The position numbers and the translations under genes are program-made. The notes below the pieces were generated by a model that was given only the letters and a program-made list of their open reading frames with translations, was not told where the DNA came from and did no database searches. This document shows positions 1 to 64,000 of a stretch of DNA of 64,000 nucleotides, one piece after another. The DNA is taken from the NCBI GenBank assembly GCA_965250285.1, contig OZ252299.1:4000001-4064000 (forward strand), in the 5' to 3' direction. Each line of letters begins with the position of its first letter. Position 1 is the first letter of the stretch. The DNA comes from Myxococcota bacterium. GTDB taxonomy: Bacteria; Myxococcota_A; UBA9160; UBA4427.

Positions 1-1041
1 ACCGAGGCTCGACAGGTGTCCCCGCGATCCCGGGCTCGACGTCGCCGCTTCGCCGAGCAGTCGCTGCACCGGCGACACCGAAGCGCCGCGGTCTGCGTAG
101 AGAAGCCGGGCGAACCAGCCGAGGGTCTCACCGAGCGGACCGCAATTGCTCTCGAGCACGCGGCGCTCTGGCACGACGTGGTGCCCCGACCAGAGGCGAC
201 GCGCCGGATCGACCAGCGCGGCGTCGGTCACGAGCTGGATCGGCCCCGTCGTGCCCGCGACAGCGGCGACGTCGCCCCGCGCGACCGCGCCGGCGCCGAG
301 GAGGCCGCACTGCGTATCACCGCCGCCGACCGCGATGGCGATGCCCGGCGTGAGCCCGAGCGCTTCGGCGACGTCGCCTCGAAGCTCGCCGAGCCATTCC
401 CCCGACTCGCGAATCGGCGGCAGGATGTCGCGCGGCAGCCCCAGCTGCTCGGTCCACGCATCGCTCCAGCTGCGCGAATGGAGGTCGAAGAGCAGCGTCT
501 CGGCCGCCTGACTCGGATCGCTCGCCCGCTCGCCGCAGAGCCAGGTCGCCAGCCAGTCGCTGACCGAGAGCACGTCGGTCACCCGCGCGAAGTCGTCGGG
601 CCGCTCGGCCTTCAGCCACTGCAGCCTCGACGCGGCGTGAATCGGGAGCGGCCACTGCCCCGTCGCCTCGTAGAGCGCCTCACCGTGGCTCATCGCGAGC
701 CCGATCCCGGGGCCGGCGGCGCGCGCGTCGCGGTTGGGCACGGCGAGCACCGCGTCGCCAGCCTCATCGAGCAGCACGTTGCCGAATCGCACGGCGGTCG
801 CGGCGATGCCGATGATCCGACCGGGCGCGACCCCTGCCTGCTCGATCACCTCTCGCGTGGTCGCCGCGAATACGCTCGTGATCGCATCGAGGTCGAGGTC
901 GAAGCCCAAGCCCCCGGTCTCGGGCGCCGTCGCGAATCGCCAGGCGCGCGCGGCCGTCCACGAGCGACCCGACTCGAGGTCGAGCAGCACCGATCGCCCA
1001 CCGCCTCCGCCGAAGTCGAGTCCGATGACGTGGGTGCTCAT
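1..1041 (-). CDS. FGGY-family carbohydrate kinase (xylulokinase/LsrK-like), 3' end runs off window
   Basis: Absent from the ORF track because truncated. Manual translation from ATG 1041 gives MSTHVIGLDFGGGGGRSVLLD (phosphate loop) and later GGGDTQCGLLGAG...AGTT, typical of FGGY kinases. GAGG upstream. Confidence 0.85.
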   Translation of the reverse strand, partial: MSTHVIGLDFGGGGGRSVLLDLESGRSWTAARAWRFATAPETGGLGFDLDLDAITSVFAATTREVIEQAGVAPGRIIGIAATAVRFGNVLLDEAGDAVLAVPNRDARAAGPGIGLAMSHGEALYEATGQWPLPIHAASRLQWLKAERPDDFARVTDVLSVSDWLATWLCGERASDPSQAAETLLFDLHSRSWSDAWTEQLGLPRDILPPIRESGEWLGELRGDVAEALGLTPGIAIAVGGGDTQCGLLGAGAVARGDVAAVAGTTGPIQLVTDAALVDPARRLWSGHHVVPERRVLESNCGPLGETLGWFARLLYADRGASVSPVQRLLGEAATSSPGSRGHLSSLG

Positions 1042-1180
1042 GCTGCGATTCCTCGGCGAGGGTTCGTCTCGCGACGCGCCTGCGCGAGGCTATCGCCGGG
1101 GCGGCTCGCTCGGCCACTCCCGAACGAAAGTCGTTCGCCTGCGACGACACGACCTCGATGTGCGGGAGACGTGGGCGCGT

Positions 1181-4100
1181 TCAGTCGCGCGCCGGTCGCA
1201 AGCAGTCACAGCGCGCGGTGATCGCAGCGAGTGCGCTCGTCGTCGCGCCGGCCGCGGCCCGCTGCTGCAGCGCGCGAATACCGTCGATCTCTGACGCGCG
1301 CTCGGCAAGGAAGGCCTCGACCGCCACGCCGGGCTCATCGCCTCGCTCGAGCACGGCCTCGGTCAGAACGCGGTGCAGATCGAGGACGCCCTGGCGCAGA
1401 TCCGAGAGGATGATGCGATCCCAGTACGACGCCGAAGGCACGAAGGCGAGTCGTTCGTACAGCCAGTTGAGGGCCGCGCCCTCGCCGATGCGGGTGTAGA
1501 TCGGCGCGACGGTGGCCGCCGCCGTGCCCGACGACTCGGCCACGCGAAGGATGTTGAGGCCCCGGTCGACCAGCGGCAGGCACGCGACGCGCTCGGCGAC
1601 CGCCTCGCTCGGACCGCCGGCCTTCAGCTGATCGACGCGCTCGTCGAGTCGGCGCAGCTCGCCCGGCGCGAGGAAGTCGCGTACGCCCTCGAAGAGCGCG
1701 TCGAGGGCGTCGCGCCACTGCGCGACCAGACCTTCGTCGAGCACCGCGCGGTTCGACTTGACGAGGAAGCGCGCCACCATGCGCTTCCCCTCTTCGAGCT
1801 CGATGAGCGCCTCGTACAGCTCCGAACGAGGCGCCGACCAGGCCTCGTTGAGATCGTCGCGCACGGCGTCGGCACGCATGATGTCTTCGGCGAGCACCAG
1901 TGCCGACGCGGTCGTCGCCGCGTCGATCCCGAGCTCGGCCTGGAGCGACGTGAAGAGCGTCGCCCCCCCGACGTCGAGCAGGTGGTTCACGACCCGAAGC
2001 GCCGTGATCTGATCGCGCAGCGAGTGACCGTCGAGCGCGTCGCCCCACTCCTCGCAGAAGCGCTTCGGGAAGTAGCCGCGATAGGTCCCTTCGAGGTAGG
2101 GATCTTCGGGGAAGTCGCCACCGAGCAGCGCCGCCTGTGCCTGGTGCTTCGCCAGCCCCAGGATCACGGCCAGCTCCGGGCGGCAGAGCCCACGCCCTTC
2201 GAGCATCCGCGCGTGCACGGTGTCGGCATCGGGCAGCCCGAGATCGGCGGGATCGAGCCCCGCATGACTGCAGAGCGTCGTGATGGCGCCCGAGAACGCT
2301 TCGGGGTCCTGCTTCGAGCGCAGCTGGTCGAGCGAGATCGACAGCGCCTGCGCGCGGTTGTGCGCCAGCACCGATTCGCATGCTTCGTCGGCGACGTCGA
2401 AGAGCAGCTCGCGTCGCGCTGGCGCATCGAGCTGGCCCGATCGCACCAGCGGCGCCAGGGCGATCTTGTAGTTCACCTCGTGATCCGAGAGGTCGACCCC
2501 CGCGCTGTTGTGGATCGCGTCGGTATCGAGCAGCACCCCCTGCTCGGCCGCCTCGACACGCGCCGCCTGGGTGAGGCCCAGGTTGCCGCCCTCACCGACG
2601 ATGCGCGCACGCAGCTTCGAGGCCTCGACGCGCACGGCGTCATTCGCGCGATCACCGACCTCGCCGTCGGTCTCGTGGGAAGCGCGCACATAGGTGCCGA
2701 TGCCGCCGTTCCAGAGCACGTCGACGTCGAGACGCAGGATCGCGCGGACGACGTCCTGACCGCTCGCCTCGGCCCCCAGGCCGAGACGCCCCTGCAACGG
2801 CTCGGGGATCGGCAGCCTCTTCGCCGAACGCGGCCAGACACCGCCGCCCGTCGACAGCAGGCTCTTGTCGTAGTCGTCCCACGTCGATCGCGGCAGGTCG
2901 AAGAGGCGCTGACGCTCGGCGTGCGAGACGGCCGGATCGGGATCGGGGTCGAGAAAGACGTGGCGATGATCGAAGGCCGCGACCAGCTTCGCCCGGCGCA
3001 TCAGCAGCAGCCCGTTGCCGAAGACGTCGCCCGACATGTCGCCGATGCCCGCGACCTCGTAATCGTGCTGCTCGGGGTCGATGCCGAGCTCGGCGAGATG
3101 ATGTTTGACGCACTCCCAGGCGCCGCGCGCCGTGATGGCGTAGCGCTTGTGGTCGTAGCCCTCGCTGCCGCCCGAGGCGAACGCGTCGCCGAGCCAGAAG
3201 TCACGCGCGAGCGCGATCTCGTTGGCGGTGTCGCTCAGATGGGCCGTGCCCTTGTCGGCCGCGACGACGAGGTACGGGTCATCGCCGTCGAGTCGACGCA
3301 CGCCGGGCGGCGGCCGCACGCCGCCGTCGGGATCGAGGTTGTCGGTGACGTCGAGCAGGCTCGCGATGAAGTGGCGGTACTGGAGATCGGCTTCCTGTCG
3401 CGCCTCGGCGGGCGACTGCCCCTCGCGGCGCAGCACGAAGCCGCCCTTGGCGCCGACGGGCACGATGATCCCGTTCTTCAGCATCTGCGTGCTCATCAGC
3501 CCCAGGATCTCGACGCGCAGATCGTCGTGGCGATCGCTCCACCGCAGCCCCCCGCGCGCGACCGGACCGCCGCGCAGGTGGATCCCCTCGAGATCGGCCG
3601 AGTGCACCCAGATCTCGCGGTGGGGCACCACACCGGTCAGCTCCTCGATCGCCTCCGAGTCGAGCTTCAACACGACGCGATGGGGCGGCGAGGGAGGCGC
3701 GAAGAAGTTCGTGCGCAGCGTCGCCGAGATCAGCCGGTGAAAGCCGTTCAGCGCGCGGTCCTCATTGAGCGACGAGATCCGGTCGCGGTACGCCTCGAAG
3801 TCGGCCTCGAGCTCTTCGGCGCGGCGCTCGCGCACCGCGTCGTCGAGGTCGGGATCGAATCGATTCTCGAACGCGTCGACCAGCATGCGCGCTGCAACGG
3901 GGTTCTCGAGCAGCATGCGAATCAGGTAGGGGCGGGAGAGCACGCCCTGGATCTGCTGGAAGTACTCGACGTAGGCGCGCAGCAGATCGACCTGACGCCA
4001 GTCGAGGCCGGCGCCGAGCACGAGGCCGTTCAGGGCATCGCTCGAGGTCGTGCCGCCGAGCGCCGACTGCAGCGCCGCGCCGAGTCTTGGGCTCAGCTGA

Positions 4101-5977
4101 TCGAGATCTTCCTGGCTGCGCCCGAGCGGCAGCACTCGGAGCGATTCGATCGAAGCTGCGACGCGGTCGCGGGGCGTGACTTCGAAGAGCTGGGCATCGA
4201 GCACGCGCAGCCCGAAGTGGTCGGCGATCGGCAGCACGTCCGAGAGCAGCGGGGTCTCGCTCAGGTACAGACGCAGCGTCGACGTCTCGCGCTCGTCGTC
4301 GCCCTCGTCGAAGTAGAGCGCGGTCTGAGGCTCGCCTGTCGCTGCGAGTCGTTCGAGCCCATCGACGTCGCGCACCGCGTCGCGCGGATCGGTGGCCCGC
4401 TGCAATGCCTCGGGAAAGGCCTGCTCGAAGCGAGCGGCCAGACGAGCGGCTGCGGTCTCGTCGCCGCGGTGACGCAGCGCCTCGTGCAGCCGATCCTCCC
4501 AGGGCGAACACAGCTCACGCACCTCTTCTTCGAGCCGATCGAGGTCGGCACGAATCGTCTCGCCCTCGGCCGCGGTACAGAAGCAGTGCACGATCGCCGC
4601 GCCCTCTTCGACGAACGAGGTGCGATCGTCGATGAAGCGGGCCCCGGTGCGGCGCTCGAGCAGCTCACGCAGACCGACGCGCAGATCTTCGCGGTAGTGC
4701 TCTCGAGGGATCAGGATCGCCGCGTAGAGCAGGCGACCCCGCGGATGTGTGCGCGTGACGAGCTGCACCGACTTCGAAGATGCCGCGGCGACGAGCTCGG
4801 GCAGCAGATCGGCGAGCCGATCGACGTCGGCGCCGACGAGCAGCTCGATCGGCAACGAGTCGAACGCCGTGACGATCGCCTGGTGCGCGTGCGATCCGTA
4901 GGTCAGACCGAGTCGATCGACCAGCTGACGCAGCCGCTCGGAGAGCAGGGGGACCTGCGACCCGGGCGTGCGCAGCACGCGCTTCGTGAACAACCCGACG
5001 AGGATCGCGAAGCCGACGACACGCCCCTGGTCATCGTGCTCCTTTACGAGGATGCGATCGAGGCGCCCCGCCCGGTGGATGCGCGACTCGAGGCGCGACT
5101 TGCTGATCAGGATGATGCGTGTGTCTTCGAGATCCTCGCAGATCTCGTACGGCACCTCCGAGCCACAGAGCGGCTCGACGAGGCGGCTCGACTCGTCGTC
5201 GCGCCACATGCCGAGGCCGGTACCCGGCACGATCTGCACCTCGAGGGCGTCGGGCACGGCGGCGCCCTGCCCCATTCCCTCGATGCCGGTCACGCGATAG
5301 CGCCGCATCCCCACGAAGACGAAGCGGCCGTCGATGATGAAGTCGAGGAAGTTCTGCACGCGCTCGGTGCGGGCGCGGCCGCCCTCGAGCGCAGGCCCGG
5401 CGAACTCGAGATTCGCGCTCAGCTCGCGCACCGCGCGAATCATGCGCCGGTGATCCTGCGTGATCGCGTTGACCCAGGCCATGACCTGGTGCACCGCGTC
5501 GGTGAGTACGGCGAGCTGCCCGCGGTCGTCGGTCGCGATCGCGAACTCGATATAGACGTACGACTCGCGGGACGTCCCGTTGGTCGCGGCCGAGATGTCG
5601 ATCAGACGACCGTTCGCGTCGCGCTCGACCTGCATGATCGGGTGCAGCACGAAGCGCTCGTGCGCGCCGAAGCGCGCGAGGAGCAGCTCGAGGGTATCTA
5701 CGATGAACGAGTGATCGTCCTGCAGCACCTCGAGGATGCCGTGCCCCGGACGATCTTCGGGCTGCGTGACGCGCACCCGCGTCTCGCCCCCCTCGCGCGT
5801 CGAGATCCACTCGAAACCGGCCACGACGAGCCCGGCCAGCGCGCTGGGTCCGAGGGTCGGATGCGACTCGACCCCCTCGAAGAGACGCTCGGCGAAGCGC
5901 TCGAAGACGGCGCGGTCGCCGGCGTCGATGCGGTCGCGAGCTTCAGCGATGACGTTCTGCGCGGCGCCCTCGGACAT
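1181..5977 (-). CDS. gdhB: Large NAD-specific glutamate dehydrogenase (~1600 aa)
   Basis: Motifs RGGPVARGGLRWSDR, IVPVGAKGGF, YLVVAADKGTA, GDAFASGGS, GIGDMSGDVFGNG, GEGGNLG; length typical of the large GDH family. Confidence 0.95.
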   Translation of the reverse strand: MSEGAAQNVIAEARDRIDAGDRAVFERFAERLFEGVESHPTLGPSALAGLVVAGFEWISTREGGETRVRVTQPEDRPGHGILEVLQDDHSFIVDTLELLLARFGAHERFVLHPIMQVERDANGRLIDISAATNGTSRESYVYIEFAIATDDRGQLAVLTDAVHQVMAWVNAITQDHRRMIRAVRELSANLEFAGPALEGGRARTERVQNFLDFIIDGRFVFVGMRRYRVTGIEGMGQGAAVPDALEVQIVPGTGLGMWRDDESSRLVEPLCGSEVPYEICEDLEDTRIILISKSRLESRIHRAGRLDRILVKEHDDQGRVVGFAILVGLFTKRVLRTPGSQVPLLSERLRQLVDRLGLTYGSHAHQAIVTAFDSLPIELLVGADVDRLADLLPELVAAASSKSVQLVTRTHPRGRLLYAAILIPREHYREDLRVGLRELLERRTGARFIDDRTSFVEEGAAIVHCFCTAAEGETIRADLDRLEEEVRELCSPWEDRLHEALRHRGDETAAARLAARFEQAFPEALQRATDPRDAVRDVDGLERLAATGEPQTALYFDEGDDERETSTLRLYLSETPLLSDVLPIADHFGLRVLDAQLFEVTPRDRVAASIESLRVLPLGRSQEDLDQLSPRLGAALQSALGGTTSSDALNGLVLGAGLDWRQVDLLRAYVEYFQQIQGVLSRPYLIRMLLENPVAARMLVDAFENRFDPDLDDAVRERRAEELEADFEAYRDRISSLNEDRALNGFHRLISATLRTNFFAPPSPPHRVVLKLDSEAIEELTGVVPHREIWVHSADLEGIHLRGGPVARGGLRWSDRHDDLRVEILGLMSTQMLKNGIIVPVGAKGGFVLRREGQSPAEARQEADLQYRHFIASLLDVTDNLDPDGGVRPPPGVRRLDGDDPYLVVAADKGTAHLSDTANEIALARDFWLGDAFASGGSEGYDHKRYAITARGAWECVKHHLAELGIDPEQHDYEVAGIGDMSGDVFGNGLLLMRRAKLVAAFDHRHVFLDPDPDPAVSHAERQRLFDLPRSTWDDYDKSLLSTGGGVWPRSAKRLPIPEPLQGRLGLGAEASGQDVVRAILRLDVDVLWNGGIGTYVRASHETDGEVGDRANDAVRVEASKLRARIVGEGGNLGLTQAARVEAAEQGVLLDTDAIHNSAGVDLSDHEVNYKIALAPLVRSGQLDAPARRELLFDVADEACESVLAHNRAQALSISLDQLRSKQDPEAFSGAITTLCSHAGLDPADLGLPDADTVHARMLEGRGLCRPELAVILGLAKHQAQAALLGGDFPEDPYLEGTYRGYFPKRFCEEWGDALDGHSLRDQITALRVVNHLLDVGGATLFTSLQAELGIDAATTASALVLAEDIMRADAVRDDLNEAWSAPRSELYEALIELEEGKRMVARFLVKSNRAVLDEGLVAQWRDALDALFEGVRDFLAPGELRRLDERVDQLKAGGPSEAVAERVACLPLVDRGLNILRVAESSGTAAATVAPIYTRIGEGAALNWLYERLAFVPSASYWDRIILSDLRQGVLDLHRVLTEAVLERGDEPGVAVEAFLAERASEIDGIRALQQRAAAGATTSALAAITARCDCLRPARD

Positions 5978-6120
5978 GCGGCGAAGGGTAGACGATGCGC
6001 GCCGCGGCGCGGCAGGGGGCAGTGAGGAAAGCGCCCCGGCGTGGGCGATCGTCCAGATCGGTCTCGACCCCAGGCCCCTGGGCCGTCGATCGGACGTGCC
6101 CGAATGGATAGAATCGGGAC
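5978..6120. promoter_or_regulatory. Divergent promoter region; both genes look leaderless
   Basis: TAGAAT (6109-6114) lies 6 nt before the MFS ATG; TACCCT (minus, 5990-5985) lies 7 nt before the gdh ATG; no clear SD for either. Confidence 0.5.
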
Positions 6121-7485
6121 ATGTCCGCGCCCACCGAGCCGTCCGCGACGGCCCCGCCCCGAGAAGGTTCGAAGCCGCTCTTCTCGCCCGCCTACCTGCG
6201 ATACGCGCTCGGTCTGCTGACCGTGGTCTACGTCGTCAACTTCGTCGATCGCCAGATCCTGTCGATCCTGTTGCAGTCGATCAAAGTCGACCTCGGGCTC
6301 TCCGACTTTCAGCTCGGCCTGCTCGGTGGCACGGCGTTCGGGATCTTCTACGCCACCCTCGGCGTGCCGATCGCGCGCATCGCCGACTTCTCTTCGCGGA
6401 AGGGCGTGATGACGATCTGTCTCGCGATCTGGAGCCTGATGACCGCCGCTTGCGGTCTGGCCGTCGGCTTCTGGTCGCTCTTGCTCCTGCGCGTTGGGGT
6501 CGGGGTCGGCGAGGCCGGCGGCAGCCCACCGGCTCACTCGATGCTCTCCGACTACTACCCGCCCGAGCGTCGAGCGACCGCGCTCGGCGTCTACTCGCTC
6601 GGCGTGCCGCTCGGCGTGCTCGTCGGCTTCATGGCCGGCGGTTGGCTCGACGACACGCTCGGTTGGCGTACGGCGTTCATGGTCGCCGGGCTCCCCGGCG
6701 TGGGTCTGGCGCTCATCGTGGCGCTCACGTTGCGGGAGCCACCGCGCGGTCACTCCGAACCGGCGGGCGCCAATCTGAGTGCCCCGGTGCCCCCCAGCGC
6801 GAGCGAAGCCGCGCGGTTTCTGTGGCGCAGCCGCTCGTTTCGCCACACTGCGATCGGCTCGGGGCTCTACGCATTCGTCGGCTACTCGACGACCAACTGG
6901 GCGCCCGCCTTCCTCGTGCGCACACACGGCATGTCGTCGACGCAGATCGGGGTTTCCCTCGCGTTGATCATCGGCGTGGGGGGCGCCGTCGGCATCTATC
7001 TCGGCGGTGTGCTGGCCGACCGGTTGGCGGCCGACGACGTCCGCTGGCGCAGCTGGGTGCCGGCGATCGCGACCGCCCTCGCCCTGCCCTTCGGCTTCGT
7101 CGTCTACACGACATCGAACACGATGCTGGCGCTGGCCATGCTCGCACCGCCGACCTTCTTCGGCTTGATGTATCAAGCGCCCGCCCTGGCGCTCGGTCAG
7201 TCGCTCGCGACGCCGGCGATGCGCGCAACGGCCGGGGCGATCCTGCTCTTCGCGATCAACATCATTGGCCTCGCGATGGGGCCCGCGGTCACCGGGCTCG
7301 TCTCGGACGCCCTCGAGCCGCGCTTCGGCGAGCAGTCGCTCGGCTGGGCGATGCTCATCACCTCTCTCGCCTTCGCGTGGTCGTCGCTGCACTTCTTCCT
7401 GGCCTCGCGCACGGTGGCGGACGATCTCGAGTTCGCCCGGGGCGCGACCGAGCGCGAGCTGCGCGGCGAGTCGATCTGGGGCTGA
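6121..7485 (+). CDS. MFS transporter (spinster-like)
   Basis: NFVDRQILSIL, ARIADFSSRKG (motif A), GVGEAGGSPP; about 12 TM helices. Confidence 0.92.
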   Translation: MSAPTEPSATAPPREGSKPLFSPAYLRYALGLLTVVYVVNFVDRQILSILLQSIKVDLGLSDFQLGLLGGTAFGIFYATLGVPIARIADFSSRKGVMTICLAIWSLMTAACGLAVGFWSLLLLRVGVGVGEAGGSPPAHSMLSDYYPPERRATALGVYSLGVPLGVLVGFMAGGWLDDTLGWRTAFMVAGLPGVGLALIVALTLREPPRGHSEPAGANLSAPVPPSASEAARFLWRSRSFRHTAIGSGLYAFVGYSTTNWAPAFLVRTHGMSSTQIGVSLALIIGVGGAVGIYLGGVLADRLAADDVRWRSWVPAIATALALPFGFVVYTTSNTMLALAMLAPPTFFGLMYQAPALALGQSLATPAMRATAGAILLFAINIIGLAMGPAVTGLVSDALEPRFGEQSLGWAMLITSLAFAWSSLHFFLASRTVADDLEFARGATERELRGESIWG

Positions 7486-7520
7486 GCCGAACCCGGCGCC
7501 GCCCGCCGCGACGAAAGGCC

Positions 7521-9008
7521 ATGTTGGACTCGCAGCGCATCCGCACACTCGAGAACGCGGCCCTGGTCGTGTCGCTCATGGCCGTGGCGGCGGCGTGCGT
7601 CAAGTTCTTCGACTACGGCTACGACGACGCCTACATCACCTACCGCTACGCCAAGAACATCGCGGCGGGCCACGGCTTCGTCTACAACCTCGAGCACAAC
7701 TTCCTTGGTACGACGACGCCGCTCTATACGCTGCTGCTCGCGTTCGGCGGTCTGGCGTTCGACATCCCGCGCGTGAGCGCCGCGTTCACGACGCTGAGCC
7801 TGCTCGGCTGCATCGTCCTGGTCGAGGCGATCGGCCGCCGGCATCGCATTCGCTTCGCGGGCCCGCTCGCCGCGCTCACCCTCGCCGCCAGCCTGCCGAT
7901 CTACCGCGTCTGGGGCACCGAGACGATCTTCGTCTACTTCCTGGTGGTGCCGCTCGGCTACTGGCTGCACCTCACGGGGCGCACGCGTGCATCGGCCTTC
8001 GTGCTCGGCCTCGCCGTGCTCGCGCGCATGGACGCCGTGCTCTTCGCGGGCCTGCTCTTCGGCTGGCAGGCGTGGCGCGAGCGGCGCATCCCCTGGCAGG
8101 AGGGCCTCGTCCTCGTCGCCACCCTCACGCCGTGGTTCATCTACTCGCTCGTCGTCTTCGGCGCACCCTTCCCGTCGACTCTCGGCGCCAAGGTCGCGCA
8201 GGGCGAGTCGGGGGGCTGGCCGCTCTTCGTCGAAGGCGGCCTGCGCGACTTCGCCCGCATGGTCGAATACCGCCCGGGCTGGCGTTTCTTCTTCGGCGGC
8301 GTGCTGGCTGCGGGCCTCTACCGCATCGCGACGCGCGAGCCGGTGTGGGCGATCTTCGTCGTGAACGCCGTGCTCTTCACGGTCGCCTATCAGTGGGTGC
8401 TCGGCGTGTCGTTCAGCAAGTGGTACCTGGCGAACCTCTGGGTGACGAACGCGCTGGTGCTCGGCGCCGGCGTGCGCCAGGTATTCGCGTGGTGTGGCCA
8501 GGCCGGCGCAGCGGCGATCGACCGCGGGCTCTCGGGCCCGCAGAGTCGCGCCGTCGCGGGCACCCTCATCGGCGTGATCGTCGTGCTGCTCGGCCTCGCG
8601 CAGGCACAGAAGATCGCCCGCGTCGCCTGGTTCGATACGCGCAGCGTGCGCAGCGATGCCTATACGCGCCTCGGGCTCTGGCTGCGCGATCACACGCCCG
8701 ACGATGCCACCGTCGCCTACTACGAGATCGGCTTCGTCGGCTACTACTCCGAACGCACGATCCTCGATCCAGTCGGGCTGGTGACGCCGGGCGGCCTCGA
8801 GGAGATCCGCCGAGGCAACACGTGGTGGATCTTCGACGTCTACGAGCCCGACTACTACGTGCACCGCACCCACCTCGGGCCGGGTGGTCCGCTCGCCCGC
8901 CCCGGCTTCCTGCAGCAGTACGAAGCCGTGCATCGCCTCGATGAGCCAGGGCGCGGACGCGATCTGATCGTGTATCGGCGGCGCGGGCCCGACGAAGTCG
9001 ACGACTAG
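7521..9008 (+). CDS. Polytopic membrane GT-C-type glycosyltransferase-like protein
   Basis: DDAYITYRYAKN...G.GFVYN...GTTTPLY after the first TM helix, many TMs, C-terminal EIGFVGYYSERTILDPVGLV. The start is ATG 7521 inside the longer 5736 ORF. Confidence 0.7.
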   Translation: MLDSQRIRTLENAALVVSLMAVAAACVKFFDYGYDDAYITYRYAKNIAAGHGFVYNLEHNFLGTTTPLYTLLLAFGGLAFDIPRVSAAFTTLSLLGCIVLVEAIGRRHRIRFAGPLAALTLAASLPIYRVWGTETIFVYFLVVPLGYWLHLTGRTRASAFVLGLAVLARMDAVLFAGLLFGWQAWRERRIPWQEGLVLVATLTPWFIYSLVVFGAPFPSTLGAKVAQGESGGWPLFVEGGLRDFARMVEYRPGWRFFFGGVLAAGLYRIATREPVWAIFVVNAVLFTVAYQWVLGVSFSKWYLANLWVTNALVLGAGVRQVFAWCGQAGAAAIDRGLSGPQSRAVAGTLIGVIVVLLGLAQAQKIARVAWFDTRSVRSDAYTRLGLWLRDHTPDDATVAYYEIGFVGYYSERTILDPVGLVTPGGLEEIRRGNTWWIFDVYEPDYYVHRTHLGPGGPLARPGFLQQYEAVHRLDEPGRGRDLIVYRRRGPDEVDD

Positions 9009-9082
9009 GCGCCCAGGAGGGGCCCGGGCACGACGAGACTGGCTACGCTCTCGGGTCCCACACCCACCCAGGAGAGACGCCC

Positions 9083-9460
9083 TTGCTCGGCTACACCACG
9101 ATCGGCACGAACGACATGGAGCGCGCCGTCGCGTTCTACGACGCCCTGCTCGCGGAGATCGACGTCCGCCAGCTCTTCGGCATGGACCGCATCAAGTTCT
9201 ATGGCACGTCGCCCAACGAGCCGATGATCGCGCTCTGCATCCCGTACGACGAGCAGCCCCAGGAGCGCGGCAACGGCTGGATGATCGCGATCTCGGCCGG
9301 TTCGAAGGAGAACGTGCAGAAGCTCTACGCGAAGGCCATCGAGCTCGGCGCGACCGACGAAGGCCCCCCCGGCGACCGCATCCCCGACGTGTTCTACGGC
9401 GGCTACGTGCGCGACCTCGACGGCAACAAGATCTGCTTCGCCGAGTACAGCTTCGGCTGA
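9083..9460 (+). CDS. VOC/glyoxalase family protein
   Basis: GYTTIGTNDMERAVAFYD...FYGGYVRDLDGNKI; TTG start with GGAG SD. Confidence 0.88.
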   Translation: MLGYTTIGTNDMERAVAFYDALLAEIDVRQLFGMDRIKFYGTSPNEPMIALCIPYDEQPQERGNGWMIAISAGSKENVQKLYAKAIELGATDEGPPGDRIPDVFYGGYVRDLDGNKICFAEYSFG

Positions 9461-9476
9461 GACGGCCCGCGCACCC

Positions 9477-9974
9477 GTGGTCGACAAGGCGCGACTGCTC
9501 GAAGCCTTGCGCGAGGTCGTCGCGGCCGACCGTGAGGCGCTCGAGCGGCGCCAGCGTGATGCGCAGGCCGGTTCGACGCACGCAGAGAGTCGAGCCGAGC
9601 ACGCGAAGGACACGCGGGCGACGGAGCAGAGCTACCTCGCCCGGGGCCTCGCCGAGCGGGTCGAAGACCTCGCGCGGACGGCGGCCGCGCTCGAGACGAT
9701 GGAGCTGCGCGCATTCGGCCCGGGCGACGCGATCGCCGTCACGGCGCTCGTCGTGCTCGAGGTCGACGAAGGCGCGGCCCCTCCGCGGCGCGAATCGTGG
9801 TGGATCGTCGGGGGCGCCGGTGGCATCGATGTCGAGTACGGCGACCTCACGGTGCGGACCGTGACCCCCGTCTCGCCGCTGGGTCGCGGCCTGCTGGGGC
9901 TGCACCTCGGCGACGAGGGCGAGGTGCGCACACCCAAGGGCACCCGGCGCTTCGAAGTGATCGAGGTGTACTGA
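9477..9974 (+). CDS. GreA/GreB-family elongation-factor-like protein
   Basis: N-terminal coiled coil (DTRATEQSYLARG) and C-terminal TPVSPLGRGLLG...GDE...FEVIEV Gre signature. Confidence 0.8.
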   Translation: MVDKARLLEALREVVAADREALERRQRDAQAGSTHAESRAEHAKDTRATEQSYLARGLAERVEDLARTAAALETMELRAFGPGDAIAVTALVVLEVDEGAAPPRRESWWIVGGAGGIDVEYGDLTVRTVTPVSPLGRGLLGLHLGDEGEVRTPKGTRRFEVIEVY

Positions 9975-10000
9975 CCCGCGAAGCCGAAGGAGACAGGACC

Positions 10001-10444
10001 ATGGCAGGACCCCTGACGATGACGAAGGCCGAGCGCGAGGCGTTCCTGGCCGAGGTGCACGTGGGTGTGATCAGCATCGAGCGCGACGGCGCCGCGCCGC
10101 TCGCCGTGCCGATCTGGTACGACTACACACCTGATCTCGGCGTCTGGGTGCTGACCGAGCCGACGTCGCAGAAGGGCCAGGCGCTCGAGGCCGCCGGCCG
10201 GTTCTCGCTGTGCGCACAGGTCGAAGAGCCGCCCGGCTACCGCTACGTGAGCGTCTCGGGTCCGATCGTCGAGACACGTCCGGCGGATCGCGAGCGCGAC
10301 AGCCGACCGATGGCCCACCGCTACTTCGGCCCCGAGCTCGGCGACTGGTACGTCGAGAGCAACCCCGGCGCATCGAACGTGTACATCATGCAGCCCGAGC
10401 GCTGGTGGACGGTCGACTACCGCAAGCTCGCGCCCGGCAGCTGA
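10001..10444 (+). CDS. Pyridoxamine 5'-phosphate oxidase-like split-barrel protein (PPOX class)
   Basis: MTKAEREAFLAEVHVGVISI...PLAVPIWY...YRYVSVSG; AGGAG SD before ATG 10001. Confidence 0.85.
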   Translation: MAGPLTMTKAEREAFLAEVHVGVISIERDGAAPLAVPIWYDYTPDLGVWVLTEPTSQKGQALEAAGRFSLCAQVEEPPGYRYVSVSGPIVETRPADRERDSRPMAHRYFGPELGDWYVESNPGASNVYIMQPERWWTVDYRKLAPGS

Positions 10445-10457
10445 GCCGCCGCCCGTC

Positions 10458-12161
10458 TCAGGCGCTGCGGTCGAAGATCGAGCGACCGATCGCGAGCGCG
10501 GTCGCCGGCTCGGCGCCGAAGGCCTGCAGCGTGTCCCACGCATCCTGATTCGGATCGACGCGGTAGCTCGACGGTCGGGGGCCGACGCGCTTCGGGCACC
10601 ACCACGAGTGCAGCATCAGCGGCAGGTTGAACCCGGGCGCCGTGGCGCTGGCGATGGGCCCGCGCTCGATCGCACCCGCGTCGAAGAGGTCGATCGACTT
10701 GTCCCCGTCGCGGTGCACGAAGACGAGCACGTAGCCGTCGGTATCGTGCCGACAGCCTTCGCGCGGCACGAACGTTGGCGGATGCGGGAACGCACCGTCT
10801 TCGTACGCATAGACCTCGGCCACGCGCGGTTCGTCGAGCTCGAAGCGCGCGAGCGCGCCGGGGATCGGCGCGCCGGGAAAGTCCCGCGGCGCGACGAACA
10901 CGTTCTCGTGCACCTCGGCGTAGGTCCGCCACCAGCGCTCGCTGATCAGCGCCGGATCGTGTCCGGTGCCGGTGACCCAGAGATTGCCCGGGCGCTCACG
11001 CGATCCGGCCAGGTGATGATTCTGCGTGAAGAGCGCGCCGCCCCAGAAGCGCTCGGTGTCGACCGCCACCTTCGCGCTCACGACCTTGCCCGACTCGACG
11101 TCGATCTCGTAGCGACCGACGCCGGTCGGCTGATTGCCGATCTCGGGCAGCCCCTCGTAGTCGGCGTCGATCAGGTCGCCCGTGAAGTGACCGCGATCGC
11201 CGGGCTCGAGGCCGGCGCCGAGGTCGGTCATCGGGTGATGGGTCACGAAGAGCGTCAGCGTCTGACCGTCGTCGCCGTAGTCGACCGCCATGTGACCGCC
11301 CATCATCGGCACCACGAGGTGCTGGGTCGGTACCGCCGAGCCTGGCGGCGTCGCCGCGAGGTCGGCCTTGCGCACGATCCACACGTTCGTGTGATCGCCG
11401 ACCGCGCGGCGGGCCTGTGCGGGATCGGCGCCAAACGGCTCGACGACGAACGGCAGGTCGCTCACGACGACGAAGCTGCGCGTCACCTTGACGTCGTGGA
11501 TCGAGTCGAAGTGCGGCACGTCCTCGATGCGCCAGTGCTCGATCTCGCCTTCGAGATCCCAGCGGCAGATGCGAATGTGGCGATCGGGCGACAGCGGGAT
11601 GTTCTGGTAGTTCGCGAAGAAGAGCGCGTTTTCGTCCCAGTCGTTCCCCGGATGCGCTGCGACGGCGACCATCGGCTCGACGGGTGCGGGCAGCGTGACC
11701 AGCCATTCGGCGTTCGCGCCGACCGGCGTCACGACCTCGAGCGTCTCGGGATCGACCTCGACCGGGCGCCCGACGTCGTAGCCGAGAAAGAGTCGGTCGC
11801 CGATCGACTGAACGTTCGTGTTCGCGAAGTTCGTGAACCCGAAGGGCGAGACCTCCTGCACGCCGCTTCGCCGGAAGAGACCCGGCTGCGCGTCGCGCAG
11901 CTTCGAGATCGGTGTCTCGACGCGTCGCAGGTCCATCGGGATGCGGCCGCTCGCGTCGGGGCGCACGCCGATGCGACAGAGCACGCCCTGCCCGGTGAAC
12001 CAATGACCGCCCGGCTCACTGCGCTCGGGACCGACGTTGAACAGCCAGCCATCGATGTCATCGGGCCATGCGCCCGAGACCTCGAGATCAAAGCGGCCTT
12101 CACCGGTCCCGCGAAAGAGATTGCGCGTCAGCGTCGCCACGTGCGCAGAGGGGCTAGGCAC
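10458..12161 (-). CDS. Carotenoid oxygenase (RPE65/CCD) family protein
   Basis: V.G.WP.DIDGWLF.VGP start, NFANTNV, PVEVDPETLE, and four candidate Fe-binding His (AAHP, SIHD, GGHM, MLHS). Confidence 0.85.
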   Translation of the reverse strand: MPSPSAHVATLTRNLFRGTGEGRFDLEVSGAWPDDIDGWLFNVGPERSEPGGHWFTGQGVLCRIGVRPDASGRIPMDLRRVETPISKLRDAQPGLFRRSGVQEVSPFGFTNFANTNVQSIGDRLFLGYDVGRPVEVDPETLEVVTPVGANAEWLVTLPAPVEPMVAVAAHPGNDWDENALFFANYQNIPLSPDRHIRICRWDLEGEIEHWRIEDVPHFDSIHDVKVTRSFVVVSDLPFVVEPFGADPAQARRAVGDHTNVWIVRKADLAATPPGSAVPTQHLVVPMMGGHMAVDYGDDGQTLTLFVTHHPMTDLGAGLEPGDRGHFTGDLIDADYEGLPEIGNQPTGVGRYEIDVESGKVVSAKVAVDTERFWGGALFTQNHHLAGSRERPGNLWVTGTGHDPALISERWWRTYAEVHENVFVAPRDFPGAPIPGALARFELDEPRVAEVYAYEDGAFPHPPTFVPREGCRHDTDGYVLVFVHRDGDKSIDLFDAGAIERGPIASATAPGFNLPLMLHSWWCPKRVGPRPSSYRVDPNQDAWDTLQAFGAEPATALAIGRSIFDRSA

Positions 12162-12426
12162 CGCTCGAAGGCGGAGCAGCCTCCCCGTCGAGTCCCTCTT
12201 CGAGCGGCTTCCAGTGGAAGAGCCCGTAGATCAGCGTCTGCACGAAGTGATGGCCCATCGAGCCACCCGCGCGCTCGAACACCGGTCGCTTCCAGACGAA
12301 CTCGACGACGTGGGCGACGAGCGTGATCACGAAGGCCCACTTGCCGACCGTCGCGATCATGCCGCTGCCGAGAAACCATGCCGCCGCGGAGGCGACCCAG
12401 AAGATCCAGATACCCTGCTTCTGCAT
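12154..12426 (-). CDS. Small membrane protein (DUF1145-like)
   Basis: 90 aa, hydrophobic, LVAHVVE and HHFVQTLIYGLFHWKP; its stop overlaps the oxygenase start. Confidence 0.6.
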   Translation of the reverse strand: MQKQGIWIFWVASAAAWFLGSGMIATVGKWAFVITLVAHVVEFVWKRPVFERAGGSMGHHFVQTLIYGLFHWKPLEEGLDGEAAPPSSGA

Positions 12427-12583
12427 GCTCGAACGGGTAGCGTGACGGCCCGGGGGCAGCCACCCGCCGATCGCGCCCGACCGGCGCAGCCCCGACGTGA
12501 ACACACCCCATTCGCCGCCCCGCATCCCGCGGGTCAAGCGCCCCGCTGCGGCCAACCCATCGAGGTCGACGACTCGGAGGGCC

Positions 12584-13630
12584 TCAGGCGCTCTCCTGCT
12601 TCACGAGCTCGACCCCACGACCGAGCATGTCGAGGCGGTCGCCTTCGCTGCGACCCGTCGGGTGCAGCATCAGCTCGTCGATGCCGACGTCGCGGTAGCT
12701 GCGGATGCGCTCGCGCACCCGGGCCTCGTCGCCGATCAGCGTCGTCTGCCACACCATCTCGTCGGGCACCGCGGCCGCAGCGCCCGCGCGGTCGCCCGAG
12801 AGCCAGATGTCGCGCACCTCGGTGCACGCCTGCTCGAAGCCGCTGCGCGCATAGGCATCGTTGTAGAAGTTGACGGTGGGTGAGCCCATCGCCGAGAGCT
12901 GGAACGCGATCATCGGCTTCTGGCTCTGGATCAACGGCTCGGGATCGTCGGTGATCGCCACCGTCACGTTGACGCACAGCGAGAGGTCCGCCAGCGACCG
13001 GCCGGCCTTGTCGGCGCCGCGTCGCAGATGCTCGAGGTGGGCCTCGGCCGCATCGGGCGTGAACGACGTACCGAGCCAGCCGTCGGCAAGCTCGCCGGTC
13101 AGCTCGAGCGCCCGCGGCGTGAGCGTCGCCAGATGGATCGGCACGTCGACCGGCGGGAGCGCGAGTCGCAGCGCCTTGCCCTGTCCGCCGGGGCGGGGCA
13201 GCGAGAACGCGCGCCCCTCGTAGGCGAGCTTCTCGCCGCGCGAGGCCAGCCGTACGATGTCGATCGTCTCGCGCATGCGCGTGAGGGGCCGATCGAAAGG
13301 CTGGGCGTGCAGGCCCTCGACCACCTGGGGCCCCGAGTTGCCGAGCCCGAGGATGAAGCGCCCGCCGGTCACGGTATCCATGCTGAGCGCCGTCATCGCC
13401 GTCGAAGCGGGCGTGCGCGCGCAGACCTGCATGATGCCCGTGCCCAGCTCGAGCCGCGTGGTGCGGGCGGCGATGAACGCGAGCGGGGTCACCGCGTCCA
13501 TGCCCCAGGCCTCGGCGCTCCAGGCGCGGTCGACGCCGAGCTTCTCGGCTTCGACGCTGAGCTGCACGATCGACTCGAAGTGTTCTCGGCCGCCCGTGTT
13601 CGGTCCGCCCACGCGAATCGACGTCTTCAT
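12584..13630 (-). CDS. LLM-class (probably F420-dependent) oxidoreductase
   Basis: AEKLG...WSAEAWGMDAVTPLAFIAA.T, GRFILGLGNSGPQVVEGLH, ELTGELADGW; start ATG 13630. Confidence 0.88.
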   Translation of the reverse strand: MKTSIRVGGPNTGGREHFESIVQLSVEAEKLGVDRAWSAEAWGMDAVTPLAFIAARTTRLELGTGIMQVCARTPASTAMTALSMDTVTGGRFILGLGNSGPQVVEGLHAQPFDRPLTRMRETIDIVRLASRGEKLAYEGRAFSLPRPGGQGKALRLALPPVDVPIHLATLTPRALELTGELADGWLGTSFTPDAAEAHLEHLRRGADKAGRSLADLSLCVNVTVAITDDPEPLIQSQKPMIAFQLSAMGSPTVNFYNDAYARSGFEQACTEVRDIWLSGDRAGAAAAVPDEMVWQTTLIGDEARVRERIRSYRDVGIDELMLHPTGRSEGDRLDMLGRGVELVKQESA

Positions 13631-13756
13631 GGTGCTCTCCCTGAGTGGCGCGACGGCGTGCAGTGCGTGCGCCGGCGCGGGCAGTTCGAGCCTACCGCAG
13701 CCCGGCCGGCGCCACGCGGCGGCGCAGGCCTGCGCGCAGCGCTCTATCCTCGCAGC

Positions 13757-14605
13757 ATGATCCGACGACACTACGGGTTCCTCGAGGTGCTCGACGCACC
13801 CGTCCCGGAAGCGGCCGCCCAGCTCGAAGCCGATGGATTCGCCGTGCTCGAGCAGGTCTTCGATGGCGACGCAGTGGCCGAGCTGGCGCGCGAGATCGAT
13901 GCCGTCTTCGACGCCGAGCCGATCGACGACCGGCCGGCGCGGCTCAAGACGCCCGAGCACGATCAGCACCGCTACGCGATGTTGAACCGGAGCGCCGCGT
14001 GCCAGCGCGCGATCGCCCACCCGCGCATCCTCGAGACGATCGAGCCCCTGCTCGGCGCCGACTGTCACGTGATCGCGAACACCGCCTGGCGCAACCCGTC
14101 GGGGGTCGATGGATCCGACGAAAGCGACATCTGGCACATCGACGCGGGGCCGCACGTGCCGCGGCCCGAGGGCACGGCCTGGCCCGACGAGATCCCGTAC
14201 CCGGTCTTCGCGATCGGCTGCCACATTCTGCTGATCGACTCGCGGCTCGAAGACGGGCCCACGGCGGTGATCCCCGGCTCGCACCGGTCGGGGCAGCACC
14301 CGCCCTTCGATCACCTGAAGGATGCAGCCCTCGAGTGGCAAGGCGAGGCGTGTCGCCCCCTACTCGGTCGCTCGGGCGACGTCGTGCTGTTCGTGTCGGA
14401 CGTCTGGCACCGACGCATGCCGACGCAGGCGGGGGAGCACGGCCGGTTCTTCCTGCAGGCGCACTACGGCCGACGCGACCTGGCGCAGCGGCTGTGCACG
14501 ACCGCCGAGGTCAACCAGGTCAGCGACGAAGCGACCGCTCGCGCCGCGTCGAAGCGCGACCGCACGCTGATCGGCTTGCACGCGCCCGGCTTCTACGACG
14601 GCTGA
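13757..14605 (+). CDS. PhyH-family Fe(II)/2-oxoglutarate dioxygenase
   Basis: WHID...GPTAVIPGSH...GDVVLF.SDVWHR (HxD...H triad); TATCCT 6 nt before the ATG. Confidence 0.85.
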   Translation: MIRRHYGFLEVLDAPVPEAAAQLEADGFAVLEQVFDGDAVAELAREIDAVFDAEPIDDRPARLKTPEHDQHRYAMLNRSAACQRAIAHPRILETIEPLLGADCHVIANTAWRNPSGVDGSDESDIWHIDAGPHVPRPEGTAWPDEIPYPVFAIGCHILLIDSRLEDGPTAVIPGSHRSGQHPPFDHLKDAALEWQGEACRPLLGRSGDVVLFVSDVWHRRMPTQAGEHGRFFLQAHYGRRDLAQRLCTTAEVNQVSDEATARAASKRDRTLIGLHAPGFYDG

Positions 14606-14624
14606 GACGCGCCCCGCGCCCGCT

Positions 14625-15737
14625 TCACGCGTTCGCGTCGGCCGGCTCTTCGACGAAGCCCTTCCAGCCCGACATGTAGCCGAGGAACGCCTCACCGAGG
14701 CCCTGCTCGCGCAGATAGTCGGCGCTGACCGGCACGGCCACGCTCGCGAAGTCGGCGTCGGCTTCGAGGCGCTTCGGGAAGTCGTGATGGAGGATGCCGG
14801 CGCGGCCGAGCAGCACGAAGTCGACACCCGCGCCGAGGCACGCGCGCACGTCGGCTCCGCTCATGATCTTGCCCGCGACCCCGAGCCGCACACCGCCTCG
14901 ATCGATCGCCGTGAAGTGATCGAGCAGCTTGGTCCCGGCGTAGGCCTCTTCGGCCGGCTCCTTGAACACGTCCCAGAGCGACATGTCGAGGAAGTCGATG
15001 CGCGCCTCGTCGCAGAGGCGCGTCGCCACCTCGACGGATTCGGCCAGCGTGATGCCGAACCGCTCGGCCGAGAGGCGCACGCCGACGATGAAGTCGGGGC
15101 GGCAGCGCGCCCGTACGCCCTCGACGATCTCGAAGAGCAGGCGCGCGCGGTTCTCGAGCGAGCCGCCATACTGATCCTCGCGCTGGTTGATCTCGGCCGA
15201 GAGATACTGGCAGACGATGTAGCCATGGGCGCCGTGGATCTCGACCCCGTCGAAGCCGGCGCGTTCGGCTCGCACCGCAGCGGCGATGAAGTCTTCGATG
15301 AGCGCTTCGGTCTCTTCGAGCGACAGGGCCCGGGCGCCGGTCTCTTCGTTGTCCGACGGACAGACCGGCGTCGCACCGACCAGATCCGCCGGCGATCGCA
15401 TGCCCGCGTGGTGCAACTGCGCGAGCGCCACGCTGCCGTTGTCTCGAATCTCCTTCGCGAGGCGGGTCAGGCCTTCGAGGTGCTCGTCACCGAAGATGCC
15501 GAGCTGGCCTGGAAAGCCCTGCCCCACGGCCTGCACGTGCGCCGCGCAAGTCATGACGCTGCCGAAGCCGCCGTGCGCGCGCATCGTCAGCCAGCGGTAC
15601 TCGTCATCGCTGAGGGTGCCGTCGGAATGACTCTGCAGGTTGGTCAGCGGCGCGAGCATGACGCGGTTCGGCATCGCCGGACCGTGGGCGAACGAGAGCG
15701 GCGCGAAGGGCGTGGGCGTGGGCGGAGATGCAGTCAA
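14625..15737 (-). CDS. NADH:flavin oxidoreductase (old yellow enzyme family)
   Basis: NRVMLAPLT, QLHHAG, AGFDGVEIHGAHGY, R.DQYGGSLENRAR; start uncertain (TTG 15737 or GTG 15803). Confidence 0.9.
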   Translation of the reverse strand: MTASPPTPTPFAPLSFAHGPAMPNRVMLAPLTNLQSHSDGTLSDDEYRWLTMRAHGGFGSVMTCAAHVQAVGQGFPGQLGIFGDEHLEGLTRLAKEIRDNGSVALAQLHHAGMRSPADLVGATPVCPSDNEETGARALSLEETEALIEDFIAAAVRAERAGFDGVEIHGAHGYIVCQYLSAEINQREDQYGGSLENRARLLFEIVEGVRARCRPDFIVGVRLSAERFGITLAESVEVATRLCDEARIDFLDMSLWDVFKEPAEEAYAGTKLLDHFTAIDRGGVRLGVAGKIMSGADVRACLGAGVDFVLLGRAGILHHDFPKRLEADADFASVAVPVSADYLREQGLGEAFLGYMSGWKGFVEEPADANA

Positions 15738-15949
15738 CGGGCTCGAGACCTCGGTCTGGGGTGGAAGGGCGGGGCCCGAGCCTCCGACGGGGGCCGGGCG
15801 CACGGGGTAGAATGCCAGATGACCCGCCGAAGTTTCGCGGGGGGCCGGATCGGATGCGTCGCGCGTCCCCGGCCGCTGGGTGAGCCCGGCGCGTGTCCCG
15901 AGAGCCGGGGGCGGGCCCGAACACGCCCCGAAACCGAGGAGACGAGCTC

Positions 15950-16561
15950 ATGGGCCTCCGCACCTGGCTGAAGCCGCGCATCCAGGAGGTCGTGATGCGC
16001 GCCCTCAACGAGCACCGCCCCGACACGATCCGGCTGGCCTCGGGCGAGGTGCTCGAGGTCGGCTTCGGCACGGCGCTCAATCTTCGATACTACGGCGACG
16101 AGGTCCGCAACGTGACGGGGCTCGACCCGATGCCCACCGACGGCGTGCCGGTGGTCGAAGACCGCATCGCCGAGGCACCCTTCCCGGTCGAGCGCACGAC
16201 CCTGCGCGCCGACGGCGACCTGCCCTTCGACGCGGGTCGCTTCGACACGATCGTCACCACGTGGACGCTCTGCTCGATTCCCGACGCCGCCGCCGCCCTC
16301 GCCGAGATGCGCCGCGTGCTGAAGCCCGGTGGACGCTACGTGTTCATCGAGCACGGGCGGAGCGACGAGAGCAGCACCGCACGCTGGCAGGATCGGCTCG
16401 ACCCGATCTGGACGCGCATCGCCGATGGCTGCCACATCAACCGCAAGATGGACCGTCTCGTCGAAGACAGCGGCTTCGAGCTGCAGTCGATGGATCGCTT
16501 CCTGGGCGACGGCCCCGCCATTCTGACCACGCTCTATCGCGGCGTGGCGACCCGCTCGTGA
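15950..16561 (+). CDS. Class I SAM-dependent methyltransferase
   Basis: VLEVGFGTALNL, LPFDAGRFDTIV, EMRRVLKPGG, EHG. Confidence 0.9.
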   Translation: MGLRTWLKPRIQEVVMRALNEHRPDTIRLASGEVLEVGFGTALNLRYYGDEVRNVTGLDPMPTDGVPVVEDRIAEAPFPVERTTLRADGDLPFDAGRFDTIVTTWTLCSIPDAAAALAEMRRVLKPGGRYVFIEHGRSDESSTARWQDRLDPIWTRIADGCHINRKMDRLVEDSGFELQSMDRFLGDGPAILTTLYRGVATRS

Positions 16562-17001
16562 GCGCAGCGCCCACGTCAGGCTCGGGCGGCGCCCTGCGCG
16601 CCGAACGCGAGCGCATCGTCCGTCAGCACATGCAGGCCGAGAACGAGCTCGACTTCGACGCGGTGATCGACACGTTCGACCACCCGAGATACGAGCTGAT
16701 CGCGACGGGCCGCACCTTCGACGGCGAGGCCGAGGTCCGCGCGTACTTCGCAGAGTCTCGAGGCGCGTTCCCCGATCAGCGGAACGAGCTGATCTCGCTG
16801 CGGCATGCCGACGACGCGGTGATCGTCGAGTTCTGGCTGCGCGGCACGCACGAAGGACCGCTCGGTCGACTCGCACCGACCGGGCGCCGCTTCGAGTGCC
16901 AGATGACGGCCTTCTTCGTCTTCGAAGGCACGAAGATCGTTCGCGAACGGGTGTACTGGGATACCGCGACGATGCTGCGACAGCTCACGGGCGACGCGTA
17001 G
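16558..17001 (+). CDS. SnoaL-like ester cyclase / NTF2-family protein
   Basis: AFPD...VEFWLRGTHEG...PTGR...ERVYWD; GTGA overlap with the methyltransferase stop. Confidence 0.8.
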   Translation: MSAAPTSGSGGALRAERERIVRQHMQAENELDFDAVIDTFDHPRYELIATGRTFDGEAEVRAYFAESRGAFPDQRNELISLRHADDAVIVEFWLRGTHEGPLGRLAPTGRRFECQMTAFFVFEGTKIVRERVYWDTATMLRQLTGDA

Positions 17002-17013
17002 CGCCCTGCGACC

Positions 17014-18354
17014 TCACGGGTCGGACAGCTGCCGGAACGCCTCCGACGGCGGACGCGCCGCGTCGCGCGGGAACGTATCGCCCATCGCCTTCAGCCAGTC
17101 GTAGAGCGCCTTCATGTGCGGACCGATGATGCCCTTGCCCGTCGTCAGCAAGGCGACCGAGATCGCCCGCTCAGGATCGGCCCAGCCGAAGACGTTCGAC
17201 AGGCCGAGGTGTCCGAAGGCGAACGGGTTGTCGCGACCGAAGAGACTCAGATTCTTTCCGCCGAGCATGAAGCCGAGCCCGTAGCGAATCGGAATGCCGA
17301 GCGTGAAGTCGATCTCCCAGATCGCCTGCTCGGCGGTCGCGCGCCGGACGGTGCGCGGCTCGAAGACGCGCTTGCCCTGCCACTCCCCGCTCTGAAGCAG
17401 GCACTGATAGAAGACCGAGAGCTCGTCGGCCGTTGCGCAGGTGTTCGCCGACGGAATCACCCCTTCGAGAAAGCGTCGATCGTTCGACAGCTCGACGACG
17501 TCGGGCAGGTTCAGCCCGAGCGCGCGCTGCAAGATCTGCTTGAGCGGCGGCACGACCGGCAGACCGGTGAACGCGTTGACCGCGACCCGGTCGACATCGT
17601 CGGGACGCACCCCAAAGCTCATGGTGCGCGCGCCGAGCGGCTGACCGATCTCATTGTCATACACATGGCGGATGTCGTGCCCCGTCACGCGTTGCACGAC
17701 CTCGGCCAGAATGAAGCCGCCAGTCACCGCGTGATACGCGAGCGCGCGCCCGGGGCGCGAGACCAGATCGGCCTCACAGAGCAGATCGACGACGTCGCCC
17801 GGCCGGCCGAGCAGGTCGAGATCGATCGCCTCTCGCGGCAGGTTGGGGACGCCGGCGCGGTGCGAGAGCACGTGGCGCAGCGTGATGAGGTGCTTGCCGC
17901 CCCTCGAGAACTCGGGGATGTAGTCGCAGACCCGATCGTCGAGGCGCAGCACGTTCGCCTCGTCGAGCTTGTGGATCACCATCGCACTCACCGCCTTCGA
18001 GGCCGAGAACAGACACAGCGGGGTCTGCACGGTGACGGGCGTCTTCGGCCCGGTCGGCGGGTCGTCGGGGCCGCCGCCCGACGCGTAGCCGATTGCGCGG
18101 TGCAGTACGCGGCGGCCGTTGTGTCGCACGCAGATCGCGAGCGCCGGGTGCGCGCCCGAGCGGTAGATCTCGCGGGTCGTCCGCCAGAGCGCTTCGACCT
18201 CGCGCCGGGTGATGCCGTGCGGCTCGTCCTCTTCGCCGAAGTCGGTGACGCGGTCGAGGTCGCCGGGGACCGGGCAGCGCCGATCGAATCGCGGACGCCA
18301 GGCCGGCGGCCAGGCGAAGCCTCGGCCAGTCGAGCGATGGGTCGCGTCCGTCAT
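17014..18354 (-). CDS. Beta-lactamase-family serine hydrolase (LipE-like esterase)
   Basis: FSASK (SxxK), LSHRAG, YHAVTGG, FGHLG, WADPE. Confidence 0.88.
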   Translation of the reverse strand: MTDATHRSTGRGFAWPPAWRPRFDRRCPVPGDLDRVTDFGEEDEPHGITRREVEALWRTTREIYRSGAHPALAICVRHNGRRVLHRAIGYASGGGPDDPPTGPKTPVTVQTPLCLFSASKAVSAMVIHKLDEANVLRLDDRVCDYIPEFSRGGKHLITLRHVLSHRAGVPNLPREAIDLDLLGRPGDVVDLLCEADLVSRPGRALAYHAVTGGFILAEVVQRVTGHDIRHVYDNEIGQPLGARTMSFGVRPDDVDRVAVNAFTGLPVVPPLKQILQRALGLNLPDVVELSNDRRFLEGVIPSANTCATADELSVFYQCLLQSGEWQGKRVFEPRTVRRATAEQAIWEIDFTLGIPIRYGLGFMLGGKNLSLFGRDNPFAFGHLGLSNVFGWADPERAISVALLTTGKGIIGPHMKALYDWLKAMGDTFPRDAARPPSEAFRQLSDP

Positions 18355-18481
18355 GGGCGGGCCTCCCGGTCGCCCGTGGGCGACCCCCTGCTCGCGTCGG
18401 GCGCGAGCGCACGGGGCCCTTGATTGTACCGGTTGCGGCGCAGTGTGACCGGGCTCGGCCGTGCGGGGCCTGCGCGCCCGC

Positions 18482-19129
18482 TCAGTCGCTCGGGGGCACG
18501 TAGCGCTCGGGGTCGAGCACCGGCCAGATGAACGCGTCGAAGAGCTGGCGCACCGTCGCCGGGTCGGACGTATCGAAGACGGGGCTGGTCTGGAATCGCC
18601 ACGAGACCGCGAGGCGACCGAGCCACTCGGCGATCCAGTCGGACGGGAGCGGCGCGATCCAGCCCTGCGACTTCCAGTGGTCGAGCATCTCCCGCTCGGC
18701 GCTGACGATACCGCCGAGCAGAAAGTCGGCCCGAATGGTGACGTAGGGCAGCACGAGCTCGGGGTCGTTCTCGACGAGCGCCGCGATGACGGGCTTGCGG
18801 TAGAACTTGCACACCGTGAACTCGGTCAGCTCACAGAGCACGTCGTGCGCCGGGTTCTCGCCCTCGGGCGTGCGCGCGAAGATCTCGCGCACGCGCTCGA
18901 ACAGCTCGGCGTAGTAGAGCGACAGCTCGCGCTGGATGAAGGCCTGCAGCAGCTCATCGCGTGAGCCGTAGTACCGATAGACGGTCATCCGCGTCACGCC
19001 GGCTGCGCGGGCGATGTCGACCATCGACGTGGCCTTGACACCCTTGGTCGCCAGAGAGCGCTCGACGGCGTCGAGGATGCGATCGGCGGTCTCGGAGCGC
19101 TGGGCGTCCCGTTCACCGTCATTCGTCAC
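18482..19129 (-). CDS. TetR/AcrR regulator (paralog A)
   Basis: RILDAVE...TSMVDIARAAGVTRMTVYRYYGSR HTH; GTG 19129 chosen by analogy with paralog B and the GGAG SD. Confidence 0.9.
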   Translation of the reverse strand: MTNDGERDAQRSETADRILDAVERSLATKGVKATSMVDIARAAGVTRMTVYRYYGSRDELLQAFIQRELSLYYAELFERVREIFARTPEGENPAHDVLCELTEFTVCKFYRKPVIAALVENDPELVLPYVTIRADFLLGGIVSAEREMLDHWKSQGWIAPLPSDWIAEWLGRLAVSWRFQTSPVFDTSDPATVRQLFDAFIWPVLDPERYVPPSD

Positions 19130-19281
19130 CGCATCGTCTCCCCGTCCCAAGGCCGAACCTGGACACTACCGGCTCGAGGGGGGTCGCCGCCGCCCCTCGC
19201 CAGAGGGGCCGTCGATTTTCCGAATTCGATCGAGGTGAAGCCGATCGACCCATCCGCGCTCGAGCGGGCTGACGATTGGGC

Positions 19282-19932
19282 TCAGTCGCCGCCCGCGGGT
19301 TGCCGCTCGGGGTCGAGCACCGGCCAGATGAACGTGTCGAAGAGCTGGCGCGCGGTCGACGGGTCGGACGTATCGAAGACCGGACTGGTCTGAAATCGCC
19401 AGGAGAGCAGGAGCCGCCCGGCCCAATCGGAAATCCAGTCCGAGGGGATCGGCGCGATCAGACCGCGCTCACGCCACTGGTCGAAGTACACCCGCTGCGC
19501 CTTGACGACTCCGGTCAAGACGAAGTCGGCATTCGTCGTGATGGCCGGAAGGGTGATGTCGGGGTCGTTCTCGATGAGCGCCGCGACGATCGGCTTGTGG
19601 AGGAACTTGCTCAGCGAGTACTCGAAAATCTCCCCCAACACGACTCGGGCCTCGTTCTCGCCGTTGCGCAGTCCTGAAGCGAGCTTCTGCGCCCGCGCGA
19701 TCACGTTCGTGTAGTAGAAGCCCATCTCGCGCTCGATGAACGCCCGGAGCAGCGCCTCGCGCGAACCGTAGTAGCGATAGACGGTCATGCGCGTCACGCC
19801 GGCGGCGCGCGCGATGTCGGCCATCGACGTGGCGCGAATCCCGTTCTTCGAGAGGGCATCCTCGACGGCGTCGAGAATGCGATCGGCGGTTGCCGGGCGC
19901 GGCAGCGCCGGTTCGCCGACGTCGGTCGTCAT
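19282..19932 (-). CDS. TetR/AcrR regulator (paralog B)
   Basis: RILDAVE...TSMADIARAAGVTRMTVYRYYGSR; C-terminus SWRFQTSPVFDTSDP shared with paralog A. Confidence 0.9.
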   Translation of the reverse strand: MTTDVGEPALPRPATADRILDAVEDALSKNGIRATSMADIARAAGVTRMTVYRYYGSREALLRAFIEREMGFYYTNVIARAQKLASGLRNGENEARVVLGEIFEYSLSKFLHKPIVAALIENDPDITLPAITTNADFVLTGVVKAQRVYFDQWRERGLIAPIPSDWISDWAGRLLLSWRFQTSPVFDTSDPSTARQLFDTFIWPVLDPERQPAGGD

Positions 19933-20092
19933 CGCATGGTCTCCCCGACCCACACCCCGCAGACACACTACCCGTTGTCGGCACGCGCCGTTGGGCGAAA
20001 TCACCGAGCGCCGGAGATTTTCCAAATTCGGAAACACGCAGTCGATGCGCAGGTCGGCAGCCCGGTTATGCGAACTGCAGACCGAAGCATCG

Positions 20093-20812
20093 CTAGCGAA
20101 TGAGCAGCCGGTTGCAGTTCTCGCAGTGCAGCACCGCGTCTTCCGGTTGCTCGCGCATCGTCTGCATCTCGAGCCGGGGCAACGCCATGCGACACCCGCC
20201 GCAGCCCTTCTCGGTGAAGGGCGCCGCGGCGACGCCGCCGAGCCGCTCGTGACCGCGGAGCTCTTCGTACGCATCGAGGACCGGGCGGGGCAGCCCGTCG
20301 GCGTAACCCGCCTTCTCGCGAGCGAGCTCGCCGATCTCGGCATCGATGACCGATTCAGCCATTTGCAGCGACTTGGCCACACCCCCGAGCTCCTGCTCGA
20401 TCTCGGCCCGAGCCGCGCGGTTCTCGGTCATCTCGCCCTCGACCCCTTCGATCTCTTCGAGCAGTTCGAGCTCGCGCGTCTCGAGCGTCGACTGCTCGGC
20501 TCGAATCCCCTCGATCTCTTCTTGCAGCGCGGCGAGGTCGCGCGCGGCCGTCACGGTGCCGCCGTAGAGGGTGTCTTCGACGCCCTTTGCGCGCGCCGCG
20601 ACGCCGGCGACCTCATCGGCGACGGCGTGCTCGCTGCGATCGATCTCGGCCCGGCGTTCGACGAGCTTCGCGTGCGCGACGTCGGTGTCGGCGATGCGCG
20701 CCTCGATCTTGGCGTGCTGGGTGCGCTCGGGCAGATCGCGGCGTTGCGCGCGCAGCCGATCGCAGGTGCGGTCGATTTCCTGAATCTCGAGCAGCGGTGC
20801 GAGCAGCCCCAT
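20093..20812 (-). CDS. Coiled-coil protein with C4-type zinc ribbon (DUF164/CT398-like)
   Basis: Long coiled coil followed by CGGC...CENCNRLL. Confidence 0.88.
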   Translation of the reverse strand: MGLLAPLLEIQEIDRTCDRLRAQRRDLPERTQHAKIEARIADTDVAHAKLVERRAEIDRSEHAVADEVAGVAARAKGVEDTLYGGTVTAARDLAALQEEIEGIRAEQSTLETRELELLEEIEGVEGEMTENRAARAEIEQELGGVAKSLQMAESVIDAEIGELAREKAGYADGLPRPVLDAYEELRGHERLGGVAAAPFTEKGCGGCRMALPRLEMQTMREQPEDAVLHCENCNRLLIR

Positions 20813-20964
20813 GGCGTCAGGCTACCACGACCATCGCCGCCCTCGGCCCACCTCGCTGCCATCGGGGCGGCTGCGGGCGCGGCCGGGGTGCTCTGGAGCG
20901 CGTGTGCCCGCTTGGACCCATCGCAGTAGAATGAGGTTCTGCGCCCGTTCGAGGGAGATCCCCG

Positions 20965-21813
20965 ATGCCGCCCGCCCCGCCCGCCTCCGCCCCCGCCGCC
21001 TCGCCGCCCACTCTGCCCCAGGGTGTCGAGATCCAGCCCCGTCGTTTCGCGTTTCGTGAGCTCGGCGCGATCCCCAAATACTGGTTCGGCGGCAACAAGA
21101 TCGTGACGCACCTCGAGAACACCTTCTCGATCATGATTCCGCCGGGCGAACGCTTCTTCATCCAATCGGTTCGCAACTATGCCGACCGCGTCGACGACCC
21201 CGAGCTGCGCCAGCACGTGCAGGCCTTCATCCAGCAAGAAGGCCATCACGTTCGCGCGCACAACGCCTTCAACGCCCATCTCGGCGAGCACGGAATCGAC
21301 GTCGCACGCGAAGAGGCCTACGCGGCGAAGGTCTTCGAGCGCGCAAGCCGCTGGCTGCCCAAGCGGATCCAGCTCGGCATCACGGTCTTCTTCGAGCACC
21401 TGACGGCGACGGGCGCGCACGTACTCTTCGCCGAGCCGAAGCTCGCCGACCTGATGCATCCCGAGGCGCTGCGCTTCTGGCGCTGGCATGCCGCCGAGGA
21501 GCTCGAGCACAAGGCCGTGGCCTTCGACGTGCTGCGCGCCGTCGGCGGCGGCTATTGGACTCGGATGCTCTCGACCGTGATCGGCCTGCTCTGCTTCGGC
21601 CCGCCCTTCGCCATCATGGCGCGGCGCATGATCAAGGCCGACCCCGAGCCGACCACGCGCGCCATGCGCATCCAGGCGCGCGAGATCGAGACGCTCTCGC
21701 GCGATGCCCAGGCCGAGCTGCTGAAGGCGTGGTTCGATCGCAGCTTCCATCCGTGGAACCAGGACGACCAATCGCACGTCGCCGCGTTCTACGCCGCGCC
21801 CGAGATCGCGTAG
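20965..21813 (+). CDS. Predicted metal-dependent hydrolase
   Basis: PPGERFFI.SV, FIQQEGHH, EHLTA, WRWHAAEELEHKAVAFDV. Confidence 0.88.
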   Translation: MPPAPPASAPAASPPTLPQGVEIQPRRFAFRELGAIPKYWFGGNKIVTHLENTFSIMIPPGERFFIQSVRNYADRVDDPELRQHVQAFIQQEGHHVRAHNAFNAHLGEHGIDVAREEAYAAKVFERASRWLPKRIQLGITVFFEHLTATGAHVLFAEPKLADLMHPEALRFWRWHAAEELEHKAVAFDVLRAVGGGYWTRMLSTVIGLLCFGPPFAIMARRMIKADPEPTTRAMRIQAREIETLSRDAQAELLKAWFDRSFHPWNQDDQSHVAAFYAAPEIA

Positions 21814-21821
21814 GCGGCCGC

Positions 21822-22616
21822 ATGCGGCTCGCCGACAAGATCGCCGTCGTCGTCGGCGGCGGACAGACGCCTGGCGACGAGATCGGCAACGGCCGCGCCA
21901 CCGCGCTGCTCTTCGCGCGCGAAGGCGCGCGCGTCGTCGTCGTCGACCGCGACGAGACCTCGGCGCAAGAGACGTGCGCGCAGGTCGAAGACGAGGGCCT
22001 CGAAGCGAAGCCGGTGTGCGCCGACATCACGAGCGATGCCGACTGCGCACGCGTGATCGAGACCTGCATTCGCGCATACGGTCGCATCGACGTGCTCCAC
22101 AACAATGTGGGGATCGGGACGGGAGACGCCAGCGCGACGTCGATCTCGGAGGAGGCCTTCGATCGCATCCTCGACGTCAATCTCAAGGGCGCCTGGCGGA
22201 TGTCGCGCCACGCGCTGCCGCACATGCGCGACCAGCAGAGCGGCTCGATCGTCCACATCTCTTCGATCGCGGCCATCTGCTCGGCCCCGATGTTCGCGTA
22301 CAAGGTCTCGAAGGCGGCGATGAACGCGATGACCCACGCGCTCGCCATGGGCAACGCCCAGCACGGCATTCGCGTGAACGCGATCATGCCGGGCCTGATG
22401 AACACGCCCATGGCCATCGAGGGTGTGTCGAAGGCCCTCGGCATCGACAAGCCGAAGCTCGTCGCCGCCCGCGATGCGCAGGTCCCCCTCGGCCAGAAGA
22501 TGGGCACGGCGTGGGATGTCGCCTACGCCGCGCTCTACCTCGCGAGCGACGAATCGCGCTTCGTGACGGGCGTTCTGCTGCCCGTCGATGGCGGTCAGAG
22601 CGCACGCATCGGCTGA
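21822..22616 (+). CDS. SDR family oxidoreductase
   Basis: IGNGRATA, NNVG, SSIAA, YKVSK catalytic motif, VNAIMPG. Confidence 0.92.
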   Translation: MRLADKIAVVVGGGQTPGDEIGNGRATALLFAREGARVVVVDRDETSAQETCAQVEDEGLEAKPVCADITSDADCARVIETCIRAYGRIDVLHNNVGIGTGDASATSISEEAFDRILDVNLKGAWRMSRHALPHMRDQQSGSIVHISSIAAICSAPMFAYKVSKAAMNAMTHALAMGNAQHGIRVNAIMPGLMNTPMAIEGVSKALGIDKPKLVAARDAQVPLGQKMGTAWDVAYAALYLASDESRFVTGVLLPVDGGQSARIG

Positions 22617-22701
22617 ATCGACCGGCGATCGCTCGCGAATCAGAACCAGCCCGGCCGGCCCGAAGGGCCTACCGTCTTTGTGTTTCGATCCCGGAGGTCG
22701 C

Positions 22702-24957
22702 ATGCGCCGCGCACTCGTCTCGATTCTCGCACTCGCGGCGATCATCGTCGGCTTCGGCTACGTGGTGAGCCTGGGCTTCTTCGGCGAGCCCCAGACCGGA
22801 GGCGTCGTCACCGACCGCGCGCGTGACGAGGCGATCGTCGCTGCGAAAGAGTCGTCGCAGGCCGAAGCGCGGGCGCTGCTCGAGGTGCCGGGCGAGACGC
22901 AGATCCTCTTCGGCGACCTGCATGCGCACACGACGTTCTCGTTCGACGCCTACAGCATCAGCCTGCCCATGAATCAGGGCGAAGGCGCGCACCCGCCTGC
23001 CGATGCGTGTGACTTCGCGCGGTTCTGCGCGGGGCTCGACTTCTGGTCGATCAACGACCACGCCGAGAGCCTGACCGCGCGCAACTGGGAAGAGACGCGC
23101 GAGATGGTGCGCTCGTGCAACGCCGCCGCGGGCGACCCCGCGGACCCCGACATGGTGACGTTCCTCGGCTGGGAGTGGACGCAGATCGGCAACACGCCCG
23201 ACGATCACTACGGCCACAAGAACGTGATCCTGCGCGACACGAGCGACGACGTCGTGCCGGCCCGCCCCATCGCGTCGCGCGCGCAGCTCTTCCCCGGCGA
23301 CGCGAATCCCTACAACGCGGTGATGCGTCTCGGGCTCATCGCGGGCGCGCCGGGGGGGCAGGGGCGCCAGCCGTACAACGACTTCGCGCTCTACCTCGAA
23401 GAGCGCCGCGATCGCATCCCCTGCGCGTCCGGCGTACCGGAACGCGAGCTGCCCTCCGACTGTCAGGAGAGCGCGGCGACGCCCACCGAGCTGTTCGCCA
23501 AGATGGACGACTGGGGCTTCCCGTACATGGTGATCCCCCACGGCAATACCTGGGGCTTCTACACGCCGCCCGGGACGACCTGGGACAAGCAGCTTGCGGC
23601 GCACGTCGAGCCCGATCGGCACGAGCCGTTGATCGAGGTCTTCTCGGGGCACGGCAACATCGAGAACTATCGACCGTGGCGCGCGATCGTGACCGACGCG
23701 AGCGGGGAGCCGAGATGTCCGGCGCCGAGCGCGGGCTATACGCCCGAGTGCTGGCAGGCCGGCGAGATCATCCGTGCGCGCTGCGTCGTCGAAGGCGCGA
23801 GCCCCGACGAGTGCGACGCGCGTGCGGCCGATGCGCGGCGCCAGCACGTCAAGCTCGGCGGCAGCATCGGGTACCTCACGGTGCCCGGCAGCAGCGTCGC
23901 GGAGTGGCTCGACGCGGGTCAGTGCACCGACTGCTACATGCCCGCGTACAACTACCGACCCGGGGGCTCGGTGCAGTACGCGCTCGCGATTCGCGACTTC
24001 GGGCCAGGCGACGACGCCACGCAGGCGAAGCGGTTCCGCTTCGGACTCATCGGCTCGAGCGACGTGCACACCGCGAGACCCGGCACCGGCTACAAGGAGG
24101 TCGATCGCATGTCGATGACCGACTCGGCGCTCGGCATGCTGGGACCACCGCCGATCCTGCGCACCTCGCAGGACCCCGTCGCAACCGCGACGCCGGCCGA
24201 CGAAGTGCCGAATCTCGGGCCCTTCTTCGAGCGCTTCTCGTCTTTCTTCGGGGCAGGTGGCCTCGTCGCGGTGCACAGCACGGGTCGGGACCGCGACTCG
24301 ATCTGGCAGGCCCTCGATCGCAAACAGGTGTACGGGACGAGCGGCGAGCGGATCCTGCTCTGGTTCGATCTCGTCGATGCCGCGACCGGCGAGCGCCAGC
24401 CGATGGGCAGCAGCGTCGAGCGCACCGAAGCGCCGACCTTCGAAGTGCGTGCGCTCGGCGCGTTCGTGCAGCAGCCCGGCTGCCCCGACGATGCCACCCT
24501 GGCCCTCGGCGCAGAGCGGCTCGAACGCGTCTGCCGCGGCGAGTGCGACCACCCGAGCGACCAGCGAAAGCGCATCGACCGGTTCGAGGTGGTGCGCATC
24601 CGCCCCCAGGTCGAGCCGTCTGAGCCCGTTGCCGAGCTGGTCGAAGACCCGTGGCTCGTCTTGCCGTGTCCGGCCGGGACCTATGGCTGCGTCGCGACGT
24701 TCAGCGACCCCGAGTTCGTGTCGTCGGGCCGTGACGCGGTCTACTACGTGCGCGCGATCGAAGAGGCGACGCCGACGATCAACGGCGACGGGCTGCGCTG
24801 CACCGAAGACGAGAGCGGCGCCTGCGTCGCGGTGAATCCGTGCTTCGCCCGCGAGCCGACAGCGCGCGACGACGATTGCCTGGCCGAGGCGGAAGAACGC
24901 GCGTGGTCGTCGCCGATCTTCGTCGACCAGGCCCGAGGCCGACCCGCGAGCGGCTGA
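22702..24957 (+). CDS. DUF3604-family exported PHP-like metalloprotein
   Basis: N-terminal anchor, FGDLHAHTTFSFDA, INDHAE, GWEWT, PHGN, GSSDVH, YYVRAIE, ERAWSSPIF. Confidence 0.82.
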   Translation: MRRALVSILALAAIIVGFGYVVSLGFFGEPQTGGVVTDRARDEAIVAAKESSQAEARALLEVPGETQILFGDLHAHTTFSFDAYSISLPMNQGEGAHPPADACDFARFCAGLDFWSINDHAESLTARNWEETREMVRSCNAAAGDPADPDMVTFLGWEWTQIGNTPDDHYGHKNVILRDTSDDVVPARPIASRAQLFPGDANPYNAVMRLGLIAGAPGGQGRQPYNDFALYLEERRDRIPCASGVPERELPSDCQESAATPTELFAKMDDWGFPYMVIPHGNTWGFYTPPGTTWDKQLAAHVEPDRHEPLIEVFSGHGNIENYRPWRAIVTDASGEPRCPAPSAGYTPECWQAGEIIRARCVVEGASPDECDARAADARRQHVKLGGSIGYLTVPGSSVAEWLDAGQCTDCYMPAYNYRPGGSVQYALAIRDFGPGDDATQAKRFRFGLIGSSDVHTARPGTGYKEVDRMSMTDSALGMLGPPPILRTSQDPVATATPADEVPNLGPFFERFSSFFGAGGLVAVHSTGRDRDSIWQALDRKQVYGTSGERILLWFDLVDAATGERQPMGSSVERTEAPTFEVRALGAFVQQPGCPDDATLALGAERLERVCRGECDHPSDQRKRIDRFEVVRIRPQVEPSEPVAELVEDPWLVLPCPAGTYGCVATFSDPEFVSSGRDAVYYVRAIEEATPTINGDGLRCTEDESGACVAVNPCFAREPTARDDDCLAEAEERAWSSPIFVDQARGRPASG

Positions 24958-24960
24958 GGC

Positions 24961-25052
24961 ACCCGTCGGCGGCGCTTTTCAAGACCCGCCGGCAGCGCTT
25001 TTCAAGACCCGCCGGCGGCGCTCTTCAAGACCCGCCGGCAGCGCCGCTCAAG
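24961..25052 (+). repeat. Tandem repeat, 4 x 23 bp (consensus ACCCGCCGGCRGCGCTTTTCAAG)
   Basis: Units at 24961, 24984, 25007 and 25030; contiguous, no spacers. Confidence 0.92.
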
Positions 25053-25195
25053 CCCCACCGCACGGGCGCCGATCCAGATCGAAGCGGGTATGCTCCCGCG
25101 CTCCCCGAAGCGGCCGCGTCGCCGCCCCCTTGCGGTCCGTGCGCTCCGCGCTCGACTCGGCCGCACGAAGCCCCGGCCGGAACCAACCGAACCCC

Positions 25196-25825
25196 ATGCC
25201 CGTGCGCCCCCGCTCGACCCTGCCCGCCTTCGTGTTCGCACTTGCGCTCGTCTGCGCGGGGACGGCGACGGCGCAGGTCGCGCCTTCCGCCGACTCGAAA
25301 GCTGGGGAGGAGTACGTGCGCGAGCGCGGCTTCAGCGTGTCGCTCGGCTACGCGCACGCGATCCAGAACGTGAGACACCCCGATGAGGCTGATGTCACCG
25401 AACCCCAGATGCTGGTGATGTCTGCGCAGCTCTTCGCCGAGCTTGCCGACTGGCGAAGATCGGGCCGGCACGGTGGCTCGGCCCTCGACATCGTGCTCGA
25501 GCCCCAGCTGCTCGTGAACTTCTCGCCTTCGGCAGGCTTCGCCGGCGCCGTCACCGCCGGGTTCCGCTGGCGCTTCCTCCGCAATGCAGGCTGGCAGCCG
25601 TTTCTCGTCGGCGTGGCGGGCATCGGCGGCACCGACTTCGACCTGGTCTATCAGGACGACGGTTTTCAGTTCTGGCTCGAAGGCGGGATCGGCGTGCGTC
25701 GTCCGCTCGCATCGGGACGATCGCTGCTCTTCGAGACGCGCTTCCATCACATTTCGAACGCAGGTACGCATCCGCCGAATCTCGGCATCGACTCGGTGCT
25801 GTTCACGGTCGGCGTCGAGTTCTAG
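25196..25825 (+). CDS. PagL-like (lipid A 3-O-deacylase/acyloxyacyl hydrolase) outer-membrane beta-barrel
   Basis: Signal peptide, alternating beta-strands, RFHHISNAG...PNLGID motif, C-terminal Phe. Confidence 0.75.
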   Translation: MPVRPRSTLPAFVFALALVCAGTATAQVAPSADSKAGEEYVRERGFSVSLGYAHAIQNVRHPDEADVTEPQMLVMSAQLFAELADWRRSGRHGGSALDIVLEPQLLVNFSPSAGFAGAVTAGFRWRFLRNAGWQPFLVGVAGIGGTDFDLVYQDDGFQFWLEGGIGVRRPLASGRSLLFETRFHHISNAGTHPPNLGIDSVLFTVGVEF

Positions 25826-25882
25826 CCGAGCCGTGTCGTTCCCGATGCGCTCCTTCCGACGGCCACGGCGGCGGACGAAACC

Positions 25883-27328
25883 TCAGCCCGCGCAGACGCC
25901 GGGCTTGCGTTCGCCCCAGCGCACCTCGGCTTCGAGCTGGCTCGCCACCCGAAGCAGCAGGTCTTCGCGCCCCATGGCCGCGACCAGCTGGACGCCGATC
26001 GGCAGCCCCGCCGCGTTCCAGTGCAGCGGCAGCGAGATAGCCGGCTGGCCCGTCACGTTGAACGGAATCGCGAACGGCAGCAGGCTGCCCGAGCGCATGA
26101 ACGCATCCATCGGGTTGGCGGGGTCGGGGATCATCTCACCGACCCGCGGCGGCGGGGCGGCGATCATCGGCGTGACCAGCAGGTCGAAGCCGCCGGCCCA
26201 CCACGCGGCCATGGCGCGCTGATAGGCCTGGTAGGCCTGCATGGCGGCGAGGTACTGGGTGCCGGTGACCTGCTGACCGATCTCGGTCACGGCCCAGTTG
26301 CTCGCGTCGAGGTCTTTCGGCCCGAGCGTACGCCCGATGAGCTGACCGAAGTCTTCGACGGCCCGCGCCTGGTAGCACGAGATCACGTTCAGGGTATGCG
26401 GCAACAGCTCGGCCGAGGTGACCGGCGCAGGATGCGATGCCTCGACGTGATGCCCGAGCCCCTCGAGCAGCCGGCCGGCGGCCTCGGCCGCCTCGGCACA
26501 GTCGGCATGCACCGGCATCTCTTCGTGGTGTGCGAGGACGCCGACCCGCAGTACGCCGGGATCGACCCCGACCTCCTCGACGTACGGACGCGCTGGCGCG
26601 GCGACGCCGTACGGATCGCCCGGCATCGGCCCGTGTACCGCATCGAGCAGGCCGGCCACGTCGCGCATGCTGCGCGCGACCACGAACTCGAAGATCATGC
26701 CCGCCCATGACTCGCCCACGTCGGGACCGAGCGAGATGCGCGCTCGCGAAGGCTTGAGGCCGACGATCCCGCACTGACTCGAGGGATTTCGGATCGATCC
26801 CCCGCCGTCGCTCGCGTGGGCCGCCGGGACGATGCGCGCCGCGACGGCCGAGGCCGCCCCTCCGCTCGAGCCGCCGCTCGAGTGATCGGTGTTCCACGGG
26901 TTGCGACACGGGCCGTAGGCCTCTGACTCGGTGACCGACCACGCGCCGAGCTCGGGGACGTTCGTTCGACCGACGTCGACCAGCCCTGCGGCGAGGAATT
27001 TCTCCACGAGGTACGAGGTCGAGGGGGCCGTGTAGCCCGCTTCTTTCAAGAAGCGGGCGCCCCAGTGGTGGGGGTCGCCGGCGCGATTGCCGCCGCCGAG
27101 ATCCTTCAACAGGAACGGCACGCCTTGGAACGGTCCGGCCGGCAGTGCGCTCGCCGCCTCGGCCCGCGCCCGCTCGTCGTGGCGGTGGATCACGGCGTTG
27201 AGCTGCGGGTTCAGCCCGTCGATCAGACCGATCGCGCAGTCGACGACCTCGGCCGGCGTCACCTGCTTCGACGCGATCAGCTCGGCCAGTCCCGTGGCAT
27301 CGTGCTCGGCGTACTCCGAGGGCTTCAT
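25883..27328 (-). CDS. Amidase signature family protein
   Basis: [27 protein letters not shown]. Confidence 0.93.
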
Positions 27329-27500
27329 GCGATCTCCTCTTCGGTGTCGTGGGTCGCGGGGCCGCGGCCATCACGCCCCTGAGGCCCTGCACCGGTCGTC
27401 GTGCGCGCGTGCGCCGATCATGACGGCTGCACCTGCAGCCCTTCGACCCAACACCTCGAAGCGTACCCAGCGCCAGCGGGTTCTGCCCAACCCGTCGAAT

Positions 27501-28370
27501 TCAAGCCTCGGCTCGGCCGCGAGCCCGGCGCAGCCGATCGGCCCCCGCCTTGATGCGACCGGCCGCCTCGACGTGCGGCCGGCCCTGCAGCTCGCTCGAG
27601 ATCACCTCGTAGCTGAGCGGCGCACGGCAGCCGCTCGCGTCGAGGATGTCGAGCACGTGGGCAATGTCGAAGGCGCCCTCGCCGCAGGGTCGCCGGTGCT
27701 CGAGGCAATCCGCGAAGTAGTCCTGCTCGGGGTCTTCCGGCTCGAGTGCGCCGTCGCTCAGCTGCACCGAGACGATTCGGTCCCCGGGCAGGGCGCGGAG
27801 CTGCGCGTCGTCGCGCGCGCCGCGAAAATGATGCCAGACGTCGACGCAGACCCCGCCATTGTCTCGATCGGCGGCTTCGACGATCGCGAGCGCCGTCTTC
27901 GCGTCGGGCACGTCGTTCGGGGGCAGAAACTCGATCGCGACGCGAAGCCCCACCTCTGCCGCCCGGTCGCAGACGCGCGCGAACGCGCGCCCGGCGGCGT
28001 CGATCGACGTATCGACGGGCCCGGTGACCTGCAGATGGCGGGCGCCGAACACGTCGGCCATGTGGCAGGCGGTTTCGAGGTGGTGATCGGCGACGGGTCG
28101 CAGCGGCGCGCCCTCGGGCGCGGCCCAGCCCAGCAGGGCTTCGATTTCGACGAGCGCGAGCCCACGCTGATCGAGCGCAGCCTTCAGCTCGGCGTCGCTG
28201 CGCCCCGACTCGACGAGCTCGAGATACTGGTGCAGCAGCATTCCAACACCCTCGAAGCCCGCCTCGCGTGCGGCGTCGAGGCGTTCATCGAACGTGGCGT
28301 GGCGCAGGCTGAAGAACGAGAGCACGTCGTCCCGGGCATCGAACGAGCGCGGATCACGCGTGGTCGCCAC
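27501..28370 (-). CDS. Sugar phosphate isomerase/epimerase (TIM-barrel) protein
   Basis: AIEFLP, DVWHH, VQLSDG, R..CGEG.FD, YEVIS; GTG start 28370 with GGAGG SD. Confidence 0.8.
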   Translation of the reverse strand: MATTRDPRSFDARDDVLSFFSLRHATFDERLDAAREAGFEGVGMLLHQYLELVESGRSDAELKAALDQRGLALVEIEALLGWAAPEGAPLRPVADHHLETACHMADVFGARHLQVTGPVDTSIDAAGRAFARVCDRAAEVGLRVAIEFLPPNDVPDAKTALAIVEAADRDNGGVCVDVWHHFRGARDDAQLRALPGDRIVSVQLSDGALEPEDPEQDYFADCLEHRRPCGEGAFDIAHVLDILDASGCRAPLSYEVISSELQGRPHVEAAGRIKAGADRLRRARGRAEA

Positions 28371-28542
28371 GGCCTCCCTCCGGCGCATTGGCGGCCCACT
28401 CGACCGCCATCCGCTGCGGCCGCCAACGGTACCCGGCGCCGCCCCACGCCGCCGCGCGAATCGGAGACTCGATCGACCTGATCGGCCACACCGAAGTGCG
28501 ATACGAATTGGGGCTCGGCCGTGACGGCTACGGAGGCCCCCC

Positions 28543-29709
28543 ATGGTGTACCGCCCCTCCCGCGGCGATGGTCCGCGCCGGCACGGCGACGGCGTACCCC
28601 AGCTGCCGGGGATCCCGCCCTCGAACCTCGACGCCAGCGCATATACCGACCCCGCGCGGTACGAGCTCGAGCGCACGCGCGTCCTGCGTCACAGCTGGCT
28701 CGTCGGCGGTCGCAGTGAAGAGATTCCGAACGCGGGCGATCACGTGCTCTATGAAGGGCACGGCGAGACCGTCGCGATCGTTCGCCAAGGCGATGGGAGC
28801 GTGCGCGCGTTTCACAACGTGTGTCAGCACCGCGGCGCGCGCATCGTCCACGAGCCGCGTGGCGAAGGCGCGCACGCCTTCACGTGTCCGTGGCACGGCT
28901 GGGTCTACGGCCGAGACGGCGCGCTTCGTGGCGTGCCCGACCGAAGCGACTTTGCGAAGGCGCAGCTCGAGGGGCTCTGCGCCCCGCCGGTGGCGGTCGA
29001 GGAGTGGGGCGGATGGCTCTGGATCTTCCTCGCTGGCCCTGACGCGGCACCGCCCTTCGTCGAGTCACTCGGGCCGATCGGCGACGAACTCGCGCGCTAT
29101 CGCATGGAGGACATGGTCGTGCTCGAGAAGTGCGCGTACGACCTGCCGTGCAACTACAAGGCGATCGTCGATGGCTTCAACGAGACGTACCACATCGAGG
29201 AGACGCACAAGGTGCCGAAGTCGACGGTCACCGCTTCGCGTGAGACGTCGTACGCGGTCTTCGGCCCGCACTCGATGATGGTGGTCCCGCTCGACCCGGT
29301 GAGCCTCGAGCAGCTTCGTGCCGACGGCGACCACTTCGAACACGCCACTTGCCACTACGTCGTGTTTCCGACCGCGGTGTTCAACAACCTGCCCGAACAT
29401 CTTCAACTCTTTCAGCCGATCCCGACCGGACCCCACTCGACGCGCTTCGTCTGCTGGGAGCTGATGTACGCCGATGGCGGCGAGGCGTACGAGGAGCGGG
29501 TCGGCAACTGGTGGCACCAGATCTTGAAACCGATCGTCGAGCAGGACGTCTTCGTCTTCGAGCAGCTCGCGAAGACGCGCGATTCGATGGGCTACACGGC
29601 GAACCGCTTCAACGATCGCGAGTGCAAGCCCACGGCGTACCACGAAGAGATGGCGCGGCGGGTGGGCGACGACCTCGCGCCTCGTCGCATCGAGAAGGAG
29701 ACCTCATGA
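28543..29709 (+). CDS. Rieske non-heme iron oxygenase alpha subunit
   Basis: CQHRG...CPWHGW Rieske ligands; NYK...ETYHIEETH and EQD mononuclear iron ligands. Confidence 0.92.
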   Translation: MVYRPSRGDGPRRHGDGVPQLPGIPPSNLDASAYTDPARYELERTRVLRHSWLVGGRSEEIPNAGDHVLYEGHGETVAIVRQGDGSVRAFHNVCQHRGARIVHEPRGEGAHAFTCPWHGWVYGRDGALRGVPDRSDFAKAQLEGLCAPPVAVEEWGGWLWIFLAGPDAAPPFVESLGPIGDELARYRMEDMVVLEKCAYDLPCNYKAIVDGFNETYHIEETHKVPKSTVTASRETSYAVFGPHSMMVVPLDPVSLEQLRADGDHFEHATCHYVVFPTAVFNNLPEHLQLFQPIPTGPHSTRFVCWELMYADGGEAYEERVGNWWHQILKPIVEQDVFVFEQLAKTRDSMGYTANRFNDRECKPTAYHEEMARRVGDDLAPRRIEKETS

Positions 29710-30125
29710 ACACGGATGCACACGGCCTGGCCGATCGACTCGCCATCTCGGACGTCATGGCCCGGTACGCGCGCCACGTCGACGATCGCGACTACGACCG
29801 CTTTCGCAGCCTCTTCGACGAGAAGCTCGAGGCCGAGGGCTTCGGGCCCGAAACGCTCGTCGGGCCCGATGCCTGGATCGATTTCGTTCGGACGGCCCTG
29901 TCGGCCTTCGGTCGCACGCAGCACATGCTGGGCCCGGTGCTCGCCGAGGTCGAGGGCGACCGAGCGCGTGCGCAGACCGACCTGCAGGCGATCCACGTCC
30001 ATCAGCCTCCCAAGACCGGCCTCTTCATCGTCTGGGGGACCTACCGGACAGAGATGGCCCGGTTCGAGGAAGGGTGGAAGATCGTGCGCCACCGGCTCGA
30101 CATCGCGCACGTTGGCGACGGTTGA
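29706..30125 (+). CDS. NTF2/SnoaL-like protein
   Basis: DRLAISDVMARYARHVDDRD...TQHMLG...GWKI; ATGA overlap with the Rieske gene. Confidence 0.85.
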   Translation: MNTDAHGLADRLAISDVMARYARHVDDRDYDRFRSLFDEKLEAEGFGPETLVGPDAWIDFVRTALSAFGRTQHMLGPVLAEVEGDRARAQTDLQAIHVHQPPKTGLFIVWGTYRTEMARFEEGWKIVRHRLDIAHVGDG

Positions 30126-30149
30126 TGCGACCCGCGCCGCGACGGGCCC

Positions 30150-31052
30150 TCAGCTGCGGGCACGCCCCGGTGCATCGACCTCTTCGAGGATCAGCCGCGC
30201 GACCACGTCGGGGACCTGCATCGGCAAGAAGTGCGTGAGATCTTCGAAGTGGATCTCCTGCGCGTTCGGGAACTCGGCCACGAGGCCCGGCCACGTCGGC
30301 GACGCCGAAAAATCCATCACGTCGCGATCGGGGTCGGGTCGCTTGGCGCGGAGGATCAACACCGGCAGCTCAAGCGAACGCACGCTGTCGTAGACCCCCG
30401 CGTTGGTGCGGCTCGTCATGTAGATCGCCGCTTCGAACTCGGGCGGGCAGGCCAGTTCGTAGCCCTCGCCCGAAGGCACCGGCCGCAGCCCGAAGCGGCA
30501 ATACGCATCGAGCGCCTCGGGCACGAAGACGTCGTAGGGCTTTCGATCTCGAAACCGGTCGATCATCGCCTCGGGCGAATCGAAGAAGCGCTTGCGCTTC
30601 GACGTCGGATGCGGCGCGCCGGACAGCTTCGAGATCGTCCACCCGCCCGTCTGGTAGTCGTCCGCTGAAGCGATCACCGGATCGATCAGCACGAGGTTGC
30701 GAAATCGGCTGCGCTCGGCCGCAGCGGCGTCGACGAGAGCGTGGGCCCCCATCGAGTGCCCGACACCGACCAGATCGACGAGATCGAGGGCCTCGACGAA
30801 CGCGGCGAGATCGGCTCCGAAGACGTTCCAGTGGTCGAAGCTACGCGGTTCGCTCCGCCCGTGGCACCGCTGGTCGACGGCCACGATGTGGCGGGCGCCG
30901 AGCCGAGACACGACGGCATCCCAGCACCTCGCGTGGAACCCCGTCGCATGGACGAGGAGCAGGGTCGGCCCGCTGCCCCGATGCTCGGCCCCCCACTCGA
31001 AGTACGCCTGTTCGAGGCGGCCCGTGGCGATGCGATGTTCGGTCGGCTCCAT
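30150..31052 (-). CDS. Alpha/beta hydrolase
   Basis: HATGFH, DQRCHG.S, GHSMGA nucleophile elbow, THFLPMQ. Confidence 0.9.
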   Translation of the reverse strand: MEPTEHRIATGRLEQAYFEWGAEHRGSGPTLLLVHATGFHARCWDAVVSRLGARHIVAVDQRCHGRSEPRSFDHWNVFGADLAAFVEALDLVDLVGVGHSMGAHALVDAAAAERSRFRNLVLIDPVIASADDYQTGGWTISKLSGAPHPTSKRKRFFDSPEAMIDRFRDRKPYDVFVPEALDAYCRFGLRPVPSGEGYELACPPEFEAAIYMTSRTNAGVYDSVRSLELPVLILRAKRPDPDRDVMDFSASPTWPGLVAEFPNAQEIHFEDLTHFLPMQVPDVVARLILEEVDAPGRARS

Positions 31053-31096
31053 CGCCGCTTCGGTCTCCCCGCGAATCGGATGACGGGCGCGCGCGG

Positions 31097-32446
31097 CTAG
31101 GCAGGCGCTTTCGTGAAGCTCAGCCGCAGCTCGAGGGTCCCGAGCATGATACCGGGCTGATGGACGAACGTGTTGCCGGGTGCGTACTCGAGCGACTCGA
31201 TCCGGTCCAAGAGTCGCCCCCACGCGAGCTGCTGTTCGAGCCGCGAGATCGGCGCGCCAGGACACGTGCGGGGGCCCTGCGAGAACGCGAGATGACCGGC
31301 GACGCGCTTGCGGTCGAGATCGAGATCGTACGGGCACTCGTACTGATCTGGATCGACGTTGCCGGCGCCGAAGCGCAGGTGCAGCAGCGAGCCAGCGGGG
31401 ACCTCGACACCCTGGAACACCTCGTCGCGGGTGGTGATGCGCGTCGATAGCCCCTGGGTCGGCGCGCGCAGCCGCATCGCCTCTTCGGTGAAGGCGCGAA
31501 TCTTCGACCGATCTCCGCGCAGCGTGCGCATCAGCTCGGGGTCGTCGCACAGCAGCTGTGCCTGTTGCTCGAGCGCGTACTGGGTCGTCTCGAGGCCGCC
31601 GAGCATCATCGCGTAGACGATGCCCGCGATCTCGGCATCGTGCAGCTTGCGGCCGAGCGCCTCGTAGGTCACGTCGGCCAGAAAGCTGATCATGTCGTCG
31701 GCGGGCTGGGCGCGCTTCGCCTCGATCTGCTCGCGCACGTACTCGTCGAAGCCCGCGAGCGCCTGCATCTGTTCGGCCGATTGATCGGGCGTGAGCTGAT
31801 TGCGGTGCCCCCGACCGTGGACGAACGACATGACCATCGCGGTGCCCCAATCGGCCAGCCGCGGGATGTCCTCGGCCGGAAACCCGAGCACGTGTGCGGC
31901 GACGTGCTGGGGGAGCGGCCGCGCGAACTCGCCGACGAATTCGACCTCACCGCGATCGATGAACGCGTCGATCAACTCGTCCGCAGCGCGCACGATCATC
32001 TCTTCGTGCCGGGTCGAACCCGGGCCGACGAAGGGATCGGTCAGCTCCAGCTTGTGCGTGCGATACAGGGCCTGGGTGGGACGCAGAGTCGCCATCGAGG
32101 CCAGCATCGTGCCGAACGCGACGGGAAAGTGCGGTTCGCCGCCGTCGGCGTAGGCCTGCTCGACCTGCGGGCGCATCGCCTCGACCGCCAGCGTGATGGT
32201 CGCTCGAAAGCGCTCGGGATCCTTCACCACTCGGGCGATGTCCGAATACTTCGTGAGCACATACCCGTCGGTGCCCGGCGTCAGCCCCTCGCCCTCGAGC
32301 TTCTGCACCGGCGCCTGCTCGTGCAGGATCGGATACGCGTCGTACCAGTGTTCCTGGCTGCCGGCACCGAACAGATCCACGTCATCGAGGTGGACGGGGC
32401 ACTTCATCGGGCCAGCGGCGTGCTTCGGTGTCTTGGTCGACTTCAT
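31097..32446 (-). CDS. Cytochrome P450
   Basis: I-helix GGLETT, EEAMR (ExxR), heme motif FSQGPRTCPG. Confidence 0.93.
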   Translation of the reverse strand: MKSTKTPKHAAGPMKCPVHLDDVDLFGAGSQEHWYDAYPILHEQAPVQKLEGEGLTPGTDGYVLTKYSDIARVVKDPERFRATITLAVEAMRPQVEQAYADGGEPHFPVAFGTMLASMATLRPTQALYRTHKLELTDPFVGPGSTRHEEMIVRAADELIDAFIDRGEVEFVGEFARPLPQHVAAHVLGFPAEDIPRLADWGTAMVMSFVHGRGHRNQLTPDQSAEQMQALAGFDEYVREQIEAKRAQPADDMISFLADVTYEALGRKLHDAEIAGIVYAMMLGGLETTQYALEQQAQLLCDDPELMRTLRGDRSKIRAFTEEAMRLRAPTQGLSTRITTRDEVFQGVEVPAGSLLHLRFGAGNVDPDQYECPYDLDLDRKRVAGHLAFSQGPRTCPGAPISRLEQQLAWGRLLDRIESLEYAPGNTFVHQPGIMLGTLELRLSFTKAPA

Positions 32447-32551
32447 GCTTGGATCGCCTCGTTCCCCCGGTGCAGAGGGTGCGCAGGCCGGCGGCGCCCT
32501 GCAATGCGCCGATCGCGGACGATCGGTGTCCGATCCACCGGGGGCGCGCCC

Positions 32552-33040
32552 TCAGCCGATCGCGTAGACGCGGTAGCCGAGGCCACGGGGCGCGAAGCGC
32601 CCCACGCCGACGCACACCACGTCGTTCAACCACAGGTAGCGTTCATCGCCGGTGCGGAAGATCGGCGTCGTTCGCAGGTAGTAGTCGGCCGGATCGCAGG
32701 CCGCGATGTCGATCGGCCCCTCGAAGGCCGCCTCGGGCAACAGAACGAGCCCCTCGTAGCGGACGTAGATCTTGGCGCCGTCGTGGGTCTCCCAGACGGC
32801 GCGGGCATCGATCTTCATCGAGTGGCGACCATCGTTCGAGATCGCCGGCCAGTCGCCGCCGCCCGGCAGCACGCGGCCCCGCATGCGCGGCCCCTCGAAC
32901 TCGCCCTGCTCGATGTAGTCGATCATTGTGGCGCCGAAGGGCGAGTCGATGCGACCGGGACCGTCACTGCGCGCCGTCACGCGCACGTCGCAGATCGCCT
33001 CGCCGCGCAGCTCGAGGGGTTCGAAGAAGGCTCGGTCCAT
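32552..33040 (-). CDS. DUF3237-family protein
   Basis: GEFEGPRMRGRVLPGGGDW, IDAR...THDGA.IY, YLRTTPIF.T...Y.WLN; start may be 33070. Confidence 0.8.
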   Translation of the reverse strand: MDRAFFEPLELRGEAICDVRVTARSDGPGRIDSPFGATMIDYIEQGEFEGPRMRGRVLPGGGDWPAISNDGRHSMKIDARAVWETHDGAKIYVRYEGLVLLPEAAFEGPIDIAACDPADYYLRTTPIFRTGDERYLWLNDVVCVGVGRFAPRGLGYRVYAIG

Positions 33041-33119
33041 CGCACGGCTCCGTTCGACGTCGGCCCACATGGGCGCGGGTACACGTGCAGGGTAACTTGC
33101 CGGGACCGAGGAGGGTGGC

Positions 33120-33494
33120 ATGTCGGACGTCGCCGAGCAGAACAAGCAGCGCGTGCGCGAGATCATCGACCGGATCGTGAACCAAGGCGATGTCGATCTG
33201 GCGGACGCGTACTACCGCGAAGACTACATCCAGCACAATCCACTCGTCGCTCAGGGCCGCGCCGGCCTCAAGACGCTGCTGCGCCAGATGCATGCTTCCG
33301 GCAAACCGCGTCAGGCCGAGATCGTGCTGATCAACGCCGAGGACGACATGGTGTGGGCGCTGCTTCGCTGGTCGGGCGGCGACGTGGCCCCGGGCACGCC
33401 GGCCCTGCAGGTCTCGACCGAGGTGTTTCGCGTCGAAGACGGCATGATGGCCGAACACTGGGATTGCATTCAGGTCGGCCCCGAGCCCGGCTGA
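33120..33494 (+). CDS. SnoaL-like/NTF2-family protein
   Basis: NKQRV...DYIQHNP...FRVEDG..AEHWD. Confidence 0.85.
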   Translation: MSDVAEQNKQRVREIIDRIVNQGDVDLADAYYREDYIQHNPLVAQGRAGLKTLLRQMHASGKPRQAEIVLINAEDDMVWALLRWSGGDVAPGTPALQVSTEVFRVEDGMMAEHWDCIQVGPEPG

Positions 33495-33525
33495 CGGACC
33501 AGACCCACCCATCGAGGAAACGAAC

Positions 33526-33930
33526 ATGGCCACGTTGCTCGTCCACATCCGTGTCAAGCCAGGCGCCGAGCGCGACTTCGAGGACATCGCGCGCGTGCTC
33601 TACCGCGAGACCCACGCCCACGACACCGGCTGCCTTCGATACGAGTACTGGCGCGGATCCGAGCCCCGGCTCTACTACTCGCTGCTGTCGTTCGACGACT
33701 ACCACGCGTTCATGCGGCACCAGACGAGCGATCACCACGAAGAGGAGTCGCCGCGCATCGGCGAGCTCTGCGAAGACCTGAAGCTCGAGTGGGTCGACCC
33801 GGTGCCCGGCGCCTGCGAAGCCTCTCCCACCGAGATGCAGCCCCTGCCCGACGGTGCCGACGAGAAGACCGAGCTCTATCACCGCATCTTCGCGGCCGTC
33901 GTGCAGGAATGGTGGCCGCGCCCGGCCTGA
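33526..33930 (+). CDS. Antibiotic biosynthesis monooxygenase-like protein
   Basis: VHIRVKPG.E.DFE...GCLRYEY...HQTSDHH. Confidence 0.75.
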   Translation: MATLLVHIRVKPGAERDFEDIARVLYRETHAHDTGCLRYEYWRGSEPRLYYSLLSFDDYHAFMRHQTSDHHEEESPRIGELCEDLKLEWVDPVPGACEASPTEMQPLPDGADEKTELYHRIFAAVVQEWWPRPA

Positions 33931-34055
33931 GACGTTTCGACCCGCCGCCGGATCGCTTTCGGTAGACTCATTGCCAACGACCGTGCGCCGGTCGCGCGCC
34001 CACTCGAGGCGCGGGCCATGCCGATCCCCATGCCAGACAACCGGAGAGCCTCCCC

Positions 34056-34520
34056 ATGCCCGGATCGACCCTTCGCCTTGCACTGCTCTGCGTCGTCGCG
34101 CTCGCGTCGGCGCTCTGCCTCGCCTCGATCGCGTCGAGTCAAGACATCACGATGGGCAACGGCGAGAAGAGTGCGATCGACGTAGAGGGCATTGAGCGCG
34201 AAGGCCGCGTGCTCGAGTTCGACGAGGTGACCCTCGAGAAGCCGGGGTGGCTCGTGCTGCATCCGTTCAAGGACGGCAAGCCGAACGGGAAGATCTACGT
34301 CGGCGCAACGTATCTGCCGGCCGGCACCCACGAAGACGTCGAGGTCACGGTACAGACCGCCCCCGAGCCCGAGACCGGCACGATGTACGTGATCATGCTC
34401 CACGAGGACGTGAACGACGATCAGACCTTCGACTTCGTCTTCGTCGACGAGAACAACGTGGCAGACAAGGCGGTCTTCGAGGGGACGACGATGATCGCCC
34501 ACATCATCGCAGCGCCCTGA
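34056..34520 (+). CDS. Secreted acidic hypothetical protein
   Basis: Signal peptide, then GWLVLH...LPAGTHEDVEV...MLHEDVNDDQTFDF; strong GC3 bias. Confidence 0.7.
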   Translation: MPGSTLRLALLCVVALASALCLASIASSQDITMGNGEKSAIDVEGIEREGRVLEFDEVTLEKPGWLVLHPFKDGKPNGKIYVGATYLPAGTHEDVEVTVQTAPEPETGTMYVIMLHEDVNDDQTFDFVFVDENNVADKAVFEGTTMIAHIIAAP

Positions 34521-34533
34521 GACGATCGCGCGA

Positions 34534-35670
34534 TCAGATCGGCTGACGCGCCATCTTGCGCAGGGCGCCGAGCTTCGCCGAGTCGGGGACGAGACGCAGC
34601 ACGGCGTCGCGGGCTCGGCACGTCCACCGACCCTCGAGCTGCCCGACCTGCCCCAGTCGACGCGACTGATTCTGCACCCAGCGGACACGCGAGATGCGGC
34701 GGTCGTAGAGCCGAGGCAGCAGCGCGTCGACCGAGAGCCGCTCCTGCAATAGATCGGCGAGGACCCAGGCGTCTTCGAGCGCCATCGCGGCGCCCTGGCC
34801 GATGTTGGGCGTCATGGCGTGCGCGGCGTCCCCGAGCAGGAGCACCCGGCCAGCGAACCACGGCCCGTCGACCCGCTCTTCGAGGTCGTTGTGAATCAGC
34901 TCCTCGGGCTTGCGCAGCGCGTCGAGCACGGCCGGGATCTGCCCACCGAACTCGGCAAACGTCGCTCGAAAACGCTCGATGCGACCCTCGGGCGGGTCGG
35001 GCCGGCCGCGCGGCGCGTTCGCGGTGGCGAAGCAGTAGCTGCGGCCGCCGCTGATCGGCACGACGCCGAAGCGCTTGCCTCGACCCCACATCTCGCGCAG
35101 CGCGACCTCGTCAGATTCGAGGTCGACGACACACCGCCAGCACGTGTAGCCGGAATACGAGAGCGCCTCGGGCCCGAAGAGCAGCTCGCGTACTCGTGAT
35201 CGCACGCCGTCGGCGCCAATGACGAGCCCGAAACGCTCCTCTCGGCCGTCGGTGAGCCGAACGTCCACCGCATCGCCGCGCTGCTCGATCTCGTCGACGC
35301 TCGTGCCGAGCGAGATCGGCACGCCCTTCGCCGCCTCGAGCAGCACGTCGTGCAGCTCGGCGCGATGCAACGCAATGGTCGGGCCGAACTCGGGCTCGAG
35401 GAGCGCGAAGTCGGTGCTGCCGATCGGCCGGTCGAGGTGGTCGGTGATCGCACCGCGGCCGAGCGCCGTGCCGACTTCGACAATGCGGTCTGCGAGGCCG
35501 AGCTCACGCATCACGCGCATGGCGTTCACACCGAGCACGATGCCGGCCCCGATGGGTGCCCAGGCCTCGGTGCGTTCAACGACTTCGCAGGGGACGCCCG
35601 CGCGCGCGAGGCCCACGGCCGTCGCCAGGCCGCCGATCCCGCCCCCGACGATGAGTGTGCGCTCGGTCAT
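34534..35670 (-). CDS. FAD-dependent monooxygenase (salicylate hydroxylase-like class A)
   Basis: IVGGGIGGL, IGADGVRS, LLGDAAHAMTPNIGQGA; ATGA overlap with the TetR stop. Confidence 0.92.
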   Translation of the reverse strand: MTERTLIVGGGIGGLATAVGLARAGVPCEVVERTEAWAPIGAGIVLGVNAMRVMRELGLADRIVEVGTALGRGAITDHLDRPIGSTDFALLEPEFGPTIALHRAELHDVLLEAAKGVPISLGTSVDEIEQRGDAVDVRLTDGREERFGLVIGADGVRSRVRELLFGPEALSYSGYTCWRCVVDLESDEVALREMWGRGKRFGVVPISGGRSYCFATANAPRGRPDPPEGRIERFRATFAEFGGQIPAVLDALRKPEELIHNDLEERVDGPWFAGRVLLLGDAAHAMTPNIGQGAAMALEDAWVLADLLQERLSVDALLPRLYDRRISRVRWVQNQSRRLGQVGQLEGRWTCRARDAVLRLVPDSAKLGALRKMARQPI

Positions 35671-36365
35671 TGTGACTCTCCCCTTCTTCTCTTTCGTCTC
35701 ACTCGTTTCTTCGCGGGTTCGGTCACCGCGATCCCCTGGAGCTGGAGCTCCAGCGAACGGCGCAGACCGCGTTCGGCGGCCGTTTGCCCGACGGCGCCGG
35801 TGCCCAGCCAGAGCTGAACCCAGAGCACGTAGTGCGCGCCGAGCGCTTGCGTGAGCTCGGCGACCGAGCAGTCGCCCCGCAGCTCGCCGCCTGCCACGCC
35901 GTCTTCGACGATCCGACGCACGCGACCGAAGAACTCGGCCGACTGCCGCTTCATGCCGTCGGTCTGATCGGGTCGGTAGAGCAGATCCTGCACGAAGACG
36001 CTGGCGAGCGGTCGATCGCGGCCGTACATGCGAAGCAACGCCCCGAACAGCGTCATCGCACCTTCGAGCACGCTCTCGCCGGGGCGCAGGCCCGTCGGCA
36101 CGCGCGCGAAGACGCGGGTCGCGAGGGGCTCGAAGATCAGGAAGAGCAGCTCGCGCTTGTCCTTCACATACAGAAAGAGCGTGCCCGTCGCGATCCCGGC
36201 GTGCTCGCAGATCTGGCGCCCCGTCGTCGCTTCGAAGCCCTGCTCGCGAAAGAGCTCGGTCGCCGCCGCAATGATGCGCGCGAGCTTCTCGCGCTTGTTC
36301 TGCTCGCGGCGCCCTTCCCCGGCGCGTGAGGCGGCGGGGGTCGGCCTTGCAGCTGTCGGGGAAAT
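35667..36365 (-). CDS. TetR/AcrR regulator (start codon uncertain, possibly ATT)
   Basis: RREQNKREKLARIIAAATELFREQGFEATT..ICEHAGIATGTLFLYVKDK HTH. Confidence 0.85.
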   Translation of the reverse strand: MSPTAARPTPAASRAGEGRREQNKREKLARIIAAATELFREQGFEATTGRQICEHAGIATGTLFLYVKDKRELLFLIFEPLATRVFARVPTGLRPGESVLEGAMTLFGALLRMYGRDRPLASVFVQDLLYRPDQTDGMKRQSAEFFGRVRRIVEDGVAGGELRGDCSVAELTQALGAHYVLWVQLWLGTGAVGQTAAERGLRRSLELQLQGIAVTEPAKKRVRRKRRRGESQ

Positions 36366-36380
36366 CGGCGGGCCTCCATA

Positions 36381-36402
36381 AAAAATGATCGTGATCAGTT
36401 TT
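36381..36402. promoter_or_regulatory. AT-rich palindrome, probable TetR auto-operator
   Basis: AAAAATGATC-GT-GATCAGTTTT (9/10 arm match) immediately upstream of the tetR. Confidence 0.6.
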
Positions 36403-36881
36403 AGCACAGCCGTGCCGGCGCGCACACGCGGGGCGCGCCGAAGGCACGCGAGCGCCGCTCCCCCGACGCGCGCGCCGACTCGACGGCAATGACGCATTGC
36501 ACCGCAAACGACGGGCGATGGAGGCATTGCGCATGTCAACGAATCGCGTTCGTATTCGAATGTGCGATCCCGCCTCGGCGTTGAGGTCGATCAGAGACGA
36601 GAGTGGGGGTTTTCACCGAGCGATGACGAAGAGAGTGTCACCCGACGCACGCGCTTCGCGAAACGTTGTAGTGACACCCCTTCACTCCACCGTTCATCCT
36701 GATCGATGCATACGCGACAGTACGCCGCTCCGCGCAAGTCCAATGAAACTCCATTGTGTCACCTCTTGCCGTGCGCGCGCTTCCGACGTAATCGTTCGAA
36801 CGGGGAAAGTCTTGTTGTTTCGAGGCCATGGCCGGTCGACAGCGCTTTCGGTCACCGCGCACGTGGTGTGGGGGAGGCACG

Positions 36882-39818
36882 ATGGTCACTCGCGTCGTCT
36901 GCGGCTCACGCTCGGTTCACTCCAACATCATTCGCACATGCTTCACGGTGCTGTGCCTGTTGGCCCTCGCGATCCCCATCGGCGACGCGATGGCGCAAGA
37001 CCCCGAAGATGTCCCGGTCGAGATCGACGAGGTCACGGCCGAAGAGATCCCCGAGGTCGACGAGTTCGATGAGATCGACGAGGTCGTCGACATCGATGAC
37101 GACCCGACCGCCGACGACATCCCCGCCGCCGATCAAGCCAACATCGGCGGAGAAGAGCCGAGCGGCCGGGGCATCGAAACCATCACCGTGACCGCGCGCA
37201 AGCGCGAAGACGACCTTCAGGACGTCCCGATCCCGATGACCGCCTTCTCGGGCCAGACCCTCGACGTCAACCGCATCGAAGACACGCTCGATCTCCAGTT
37301 CAACGTGCCGAACCTTCTCTTCAGCCGGACGAACTTCACGGGCTCGAACCTGCAGATTCGCGGCATCGGCAATCAGGTCGTCGCCGCGAGCGGAGAACCT
37401 GCGATCGGTATCCACGTCAATGAAGTCCCGCTGACCGCTTCTCGGCTCTTCGAGCAGGAGTTCTTCGACATCGAGCGCATCGAGGTGCTGCGCGGTCCCC
37501 AGGGCACGCTCTTCGGACGCAATGCGACGGGTGGCGCGTTCAATATCTACACGCGCAAGCCCACTGATGAGTACGAGGCCACTGGCGAGGTCTCGGCCGG
37601 CAACTACAAGTCGGCCCGCGTGAAGGGTGCGGTGAACATTCCGCTCACCGACAGCCTGCGCACGCGCGTCGCCGGCATGTACCTGCGACGCGACGGGTTC
37701 ATCGAGAATCTCAATACCGGCAACGACATCGACGACCGAAGCCTCTACGGCGTGCGCGGCAGCATCATCTGGGAGCTGACCGACAACTTCTCGATGGACG
37801 GCATGGTCTCGTGGTTCAAAGAGAACGACAAGCGCTCTCGGATCGGCAAGCAGCTGTGTACGAAGGACGACCGCCCAGGCGTCTACAGCCTCGGCTGCAC
37901 GGACGCGCCACCGACGACCGAGAGCGTCGCGAGCTATGCGACGCTCGGCGGCATCCTCGAGCAGCACACGATTCCGCTGCTCGGCCCGTTCTTCGGTCCC
38001 CCCTTCGACACGCTGCAGCCGCTCTACACCCCCGGCTACGACCTGCCAGCGATTGGCGTCGTCTCGGACCCCTTCGATGCCGAAGGCTTCAACCCGCCCG
38101 ACCTGCGACAGCACTTCTCGCGGATCGACCCCAGCTACGAGGCGGACGAGCTCTTTGCGAATCTCGCCTTCAACTTCGATCAGGACTACGGCTCATTCAA
38201 GGCCCTCTTCGGGTACCAGAAGACCTCGATTCACACCGTGCAGGACTACAACATGGGGTCGCCGACGATCCCGTACAACAATGCCGCCGGCCTCGCCGCG
38301 GCCATCGCGCTCGCCGGCATGACGAACTGCACGTCGGCCTCGGGCAACCCCGGCTTCACCGACGATCGCTTCGGCTGGGACTTCGGCTGCGCCGACCGCA
38401 GCTTCGCTCAGGACAACTCGGATGCGGAGGCGGTGCAGGTGAGCGCCGAAGGCCGCTTCACGTCGGACTTCGACGGCCCGTTCAACTTCACGGCCGGCAT
38501 GATCTACACCTACTTCAGCGTCAGCACCGACTACCGCGTCTTCTTCTCGGGCGCCGAGCTGGCGTCGCGCATCTGGTCGCTGATCGATACGTCATACGAC
38601 GTCGAGAACCTGCGGCACTTCAACAACGAGTCCGATCCGGCCCGCACGAAGTCGTTCGGCCTCTTCGCCGAGGGCGAGTACGAGTTTGGCGAGAGCTGGA
38701 CCTTCACCGGCGGCCTCCGGTACACCAACGACCAGAAGGAACAGCGCTCCCGCAACTACCTGCTGAACGGGTTCCTCACCGGCAGCACGAGCTCGCTGCC
38801 TCAGTTCGAGAAGCAGGAGGCGTCGTGGAACGAGGTCACGGGCCGCGCGATCATCCAGAAGGATCTCGACCTCGACTTCGCCGATCAAGCCAACGTCTTC
38901 CTATCATACTCACGCGGCTACAAGCCCGGCGGCTTCAATCCGCCGGCCGCGGCGGATTTCCCCGGCACGAGCGAGACGTTCGACCCCGAGTACATCAACG
39001 CCTACGAGCTGGGCACCAAGGCGCGGTGGCTCGAGAACACGCTGCAAACCAACGCGAGCGTGTTCTTCTATGACTACAGGGGCTATCAGATCTCGAAGAT
39101 CGTGAACCGCACGTCGGTGAACGAGAACGTCGATGCGTTTGTCTGGGGCGCCGAGCTCGAGCTCGTCTATGAGGTCATCGAGAACTTCTTCTTCACGACG
39201 AACTTCGCCTACCTCGGCACCAAGATTCGCGATGCCGAGTCGCTCGATCCGGCCGATCCGGTCGGGGGCGAGCCGGGTTGGGCTGCGATCAAGCGGCTTG
39301 ACAACGCATCGAACATCGTGTGTGTATCTGCGGATGGCATCAACTGCGACATTCCTCCGCCCGCAGAGGGCTCAGCCGAGCCCTTTTTCCCGGCCACATA
39401 CGAGGACGCAGATGGCAATCTGAACCCAGGCTACGCAGAAGGCTTTGCCAAAGACCTGAACGGCAATGAGCTGCCGAACGCGCCCAAATTCAACATCAAC
39501 ATCGGCGCGAGCTACACGTTCAAGCTGATCGTCCCCGGCGAGTTCACACCGCGCATCAGCTACTACTGGCAGAGCGAGATGTACGGCCGGCTCTTCAATA
39601 GCGAGCGCGACAAGATCGGAGCATGGTCACAGGCGAACGCCGGGCTTCGCTGGAACGACGACGAGAACCGCGTCTGGGTCGATTTCTGGATCCAGAACTT
39701 CACGAACAACAACGACATCACGACGCAGTACTTCACCGACGCGAGCTCGGGCAACTTCACGAACGTGTTCCTGCTCGACCCGCTGACGGTCGGCGGCACG
39801 GTCGGCTTCAGCTTCTAG
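36882..39818 (+). CDS. TonB-dependent outer-membrane receptor
   Basis: Signal peptide, TonB box ETITVTARKRE, plug IEVLRGPQGTLFGRNATGGA, SRGYKPGGFN, C-terminal Phe; GGAGG SD. Confidence 0.95.
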   Translation: MVTRVVCGSRSVHSNIIRTCFTVLCLLALAIPIGDAMAQDPEDVPVEIDEVTAEEIPEVDEFDEIDEVVDIDDDPTADDIPAADQANIGGEEPSGRGIETITVTARKREDDLQDVPIPMTAFSGQTLDVNRIEDTLDLQFNVPNLLFSRTNFTGSNLQIRGIGNQVVAASGEPAIGIHVNEVPLTASRLFEQEFFDIERIEVLRGPQGTLFGRNATGGAFNIYTRKPTDEYEATGEVSAGNYKSARVKGAVNIPLTDSLRTRVAGMYLRRDGFIENLNTGNDIDDRSLYGVRGSIIWELTDNFSMDGMVSWFKENDKRSRIGKQLCTKDDRPGVYSLGCTDAPPTTESVASYATLGGILEQHTIPLLGPFFGPPFDTLQPLYTPGYDLPAIGVVSDPFDAEGFNPPDLRQHFSRIDPSYEADELFANLAFNFDQDYGSFKALFGYQKTSIHTVQDYNMGSPTIPYNNAAGLAAAIALAGMTNCTSASGNPGFTDDRFGWDFGCADRSFAQDNSDAEAVQVSAEGRFTSDFDGPFNFTAGMIYTYFSVSTDYRVFFSGAELASRIWSLIDTSYDVENLRHFNNESDPARTKSFGLFAEGEYEFGESWTFTGGLRYTNDQKEQRSRNYLLNGFLTGSTSSLPQFEKQEASWNEVTGRAIIQKDLDLDFADQANVFLSYSRGYKPGGFNPPAAADFPGTSETFDPEYINAYELGTKARWLENTLQTNASVFFYDYRGYQISKIVNRTSVNENVDAFVWGAELELVYEVIENFFFTTNFAYLGTKIRDAESLDPADPVGGEPGWAAIKRLDNASNIVCVSADGINCDIPPPAEGSAEPFFPATYEDADGNLNPGYAEGFAKDLNGNELPNAPKFNINIGASYTFKLIVPGEFTPRISYYWQSEMYGRLFNSERDKIGAWSQANAGLRWNDDENRVWVDFWIQNFTNNNDITTQYFTDASSGNFTNVFLLDPLTVGGTVGFSF

Positions 39819-39837
39819 TGGACTGAGCCAGGCCGGC

Positions 39838-40980
39838 CTAGAGGATCAAGGCGGCGAGCTTGCGCCGCTGGAAGAGCGCGTCACCGAATTGGCTCTCGCC
39901 CCAGATCGCGCGGCGGCGATACAGGCCGGCGTCGCACTCGTACGTGAAGCCGTAGCCACCGTGGAACTGGATCGCGCGGTCGCCCACGAACGCGAGCGCC
40001 GGGCCAGCGGCCGCCTTCGCCATGCGCACGGCGACCTCTCCTTCTTCGCCGCGCTCGAATGTGTGGGCCGCCGCGTAGACGTGCGACCGCGCCTGCTCGA
40101 TGCGCACGTGCGCATCGACCGTCGTGTGCTTGAGTGCCTGGTACGCGCCGATCGGGCGCCCGAACTGCTTGCGCGTCACCAGCCGCTCGACCGTCGTGTC
40201 GATGCAGCTCGCGCCGGCGCCGACCATGTCGGCGCTGGCGAGCAACGCGCCAGCGAGCTCGAGCCGCGCGAGGCCGGCGTCGATCCGCCCCGCATCGAGC
40301 AGCGCGCCCGCGGGCACGCGCACGCCATCGAGCTCGAGCGCGAACGAGCGCCGCGTCTCGTCGATGACAATCTCGCGCCGCATCGAGCAGGCCGCGAGCG
40401 CATCGGCATCGAGGAGCATCAGCGCCGCCCGCCCATCGAGCGTGACCGACACGATCGCGTACTGCGCCACGTGCGCATCGAGCACGAACGTCTTCGTGCC
40501 CGCGAGCGCGATCTCGCCCCCCTCGCGCTTCGCGGTGCATGCGCCGTGGGCGGCCTCCCAGTCGCCACCGGGCTCGCTCAGGGCGAGTGTGGCCGGCTCG
40601 CCCGAGACGAGCTTCGGCAACACGTCGCGCTGCTGCGCCTCGGTCCCGGCCGCGATCAGCAGCTGCGCGGCGAGGGTCGTCGAGACGAATGGACCGGCCA
40701 TCAGGCGGCGCCCCATCTGCTCGACGACTGGCACGGCCTCGGCGAGCTCGAGGCCGGCGCCGCCGAAGGCCTCCGGCACGGCGATCCCGAGCCAGCCGAG
40801 TTCGGCCACCTCGGCGAAGACCGACGGATCGTGGCCGACCTCGTCGTCGATGAGCTCGCGCACGCGCGACATCGGCGATTTGTCGTGGCAGTACTTCGAG
40901 GCCGACTCGAGCAGCTCGGCCTGCTCTTCGCTCAGGCCGATCCGGCCGGCCCGCTCACGCGCCGCGTCGAGATCACTCAT
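39838..40980 (-). CDS. Acyl-CoA dehydrogenase, second subunit of a tandem pair
   Basis: ELGWLGI.VPE..GG.G, ALSEP, RKQFGRPIGAYQALKH, IQFHGGYGFTYE. Confidence 0.9.
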   Translation of the reverse strand: MSDLDAARERAGRIGLSEEQAELLESASKYCHDKSPMSRVRELIDDEVGHDPSVFAEVAELGWLGIAVPEAFGGAGLELAEAVPVVEQMGRRLMAGPFVSTTLAAQLLIAAGTEAQQRDVLPKLVSGEPATLALSEPGGDWEAAHGACTAKREGGEIALAGTKTFVLDAHVAQYAIVSVTLDGRAALMLLDADALAACSMRREIVIDETRRSFALELDGVRVPAGALLDAGRIDAGLARLELAGALLASADMVGAGASCIDTTVERLVTRKQFGRPIGAYQALKHTTVDAHVRIEQARSHVYAAAHTFERGEEGEVAVRMAKAAAGPALAFVGDRAIQFHGGYGFTYECDAGLYRRRAIWGESQFGDALFQRRKLAALIL

Positions 40981-42203
40981 CGCTTGGCCCCCGCGTTGTG
41001 CTTCGGAAGACCGAGCACGTGCTCGGCGACGATGTTCGCCTGCACCTGGCTGGTGCCGCCGCCGATCGTCGCCGAGAAGGCGTTGAGATAGGCACGCTGC
41101 CAGAGTCCGCCATCGACGGCCTCGGGCTCATCGATCCAGTAGCCGCCGCGGGCGCCCTGCATGGTGATGGCGAACTCGTTGAGCCGGCGTACGAACTCGG
41201 TGTTCATCAGCTTGCCCGAGAGCGGCAGCGACATCGGCCGATCCTGAACGAGCGGGCCGATGGCCGCCCGGGCCATCGAGAGCTGGATCCCGCGCCCCTC
41301 GATCATCAGCTCGACGAGCTTGTCGGCCACGACCGGGTCTTCAGCCGCGGGCCGTCCGCCGCGTCGGACGCGCCGAGCGAGGTCGATCGTGCCCTCGTGG
41401 TCGGGCACCGTGATCGAGAAGCCGCCCGCCTGGCCGCCTCGCGCGTTTCGCTCGTACTCGAGCGTGCGCATCGCGACGGCCCAGCCCTGGCCCTCCTCGC
41501 CCATCAGGCAGTCGGCGGGGATCCGCGCATCGGTGAAGTACGTCTCGGTGAAACCGTACTCGCCCGTCAGCTTGCGAATCGGAACGGCCTCGACGCCTTC
41601 GACGGTCATCGGCGCGAGAAAGAACGAGAGCCCGGCATACTTGCTCGGCGCATCGGGGTTCGTTCGCGCGAGCAGGATCATGTACTTGGCGTAGTTGCCG
41701 TGGGTCGTCCACGTCTTGGTCCCGTTGATCACCCAGGCGTCGCCCTCGCGCACCGCGCGGGTCTGGGCGTTGCCGAGATCGCTGCCGTTTTCGGGCTCGC
41801 TGAAGCCCTGACACCAGATGTCTTCGGCCGACAGGATGCCCTTGATGTAGCGATGCCGTTCTGCCTCGCTTCCCATGTCGAGGATCAGCGGCCCGGCCCA
41901 GCTGAGGCCGATCGTATTCATCATGATCGGGCTGCCGTTGCGGCGCATCTCGTCGGTCGCGATGTCCTGGAACGCCTGATGCAGTCCGCCGCCGCCGTAC
42001 TCGGCGGGCCACGCCGCGCCGAGGTAGCCCGCTTCGTAGACGCGGCGCTGCCAATCGCGAAGAAAGTCGAACTGCTGGTCGGTGCCCACCTCCATGAAGG
42101 TGAGCGGGAGCATGAAGTCGGGCTGGGGTGGAACGTTCTCGGCAAACCACGCTGCGCACTGCGCGCGAAAGTCGTCGAGCTCGTTCTGGGGCGGTCTCGG
42201 CAT
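40977..42203 (-). CDS. Acyl-CoA dehydrogenase, first subunit of a tandem pair
   Basis: WPAEYGGGG, WCQGFSEPENGSDL, INGTKTWTT, LEYER, TIGGGTSQVQ.NIVAE.VLGLP. Confidence 0.92.
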   Translation of the reverse strand: MPRPPQNELDDFRAQCAAWFAENVPPQPDFMLPLTFMEVGTDQQFDFLRDWQRRVYEAGYLGAAWPAEYGGGGLHQAFQDIATDEMRRNGSPIMMNTIGLSWAGPLILDMGSEAERHRYIKGILSAEDIWCQGFSEPENGSDLGNAQTRAVREGDAWVINGTKTWTTHGNYAKYMILLARTNPDAPSKYAGLSFFLAPMTVEGVEAVPIRKLTGEYGFTETYFTDARIPADCLMGEEGQGWAVAMRTLEYERNARGGQAGGFSITVPDHEGTIDLARRVRRGGRPAAEDPVVADKLVELMIEGRGIQLSMARAAIGPLVQDRPMSLPLSGKLMNTEFVRRLNEFAITMQGARGGYWIDEPEAVDGGLWQRAYLNAFSATIGGGTSQVQANIVAEHVLGLPKHNAGAKR

Positions 42204-42309
42204 CGGGGATCCTCGGGCACCGGTCGGCGCGCAGCGCGTCGACCGGGCAGCGAACGTTACCGACCGCGCCGGGGCGTTCCCACTCCCCTTGGGCGACGCC
42301 GCGCGACTG

Positions 42310-43959
42310 TCATGGGCAGGAGATCGCCGCCCCGATCTCGCCTTCTTCGACCACCCCGTCGACGTTCGCGTCGTCGAATGAGAAGCAGCCCGAGCACTCG
42401 GCATCGCCGTGCAGATTGAAGTGGCCACCGACGCCGAGATCGACCAGGCGAGCCCCGTCGCGGTTCACGCTCACGTCCCCGAACACGAGACAATCGACCG
42501 CGCTGAAATCTTCGACGTGGACGTTCAGATTGCCGTGCACTTCGCACTGGGCGATCGACGAACGGCCGTTGTTTTGGTTGAAGCTCGCGTCGCCCAGCAG
42601 GCGAACCCCGCGCAGGCTGACCCGGCCCTCGTGTGCGTTCAGGTTGCCATCGACGACCGAGCGATCGGGCCCGAGCCCCAGCACCGCGACGTTGGCGTCG
42701 ATTCCGAGATTGAGGTCGGCCATCGCGGGCGCATCGGCGTTGTCGAGGACTTCGATCAGGGTGTCGAAGCCCGGCGCGTGCAGGTCGATGCTCGAAGTAC
42801 GTGCCGTGGCGTCGATCACGTCGGTTCCCGGGCCGGTCGCGTAGCAGAGCGTGTCGAAGCGCGCGTCGTCGACGTCGATGACATCGGCGACGGTGGTGCG
42901 ATCGCATACGCCCGCCCGGTCGTCGGCGCCGATGCAGCCGTCGCCGTCGACCTCGTCGGGACAGAACGCGTCGTCGACGCCCACCCAGTCGCCGTTCGAG
43001 TACACGACGACGTCCTGCTCCTCGAAGCCGGGCGGCTGATCCGAGCCCGGGCCGTCGCCGCCGCCACCGGGCGGATCCGTCGGCTCCGGCGGATCAGTGG
43101 GATCTGAGCCGTCGTCTCGACACTCGATCGATCCCGTCCGCTCCTCGGGCTCGACCCGATCGTCGCCGTTGCGGTCGTCGAACGAGTAGCAGCCCGAGCA
43201 CCGCGCATCGCCGTGCTGGTTGAAGTGGCCGCCGACGCCCAGACCGACGAGGGTCGCACCATCGCGGTTGATGCTGACGTCGCCGAACACGCGACAGCCC
43301 ACGGCGCTGAACTGCTCGACGTGCACGTTCAGGTTGCCGAGGATGCGGCAGTAGGCGATCGACGAGCGACCGTCGTTCGAGTTGAAGCTCGCATCGCCTT
43401 CGAGGGTGACATTGCGCAGGCTGACGTTGCCGCGGTGCGCGTTCAGATGGCCGCGCACGATCGACCGATCGGGCCCTGCTCCGAAGACGGCCACGTTCGC
43501 CCCGAGGTCGAGATTGAGATCGCCCCGCGCCGGTGAGCTGGCGTTCTCGTCGACCACGACGAGCGTGTCGCCGCGATCGCCGTACAGGTTGAGGCTCTCG
43601 TCGAGCGACGTCGCATCGATCACGTCGACCGCATCGCCGGTCGCGTAGCAGAGGACATCGAAGTGCTCGCCCGCCACCACGGCGACGTCGGCCACATCCG
43701 TGTCGGCGCAGGCGTCGGCGCGGGCGCCGGCGCCGACGCAGCCGTCGCCTTCGACCTGGTCGCCGCAGAAGTCGTCGTTCGACGCCGTGGAGAGGCCATT
43801 CTCGTAGTAGACGACCTCCCCCTGCTCGAAGCCAGGCGCCGAGATCACGCCGATGCCGCCCTCGTCGAGCAGCGGCTCGGTACACCCCGTACCGATCAGC
43901 GCAACGAGACCGAGAGGGAGGGTCAGCGTCAGAACGCGGCTCAGCCGCCTGGCCGTCAT
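42310..43959 (-). CDS. Cys-rich lipoprotein with two tandem 239-aa repeats (unknown function)
   Basis: Signal ending ALIGTG|C, GGGAGG SD; repeats at 43836-43120 and 43032-42316 separated by a Pro/Gly/Asp linker. Confidence 0.8.
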   Translation of the reverse strand: MTARRLSRVLTLTLPLGLVALIGTGCTEPLLDEGGIGVISAPGFEQGEVVYYENGLSTASNDDFCGDQVEGDGCVGAGARADACADTDVADVAVVAGEHFDVLCYATGDAVDVIDATSLDESLNLYGDRGDTLVVVDENASSPARGDLNLDLGANVAVFGAGPDRSIVRGHLNAHRGNVSLRNVTLEGDASFNSNDGRSSIAYCRILGNLNVHVEQFSAVGCRVFGDVSINRDGATLVGLGVGGHFNQHGDARCSGCYSFDDRNGDDRVEPEERTGSIECRDDGSDPTDPPEPTDPPGGGGDGPGSDQPPGFEEQDVVVYSNGDWVGVDDAFCPDEVDGDGCIGADDRAGVCDRTTVADVIDVDDARFDTLCYATGPGTDVIDATARTSSIDLHAPGFDTLIEVLDNADAPAMADLNLGIDANVAVLGLGPDRSVVDGNLNAHEGRVSLRGVRLLGDASFNQNNGRSSIAQCEVHGNLNVHVEDFSAVDCLVFGDVSVNRDGARLVDLGVGGHFNLHGDAECSGCFSFDDANVDGVVEEGEIGAAISCP

Positions 43960-43999
43960 CGCTTCGCCTCCCGTTCGAACGCGGCGTCGCCGCTGCCGA

Positions 44000-44215
44000 T
44001 CACGTGCCACCGGGCGCGCTGCCGTCGGCGTTCAGACCGCGCGCTGCGCGGTGGGCCATGACCTCGACTCGATACTCGCAGTCGACGCACTGGCGCATCG
44101 CTCGCTTCATGTTCTCGTTCTGAGCGCGCAGCCGATCGATCTCGTCCCGCAGCGCCTTCGGGTCTTCCTTCGCTTCAACCCGACCGAGGATCCGCCCGAG
44201 CAGACTCGCAATCAA
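44000..44215 (-). CDS. Small coiled-coil protein with CxxC (71 aa)
   Basis: TTG start overlaps the upstream TGA (TTGA); LRDEIDRLRAQNENMKRAMRQCVDC; GC3-biased codons. Confidence 0.6.
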   Translation of the reverse strand: MIASLLGRILGRVEAKEDPKALRDEIDRLRAQNENMKRAMRQCVDCEYRVEVMAHRAARGLNADGSAPGGT

Positions 44216-45039
44216 GCGCCCGGCTTCCACGTCATGCGCGCGGTACACGATGTCTCGGGCAGGTGCGGCTCGAACTCCATCCGCAGCGCCGTGTCCTCAC
44301 CGTTCATCAGGGCCTCGAACGCGCCCTTGCAGATCAGCAGGCAGCCCTCTTCGGGCAGCTTGTCGGGGTTCGGCAGATCCTCCTGTCGACCGCAGACGTG
44401 CCAGGCGCAGTCGGGGATCTCCATCGTCACCTTGCCGTGTGCGGGGTCGTACTCGCTGATCTTCGCCGGTCCGGTCAGGAAGCCGGCCGGGTTGAACATG
44501 TCGAAGACCAGAGACTGAAACCACGTCGGCTCGGTCGAGCCGTCTGCGGCGCGGCGCGTCTTCTGCTTCGTCTTGGCGGCGGGCTCCTTGGCCATGCCAT
44601 CCATCATCTCGAAGAACTCCGCCGAGTTCTCGCGGCCGAGCGCCGCGGCGGTCCCGACGACGATGTCCTCGTACTGCGCCTGGCTGAAGTGCTTGCGCAG
44701 CTCGAGCAGAGCCCACTCGGCTTCGCGCACGAAGTTGCCGTAGCGCTTGCGCCAACGTTCGCGTGGCGAGTCGAACAGACGGATCTTCTCGCGGCGCGCC
44801 TTGATGTCGGCCCAACCGCGGTCGACCACCTCGGGGTCGGTCGTCATGCGGAGGATCGGCAGAAACGTGTAGGGCACGAGCGGGCCTGCGCGATCGACGA
44901 GCATGCGCTTCGACATCACCATGTCGATCCACGCCTGGGGCCCCCAGTGGTACAGCAGCCCGCGCCCCTGCGACGCCGGGCCCGAGCGTGCGCTCGGCGC
45001 CGAGGCAGACTCGATGAGCGGTGCAGATTCGCTGGCCAT
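44212..45039 (-). CDS. Hypothetical protein with DWARF27 (D27/DUF4033)-like Cys-rich C-terminal domain
   Basis: FLTGP...EIPDCAWHVC...GCLLICK...MEFEPHLPETSC; GGAGG SD. The CDS is solid; the family call is by-eye. Confidence 0.6.
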   Translation of the reverse strand: MASESAPLIESASAPSARSGPASQGRGLLYHWGPQAWIDMVMSKRMLVDRAGPLVPYTFLPILRMTTDPEVVDRGWADIKARREKIRLFDSPRERWRKRYGNFVREAEWALLELRKHFSQAQYEDIVVGTAAALGRENSAEFFEMMDGMAKEPAAKTKQKTRRAADGSTEPTWFQSLVFDMFNPAGFLTGPAKISEYDPAHGKVTMEIPDCAWHVCGRQEDLPNPDKLPEEGCLLICKGAFEALMNGEDTALRMEFEPHLPETSCTARMTWKPGA

Positions 45040-45225
45040 CGGGCACCTCCCGCGCCGCGAAGCGGCGCCTCAACGCCCTCAAGTTAGCAGTCGCCCGCGT
45101 GCCCGCGTCGCGGCCGGGCGAGCGAGGATACGCCTGGCCTCGGATCCGACAAATCAAGTGGCCGCACTCCATGCGCATGTCGAGACCGAGATCGCTGTGC
45201 GCACAAGAGGCCCGACGAGGCTGGC

Positions 45226-47232
45226 CTAGTCGTTCGATTCAGCGGGCGGCGGATCCGCAGCGGTCTCGATCAGCACGGCCCCCAGCCCGGCCTCGGCCAC
45301 GAGGAACCCACCCTGCTCGGTGAAGTGCACGCCGTCGTGCCGCACCGGCTCCGCGTCTTCCGTCGATTCGATGCGTGCGACGAGGCGGTCCAGGTCGAGC
45401 AGCACGACATCTTCGGGCCGCGCGTCGGCCACTTCGCGAAGCAGCTCGTTGAGGCGCAGACGCGCGCCCTCCCAATTCGCCTCGTCGTGCGGAAAGCGCC
45501 GCGGCTTCGGCATCGGCGGCGTCGTCAGCCACACGACGCGCGCTTGCTTCGACCGAAACGCGTCGATGTACCGGTGCACGCCATCGCGCAAGGCGTCGTC
45601 CAGCTCGGGGTCACCCAGCTGTCGAAACCCACCGGTGGTCGGATCGCGCACGCCGACCACGTCCCACTCGCCGAAGAGGACCAGCGCGATGCGCGGCCGG
45701 TGTCGCTCGAGGTAGTCGACCGCATCGGCGCGTTGGTCGAGGCAGCGTGCCCGCACACCCGCGTAGGGGCCGCGGGGGGAGATCCAGGGCGCGCTGTCTT
45801 CGCCCCGCCGATCGAGCTCGTCGATCCACGCCGGGCCGAGCACACCGCACCCGAGCTCGACCACGCCCGATGCCAGCGCGAGCTCGGGCGCCGACTCTCG
45901 GATCCACGCATCGAGGCCCCAGGCGAGCGACAACGCCGACGAATCGCCGAAGAGCGCGACGCGCGCGCGGGTGACCGGCGACCCGTCGGCGGGAATCGGC
46001 GTCGAGGCGCGCAGCTCGGCGGCGATCTGCGCCGGCGATGTGGGAACGACGATCGCGACGATCCAGATGATCAACGCCAGACCGAACGCACGCGCGGGAT
46101 TGCGGCCGAGCACACCCCGCCCGCGTCGAATCGGCTCTTCGAGCGTCGCATACGAGAGACCCGCGATCGCCAGCGTGAGCGGCGCGCACACGGCGAACCG
46201 CAACAGGGGCGAGAGCTCGGGCCAACCCGCGTCGAGCGCGACGTAGATCGGCCAGTGGACGAGGTACGCCCCGTACGAGACGCGACCGACCCAGACCAGC
46301 GGCGCGAGCGACAGCCAATGGTGCAGGGGGCCTCGACCGGCCAGACACCCTGCGATCCAGACCGCCGAGACGAGGGCGTAGCCGACGAACCCGCCGCGGT
46401 AGAGCCAGGCCGTCTCGAGGTCGACGAGCGACCACGCCGCGATCGCAACGCCCATCGCGATCAGACCGAGGCGCGGCCACGCGGCGTGCGCAGCGATCGG
46501 TCGCGTGCCGACCTGCACGCGCAGGCCGATCGCGAGCAGCGTCCCCATCAGGAGTTCGGGCAGGCGCAGACCCGTGCCGTAGTAGATGCGATCCCAGCTC
46601 TCGGGATCGCCGCCCATCCATGTCATCATCGCGAGGCTCGCGGCGATCCAGCCGACCGCGAGAACGACGAGGGGGCCGCGCGCTCTTGGCCTGCGGCACG
46701 CGATCCAGACCACAAGCGGGAAGACCGCGTAGAACTGTGCCTCGATCGAGAGCGACCAGAAGTGCTGCACCCACGAAGGCTGGCTGAACAGCAGGGTGTA
46801 GGCGTAGTCGCCCGACAGGAAGCGCCAGTTCGAAACCTGCAGCAGCGCAGAGAGCAGGTCGGTGGCGAGGCGCGCCCGCTGCGCCGGCACCGTGAAGGGC
46901 GGCGCAGCCAGCGCCAGCACCGCGATGACCGCCAATGACGCGGGCGCGAGCCTGCGAATGCGTCGTCGCCAGAAGGCGGCGAGATCGACGCGGCCGAGAT
47001 CGTCGACGTCACGCAGCAGCAGCTCGGTGACGAGCAATCCCGACAGCGTGAAGAAGGTCGACACACCGAGGAAGCCGCCCGACATGAAGTCGAAGCCCGC
47101 GTGAAAGAGCAGCACGCCGAGCAGACACGCGGCCCGGAGCCCGTCGAGCGCGGGCTCGTAGGCCCGGGCCTGTCGGGGTGCGCGACCGGGCGCGGCGCGC
47201 GATGCCTCGGCCAGCGGCCCGGCGTCGCCCAT
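45226..47232 (-). CDS. Acyltransferase-3 fused to SGNH domain (OafA/OatA-like O-acyltransferase)
   Basis: LDGLRA, GGFLGVSTFFTLSG, RRIRRL.P, HFWSLSIEAQFY; C-terminal FGDS and DGVH. Confidence 0.9.
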   Translation of the reverse strand: MGDAGPLAEASRAAPGRAPRQARAYEPALDGLRAACLLGVLLFHAGFDFMSGGFLGVSTFFTLSGLLVTELLLRDVDDLGRVDLAAFWRRRIRRLAPASLAVIAVLALAAPPFTVPAQRARLATDLLSALLQVSNWRFLSGDYAYTLLFSQPSWVQHFWSLSIEAQFYAVFPLVVWIACRRPRARGPLVVLAVGWIAASLAMMTWMGGDPESWDRIYYGTGLRLPELLMGTLLAIGLRVQVGTRPIAAHAAWPRLGLIAMGVAIAAWSLVDLETAWLYRGGFVGYALVSAVWIAGCLAGRGPLHHWLSLAPLVWVGRVSYGAYLVHWPIYVALDAGWPELSPLLRFAVCAPLTLAIAGLSYATLEEPIRRGRGVLGRNPARAFGLALIIWIVAIVVPTSPAQIAAELRASTPIPADGSPVTRARVALFGDSSALSLAWGLDAWIRESAPELALASGVVELGCGVLGPAWIDELDRRGEDSAPWISPRGPYAGVRARCLDQRADAVDYLERHRPRIALVLFGEWDVVGVRDPTTGGFRQLGDPELDDALRDGVHRYIDAFRSKQARVVWLTTPPMPKPRRFPHDEANWEGARLRLNELLREVADARPEDVVLLDLDRLVARIESTEDAEPVRHDGVHFTEQGGFLVAEAGLGAVLIETAADPPPAESND

Positions 47233-47443
47233 CGTCTCACGACTCCTCGCGTCGGTGTGTCGTCGCGCAAAGGGGTGGCTGCGAGAGCGTAGCTTCGGAT
47301 GCGCCCGACCGAGCGAGCACGGGCTCGCGGCGAGTCGGGCCGACCCAGCGAGCGACTTCGCGCGCTTCGACCGGAGGGAACCCGCTCCGAACGGGTGCGC
47401 GCGTCGTTCTCGCTCGGCGGTGCGCGCACCGGGGCGCCGCGGC

Positions 47444-48061
47444 TCAACCCTCGTTCATCGCCTCGCCCAGCTCGCGCGCCTCGGCCGCATCGATCCCCAA
47501 CGCGCGCAGCCCGCGCTCGATCGCGCGCCCGATGGTGAATGCATCGGCCTGGCCTTCGATGATGCGCCGAATCGTCATCAGCAGCAGACCGAAGACCTGG
47601 TCGATGGTCGCATCGTCGGGGCCCGTCTCGAAGCGACCCTGGGCGTGTCCCAACGCCAGGTCTTCGCGCAGGTAGCCATCGATGTTCTGATGGACGTAGG
47701 GGCGGTGTACCAGCCGCAGCAGCACGCGCCCCCAGGTCGGATCGGCCTCGGCATGGCGCAGCACCCGCGTGCTCGCGATCGCGAAGCGCAGCGCGGGATC
47801 ATCGACGGGCTCGTTCGCGGCGTCTTCGGCCAGGGCGACGACGACGTCAGCCGCGAGCGCGTCGAGCAGCGATTCGCGATCGGGGAAGTAGTTGTAGAAG
47901 GTGCCGTTCGCGACGCCCGCCTCGGCCGTGACGTCGCTGACCGAGAGCGCCTCGCCCTTCTCGGCCAGCACCCGCAGGCCGGCCTCGACGAGGCCGCGGC
48001 GGGTCTTCTCTCGCTTGCGGAAGCCCCGCGTCGGGGGCGTGAGGTCGCTCTGGGTCGCCAT
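47444..48061 (-). CDS. TetR/AcrR regulator, divergent from the aromatic catabolic operon
   Basis: KREKTRRGLVEAG...SVSDVTAEAGVANGTFYNYFPDR. Confidence 0.9.
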   Translation of the reverse strand: MATQSDLTPPTRGFRKREKTRRGLVEAGLRVLAEKGEALSVSDVTAEAGVANGTFYNYFPDRESLLDALAADVVVALAEDAANEPVDDPALRFAIASTRVLRHAEADPTWGRVLLRLVHRPYVHQNIDGYLREDLALGHAQGRFETGPDDATIDQVFGLLLMTIRRIIEGQADAFTIGRAIERGLRALGIDAAEARELGEAMNEG

Positions 48062-48067
48062 GGGCGC

Positions 48068-48118
48068 ATCCTAGCCGAAAAATGAGATCCTTTTCAATAT
48101 TGACAATAGTCTCATTTT
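48068..48118. promoter_or_regulatory. Divergent promoters with 40-bp palindromic operator
   Basis: AAAATGAGATCCTTTTCAAT|ATTGACAATAGTCTCATTTT (48079-48118, 16/20 arm match) contains TTGACA on plus; TTGAAA-N18-TAGGAT on minus. Confidence 0.7.
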
Positions 48119-48175
48119 ACGATGAACTCCATCGCGATGGCCGGCCTGCCCGTCGGCTCGGCCCGGAGGATCCCC

Positions 48176-49108
48176 ATGGCGCTCCACAGCTTCCTCGGCA
48201 TGCAGATCGGCGTGCCCACACCCGAGGATCTCGCGACGTTCTACGCCGGCCTCGGCCTCGAGGGTCGCGACGCGCGATGGGGCAGCGCCGACTGTCCCGA
48301 CCAGATCGAGATCGTCGAGCACCCCTATCGACAGCTGCGCACGCTGCGCGTCGGCTGCGATGCGGAGGCCGACCTCGATGCGCTCCGCGGCCGACTGCGC
48401 GGGCTCGGCATCGACAGCACGCAGCGCGAAGGGCGCGTGGTCTGCCTCGACCCGACGGGCACCTGGCGCATTCAGGTCGAGGTGGCCGAGCCCCTCACGC
48501 TGTCGTCGCCGCCCGAGCGCCCGCTCAATCGGCCGGGGTCGCGCGGTCGACCGAACGACCGGGCCGAGGTCGTGGTCGAGTCGACGCCGCGGCCGCCGCG
48601 GCGACTCGGTCACGTGGTGGTCGGCTCGCCCGACCCGCTCGGCACCGCCAAGTTCTTCATGGATGGGATCGGCTTTCGCCTGTCCGACGTCGTCGGCGGG
48701 CTGCTCACCTTCATGCGGTGTTCGAGCGATCACCACAACCTGCTGGTGATGCCGGCGCCCTGCCCCTACCTCAACCACTACGCCTTCGAGCACGACGACG
48801 TCGACGCCGTCGGTGCAGCGGCCCGTCGCTACCTCGAGGGTCAGACAGAACGTCACGTGGTCGGGATGGGACGGCACGTCGTGGGGTCGAACGTCTTCTG
48901 GTACATGAACGACCCCACCGGCACCATGTTCGAGCTGTTCAGCGACATGGACGACATCCCCGACGACGAAGCCTGGACGCCCGGTACCGATTGGGAGCTC
49001 GGTCGCTTCTCGTCGTGGGGCCCGCCGGAGCCGCCGCCCGAGTTCGTCGTGCCGGCCGATATCGAAGACATCGTAAAGGCGCACCAGGCGTCGATGGAGG
49101 CATCGTGA
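48176..49108 (+). CDS. Two-domain VOC protein, extradiol ring-cleavage dioxygenase-like
   Basis: RRLGHVV, DHHNL, LNHYAF, GRH..GSN.FWY..DP.G.MFE; GGAGG SD. Confidence 0.8.
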   Translation: MALHSFLGMQIGVPTPEDLATFYAGLGLEGRDARWGSADCPDQIEIVEHPYRQLRTLRVGCDAEADLDALRGRLRGLGIDSTQREGRVVCLDPTGTWRIQVEVAEPLTLSSPPERPLNRPGSRGRPNDRAEVVVESTPRPPRRLGHVVVGSPDPLGTAKFFMDGIGFRLSDVVGGLLTFMRCSSDHHNLLVMPAPCPYLNHYAFEHDDVDAVGAAARRYLEGQTERHVVGMGRHVVGSNVFWYMNDPTGTMFELFSDMDDIPDDEAWTPGTDWELGRFSSWGPPEPPPEFVVPADIEDIVKAHQASMEAS

Positions 49109-49884
49109 ATCTCGGGATCGAAGGCAAACGGGCCATCGTCTGTGCATCGAGCCGCGGGCTCGGCCGAGCCTGCGCCGAGTCGCTCGCGCGCGAGGGCGTG
49201 CACGTGGTGCTGAACGCGAGGGACGCCGACGGGCTCGAGGCGACCGCGAGCGAGCTGCGGGCGGCGTTCGGCGTCGAGGTCGACAGCGTCGCCGGCGACA
49301 TCGAAGACGAGTCGACCCGCGACGCCCTCATCGCCGCGTGCCCGGCGCCCGACATCCTCGTGAACAACAACGGCGGGCCGCCGCCAGGCGCCTTCCGCGA
49401 CTGGGATCGCGATGCCTGGATCGCCGCGCTCGACGCAAACATGCTCGCCCCGGTGCTGATGATCCGCGCCGTGCTCGACGGCATGGTCGAGCGCCGCTTC
49501 GGCCGCATCGTCAACATCACGTCGGCCATGGTGAAGACCCCGCTCGCCCCGATGGGGCTGTCGACCGGGGCGCGCACGGGGCTGACTTCGGTGGCGAAGG
49601 CGCTCTCGAAGCAGGTGGCGCACGCCAACGTGACGCTCAACAACATCCTGCCCGAACGCATCGATACCGGTCGGCAGAAGCAGATGGCCGAGCTGCGCGC
49701 CCGCATCGGCGGCGTGACGATCGAGCAGGCCTACGACGAGATGAAGGCGTCGATCGCAGCCCAGCGTCTCGGTGAACCGAACGAGGTCGGCGATGCCTGT
49801 GCCTACCTCTGCAGCGCCCAGGCCGGATTCATCTCGGGCCAGAACCTGCAGCTCGACGGCGGCAGCTACGCCGGGCTCGTTTGA
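49105..49884 (+). CDS. SDR family oxidoreductase (atypical active site)
   Basis: ASSRGLG, NNNGGPPPG, SGQNLQLDGG; S-x3-R in place of YxxxK; GTGA overlap. Confidence 0.88.
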   Translation: MNLGIEGKRAIVCASSRGLGRACAESLAREGVHVVLNARDADGLEATASELRAAFGVEVDSVAGDIEDESTRDALIAACPAPDILVNNNGGPPPGAFRDWDRDAWIAALDANMLAPVLMIRAVLDGMVERRFGRIVNITSAMVKTPLAPMGLSTGARTGLTSVAKALSKQVAHANVTLNNILPERIDTGRQKQMAELRARIGGVTIEQAYDEMKASIAAQRLGEPNEVGDACAYLCSAQAGFISGQNLQLDGGSYAGLV

Positions 49885-49895
49885 GGAGCAGACCC

Positions 49896-51593
49896 ATGAA
49901 GCGCATCGAAGTGCCGTTTCTCGTCGTCGGCGGCGGACCCGTCGGCATGCTGGCTGCGATCCACCTCGCTCGCGACGGACGCGACGTCCTCGTGATCGAG
50001 CGGCGAGGCGGCCCGCAGAAGGCACCGGCTGCCCACGTGATCAACGCGCGCACGCTCGAGATCGCGCGCCAGGCCGGGCTCGACATGCAGGCGATCGACG
50101 CCATCGCCACCGACCCGGCCGATGGCAGTCGGGTCTTCTTTCTCACGCGCCTCAACGGCGAGGTCTTCGGCGAGCTGCCCTTCGAGCAGCAGGGCGAAGA
50201 CTGCCTTCGACACACGCCGACGCCGCTGCGCAACATCTCGCAGCATCACCTCGAACCGATCCTGGTCGACGCACTCGAAGCGAGCGACCGCGCCACGCTG
50301 CGCTACGGCTGCCAGTGGGAAGACGCCGTGCAGGACGACGAAGGCGTGACGTCGACCGTGCGGGACGTCGCGACCGGTGAGACGTTCGAGATTCGCAGCC
50401 GCTGGGTGCTCGCGGCCGACGGCGCAGGCAGCCGGGTGCGCAAGTGGACGGGCATCGAGATGGAAGGCCCGCCCAGCCTGCAGACGTTCATGATGATTCA
50501 CTTCGAGGCGAACCTGCGCGAGGTCGTGAAGGATCACCCGGGCGTGCTCTACTGGGTGCTCGATCCCGAGTGCGCTGCGACCCTCGTCGCCCACGACATC
50601 GAGCGCGAGTGGGTCTGTATGGTCGGGTTCGATCCCGAGAAGGAGAGCGAAGCCGACTTCGACGAGGCGCGCTGCGAGGCGCTGGTGCAGAAGTCGATCG
50701 GCGAGGCCGTACCGCTCGAGATCCTCCACCGGGGCGCGTGGAACATGAGCTGCCAGGTGGCCCAGCGCATGCGGGATGGCCGCGTCTTTCTCGTCGGCGA
50801 CGCCGCCCACCGGTTCCCGCCCACGGGCGGGCTCGGTCTCAACTCGGGTGCACAAGAGGCCCAGGGCCTCACATGGAAGCTCGGCGCCGTCGAAGATGGC
50901 TGGGCCGATGCGGCCCTGCTCGATACGTACGAGATCGAGCGGCGCCCGGTCGCCCAGCACAACGCAGAGCAGAGCCTGAAGAACGCCTCGAAGCTCTTCA
51001 TGATCCACCAGGCGCTCGGCGTCGATGTCGAGCCGACCACCGCGAAGATGCAGGCGACCCTCGCCGACGCGGACGGGCGGCGCCGCGTCGAGGAGGCCAC
51101 CGCAGCCCAGGCCGAGCACTTCGACATGCTCGGTCTGCAGATCGGCTTCGCCTACGAGGCGGGGGCGCTCGTGCCCGATGGCAGCGAAGCGCCCGAGGTC
51201 GAAAACCCGGTGCGCGAGTACGTCGCGTCGAGTCGTCCGGGCGCGCGGCTGCCGCACGCGTGGATCGAGCACGGCGGCGAGACCGCCTCGACGCTCGACC
51301 TGGTGGCCTCGGGCGGCCTCACCCTGCTCAGCCAGGGCGAGCACGAGGCATGGTCGAGCGCGCTGAAGCAGGTCGACGGCGTGCCCGTGCGCCACGTGCG
51401 ATGCGGGGTCGACTTCGACGACCCGAGCGGCCACTGGTCGAGCGTATGCGGCCTCGAATCGAACGGAGCGCTGCTGGTGCGCCCCGACCAGCACGTCGGC
51501 TGGCGCGCAACCCGTCTGACGGCCGATGCGCCCCAGGCCCTCGAGCGGGCGATCGACGCCGTGCGTGGCGTCGCATCCCCCGGGTCGGAGTGA
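49896..51593 (+). CDS. FAD-dependent aromatic monooxygenase (PheA/TfdB-like)
   Basis: VVGGGPVG, AADGAGS.VR, GDAAHRFPPTGGLGLNSG, PGARLPHAW, LVRPDQHVGWR. Confidence 0.9.
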   Translation: MKRIEVPFLVVGGGPVGMLAAIHLARDGRDVLVIERRGGPQKAPAAHVINARTLEIARQAGLDMQAIDAIATDPADGSRVFFLTRLNGEVFGELPFEQQGEDCLRHTPTPLRNISQHHLEPILVDALEASDRATLRYGCQWEDAVQDDEGVTSTVRDVATGETFEIRSRWVLAADGAGSRVRKWTGIEMEGPPSLQTFMMIHFEANLREVVKDHPGVLYWVLDPECAATLVAHDIEREWVCMVGFDPEKESEADFDEARCEALVQKSIGEAVPLEILHRGAWNMSCQVAQRMRDGRVFLVGDAAHRFPPTGGLGLNSGAQEAQGLTWKLGAVEDGWADAALLDTYEIERRPVAQHNAEQSLKNASKLFMIHQALGVDVEPTTAKMQATLADADGRRRVEEATAAQAEHFDMLGLQIGFAYEAGALVPDGSEAPEVENPVREYVASSRPGARLPHAWIEHGGETASTLDLVASGGLTLLSQGEHEAWSSALKQVDGVPVRHVRCGVDFDDPSGHWSSVCGLESNGALLVRPDQHVGWRATRLTADAPQALERAIDAVRGVASPGSE

Positions 51594-51598
51594 ACCCG

Positions 51599-52663
51599 AT
51601 GCGAAGCTTCGTACTCGCCCTGGTCGGGGTCGTCGTCGTGGCGGGCGTTGCGCTCGTCGTCGCAACCGATCGACTCGCGCAGCCGAAGTTCGACGACCGG
51701 CTCGAGCACGATCCGATCGCCGAGATCGAGATCGCTCCGCTCGGCGAGGCGCTCACGTTCGCGCGACGCATCGCACCCGAGCCTGCGGTGCTCATCGTGA
51801 CCGAGGCCGGGCCCGACGGCCTGCGCGCCGTCGATCTCGGGGCCGCGCTCGACCGCGAGTTCGACGACGCCATCGAGGCCATCGGCACCGTCGGAACCGA
51901 AGCGATCGCGCGCGTGGCTCGCGAGGGCGAGGCGATCACGGTCGAGTACGCGAGCCTGGGCCTGCCCTTCGAAGCGGGCGCCCGGCACGTCGCGGCGGGC
52001 ACCAACTACCGCGCGCACGCCGAAGAAGTCGGCGTCGACGACGGCCCCTTCCTGTTCCCGAAGCTCACGGCGCCCACGTCGTGGAATGCGGACGTCCCCG
52101 ACCGAGACCGCCTCGATCACGAGATCGAGATCTGCACGGTCACGCTCGAGCGGGGCGATGACGCGTCGCCCGCGCCGGTCGGGTTCTCTCTGTGCAACGA
52201 CTTCACCGATCGCTGGACACTGCTTCGACAGATCGACTTCGACCAGCCGATGGGCGTGACGGGGTTTCCCGACGCCAAGGGCGGCCCGGGCATGCTGCCG
52301 ATCGGTCCGCTCCTCGTCGTGCCGCACGACCAAGAACGCTTCCACGACGACCTCGAGCTGTCGCTCTACGTGAACGGCGCGCTCCGGCAACAGGCCCGGG
52401 GCGGCTGGATGGTCTGGTCTCCCGACGAGATCACGAGGCAGGCCAACGCGCACTGCGACGTCGACTATCAGGCCGAGGTGGGTGCGGTGCGCCTTCCGAC
52501 GTGTGACGGAATGCCCGCGCGCACGATCGTCCTCACCGGCACGCCGGCCGGCGTGATGTTTCACCCGGCGACGGTGTGGAGCAAGGCCGCCTATCTGCAG
52601 CCGGGCGACGAGGTGATCGCCGTGGCCACGCATCTCGGCGTGCTGCGCAACGTCGTACGCTGA
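51599..52663 (+). CDS. Fumarylacetoacetate hydrolase-family protein with N-terminal signal/anchor
   Basis: GTNYRAHAEE, FPK, DHEIE, NDFTDR, LTGTPAGV, LQPGD. Confidence 0.85.
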   Translation: MRSFVLALVGVVVVAGVALVVATDRLAQPKFDDRLEHDPIAEIEIAPLGEALTFARRIAPEPAVLIVTEAGPDGLRAVDLGAALDREFDDAIEAIGTVGTEAIARVAREGEAITVEYASLGLPFEAGARHVAAGTNYRAHAEEVGVDDGPFLFPKLTAPTSWNADVPDRDRLDHEIEICTVTLERGDDASPAPVGFSLCNDFTDRWTLLRQIDFDQPMGVTGFPDAKGGPGMLPIGPLLVVPHDQERFHDDLELSLYVNGALRQQARGGWMVWSPDEITRQANAHCDVDYQAEVGAVRLPTCDGMPARTIVLTGTPAGVMFHPATVWSKAAYLQPGDEVIAVATHLGVLRNVVR

Positions 52664-52712
52664 CCGGACCCCGCACGAAAGTCCCGCACGCAGCCGTGCG
52701 GCGCCGCACCGC

Positions 52713-53183
52713 CTAGTGCACGTGCCCGAACCGGCCGTGCATCGAGCCACCGAGCAACGAGCGAAAGGCTTCGCCGCTCACGTGGACGAGCCCTTCGTGG
52801 TCGCCCGCCTCGAAGTACACGTCGGGCAGCCGGAGCAGGCTGTCATCGACCGCGAGCGGGATCGCGTGGGTCGCACCGACCGGCGGCACCGCGCCGCGCT
52901 CGCAATCCTGATAGATGTCTTCGAGCTCGGCCTCGCTCGCCAGCTCGAAGTGACGGCCGAGCGCGGCGTCGAGCGCATCGATCGACAGCCGGCACGAGGC
53001 GGGCAGGATCGCGAGCACGTAGCCCCGCTCGTCCTCCAAGAGCACGCACTTGGCCACGCGGCCGCTCGGCACGTGCGCCGCCTGGGCGCTCGCCCGGCTG
53101 GTCCACGTATGGCTGTGGTGGATGATCTCGTAGTCGACGTCGTGCGAGTCGAGCACCCACTTGAGGCGTCGGGCGATGGTCAT
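52713..53183 (-). CDS. YbaK/ProXp-family aminoacyl-tRNA deacylase
   Basis: VAKCVLL, LASE.E...DCERGAVPP, VYFEAGDH. Confidence 0.88.
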   Translation of the reverse strand: MTIARRLKWVLDSHDVDYEIIHHSHTWTSRASAQAAHVPSGRVAKCVLLEDERGYVLAILPASCRLSIDALDAALGRHFELASEAELEDIYQDCERGAVPPVGATHAIPLAVDDSLLRLPDVYFEAGDHEGLVHVSGEAFRSLLGGSMHGRFGHVH

Positions 53184-53412
53184 CGGGTGTCCTCCCTGTG
53201 GCCCGGTTCGATCGGCGGACCGAGACGGCTTGCAGGGCGGAGCGGTTGCGGATGACACCAGGCGCAGCGACGGCGGGGGCCACGGTCGACCGGGCTCTCG
53301 ACCCGATTCTGCACCGGGGCCGCCGCGTTGGAAAGGCGAATCGCCCGCGATTCGGCGCGGGGACCAGAGCGAGCACGCCCGCGGGCATCCTCTTCAGTAC
53401 CGACCGAGGGGC

Positions 53413-54171
53413 CTACTGATAGCGGGCGAGGGTCGCGTAGAGGCGTCGCCGGCCCGACGCCCGGTGTCGCACCTCGGTGTCGAGGTGTTCGATCACCTCT
53501 CGAAAGACAGCGTGCGCATCGGTCTCGACGAGCGTCCCGTGCGCCATCAGGATCCGCTCGAAGGGCCAGGCCGCGATCTCGTCGAGTCGAGCACGCGCCG
53601 CGTCGGGGTCGTCGGTGTAGAGCCTGAACTCGGGGGACGGCAACGCCCGCCCGAGCACCCCGCCGAGCCGGGCGAGCGTGCGCGCCACCTGCCCGGGCAC
53701 CGTCTCGGCCGCGATCGTCTCGACGAGATCGGCCACGATCAGCGTGCGCGATGCGCGGTGAAGGCAGACGACCTCAGAGAAGAAGCAGTTGCCTACGGTC
53801 GCTCGCTGATCGATCGCATCGGCCCAAGCCGGCTCGGGCGCATTGCCCAGAACGCCGGTGAACGACAGATCGGAGCGCCGCTCGGGCAGCCCCGGGGACG
53901 CCCATATCTCGGCCTTTGGATACCGCGCGCGAAAGCTCGAGAGGCCCTGGTTGTGGATCTTATTCGGTGAGAGCACCCAGGTCACGTCCCCCAGCGCGTC
54001 GAGCGCGCGGGCAAGCGGCTCGCTCATCGGCAGCGGCGAATAGACCCAGAGCCTTCGACCGGCGAGTCGCGCCACGACCATCCGGGTCTGCAGTCGGGCG
54101 CCGTAGAAGCGCACCTCGTCTTCGACGTAGAAGAGATCCTCGTGGAGCGCCTTCCACCCCGGCTCCGTCAC
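53413..54171 (-). CDS. DUF4336-family (metallo-beta-lactamase-like) protein
   Basis: TRMVVARL...LWVYSP, SPNKIH, EVV.LH..SRTLIVADL, W.FERILMAHG. Confidence 0.8.
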   Translation of the reverse strand: MTEPGWKALHEDLFYVEDEVRFYGARLQTRMVVARLAGRRLWVYSPLPMSEPLARALDALGDVTWVLSPNKIHNQGLSSFRARYPKAEIWASPGLPERRSDLSFTGVLGNAPEPAWADAIDQRATVGNCFFSEVVCLHRASRTLIVADLVETIAAETVPGQVARTLARLGGVLGRALPSPEFRLYTDDPDAARARLDEIAAWPFERILMAHGTLVETDAHAVFREVIEHLDTEVRHRASGRRRLYATLARYQ

Positions 54172-54191
54172 GACGCCTCCTCGAAGCTCGG

Positions 54192-56792
54192 TCAGCGACG
54201 CTCGTCGATCGCGCGCCGCAGCGTCGACACCAGGTCGCTCGAGCTGAACGGCTTCTGGATGAACGCGTCGGGCTGCTCGGCTCCGAGTTGGGCACTCGCC
54301 TCTTCGGCCGAGTAGCCGCTCGACAGGATGATCGGCACGACGGCGCCCGCCTCGCGAAGCGCTCGCAGTGTCTCGCGCCCACCCTGCTCGGGCATCGTCA
54401 TGTCGAGGATCACGGCAACGAAGTCGCCCTGCCGTTCGGCCCAACGCTCGAGCGCCTCGCGCCCATGCGCGGCCGGGACGACCGCGTAGCCGGCACGCTC
54501 GAGCGTGCGCGTCAGGACGCGGAGAACGGGCGGTTCGTCGTCGGCGATCAGCACGGTGCCCGTCCCGAGCACGGAGGCGTCGCCTTCGATTGCGCTCGCC
54601 AGCGCGCTCGGTCGAGCCAGTGCCTGGGGCGCCGGCGGGAGCACGAAGCGAATCGTCGTGCCCCGCCCCGGGGCCGAATCGACGTCGATCGCGCCCTGGT
54701 GGGCGCGCGCGATGCCGAGCACCGCCGAAAGCCCGAGGCCGCGGCCGGTGAACTTCGTCGTGAAGAACGGGTCGAAGATGCGCCCCGCGGTCTCGACATC
54801 CATCCCCGCGCCGGTGTCGGAGACCTCGAGGCAGACGTAGCGCCCCGGCTCGATGGTGTCGCCGAGCTGGTAGCGGCCGAGCACGTCGCGACCGATCTCG
54901 AGCTCGCGGGTCGCGACGCGGATCGTGCCGCCCTCCCCCTTCAGCGCGTCGGATGCGTTCGTGATCAGGTTCATGATGACCTGTCGAATCTGCGCCGAGT
55001 CGCCCTCGACGAGCGGGACGGGCTGCAGGTCGAGCTCGATGCTCGCCTTCTTCGAGATGACGGCGTGCAGCAGCTGTCTCGTTTCGTCGGCCAGGTGCGC
55101 GAGGTCGATCGGCGAGAGTACGAACCGGCTGCGGCCCGAGTAGGCGAGCATCTGATTGGTCAGCTCGGCCGCGCGACGCGAAGACTCGAGGATGTCCGAG
55201 ACGAGGCCGTGGAGCGACGAATCGGACGGCACGCTGGCGAGCGCCAGGTCGGCGTTGCCGAGGATCCCGACCAGCAGATTGTTGAAGTCGTGCGCGATGC
55301 CGCCGGCGAGGATGCCCAGGCTCTCCATCTTCTGTGCCTGCAGCATCTGGCGCTCGAGCTGATGTCGCTCGCGCTCGGCGACCCGCTCGGCGGTCACGTC
55401 GAAGAAGCTGAAGACGCGCCCGACGACGGCGTCGTCGAGGACGAGGGGCCGGGAGGCGCGCTCGATGACGCGGCCGTCGTGCAGCAGCATCTCGCGTCGA
55501 CTCGAATCGCTCGACGCCTCACCGAGCGACGTCAACTCGGCGCGGAACGCGTCTGCATCCGAAGTCTGTTCGAGCACGGGCTCGAGACCCTCGCCTTCGG
55601 TCGTCGACCAGAGGTCGAGGAACGCCCGGTTCGAGTAGATCGTCTCGCCCTTCGAGTCGACGACGAGCATGCCCTGCTCGGCCGAGCCGAGGATGGCTTC
55701 GAGCACCGTCGCCTGCTCGCGCACCTGCTCGCGCGCCTGGAACAGCGCCGATACGTCGCGCAGTCGCAGGCCCGTCCCGAGCCAACGGCCGCTGCGATCG
55801 GGGATCGGGATCACGTGCAACTCGACCCGTCGAGCGGGGTCGGCCGTGAGTCGATAGAGCGTGCCGCTCGCAGATCGTGCGCGACCGCCGATCTCGCGTT
55901 CGAGATCGCGCGCCGAGACACGATCGCCGCCGGGCTCGGCTCGCAGGTGCTGGGCCAGCAGCTCGAACACCTCGAGGTTCGGCGCGAGCACGCTCCCGTC
56001 AAAGAGCCGTTCGGCGGCCGGGTTCGAGTGGAGCAGCCGGTTCGCGCGATCCATGACCAGCATGCCGTCCTGCTCGTGCTCGATCAGGTGATGCATCGAG
56101 ATCGAGCTCAATGCGAACAGCCGGTCGCGATAGATCCCGGTGAAGAAGAGCGCCATAGAAACGCCCAGGCCGGCCGACGTGAGGTCGCCGACGCCGTCAC
56201 CGAGCAGCCCCGAGATCCACGAGAAGTTGAAGAGCACGGGCGTGATCGACGCGACCGTCATGATCGCGAGCTGCTCGCGCACGAGCCGGTCGGTCGACCG
56301 CGCGCGCAGCCACAGGAAGAGGCCACAGAGCGCAACGAGCAAGACATAGTTGACGACCGTCTGGGCGTACCAGATCGCGTGGAAGTCGTTGCGCGCATCG
56401 AGATGCGGGGTGATGAAGGCGCCGTGCCAGCCATGGGTCAGCATGGCGATCCAGAACGCACCCGACAGCGCCAGCGGCCCCCACTGCAGCACGGCCCACT
56501 TCGGCGGCAGCCGCACGCCGTGCATCTCGGCGAATCGCAGCCCGAAGAACCACCACGTCGCCGGGAGCCAGAGCAAGCCCGTGTAGTGCACGGCGAGCCA
56601 GCGCGAGTACGCGAGCTCGCTGTCGGCGACGTAGTTGGCCACCACGGCACCGAGCGTGAGCACGAAGCCGAGGGCGCCGACGAAGAAGAGGCTCGGCCAG
56701 AGCGGCGCCGGCGGTCGGCGGACGAGCACCATCGCCGCGAGCGCGGCGGTGAGGAGCACGGAGAGCCAGCTGACGAGCTCGGAGAGGATCAA
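54192..56792 (-). CDS. Hybrid sensor histidine kinase (7TM sensor - PAS - PAS - kinase - receiver)
   Basis: QKMESLGILAGGIAHDFNNLL, NLITNASDA, DTGAGM, FDPFFTTKFTGRGLGL, receiver ADDE...LDMTMP...KPF. Confidence 0.93.
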   Translation of the reverse strand: MILSELVSWLSVLLTAALAAMVLVRRPPAPLWPSLFFVGALGFVLTLGAVVANYVADSELAYSRWLAVHYTGLLWLPATWWFFGLRFAEMHGVRLPPKWAVLQWGPLALSGAFWIAMLTHGWHGAFITPHLDARNDFHAIWYAQTVVNYVLLVALCGLFLWLRARSTDRLVREQLAIMTVASITPVLFNFSWISGLLGDGVGDLTSAGLGVSMALFFTGIYRDRLFALSSISMHHLIEHEQDGMLVMDRANRLLHSNPAAERLFDGSVLAPNLEVFELLAQHLRAEPGGDRVSARDLEREIGGRARSASGTLYRLTADPARRVELHVIPIPDRSGRWLGTGLRLRDVSALFQAREQVREQATVLEAILGSAEQGMLVVDSKGETIYSNRAFLDLWSTTEGEGLEPVLEQTSDADAFRAELTSLGEASSDSSRREMLLHDGRVIERASRPLVLDDAVVGRVFSFFDVTAERVAERERHQLERQMLQAQKMESLGILAGGIAHDFNNLLVGILGNADLALASVPSDSSLHGLVSDILESSRRAAELTNQMLAYSGRSRFVLSPIDLAHLADETRQLLHAVISKKASIELDLQPVPLVEGDSAQIRQVIMNLITNASDALKGEGGTIRVATRELEIGRDVLGRYQLGDTIEPGRYVCLEVSDTGAGMDVETAGRIFDPFFTTKFTGRGLGLSAVLGIARAHQGAIDVDSAPGRGTTIRFVLPPAPQALARPSALASAIEGDASVLGTGTVLIADDEPPVLRVLTRTLERAGYAVVPAAHGREALERWAERQGDFVAVILDMTMPEQGGRETLRALREAGAVVPIILSSGYSAEEASAQLGAEQPDAFIQKPFSSSDLVSTLRRAIDERR

Positions 56793-57056
56793 GATCGCGC
56801 CATCGCTTCGGATCGAACCCGGGGGACCGGTGCTTCGAGGCGCGGGCCGCGTTGCGGGACGGCCGCCGCCCGCGTTCCGGGACCACCCCGGTCCGAGTGA
56901 TATAGCACCCGGCGGGTCTTCTCTGGGCCCTCGTCTGCCCGCAGCGGCCTGTGTGCGCCCTCACCCCGTCGCTGCGCGGCTCGGGTCGGCGCTCAATGAA
57001 GCGACCGCGACCGCCGATGGATAGGAGCAGGATCTCGTACGGATCGAGGAGTCGAC

Positions 57057-57485
57057 ATGCCCCGCTTCATCCACGCCGCGACGTTCTCGGTCGTCGCCAT
57101 CCTCGCCGCCTGCCTGTTCGGGCTCGTCGCCGCTTCGTCGGTGCTCGCCGACCCCGGGCCGGCGTCGATCGCGAAGCCGTCGGCGCTGACCCCGCCCGCT
57201 GCCGACGCACCCCAGCTCGAGCACGCCGAGTACTGGCGCGCCCGCGCGGCCGCCGAGTGGGCCAAGGTCGAGGATGCGCGCGCGCGTCTCGATCGCGCCA
57301 ACGGCGCCGTGAACCGCATGCGCCGCCGCAATCATCCGCGCGGCGACGCGCGCGCCGCGCTGCAACAAGAGCAGCGCGACGCCCAGGCCGATTGGGAAGC
57401 GGCGGTCGAGGCGGCCGAGGTCGACCTCGCGGCCGAAGCGGCCGCGGCCGGCGCCGATCCGCGCTGGATCCGCAAGCCTTCCTGA
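57057..57485 (+). CDS. Secreted helical hypothetical protein
   Basis: Signal peptide, Ala-rich coiled coil, GAGGAG SD. Confidence 0.65.
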   Translation: MPRFIHAATFSVVAILAACLFGLVAASSVLADPGPASIAKPSALTPPAADAPQLEHAEYWRARAAAEWAKVEDARARLDRANGAVNRMRRRNHPRGDARAALQQEQRDAQADWEAAVEAAEVDLAAEAAAAGADPRWIRKPS

Positions 57486-57521
57486 TCTCGAAGCAGGACC
57501 GACCGGCCCGGTTCCCGAGCT

Positions 57522-57578
57522 CGAAACGCGAAACGGCGGCGGGGCCCAGGGCCTCCGCCGCCGTTTGCATTCGTTTCG
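57522..57578. terminator. Probable bidirectional intrinsic terminator
   Basis: AAACGGCGGCGG...CCGCCGCCGTTT stem (57531-57566), extended by CGAAACG/CGTTTCG, between convergent genes. Confidence 0.65.
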
Positions 57579-57596
57579 TCGTGTGCGACGCGCCGG

Positions 57597-58109
57597 CTAG
57601 AGGTCCTCGCCCTGGTTGTTCAGGCGCTCGATCTCGGCCAGCTCCTCTTCGGTGATCGGCAGATAGATCGTCGTCACCTTGTGCGGCGCCTTCTTGTCGC
57701 TGCCGGGCGGCTGGCGGAGCAGCACGACGACGGTCTCGCCCGAGTCGATGAGCTTCTGCAGCTCCTGCGGCACCCAGGTCTTGTCATCGATGTCGTTCAG
57801 CATCTTGCCGCTGAAGTTCGCGCGCACCTGCGTGATGCTCATTCGGCCACCGCTCACGTTGACCGGGAAGTCGCCCTGCGCGAGCACCCTCGACTTGCAC
57901 TTGGCGGGGATCTTCGACGCGGACGGGGCACCATCGGTCTTCGGGAAGAACTTGGACTGGCTGCCCTTCATCTTCTCGAGCGTGACCGACTTGTTCGCAT
58001 CGTCGTAGCCGGTGATCTTCGCGAAGGCGGAGCAGCTCTTGCCCGCGTGGGCACTGCCCGCCGCAAAGAGAACGCCTGCCGCGGCGAGAACCATGATGAG
58101 AGATCGCAT
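57597..58109 (-). CDS. Secreted hypothetical protein
   Basis: Signal peptide ending AHA, two Cys, AGGAGG SD, strong codon bias. Confidence 0.75.
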   Translation of the reverse strand: MRSLIMVLAAAGVLFAAGSAHAGKSCSAFAKITGYDDANKSVTLEKMKGSQSKFFPKTDGAPSASKIPAKCKSRVLAQGDFPVNVSGGRMSITQVRANFSGKMLNDIDDKTWVPQELQKLIDSGETVVVLLRQPPGSDKKAPHKVTTIYLPITEEELAEIERLNNQGEDL

Positions 58110-58377
58110 GTTTTCCTCCTGGATCGCGGGGCCTGGAATCTAGCCGGGGGTTGGGCGCCTGCACCCCAAAAAAGAGGGGCCCCGGCCCGAGCGGCCCGCC
58201 CCCCTGGCGGGTGCCCGAAAAACGACCGGATTCCGGGCACATGGCCCTCTCCGATCTCGTCTCTCGACCCCTGCCGCCGCGCGCCGGTTCGGCGACAGCG
58301 CGAATTCCGGCAGCATCGCCACGATTCGCGGCACCCGCGCGCGGGATGCCCCGCGCCGCTCCCTCACCGGGCGGCGG

Positions 58378-59244
58378 TCACGCTCGCAGCAGCCGCTTCG
58401 GATCTCGGCCGTCGACGAAGCCGATGAACGGGAACTGCATGCTGTAGCCGAGGAGCGATTGGATCGTGTCACTGCACTGCCGTGCGCGGTCACGCGAGAT
58501 CGCGAGGCTGTAGTTCTCCTGCTGCCGCGCCCACGGTTCACAGTACTGGGTGGTGGCGGCCAGGCGGGGGGCATCGGTGCGATTCGCACCCGCGCAGTGC
58601 CAGAGCGTGCCGACGAAGAACACGGCGGAGCCGGCGGGCATGACGGCGGGGACCATCTGGTCGACGTCGATGTCCGCCGACGCGACGTCGCCCCAGCGAT
58701 GACTGCCCGGATACACGAGCGTCGCGCCGTTGTCGGCGGTGAAGTCGTCGAGCGCCCAGATCAACGCCGCACCCACCGGAGGGCGGGGCCTCGGGATCGG
58801 ATAGAAGCCATCGTCGTGATGCAGCGGCTGCCGCACCTCGCCCGGCCCGACGTCGATGACCTGGAGCTGCGAGAGCAGATAGCTCGGCATCAAGATCTGG
58901 TCGAGCAGGGCGAGCACGAGCGGATGCTCGACGATCGGATTGCACGAGAGCGTCTTCTCGATCACCGAGTAGATGCGACGCGTCTTGAAGCCTTCGAATT
59001 CGTTGCGGCCGTCGAAGTCGAGAAAGGGGCGCGACTCGGTGCGAATGCGGTCGATCGCCTCGGCATCGATCAGGTCGCGGATGATGACGAAGCCGTGCTC
59101 GTCCACCTCGTCGAGCAACGACCGAACGCGATCGGCGTCGACGCCGTGCCGCTCGGCCGAAGCCGCCAGCGCCGCCTGCTGCTCGGCCACGATCTCGGGC
59201 CGGATCGACCCGTCCGCATTGATGTAGGCCCGTTTCCCGATCAT
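58378..59244 (-). CDS. PhyH-family Fe(II)/2-oxoglutarate dioxygenase
   Basis: QPLHHDD, WALDDFTADNGAT..PGSH, MPAGS...TLWH, QQEN. Confidence 0.9.
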   Translation of the reverse strand: MIGKRAYINADGSIRPEIVAEQQAALAASAERHGVDADRVRSLLDEVDEHGFVIIRDLIDAEAIDRIRTESRPFLDFDGRNEFEGFKTRRIYSVIEKTLSCNPIVEHPLVLALLDQILMPSYLLSQLQVIDVGPGEVRQPLHHDDGFYPIPRPRPPVGAALIWALDDFTADNGATLVYPGSHRWGDVASADIDVDQMVPAVMPAGSAVFFVGTLWHCAGANRTDAPRLAATTQYCEPWARQQENYSLAISRDRARQCSDTIQSLLGYSMQFPFIGFVDGRDPKRLLRA

Positions 59245-59368
59245 GGCCCTTCGCCTTCTCGTTCGGGCACCGCTTCGCCCGGTCCCCACACCATCGCACC
59301 GCCGTCGCGCGGCGCCAGCGGCATTCGGCGAGGCTGCGCCACCCGGCGAAGCGCGCGGGGTGCTTTCC

Positions 59369-60532
59369 TCAGCGAGGCAGCCACGCTGCGAAGAACCGAA
59401 AGGCGTTCCCACCCATCACCTTGCGGATCTCCTCCCGCGTGAACCCCTCGTCGAGCATCGTCTGCGTGAGCACGGCGATCTCGGAGGCGTCGAAGAACAC
59501 CCGCGTGGCGCCGTCGAAGTCGGAGCCCAGGGCCACGTGGTCGACGCCGAGCAGATCGATGCCGTAGCGAATCGCGCGCACGACGCCCCGAGGCGACGCG
59601 TCGCAGACCGCGCCCGACCAAAAGCCGACGCCGACGAGGCCGCCGCCGTGCGCGATCTCGACCATCAGCTCGTCGTCGAGGTTGCGCGCCGAGTCGCAGA
59701 CACCGGCAAACCCGCCATGCGAGAGAATCACCGGCCGGCTCGAGCGGGCCAGCGTCTCGCGTACGCTCGCTCGCGAGGCGTGCGCCACGTCGATCACCAT
59801 CCCCCGCCTGCCCGCTTCGTCGACCAGCGCCCGACCGAGCTCGGTCAAGCCATCGCCCGAGACGCCGTGCAGTGAGCCGCCGACCTGATTGTCGAAGAAG
59901 TGGGTGAGCCCGACGACGCGCACGCCGAGCGCGTCGAGTGCATCGAGGTTCGCGAGCTCGCCGTCGAGCGCATGAGCGCCCTCGATGCCGAAGACGGCGC
60001 CCAGGACCCGCGCGCCCCCGGCGCGCGCGGCTTCGAGCGCGGCGAGGTCGGCGCGCGAACGAATCACGCGCAGCGAGCCGCCCGAGCGCAGCGCCCAGTC
60101 CTCGAGACGGCGGCCCTGGTACATGGCCCGCTCGAACGGACTGCCCCACGTCGCCGGTGGCCAGCCCTGCATGACCATCAGCCACCGGAGCGGATCGGTG
60201 TCGGAGGCGTTGCGTTCGTAATTCTGTCCCGACGGCGTCTGGGTCACGGCGGTCATGACCTGCAGCGCCAGCCCGCCCTCGAGCGCACGCGGCAGGTCGG
60301 TGTGACCCCGCTCGGCGCGCTCGAGCCAGTCGCGGCCCCAGAGCGTCGGGTCGGCGTGCAGATCGGCGACGGCGATCGAGTCGTGGAGGGTGCGAGCCCG
60401 GGCCGAGATCGGCCACGGCTCGTGGGGCGCGACGCGGTTGAGGCCCTGCTCGACGAGGGCGGGCCCGACGGTGAAGAACGCGACGATGGCGACCCCGAAG
60501 ATCGCGGCCATGACGAGCAGGAACGGCTTCAT
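59369..60532 (-). CDS. Membrane dipeptidase (peptidase M19)
   Basis: DLHAD, IEGAH, DVAHAS, SHGG, RNLDD, GSDFDG, GGNA.R. Confidence 0.9.
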   Translation of the reverse strand: MKPFLLVMAAIFGVAIVAFFTVGPALVEQGLNRVAPHEPWPISARARTLHDSIAVADLHADPTLWGRDWLERAERGHTDLPRALEGGLALQVMTAVTQTPSGQNYERNASDTDPLRWLMVMQGWPPATWGSPFERAMYQGRRLEDWALRSGGSLRVIRSRADLAALEAARAGGARVLGAVFGIEGAHALDGELANLDALDALGVRVVGLTHFFDNQVGGSLHGVSGDGLTELGRALVDEAGRRGMVIDVAHASRASVRETLARSSRPVILSHGGFAGVCDSARNLDDELMVEIAHGGGLVGVGFWSGAVCDASPRGVVRAIRYGIDLLGVDHVALGSDFDGATRVFFDASEIAVLTQTMLDEGFTREEIRKVMGGNAFRFFAAWLPR

Positions 60533-60607
60533 CCGGGCTCCCCGGCCGTCCAGTCGACGGACCTCGGCCTGGGAACCTATCACGGGGGGCGCGGGGTGCT
60601 CCGCGCC

Positions 60608-60913
60608 CTAGTGCGAAGCCTCGGAAGAGGCGCTCAACGCCATCGAGAGCGACTGCGCGACCGCCAGCGCATGGTCGAGCAGCAGGGCCACCTCGGGCGC
60701 GAAGGCAAAGCCCCGAAACGCGCTCGTCGAGAGCTCCATGAACGGGCCCGCCATGTCGTCGGGCTCCTCCACACGCTTCAGCCCCTCGCGGATCCCCGAG
60801 AAGAAGGCGTGCTGGTCGGCGTCTCCGAACGCGTCGGTGAGTCGGCAGAGCTCATCGATGAGCGGGAGCAGGTCGCCCTCGACGACGTCGCGGGTCTCCT
60901 TCAATGCCGACAT
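60608..60913 (-). CDS. Small hypothetical protein
   Basis: 101-aa helical ORF with GGAGG SD directly downstream of the BLUF gene. Confidence 0.65.
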   Translation of the reverse strand: MSALKETRDVVEGDLLPLIDELCRLTDAFGDADQHAFFSGIREGLKRVEEPDDMAGPFMELSTSAFRGFAFAPEVALLLDHALAVAQSLSMALSASSEASH

Positions 60914-60926
60914 GCCGCCTCCCACC

Positions 60927-61364
60927 TCAGGGCCCGTCGCGGCTGACGATTGCAGCGCCGCTCGCAAGCTCTCCGAGCATGGCCAGCGCGCTGGTCGCCG
61001 TCATCGCGTACGGGTCCATCGCGCCGCCACCTGAGTACCGCAGCACGATGCTTCGGTTGACCTTGTCGAGATCGACGCTGCCCATCCGCCAGCTCGTGAA
61101 CCGTCGCTCGTCGACATCGGCGTAGTGGATCAGCGTGACGTCGTAGTGGCGTGGATCGCGCGCGATATGCGTATAGAGCCGATTCACCTCGGCCCGCCCG
61201 CCCTCGAGCACCTGAAGGAAGAGGCCCGGCTCGCGCTGCACGCAGAGGATACCGGTGACACCCAGCACCTCGTTGTTCTGCCGAGACTGGCGCAGAATCG
61301 ACGCCATCAGCGCGTCGTCGACCGGCGCCATCGCCCGGCTCGCATAGACGAGACGAACCAGCAC
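60927..61364 (-). CDS. Stand-alone BLUF blue-light sensor
   Basis: LVYAS (Tyr), NN...VTGIL, FLQVLEG (Gln), I.RDPRH, RRF.SWRM. Confidence 0.93.
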   Translation of the reverse strand: MLVRLVYASRAMAPVDDALMASILRQSRQNNEVLGVTGILCVQREPGLFLQVLEGGRAEVNRLYTHIARDPRHYDVTLIHYADVDERRFTSWRMGSVDLDKVNRSIVLRYSGGGAMDPYAMTATSALAMLGELASGAAIVSRDGP

Positions 61365-61367
61365 GGT

Positions 61368-62138
61368 CTACGACCGCGCGTCGATGAGAGAGAGGAACTC
61401 ACGGCGCAGCGATGCGTCCTTCAAGAACGAGCCCCGCATGATCGAGTTGGTCATCTTCGACTCACCGTCCTTGACGCCGCGCCACTGCATGCAGAAGTGG
61501 TCGGCCTTCATGACGATCGCGATGCCGTCGGGCTGCATCTTGTCCTGAAGCACCTCGGCGACCTGATCGATGGCCTCTTCCTGGATCTGCGGTCGAGACA
61601 TGATCCAGTCGATCAGGCGCGCGTACTTCGAAAGCCCGATCAGCTCGCTGTGTTCGTTCGGCATCACGCCGACCCAGACGCGCCCCATGATCGGGCAGAG
61701 GTGGTGCGAGCAAGCGCTGCGCACGGTGATCGGCCCGATGATCATCAGCTCGCTCAGCTGCGACACATTCGGGAACTCGGTGACGGGCGGGGCTTCGCGG
61801 TAGCGACCGCCGAAGACCTCGCGCAGGTACATCTTGGCCACGCGGCGCGCCGTATCCTGGGTGTTGTGGTCGTCATCGATGTCGATGACCAGAGCTCGCA
61901 GCACCTCGGACATCTTGTCGGCCACCTCGGCCTGGAGCGCCTCGAGCTCGCCCTCGCGAATGAACGCATGGATGTTGTCGTTGGCGTTGAAGCGGGCGCC
62001 CTGCGCCTGCAGTCGAGCTCGAATGCGATCGGCGACGGGGGTCGTGCTGCCGGGGTCCTCGAACAAGGCCGGTGCCGGTGCGGCTGCGGACGAGCGGGCG
62101 CGCTCGGGGGCGACGAGGTTCTCCAGGGAAACGCTCAT
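61368..62138 (-). CDS. folE: GTP cyclohydrolase I (FolE, CSHH variant)
   Basis: DTARRVAKMY, SACSHHLCP, GLSKYARL, RPQIQE, HFCMQWRGV. Confidence 0.92.
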   Translation of the reverse strand: MSVSLENLVAPERARSSAAAPAPALFEDPGSTTPVADRIRARLQAQGARFNANDNIHAFIREGELEALQAEVADKMSEVLRALVIDIDDDHNTQDTARRVAKMYLREVFGGRYREAPPVTEFPNVSQLSELMIIGPITVRSACSHHLCPIMGRVWVGVMPNEHSELIGLSKYARLIDWIMSRPQIQEEAIDQVAEVLQDKMQPDGIAIVMKADHFCMQWRGVKDGESKMTNSIMRGSFLKDASLRREFLSLIDARS

Positions 62139-62213
62139 GAAGTTGGGCTCCGATGGATGGGGTTCGAGCGGGCTGCGCCGGTCGAACGACGATGGCTTCT
62201 GCCTAGAAAAAAG

Positions 62214-62291
62214 CTGGACAATATCGACTGGTACAGATTCTAGACGCACGAGATCTGTACTGTCCAGTTCTGATGTCCAAATTTTCTGGAC
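62214..62291 (-). promoter_or_regulatory. folE-BLUF promoter with nested inverted repeats
   Basis: Minus-strand TGGACA-N18-TAGAAT (62266-62237); GTACAGAT-N14-ATCTGTAC (62231-62260); CTGGACA/TGTCCAG (62214/62261); GTCCA-N7-TGGAC (62275-62291). Confidence 0.65.
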
Positions 62292-62340
62292 GTTTCGCGC
62301 TTTTCGTCGATGAGAGCGAGCTGAAGCGCTCGACAGCGCT

Positions 62341-64000
62341 TCAGGCAGACCGCTCAGCGGCCGGCAGCCCCGACCAGTGTCCGGGATCCTGGGGACCCGC
62401 GGCCGGCATCACCTCGACCGGGATCCCCGTCAGGCGCGACATGCCGCTCACGGGCTCGACGGCGTCGACGCCGTCGGCCGCGAGCAGATTCACGTTGACC
62501 CCGCTGGTGCGGCTGGCGACCGAGAGCCCGGGCGCACCCTGGTGCCCCCAGCCGTGCGGCAGCGCCACGCTGCCGGGCAGCAGATCGTCGAGCAGCTGGA
62601 TCGGCACCCGCACCGTGGCCGTCGCCGACCGCACGTCGGCGAGATCGCCCGGTTCGAGCCCCGCCGCCTTCGCGTCCTGGGAGTGCATGTACAGATAGTT
62701 GGTGTGGAGCGCGCCGCGGACGAACTCGGCGTCATTGTGCGTCCACGAGTTGTGGGTCTTCACGTGCCGCTTGGTGATGAGCCGAAGCCCCCCGACGTCA
62801 CGCTGCTCGGCCTCGAAGGCCTGCTCGAGCACCGCGGCGCGCTCGACGAGACGCGCCGGCGCGAGAGCGATCTTGCGGTCGGCAGTCGCCACCCCACCCT
62901 CGCGCAGCGAACCCACTGGATGCGCCGGACGCGATCGACCGTGGGTCTCGGCTTCGAGCGCATCGAAGCCGCCGTTCTTCGTGAGGCGCAAGATCGACGA
63001 CATCAGAAACTTCTGCGGGACCGAGCGCGGCCGGTCGGGGTTCTTCTTCGAGTGCCGCGCGGTGCCCCACTCGAGCAGTCGCTGCGCGATCCCCGAGCCG
63101 AAGAGCGGCGCGCCGCACGCATGAGCGAGATCGAGATAGATCGTCGCTTCGTCGCGCTGGTCGCCGGGCGACGCGCAGACGGGCTCGGTTGCCTGCAGAT
63201 ACGGTCGCGACTGCATCCCCATGAGCAGCGGAAACGCGAAGGGCAGATCGAAACGCTCGAAGGGGGTCGTCGCCGGCAGCTGCCAGTGCGCGAGGTGCCC
63301 GGTCTCGGTGGGCAGGATGTCGATCGTCACCAGCAGCTCGAGGCCCTCGAAGGCGCGCTTGAGGCGTTCGCTGTTGGCCATCGTGATGAGCGGATTGCCG
63401 CCCGTGACGAACAGCGCCTTCAGCTGGCCCGGCCCCTCGGTCAGCATCTCGTCGGCCATCACGCCGCCCGGGAAAGCGTCGTTGACCGCCTGGAACCCGC
63501 CGATGCGCGACGTCTCGCTCGAGAGCCCGAAGCCGCTGCGCTCGCCGAGCTTGGCGAAGTCGAGAATGCCCCGGCCGAGGATCGTGCCGCCCCGGCGGTC
63601 GAGGTTGCCGCTGACGGCGTTGATCACCTCCTGCAGCCAGAACGCGAGGGCGCCGTGCCCACCCATGTTCACGCCGGTCGAGCTGTAGAGCACCGCGCCG
63701 TCGGCCTCACGGTACGCGCGCACCATCGCGCGCAGGGTCTCGGCGGGGATCCGCGTGACGTCGGCCGTGCGCTCGGGGCTCCAGGGCGCGACGATGCGCT
63801 CGACCTCGTCGAAGCCGGTCGTCAGCGCTTCGACCGTTTCGCGATCGACCCCGCCCGTCGCGATCAACTCGTTCAGGAACGAGAGATAGAAGAACACGTC
63901 GGTGCCCGGCTGGATCGCCACGTACTCGCCCGCCGTCTTCGCCGTCTCGGTCCGGCGCGGATCGACGACGAAGATGCGACCGCCCCGCGCCTCGATCTCC
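62341..64000 (-). CDS. Molybdopterin-dependent oxidoreductase, 5' end outside window
   Basis: VDPRRTETA, IQPGTD, SGNLDRRGG, GGNP, TETGHLA...LPA, HNSW.HN, GSVALPHGWG. Confidence 0.9.
   Translation of the reverse strand, partial: EIEARGGRIFVVDPRRTETAKTAGEYVAIQPGTDVFFYLSFLNELIATGGVDRETVEALTTGFDEVERIVAPWSPERTADVTRIPAETLRAMVRAYREADGAVLYSSTGVNMGGHGALAFWLQEVINAVSGNLDRRGGTILGRGILDFAKLGERSGFGLSSETSRIGGFQAVNDAFPGGVMADEMLTEGPGQLKALFVTGGNPLITMANSERLKRAFEGLELLVTIDILPTETGHLAHWQLPATTPFERFDLPFAFPLLMGMQSRPYLQATEPVCASPGDQRDEATIYLDLAHACGAPLFGSGIAQRLLEWGTARHSKKNPDRPRSVPQKFLMSSILRLTKNGGFDALEAETHGRSRPAHPVGSLREGGVATADRKIALAPARLVERAAVLEQAFEAEQRDVGGLRLITKRHVKTHNSWTHNDAEFVRGALHTNYLYMHSQDAKAAGLEPGDLADVRSATATVRVPIQLLDDLLPGSVALPHGWGHQGAPGLSVASRTSGVNVNLLAADGVDAVEPVSGMSRLTGIPVEVMPAAGPQDPGHWSGLPAAERSA

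Follow-up and report, generated by a model that had tools for sequence, protein, structure and literature searches.

A bacterial protein family with profile homology to the plant isomerase D27, encoded with a small CxxC protein in heterotrophic bacteria

The 64-kb window (the whole stretch of DNA analysed here) carries on its minus strand an open reading frame running from 45039 to 44212, whose product of 275 amino acids (P0002) is predicted to consist of N-terminal helices and an H-NOX/TRAPP-like alpha/beta core. A Shine-Dalgarno sequence, GGAGGT, lies at 45045 to 45050 on the same strand, 5 nt before the ATG. The initial annotation had read this gene as a relative of plant DWARF27 (D27) at the head of an operon, and the motifs on which it drew (GFLTGPAKI, MEIPDCAWHVC, GCLLICKGAFE and RMEFEPHLPETSC), the five cysteines (at positions 211, 216, 233, 237 and 265) and the strong Shine-Dalgarno sequence are all present at this locus. 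A small gene for a protein of about 71 residues (44000 to 44215, minus strand) begins at an inferred TTG start that overlaps the stop of the D27-like gene by 4 nt (TTGA). It is followed, after 40 nt, by a lipoprotein-like Cys-rich gene (42310 to 43959, minus strand, 549 amino acids) that has its own Shine-Dalgarno sequence and holds two tandem repeats, 62% identical over 234 amino acids. Scans for promoters and terminators at the D27-like locus gave no signal above that of shuffled sequences.

The D27-like frame is a real gene, since 420 relatives of its product were found at E ≤ 0.001. The best 120 of these 420 share 58-87% identity with it, and none of the 120 has a Pfam domain or a name that indicates a function. 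Among 1.84 billion representatives an HMM search found 92 matches, some from distant subfamilies that are about 30% identical; when the broad alignment was used for a further homolog search, the matches listed were all close members. Neither the 275-residue protein nor its alignment had a named match in Pfam, NCBIfam or the PDB sequences, and none of 7996 candidates scored as a longer, fused form, which is weak evidence on that point. The product belongs to a conserved bacterial family that has no name. Some copies of the gene are fragmented or interrupted (L239:9894-10079, L228, G236:C4 and G320:C1), and one of them still adjoins its oxygenase.

The small gene lies directly downstream of the D27-like gene in 41 of the 52 loci that have a full open reading frame, one of the 11 exceptions being without flank. 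Within the host's class it is present in 15 of 225 genomes, all of them among the 18 that carry the D27-like gene, and in three it is non-adjacent. Its product forms a coiled coil followed by the motif M-R-x-C-x-x-C-(E/D)-Y-R, and after the coiled coil the N, M, R, CxxC and R positions are invariant. No family in Pfam or NCBIfam matches it above cut-off, and the PDB yields generic coiled coils only. The conserved unit is the D27-like gene together with this small CxxC gene. The small protein is likely a dedicated accessory, serving in metal or cluster delivery, in redox maintenance or as a scaffold, and this is the least certain step of our reading. The lipoprotein-like gene, which is possibly co-transcribed here, has no family match, is single-copy in the host genome and occurs in none of the 54 homologous loci; it is the product of an internal duplication and a local passenger outside the conserved unit. 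A conserved three-gene operon is ruled out by that absence, so that of the two downstream genes to which the initial annotation had coupled the D27-like gene, the first is both coupled and conserved and the second is not conserved.

The D27-like beta-carotene isomerases make up the Pfam family PF13225 (D27-like_C, formerly DUF4033), known from plants, algae and cyanobacteria. In the available sections of an account of D27 (PMC13254051), homologues are named only in these three groups, and D27 is described as a protein that has no homology to characterised proteins, aggregates and lacks a solved structure. In the mostly non-subscription literature searched, at the level of listings and abstract openings, we found no description of D27 relatives in heterotrophic bacteria. 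For comparison, a D27 reference set was gathered by scanning for a short motif, as given in the initial annotation; 80 of the 94 stretches found were used and reduced to 28 non-redundant proteins of 170-330 amino acids, 25 of which were aligned. All 25 match PF13225.

A broad alignment of the bacterial family (A2, 30 sequences) matches the 25 D27 proteins strongly [hhalign probability 96.0%, E = 3.9e-9], in a local match of 74 C-terminal columns at 16% identity, whereas an alignment of the close family alone (A1) reaches only 30.6%. The N-terminal, cavity-lining half aligns with D27 at low confidence, and in global mode only. The initial annotation had named V4R and ATC hydrolase as the competing profiles, and D27 outranks both: the same broad alignment gives 2.5% (E = 0.019) against 14 ATC hydrolases and 0.5% (E = 0.12) against 24 V4R regions, which rules out filing the family under either of them. 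The D27 match also exceeds what chance produces, with a score of 67.9 against 9.5-18.8 for 25 column shuffles and 22.6 for the reversed profile, and it persists when every cysteine is masked (E = 1.9e-4). In the opposite direction, the family HMM scores 17.1-30.9 bits on all 25 D27 proteins, as against 12.2 bits or less on the 14 ATC hydrolases and 10.4 or less on V4R. These comparisons bear out the D27 relationship first proposed: judged by sequence profiles, the bacterial family is homologous to D27.

Single sequences stay below the thresholds of the curated families. The 275-residue protein alone has no Pfam match at E ≤ 1, a PF13225 search of the host genome has no match at E ≤ 10, and a D27 HMM run over the six frames of that genome does not place the gene among its best 8 matches. 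Among the best 120 of the 420 relatives, 28 match PF13225 weakly (best E 0.0029) and three match PF14196 (ATC_hydrolase) weakly (best E 0.047). A broader set of 35 proteins, consisting of 34 picked from the 92 representatives and one paralogue, has 17 matches to PF13225 below cut-off (best 23.1 bits, E = 7.1e-5), and no family member tested reaches the curated cut-off of 27 bits. V4R (PF02830) matches none of the 120 close or 35 broader members, and D27-like_C is the recurring best Pfam match across the family. By ESM Atlas features, for which scores under 0.9 are leads only, ATC-hydrolase clusters come first among the named clusters (0.88), and no D27 cluster is among the clusters listed. Unnamed archaeal clusters, most commonly from Helarchaeota and Promethearchaeota, score 0.92 by these features and may be a further branch. 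The bacterial family lies outside the D27 family as Pfam defines it, and we infer that it works in a D27-like way.

The cysteines follow D27 closely. The alignment of the broad family with D27 pairs C211, C233, C237 and C265 with the cysteines of the KCR, GMC, xCK and SC blocks of D27, that is, with C199, C211, C215 and C242 of the rice protein. A 4Fe-4S cluster has been proposed on these four rice residues, and the rice C211A/C215A double mutant is inactive, according to the sections available (PMC13254051). In the best 120 relatives the four positions are kept in 120, 120, 120 and 119 members, respectively, and in the broad set, which includes some duplicates, all four are present in 63 of 64 rows, the exception being a truncated protein. 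C233 and C237 form a CxxxC on a single predicted helix (230-245). The 275-residue protein therefore likely binds a [4Fe-4S] cluster through C211, C233, C237 and C265, by analogy with rice D27, and the retention of the D27 ligand set that the initial annotation suspected holds for these four near-invariant residues. Its fifth cysteine fares otherwise: C216 is replaced by A, V or S in distant subfamilies, and because of this loss it is unlikely to be a ligand. Conservation of all five cysteines is ruled out, C216 being specific to a subfamily.

An AF2 model of the 275-residue protein (pLDDT 85.8, pTM 0.83) arranges its core helices and strands in the order seen in a model of a genuine D27. Foldseek retrieves TRAPP Bet3, H-NOX and BcsD with this model and the same set with the D27 model, in both cases at E of about 0.005-0.4 (best 4.5e-3 for the bacterial model, none ≤ 0.001). 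TRAPP and H-NOX are also the structural neighbours reported for D27 in the sections available of its description (PMC13254051). A wide VIA-align search, in which the N-terminal helices dominate, found nothing at Z ≥ 8, its best match (Z 7.0) being helical only; over the whole core, it gives Z 5.7 for BcsD (rmsd 5.0, 141 aligned) and Z 5.5 for H-NOX (rmsd 5.1, 153 aligned). Helices 54-66 and 173-189 are moderately hydrophobic, which is only suggestive of a deep D27-type cavity whose rim is immersed in the membrane. The predicted fold is probably H-NOX/TRAPP-like, as it is for D27.

The host genome, assembled as one 6.25-Mb contig and 95% complete, has no match to type I or type II reaction centres and none to the phytoene/squalene synthase family PF00494, the controls being positive in both searches. 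Five of five other carriers tested likewise have no match to phytoene synthase (PF00494). The window encodes a TonB-dependent receptor, which is consistent with a diderm host and, together with the lack of reaction-centre matches, agrees with the non-photosynthetic diderm that the initial annotation had supposed. The D27-like family is found in 18 of 225 genomes of the host's class, in 49 of 151 genomes of Halieaceae (the family of L016, Halioglobus), in 5 of 201 genomes of Binatia (the class of L002) and in 5 of 251 genomes of Acidimicrobiales (the order of L025), a patchy distribution.

To describe the surroundings of the gene in other genomes, we surveyed 54 homologous loci and then further non-gammaproteobacterial regions. 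In Gammaproteobacteria the gene belongs to a cluster that holds a divergent RPE65-family oxygenase, sometimes with a TetR regulator, and a TonB-dependent receptor, and that continues through the D27-like gene and the small gene to an SDR, a Zn-ADH, a P450, a ThuA-like protein and an acyl-CoA dehydrogenase. Of the 38 gammaproteobacterial loci, 32 have an RPE65-family oxygenase within 6 kb; among the 32 loci with enough flank, 30 do. Among the 151 Halieaceae genomes, in a tally for which gene lists were matched by hand, the D27-like gene and the oxygenase orthologue occur together in 45, each occurs alone in 4, and both are missing from 98; this co-occurrence reflects one inherited cluster and not 45 events. 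Outside Gammaproteobacteria, an oxygenase lies no more than 10 kb away in 5 of 41 loci (deduplicated by hand): L028 and L222 in the host's class, L234 and L239 in Acidimicrobiales, and L244 in Binatia, the D27-like copy beside the oxygenase in L239 being a fragment. Over the 563 kb of flank examined, chance alone would give 0.6-0.9 such loci [P = 3e-4 to 2e-3 if the five are independent, and 0.02-0.06 if they count as three events]. In the other 36 of the 41 loci, among them that of the 64-kb window, the flank examined contains no oxygenase. The linkage to oxygenases thus spans four lineages, and the pairing recurs, since at least three separate clades are represented among the adjacent oxygenases.

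The oxygenase of the Halieaceae cluster is closer in sequence to stilbene-cleaving enzymes (E = 1e-94) than to the Synechocystis ACO (E = 3e-47), and the clade of the L028 and L222 oxygenases is nearest to carotenoid-cleaving enzymes. All adjacent oxygenases examined, the Halieaceae enzyme included, lack the Tyr101/Lys134 pair, which holds the 4-hydroxyl of stilbenes according to the sections available of PMC8191317, and the neighbouring oxygenases were rejected as 4-hydroxystilbene dioxygenases on this ground. Oxygenases from Sphingopyxis, Plesiocystis and the non-carotenogenic Mycobacterium tuberculosis cleave carotenoids or apocarotenoids, as reported in the part available of PMC5133782.

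Genes of the CrtI superfamily are found in 8 of the 40 non-gammaproteobacterial regions examined and in none of the first 54 loci. The genes immediately upstream of distant D27-like paralogues in L236 and L237 are CRTISO-like (E = 4.7e-78) or CrtO-like (E = 3.9e-52), matches that remain under the family cut-offs. In L236 the gene directly upstream of the paralogue (10397-13273, minus strand) fuses a CRTISO/CrtI-superfamily domain to a GltD-like Fe-S flavoprotein. A catabolic island is common to three lineages (L234/L247/L237, L069/L070, L028/L212 and L242). The island holds genes for a CoA-transferase III, an OYE-type flavoenzyme, an amidohydrolase, a MaoC-like protein and an AMP ligase, and further genes for Rv3169-like and SnoaL-like proteins, a P450 and an oxygenase; several of the genomes carry two D27-like paralogues 11-29 kb apart.

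In the host, the two-gene cassette stands apart from its usual pathway neighbours, and the nearest RPE65-family gene, a divergent one, is 32 kb away. The genome has 10 RPE65-family matches, and the genes found within 10 kb of an oxygenase comprise 7 of its 118 SDRs, 1 of its 40 P450s and none of its 48 acyl-CoA dehydrogenases. At 10458-12161 (minus strand) the window has a divergent RPE65-family gene that scores 137.8 bits, compared with 357-457 for eight typical copies. The host protein most similar to the cluster oxygenase (45% identity) is encoded about 880 kb from the cassette and 6 kb from a ThuA-like orthologue; a ThuA-like gene, this oxygenase relative and a likely P450 fall within 12 kb, at 3154762-3166930 of the host contig, and are possibly a remnant of the same pathway. 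Just downstream of the cassette, window positions 34534-42200 hold an FAD monooxygenase, a TetR regulator, the TonB-dependent receptor and a PimC/PimD-like pair of acyl-CoA dehydrogenases, which are only about 30% identical to their counterparts in the Halieaceae cluster. On the other side, at 47444-51593, a TetR gene is divergent from a gene of the glyoxalase/dioxygenase fold, an SDR and an FAD aromatic-ring hydroxylase, which form a separate operon resembling those of aromatic catabolism.

On balance we favour the view that the 275-residue protein is a [4Fe-4S] cis/trans isomerase of scavenged polyenes of the carotenoid or apocarotenoid type, acting upstream of their oxidative cleavage, a role suggested by analogy with D27 and supported by the recurrent linkage to carotenoid-cleavage-type oxygenases and CrtI-superfamily genes. 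For D27, isomerisation by single-electron transfer in a hydrophobic cavity has been proposed in the sections available of PMC13254051. If the bacterial enzyme worked in the same way, the polyene would enter a hydrophobic cavity, pass one electron to the cluster, rotate about the weakened double bond and take the electron back, and the reaction would therefore be redox-neutral. From the gene neighbours, the TonB-dependent receptor would import the substrate, the D27-like enzyme would set the geometry accepted by the RPE65-family oxygenase, and the SDR/ADH enzymes, the P450 and the acyl-CoA dehydrogenases would process the aldehyde products. In the host, where the cassette and the oxygenases lie apart, the two would work together in trans.

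No particular substrate can be read from the P450 and acyl-CoA neighbours, and a D27-like Fe-S isomerase might act instead on a conjugated alkene other than a carotenoid, for example a polyene lipid, a fragment of a terpenoid, or a compound of the stilbene or styryl class. Lignostilbene and resveratrol dioxygenases come closest to the Halieaceae oxygenase, and as these dioxygenases cleave trans-stilbenes (PMC8191317, in the sections available) a cis-to-trans step would be useful on such a substrate; the islands, moreover, hold many generic enzymes of hydrophobic substrates. We nevertheless consider this reading unlikely, given that the phenol-binding Tyr/Lys pair is missing from the adjacent oxygenases examined, that CrtI-superfamily genes occur in some of the non-gammaproteobacterial regions and that the L028/L222 oxygenases are nearest to carotenoid-cleaving enzymes. 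Less likely still is an Fe-S (de)hydratase, hydrolase or electron-transfer component of the same pathway, with a chemistry nearer to the ATC-hydrolase branch. The dedicated CxxC partner could mean electron transfer, a need for which is not reported for plant D27 in the available part of PMC13254051, and both the language-model features and the few weak PF14196 matches lean towards ATC hydrolase. However, the profile comparison and the family HMM separate the family from ATC hydrolases, as does the ligand pattern (C...CxxxC...C here, C...CxxD...C there). Fe-S hydro-lyases use an open iron site, and four Cys ligands leave none.

The lowest probability among these alternatives goes to a non-catalytic protein that binds a ligand or senses O2 or redox state, in the manner of H-NOX or V4R, and that, by way of its coiled-coil partner, acts as a regulator or chaperone of the pathway. 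A predicted fold resembling that of H-NOX sensors and of the TRAPP subunits that bind lipids, a partner whose coiled coil is leucine-zipper-like, and the frequent placement of the cassette away from oxygenases would all suit a sensor or carrier. Yet neither gene encodes a DNA-binding or signalling domain, the clusters have TetR regulators of their own, the profile match is to the enzyme D27 and not to V4R, and the D27-like gene sits among genes for enzymes. V4R, H-NOX, TRAPP Bet3 and BcsD are sensors or scaffolds, with no polyene enzyme among them; the last three resemble the bacterial family as structural neighbours (Foldseek E 0.005-0.1), and V4R has no sequence-profile match to it. ATC_hydrolase shares the broad fold class and a C-terminal sheet that bears cysteines, with three Cys and an Asp in its alignment.

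Returning to the D27-type isomerase that we favour, the bacterial family has in common with D27 the four cluster cysteines, identical and in the same order, the CxxxCK spacing, the sequence blocks (W/F)L(V/T)GP and P-x-x-x-x-x-SC, a core whose secondary structure is colinear and whose predicted fold is probably H-NOX/TRAPP-like, and a genetic or pathway pairing with a cleavage oxygenase. It differs in that the core is only 16% identical and under the Pfam cut-off, the first two ligands are 15-21 residues apart as against 11 in D27, the non-ligand C207 of D27 has no equivalent across the family, and the bacterial proteins have additional helices at the N-terminus, lack a Cys-rich tail at the C-terminus and come with a CxxC partner gene of their own. 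The setting differs as well: because the bacterial hosts tested have no phytoene synthase match, it would be catabolic and not biosynthetic, unlike that of D27.

A bolder reading, which we advance tentatively and hold to be somewhat less probable than the isomerase role itself, is that the D27-like subunit and the coiled-coil CxxC protein form a two-component D27-type isomerase outside phototrophs, the founding branch of its kind, with which heterotrophic marine, sediment and soil bacteria would make cis carotenoids cleavable and eat them. The cassette would then mark an undescribed bacterial pathway of carotenoid degradation and a bacterial sister lineage of the enzyme that opens strigolactone synthesis. 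A sister family that shares the D27 ligands provides many candidates for structure determination, may let the single-electron-transfer mechanism proposed for D27 be tested directly, and is relevant to the origin of D27; its carriers include named strains such as Seongchinamella unica GH4-78 (L022). The small partner represents a new protein family whose co-occurrence with the D27-like gene is sharp. The linkage to oxygenases in hosts that lack phytoene synthase suggests a route, open to testing, by which microbes may break down carotenoid-type compounds.
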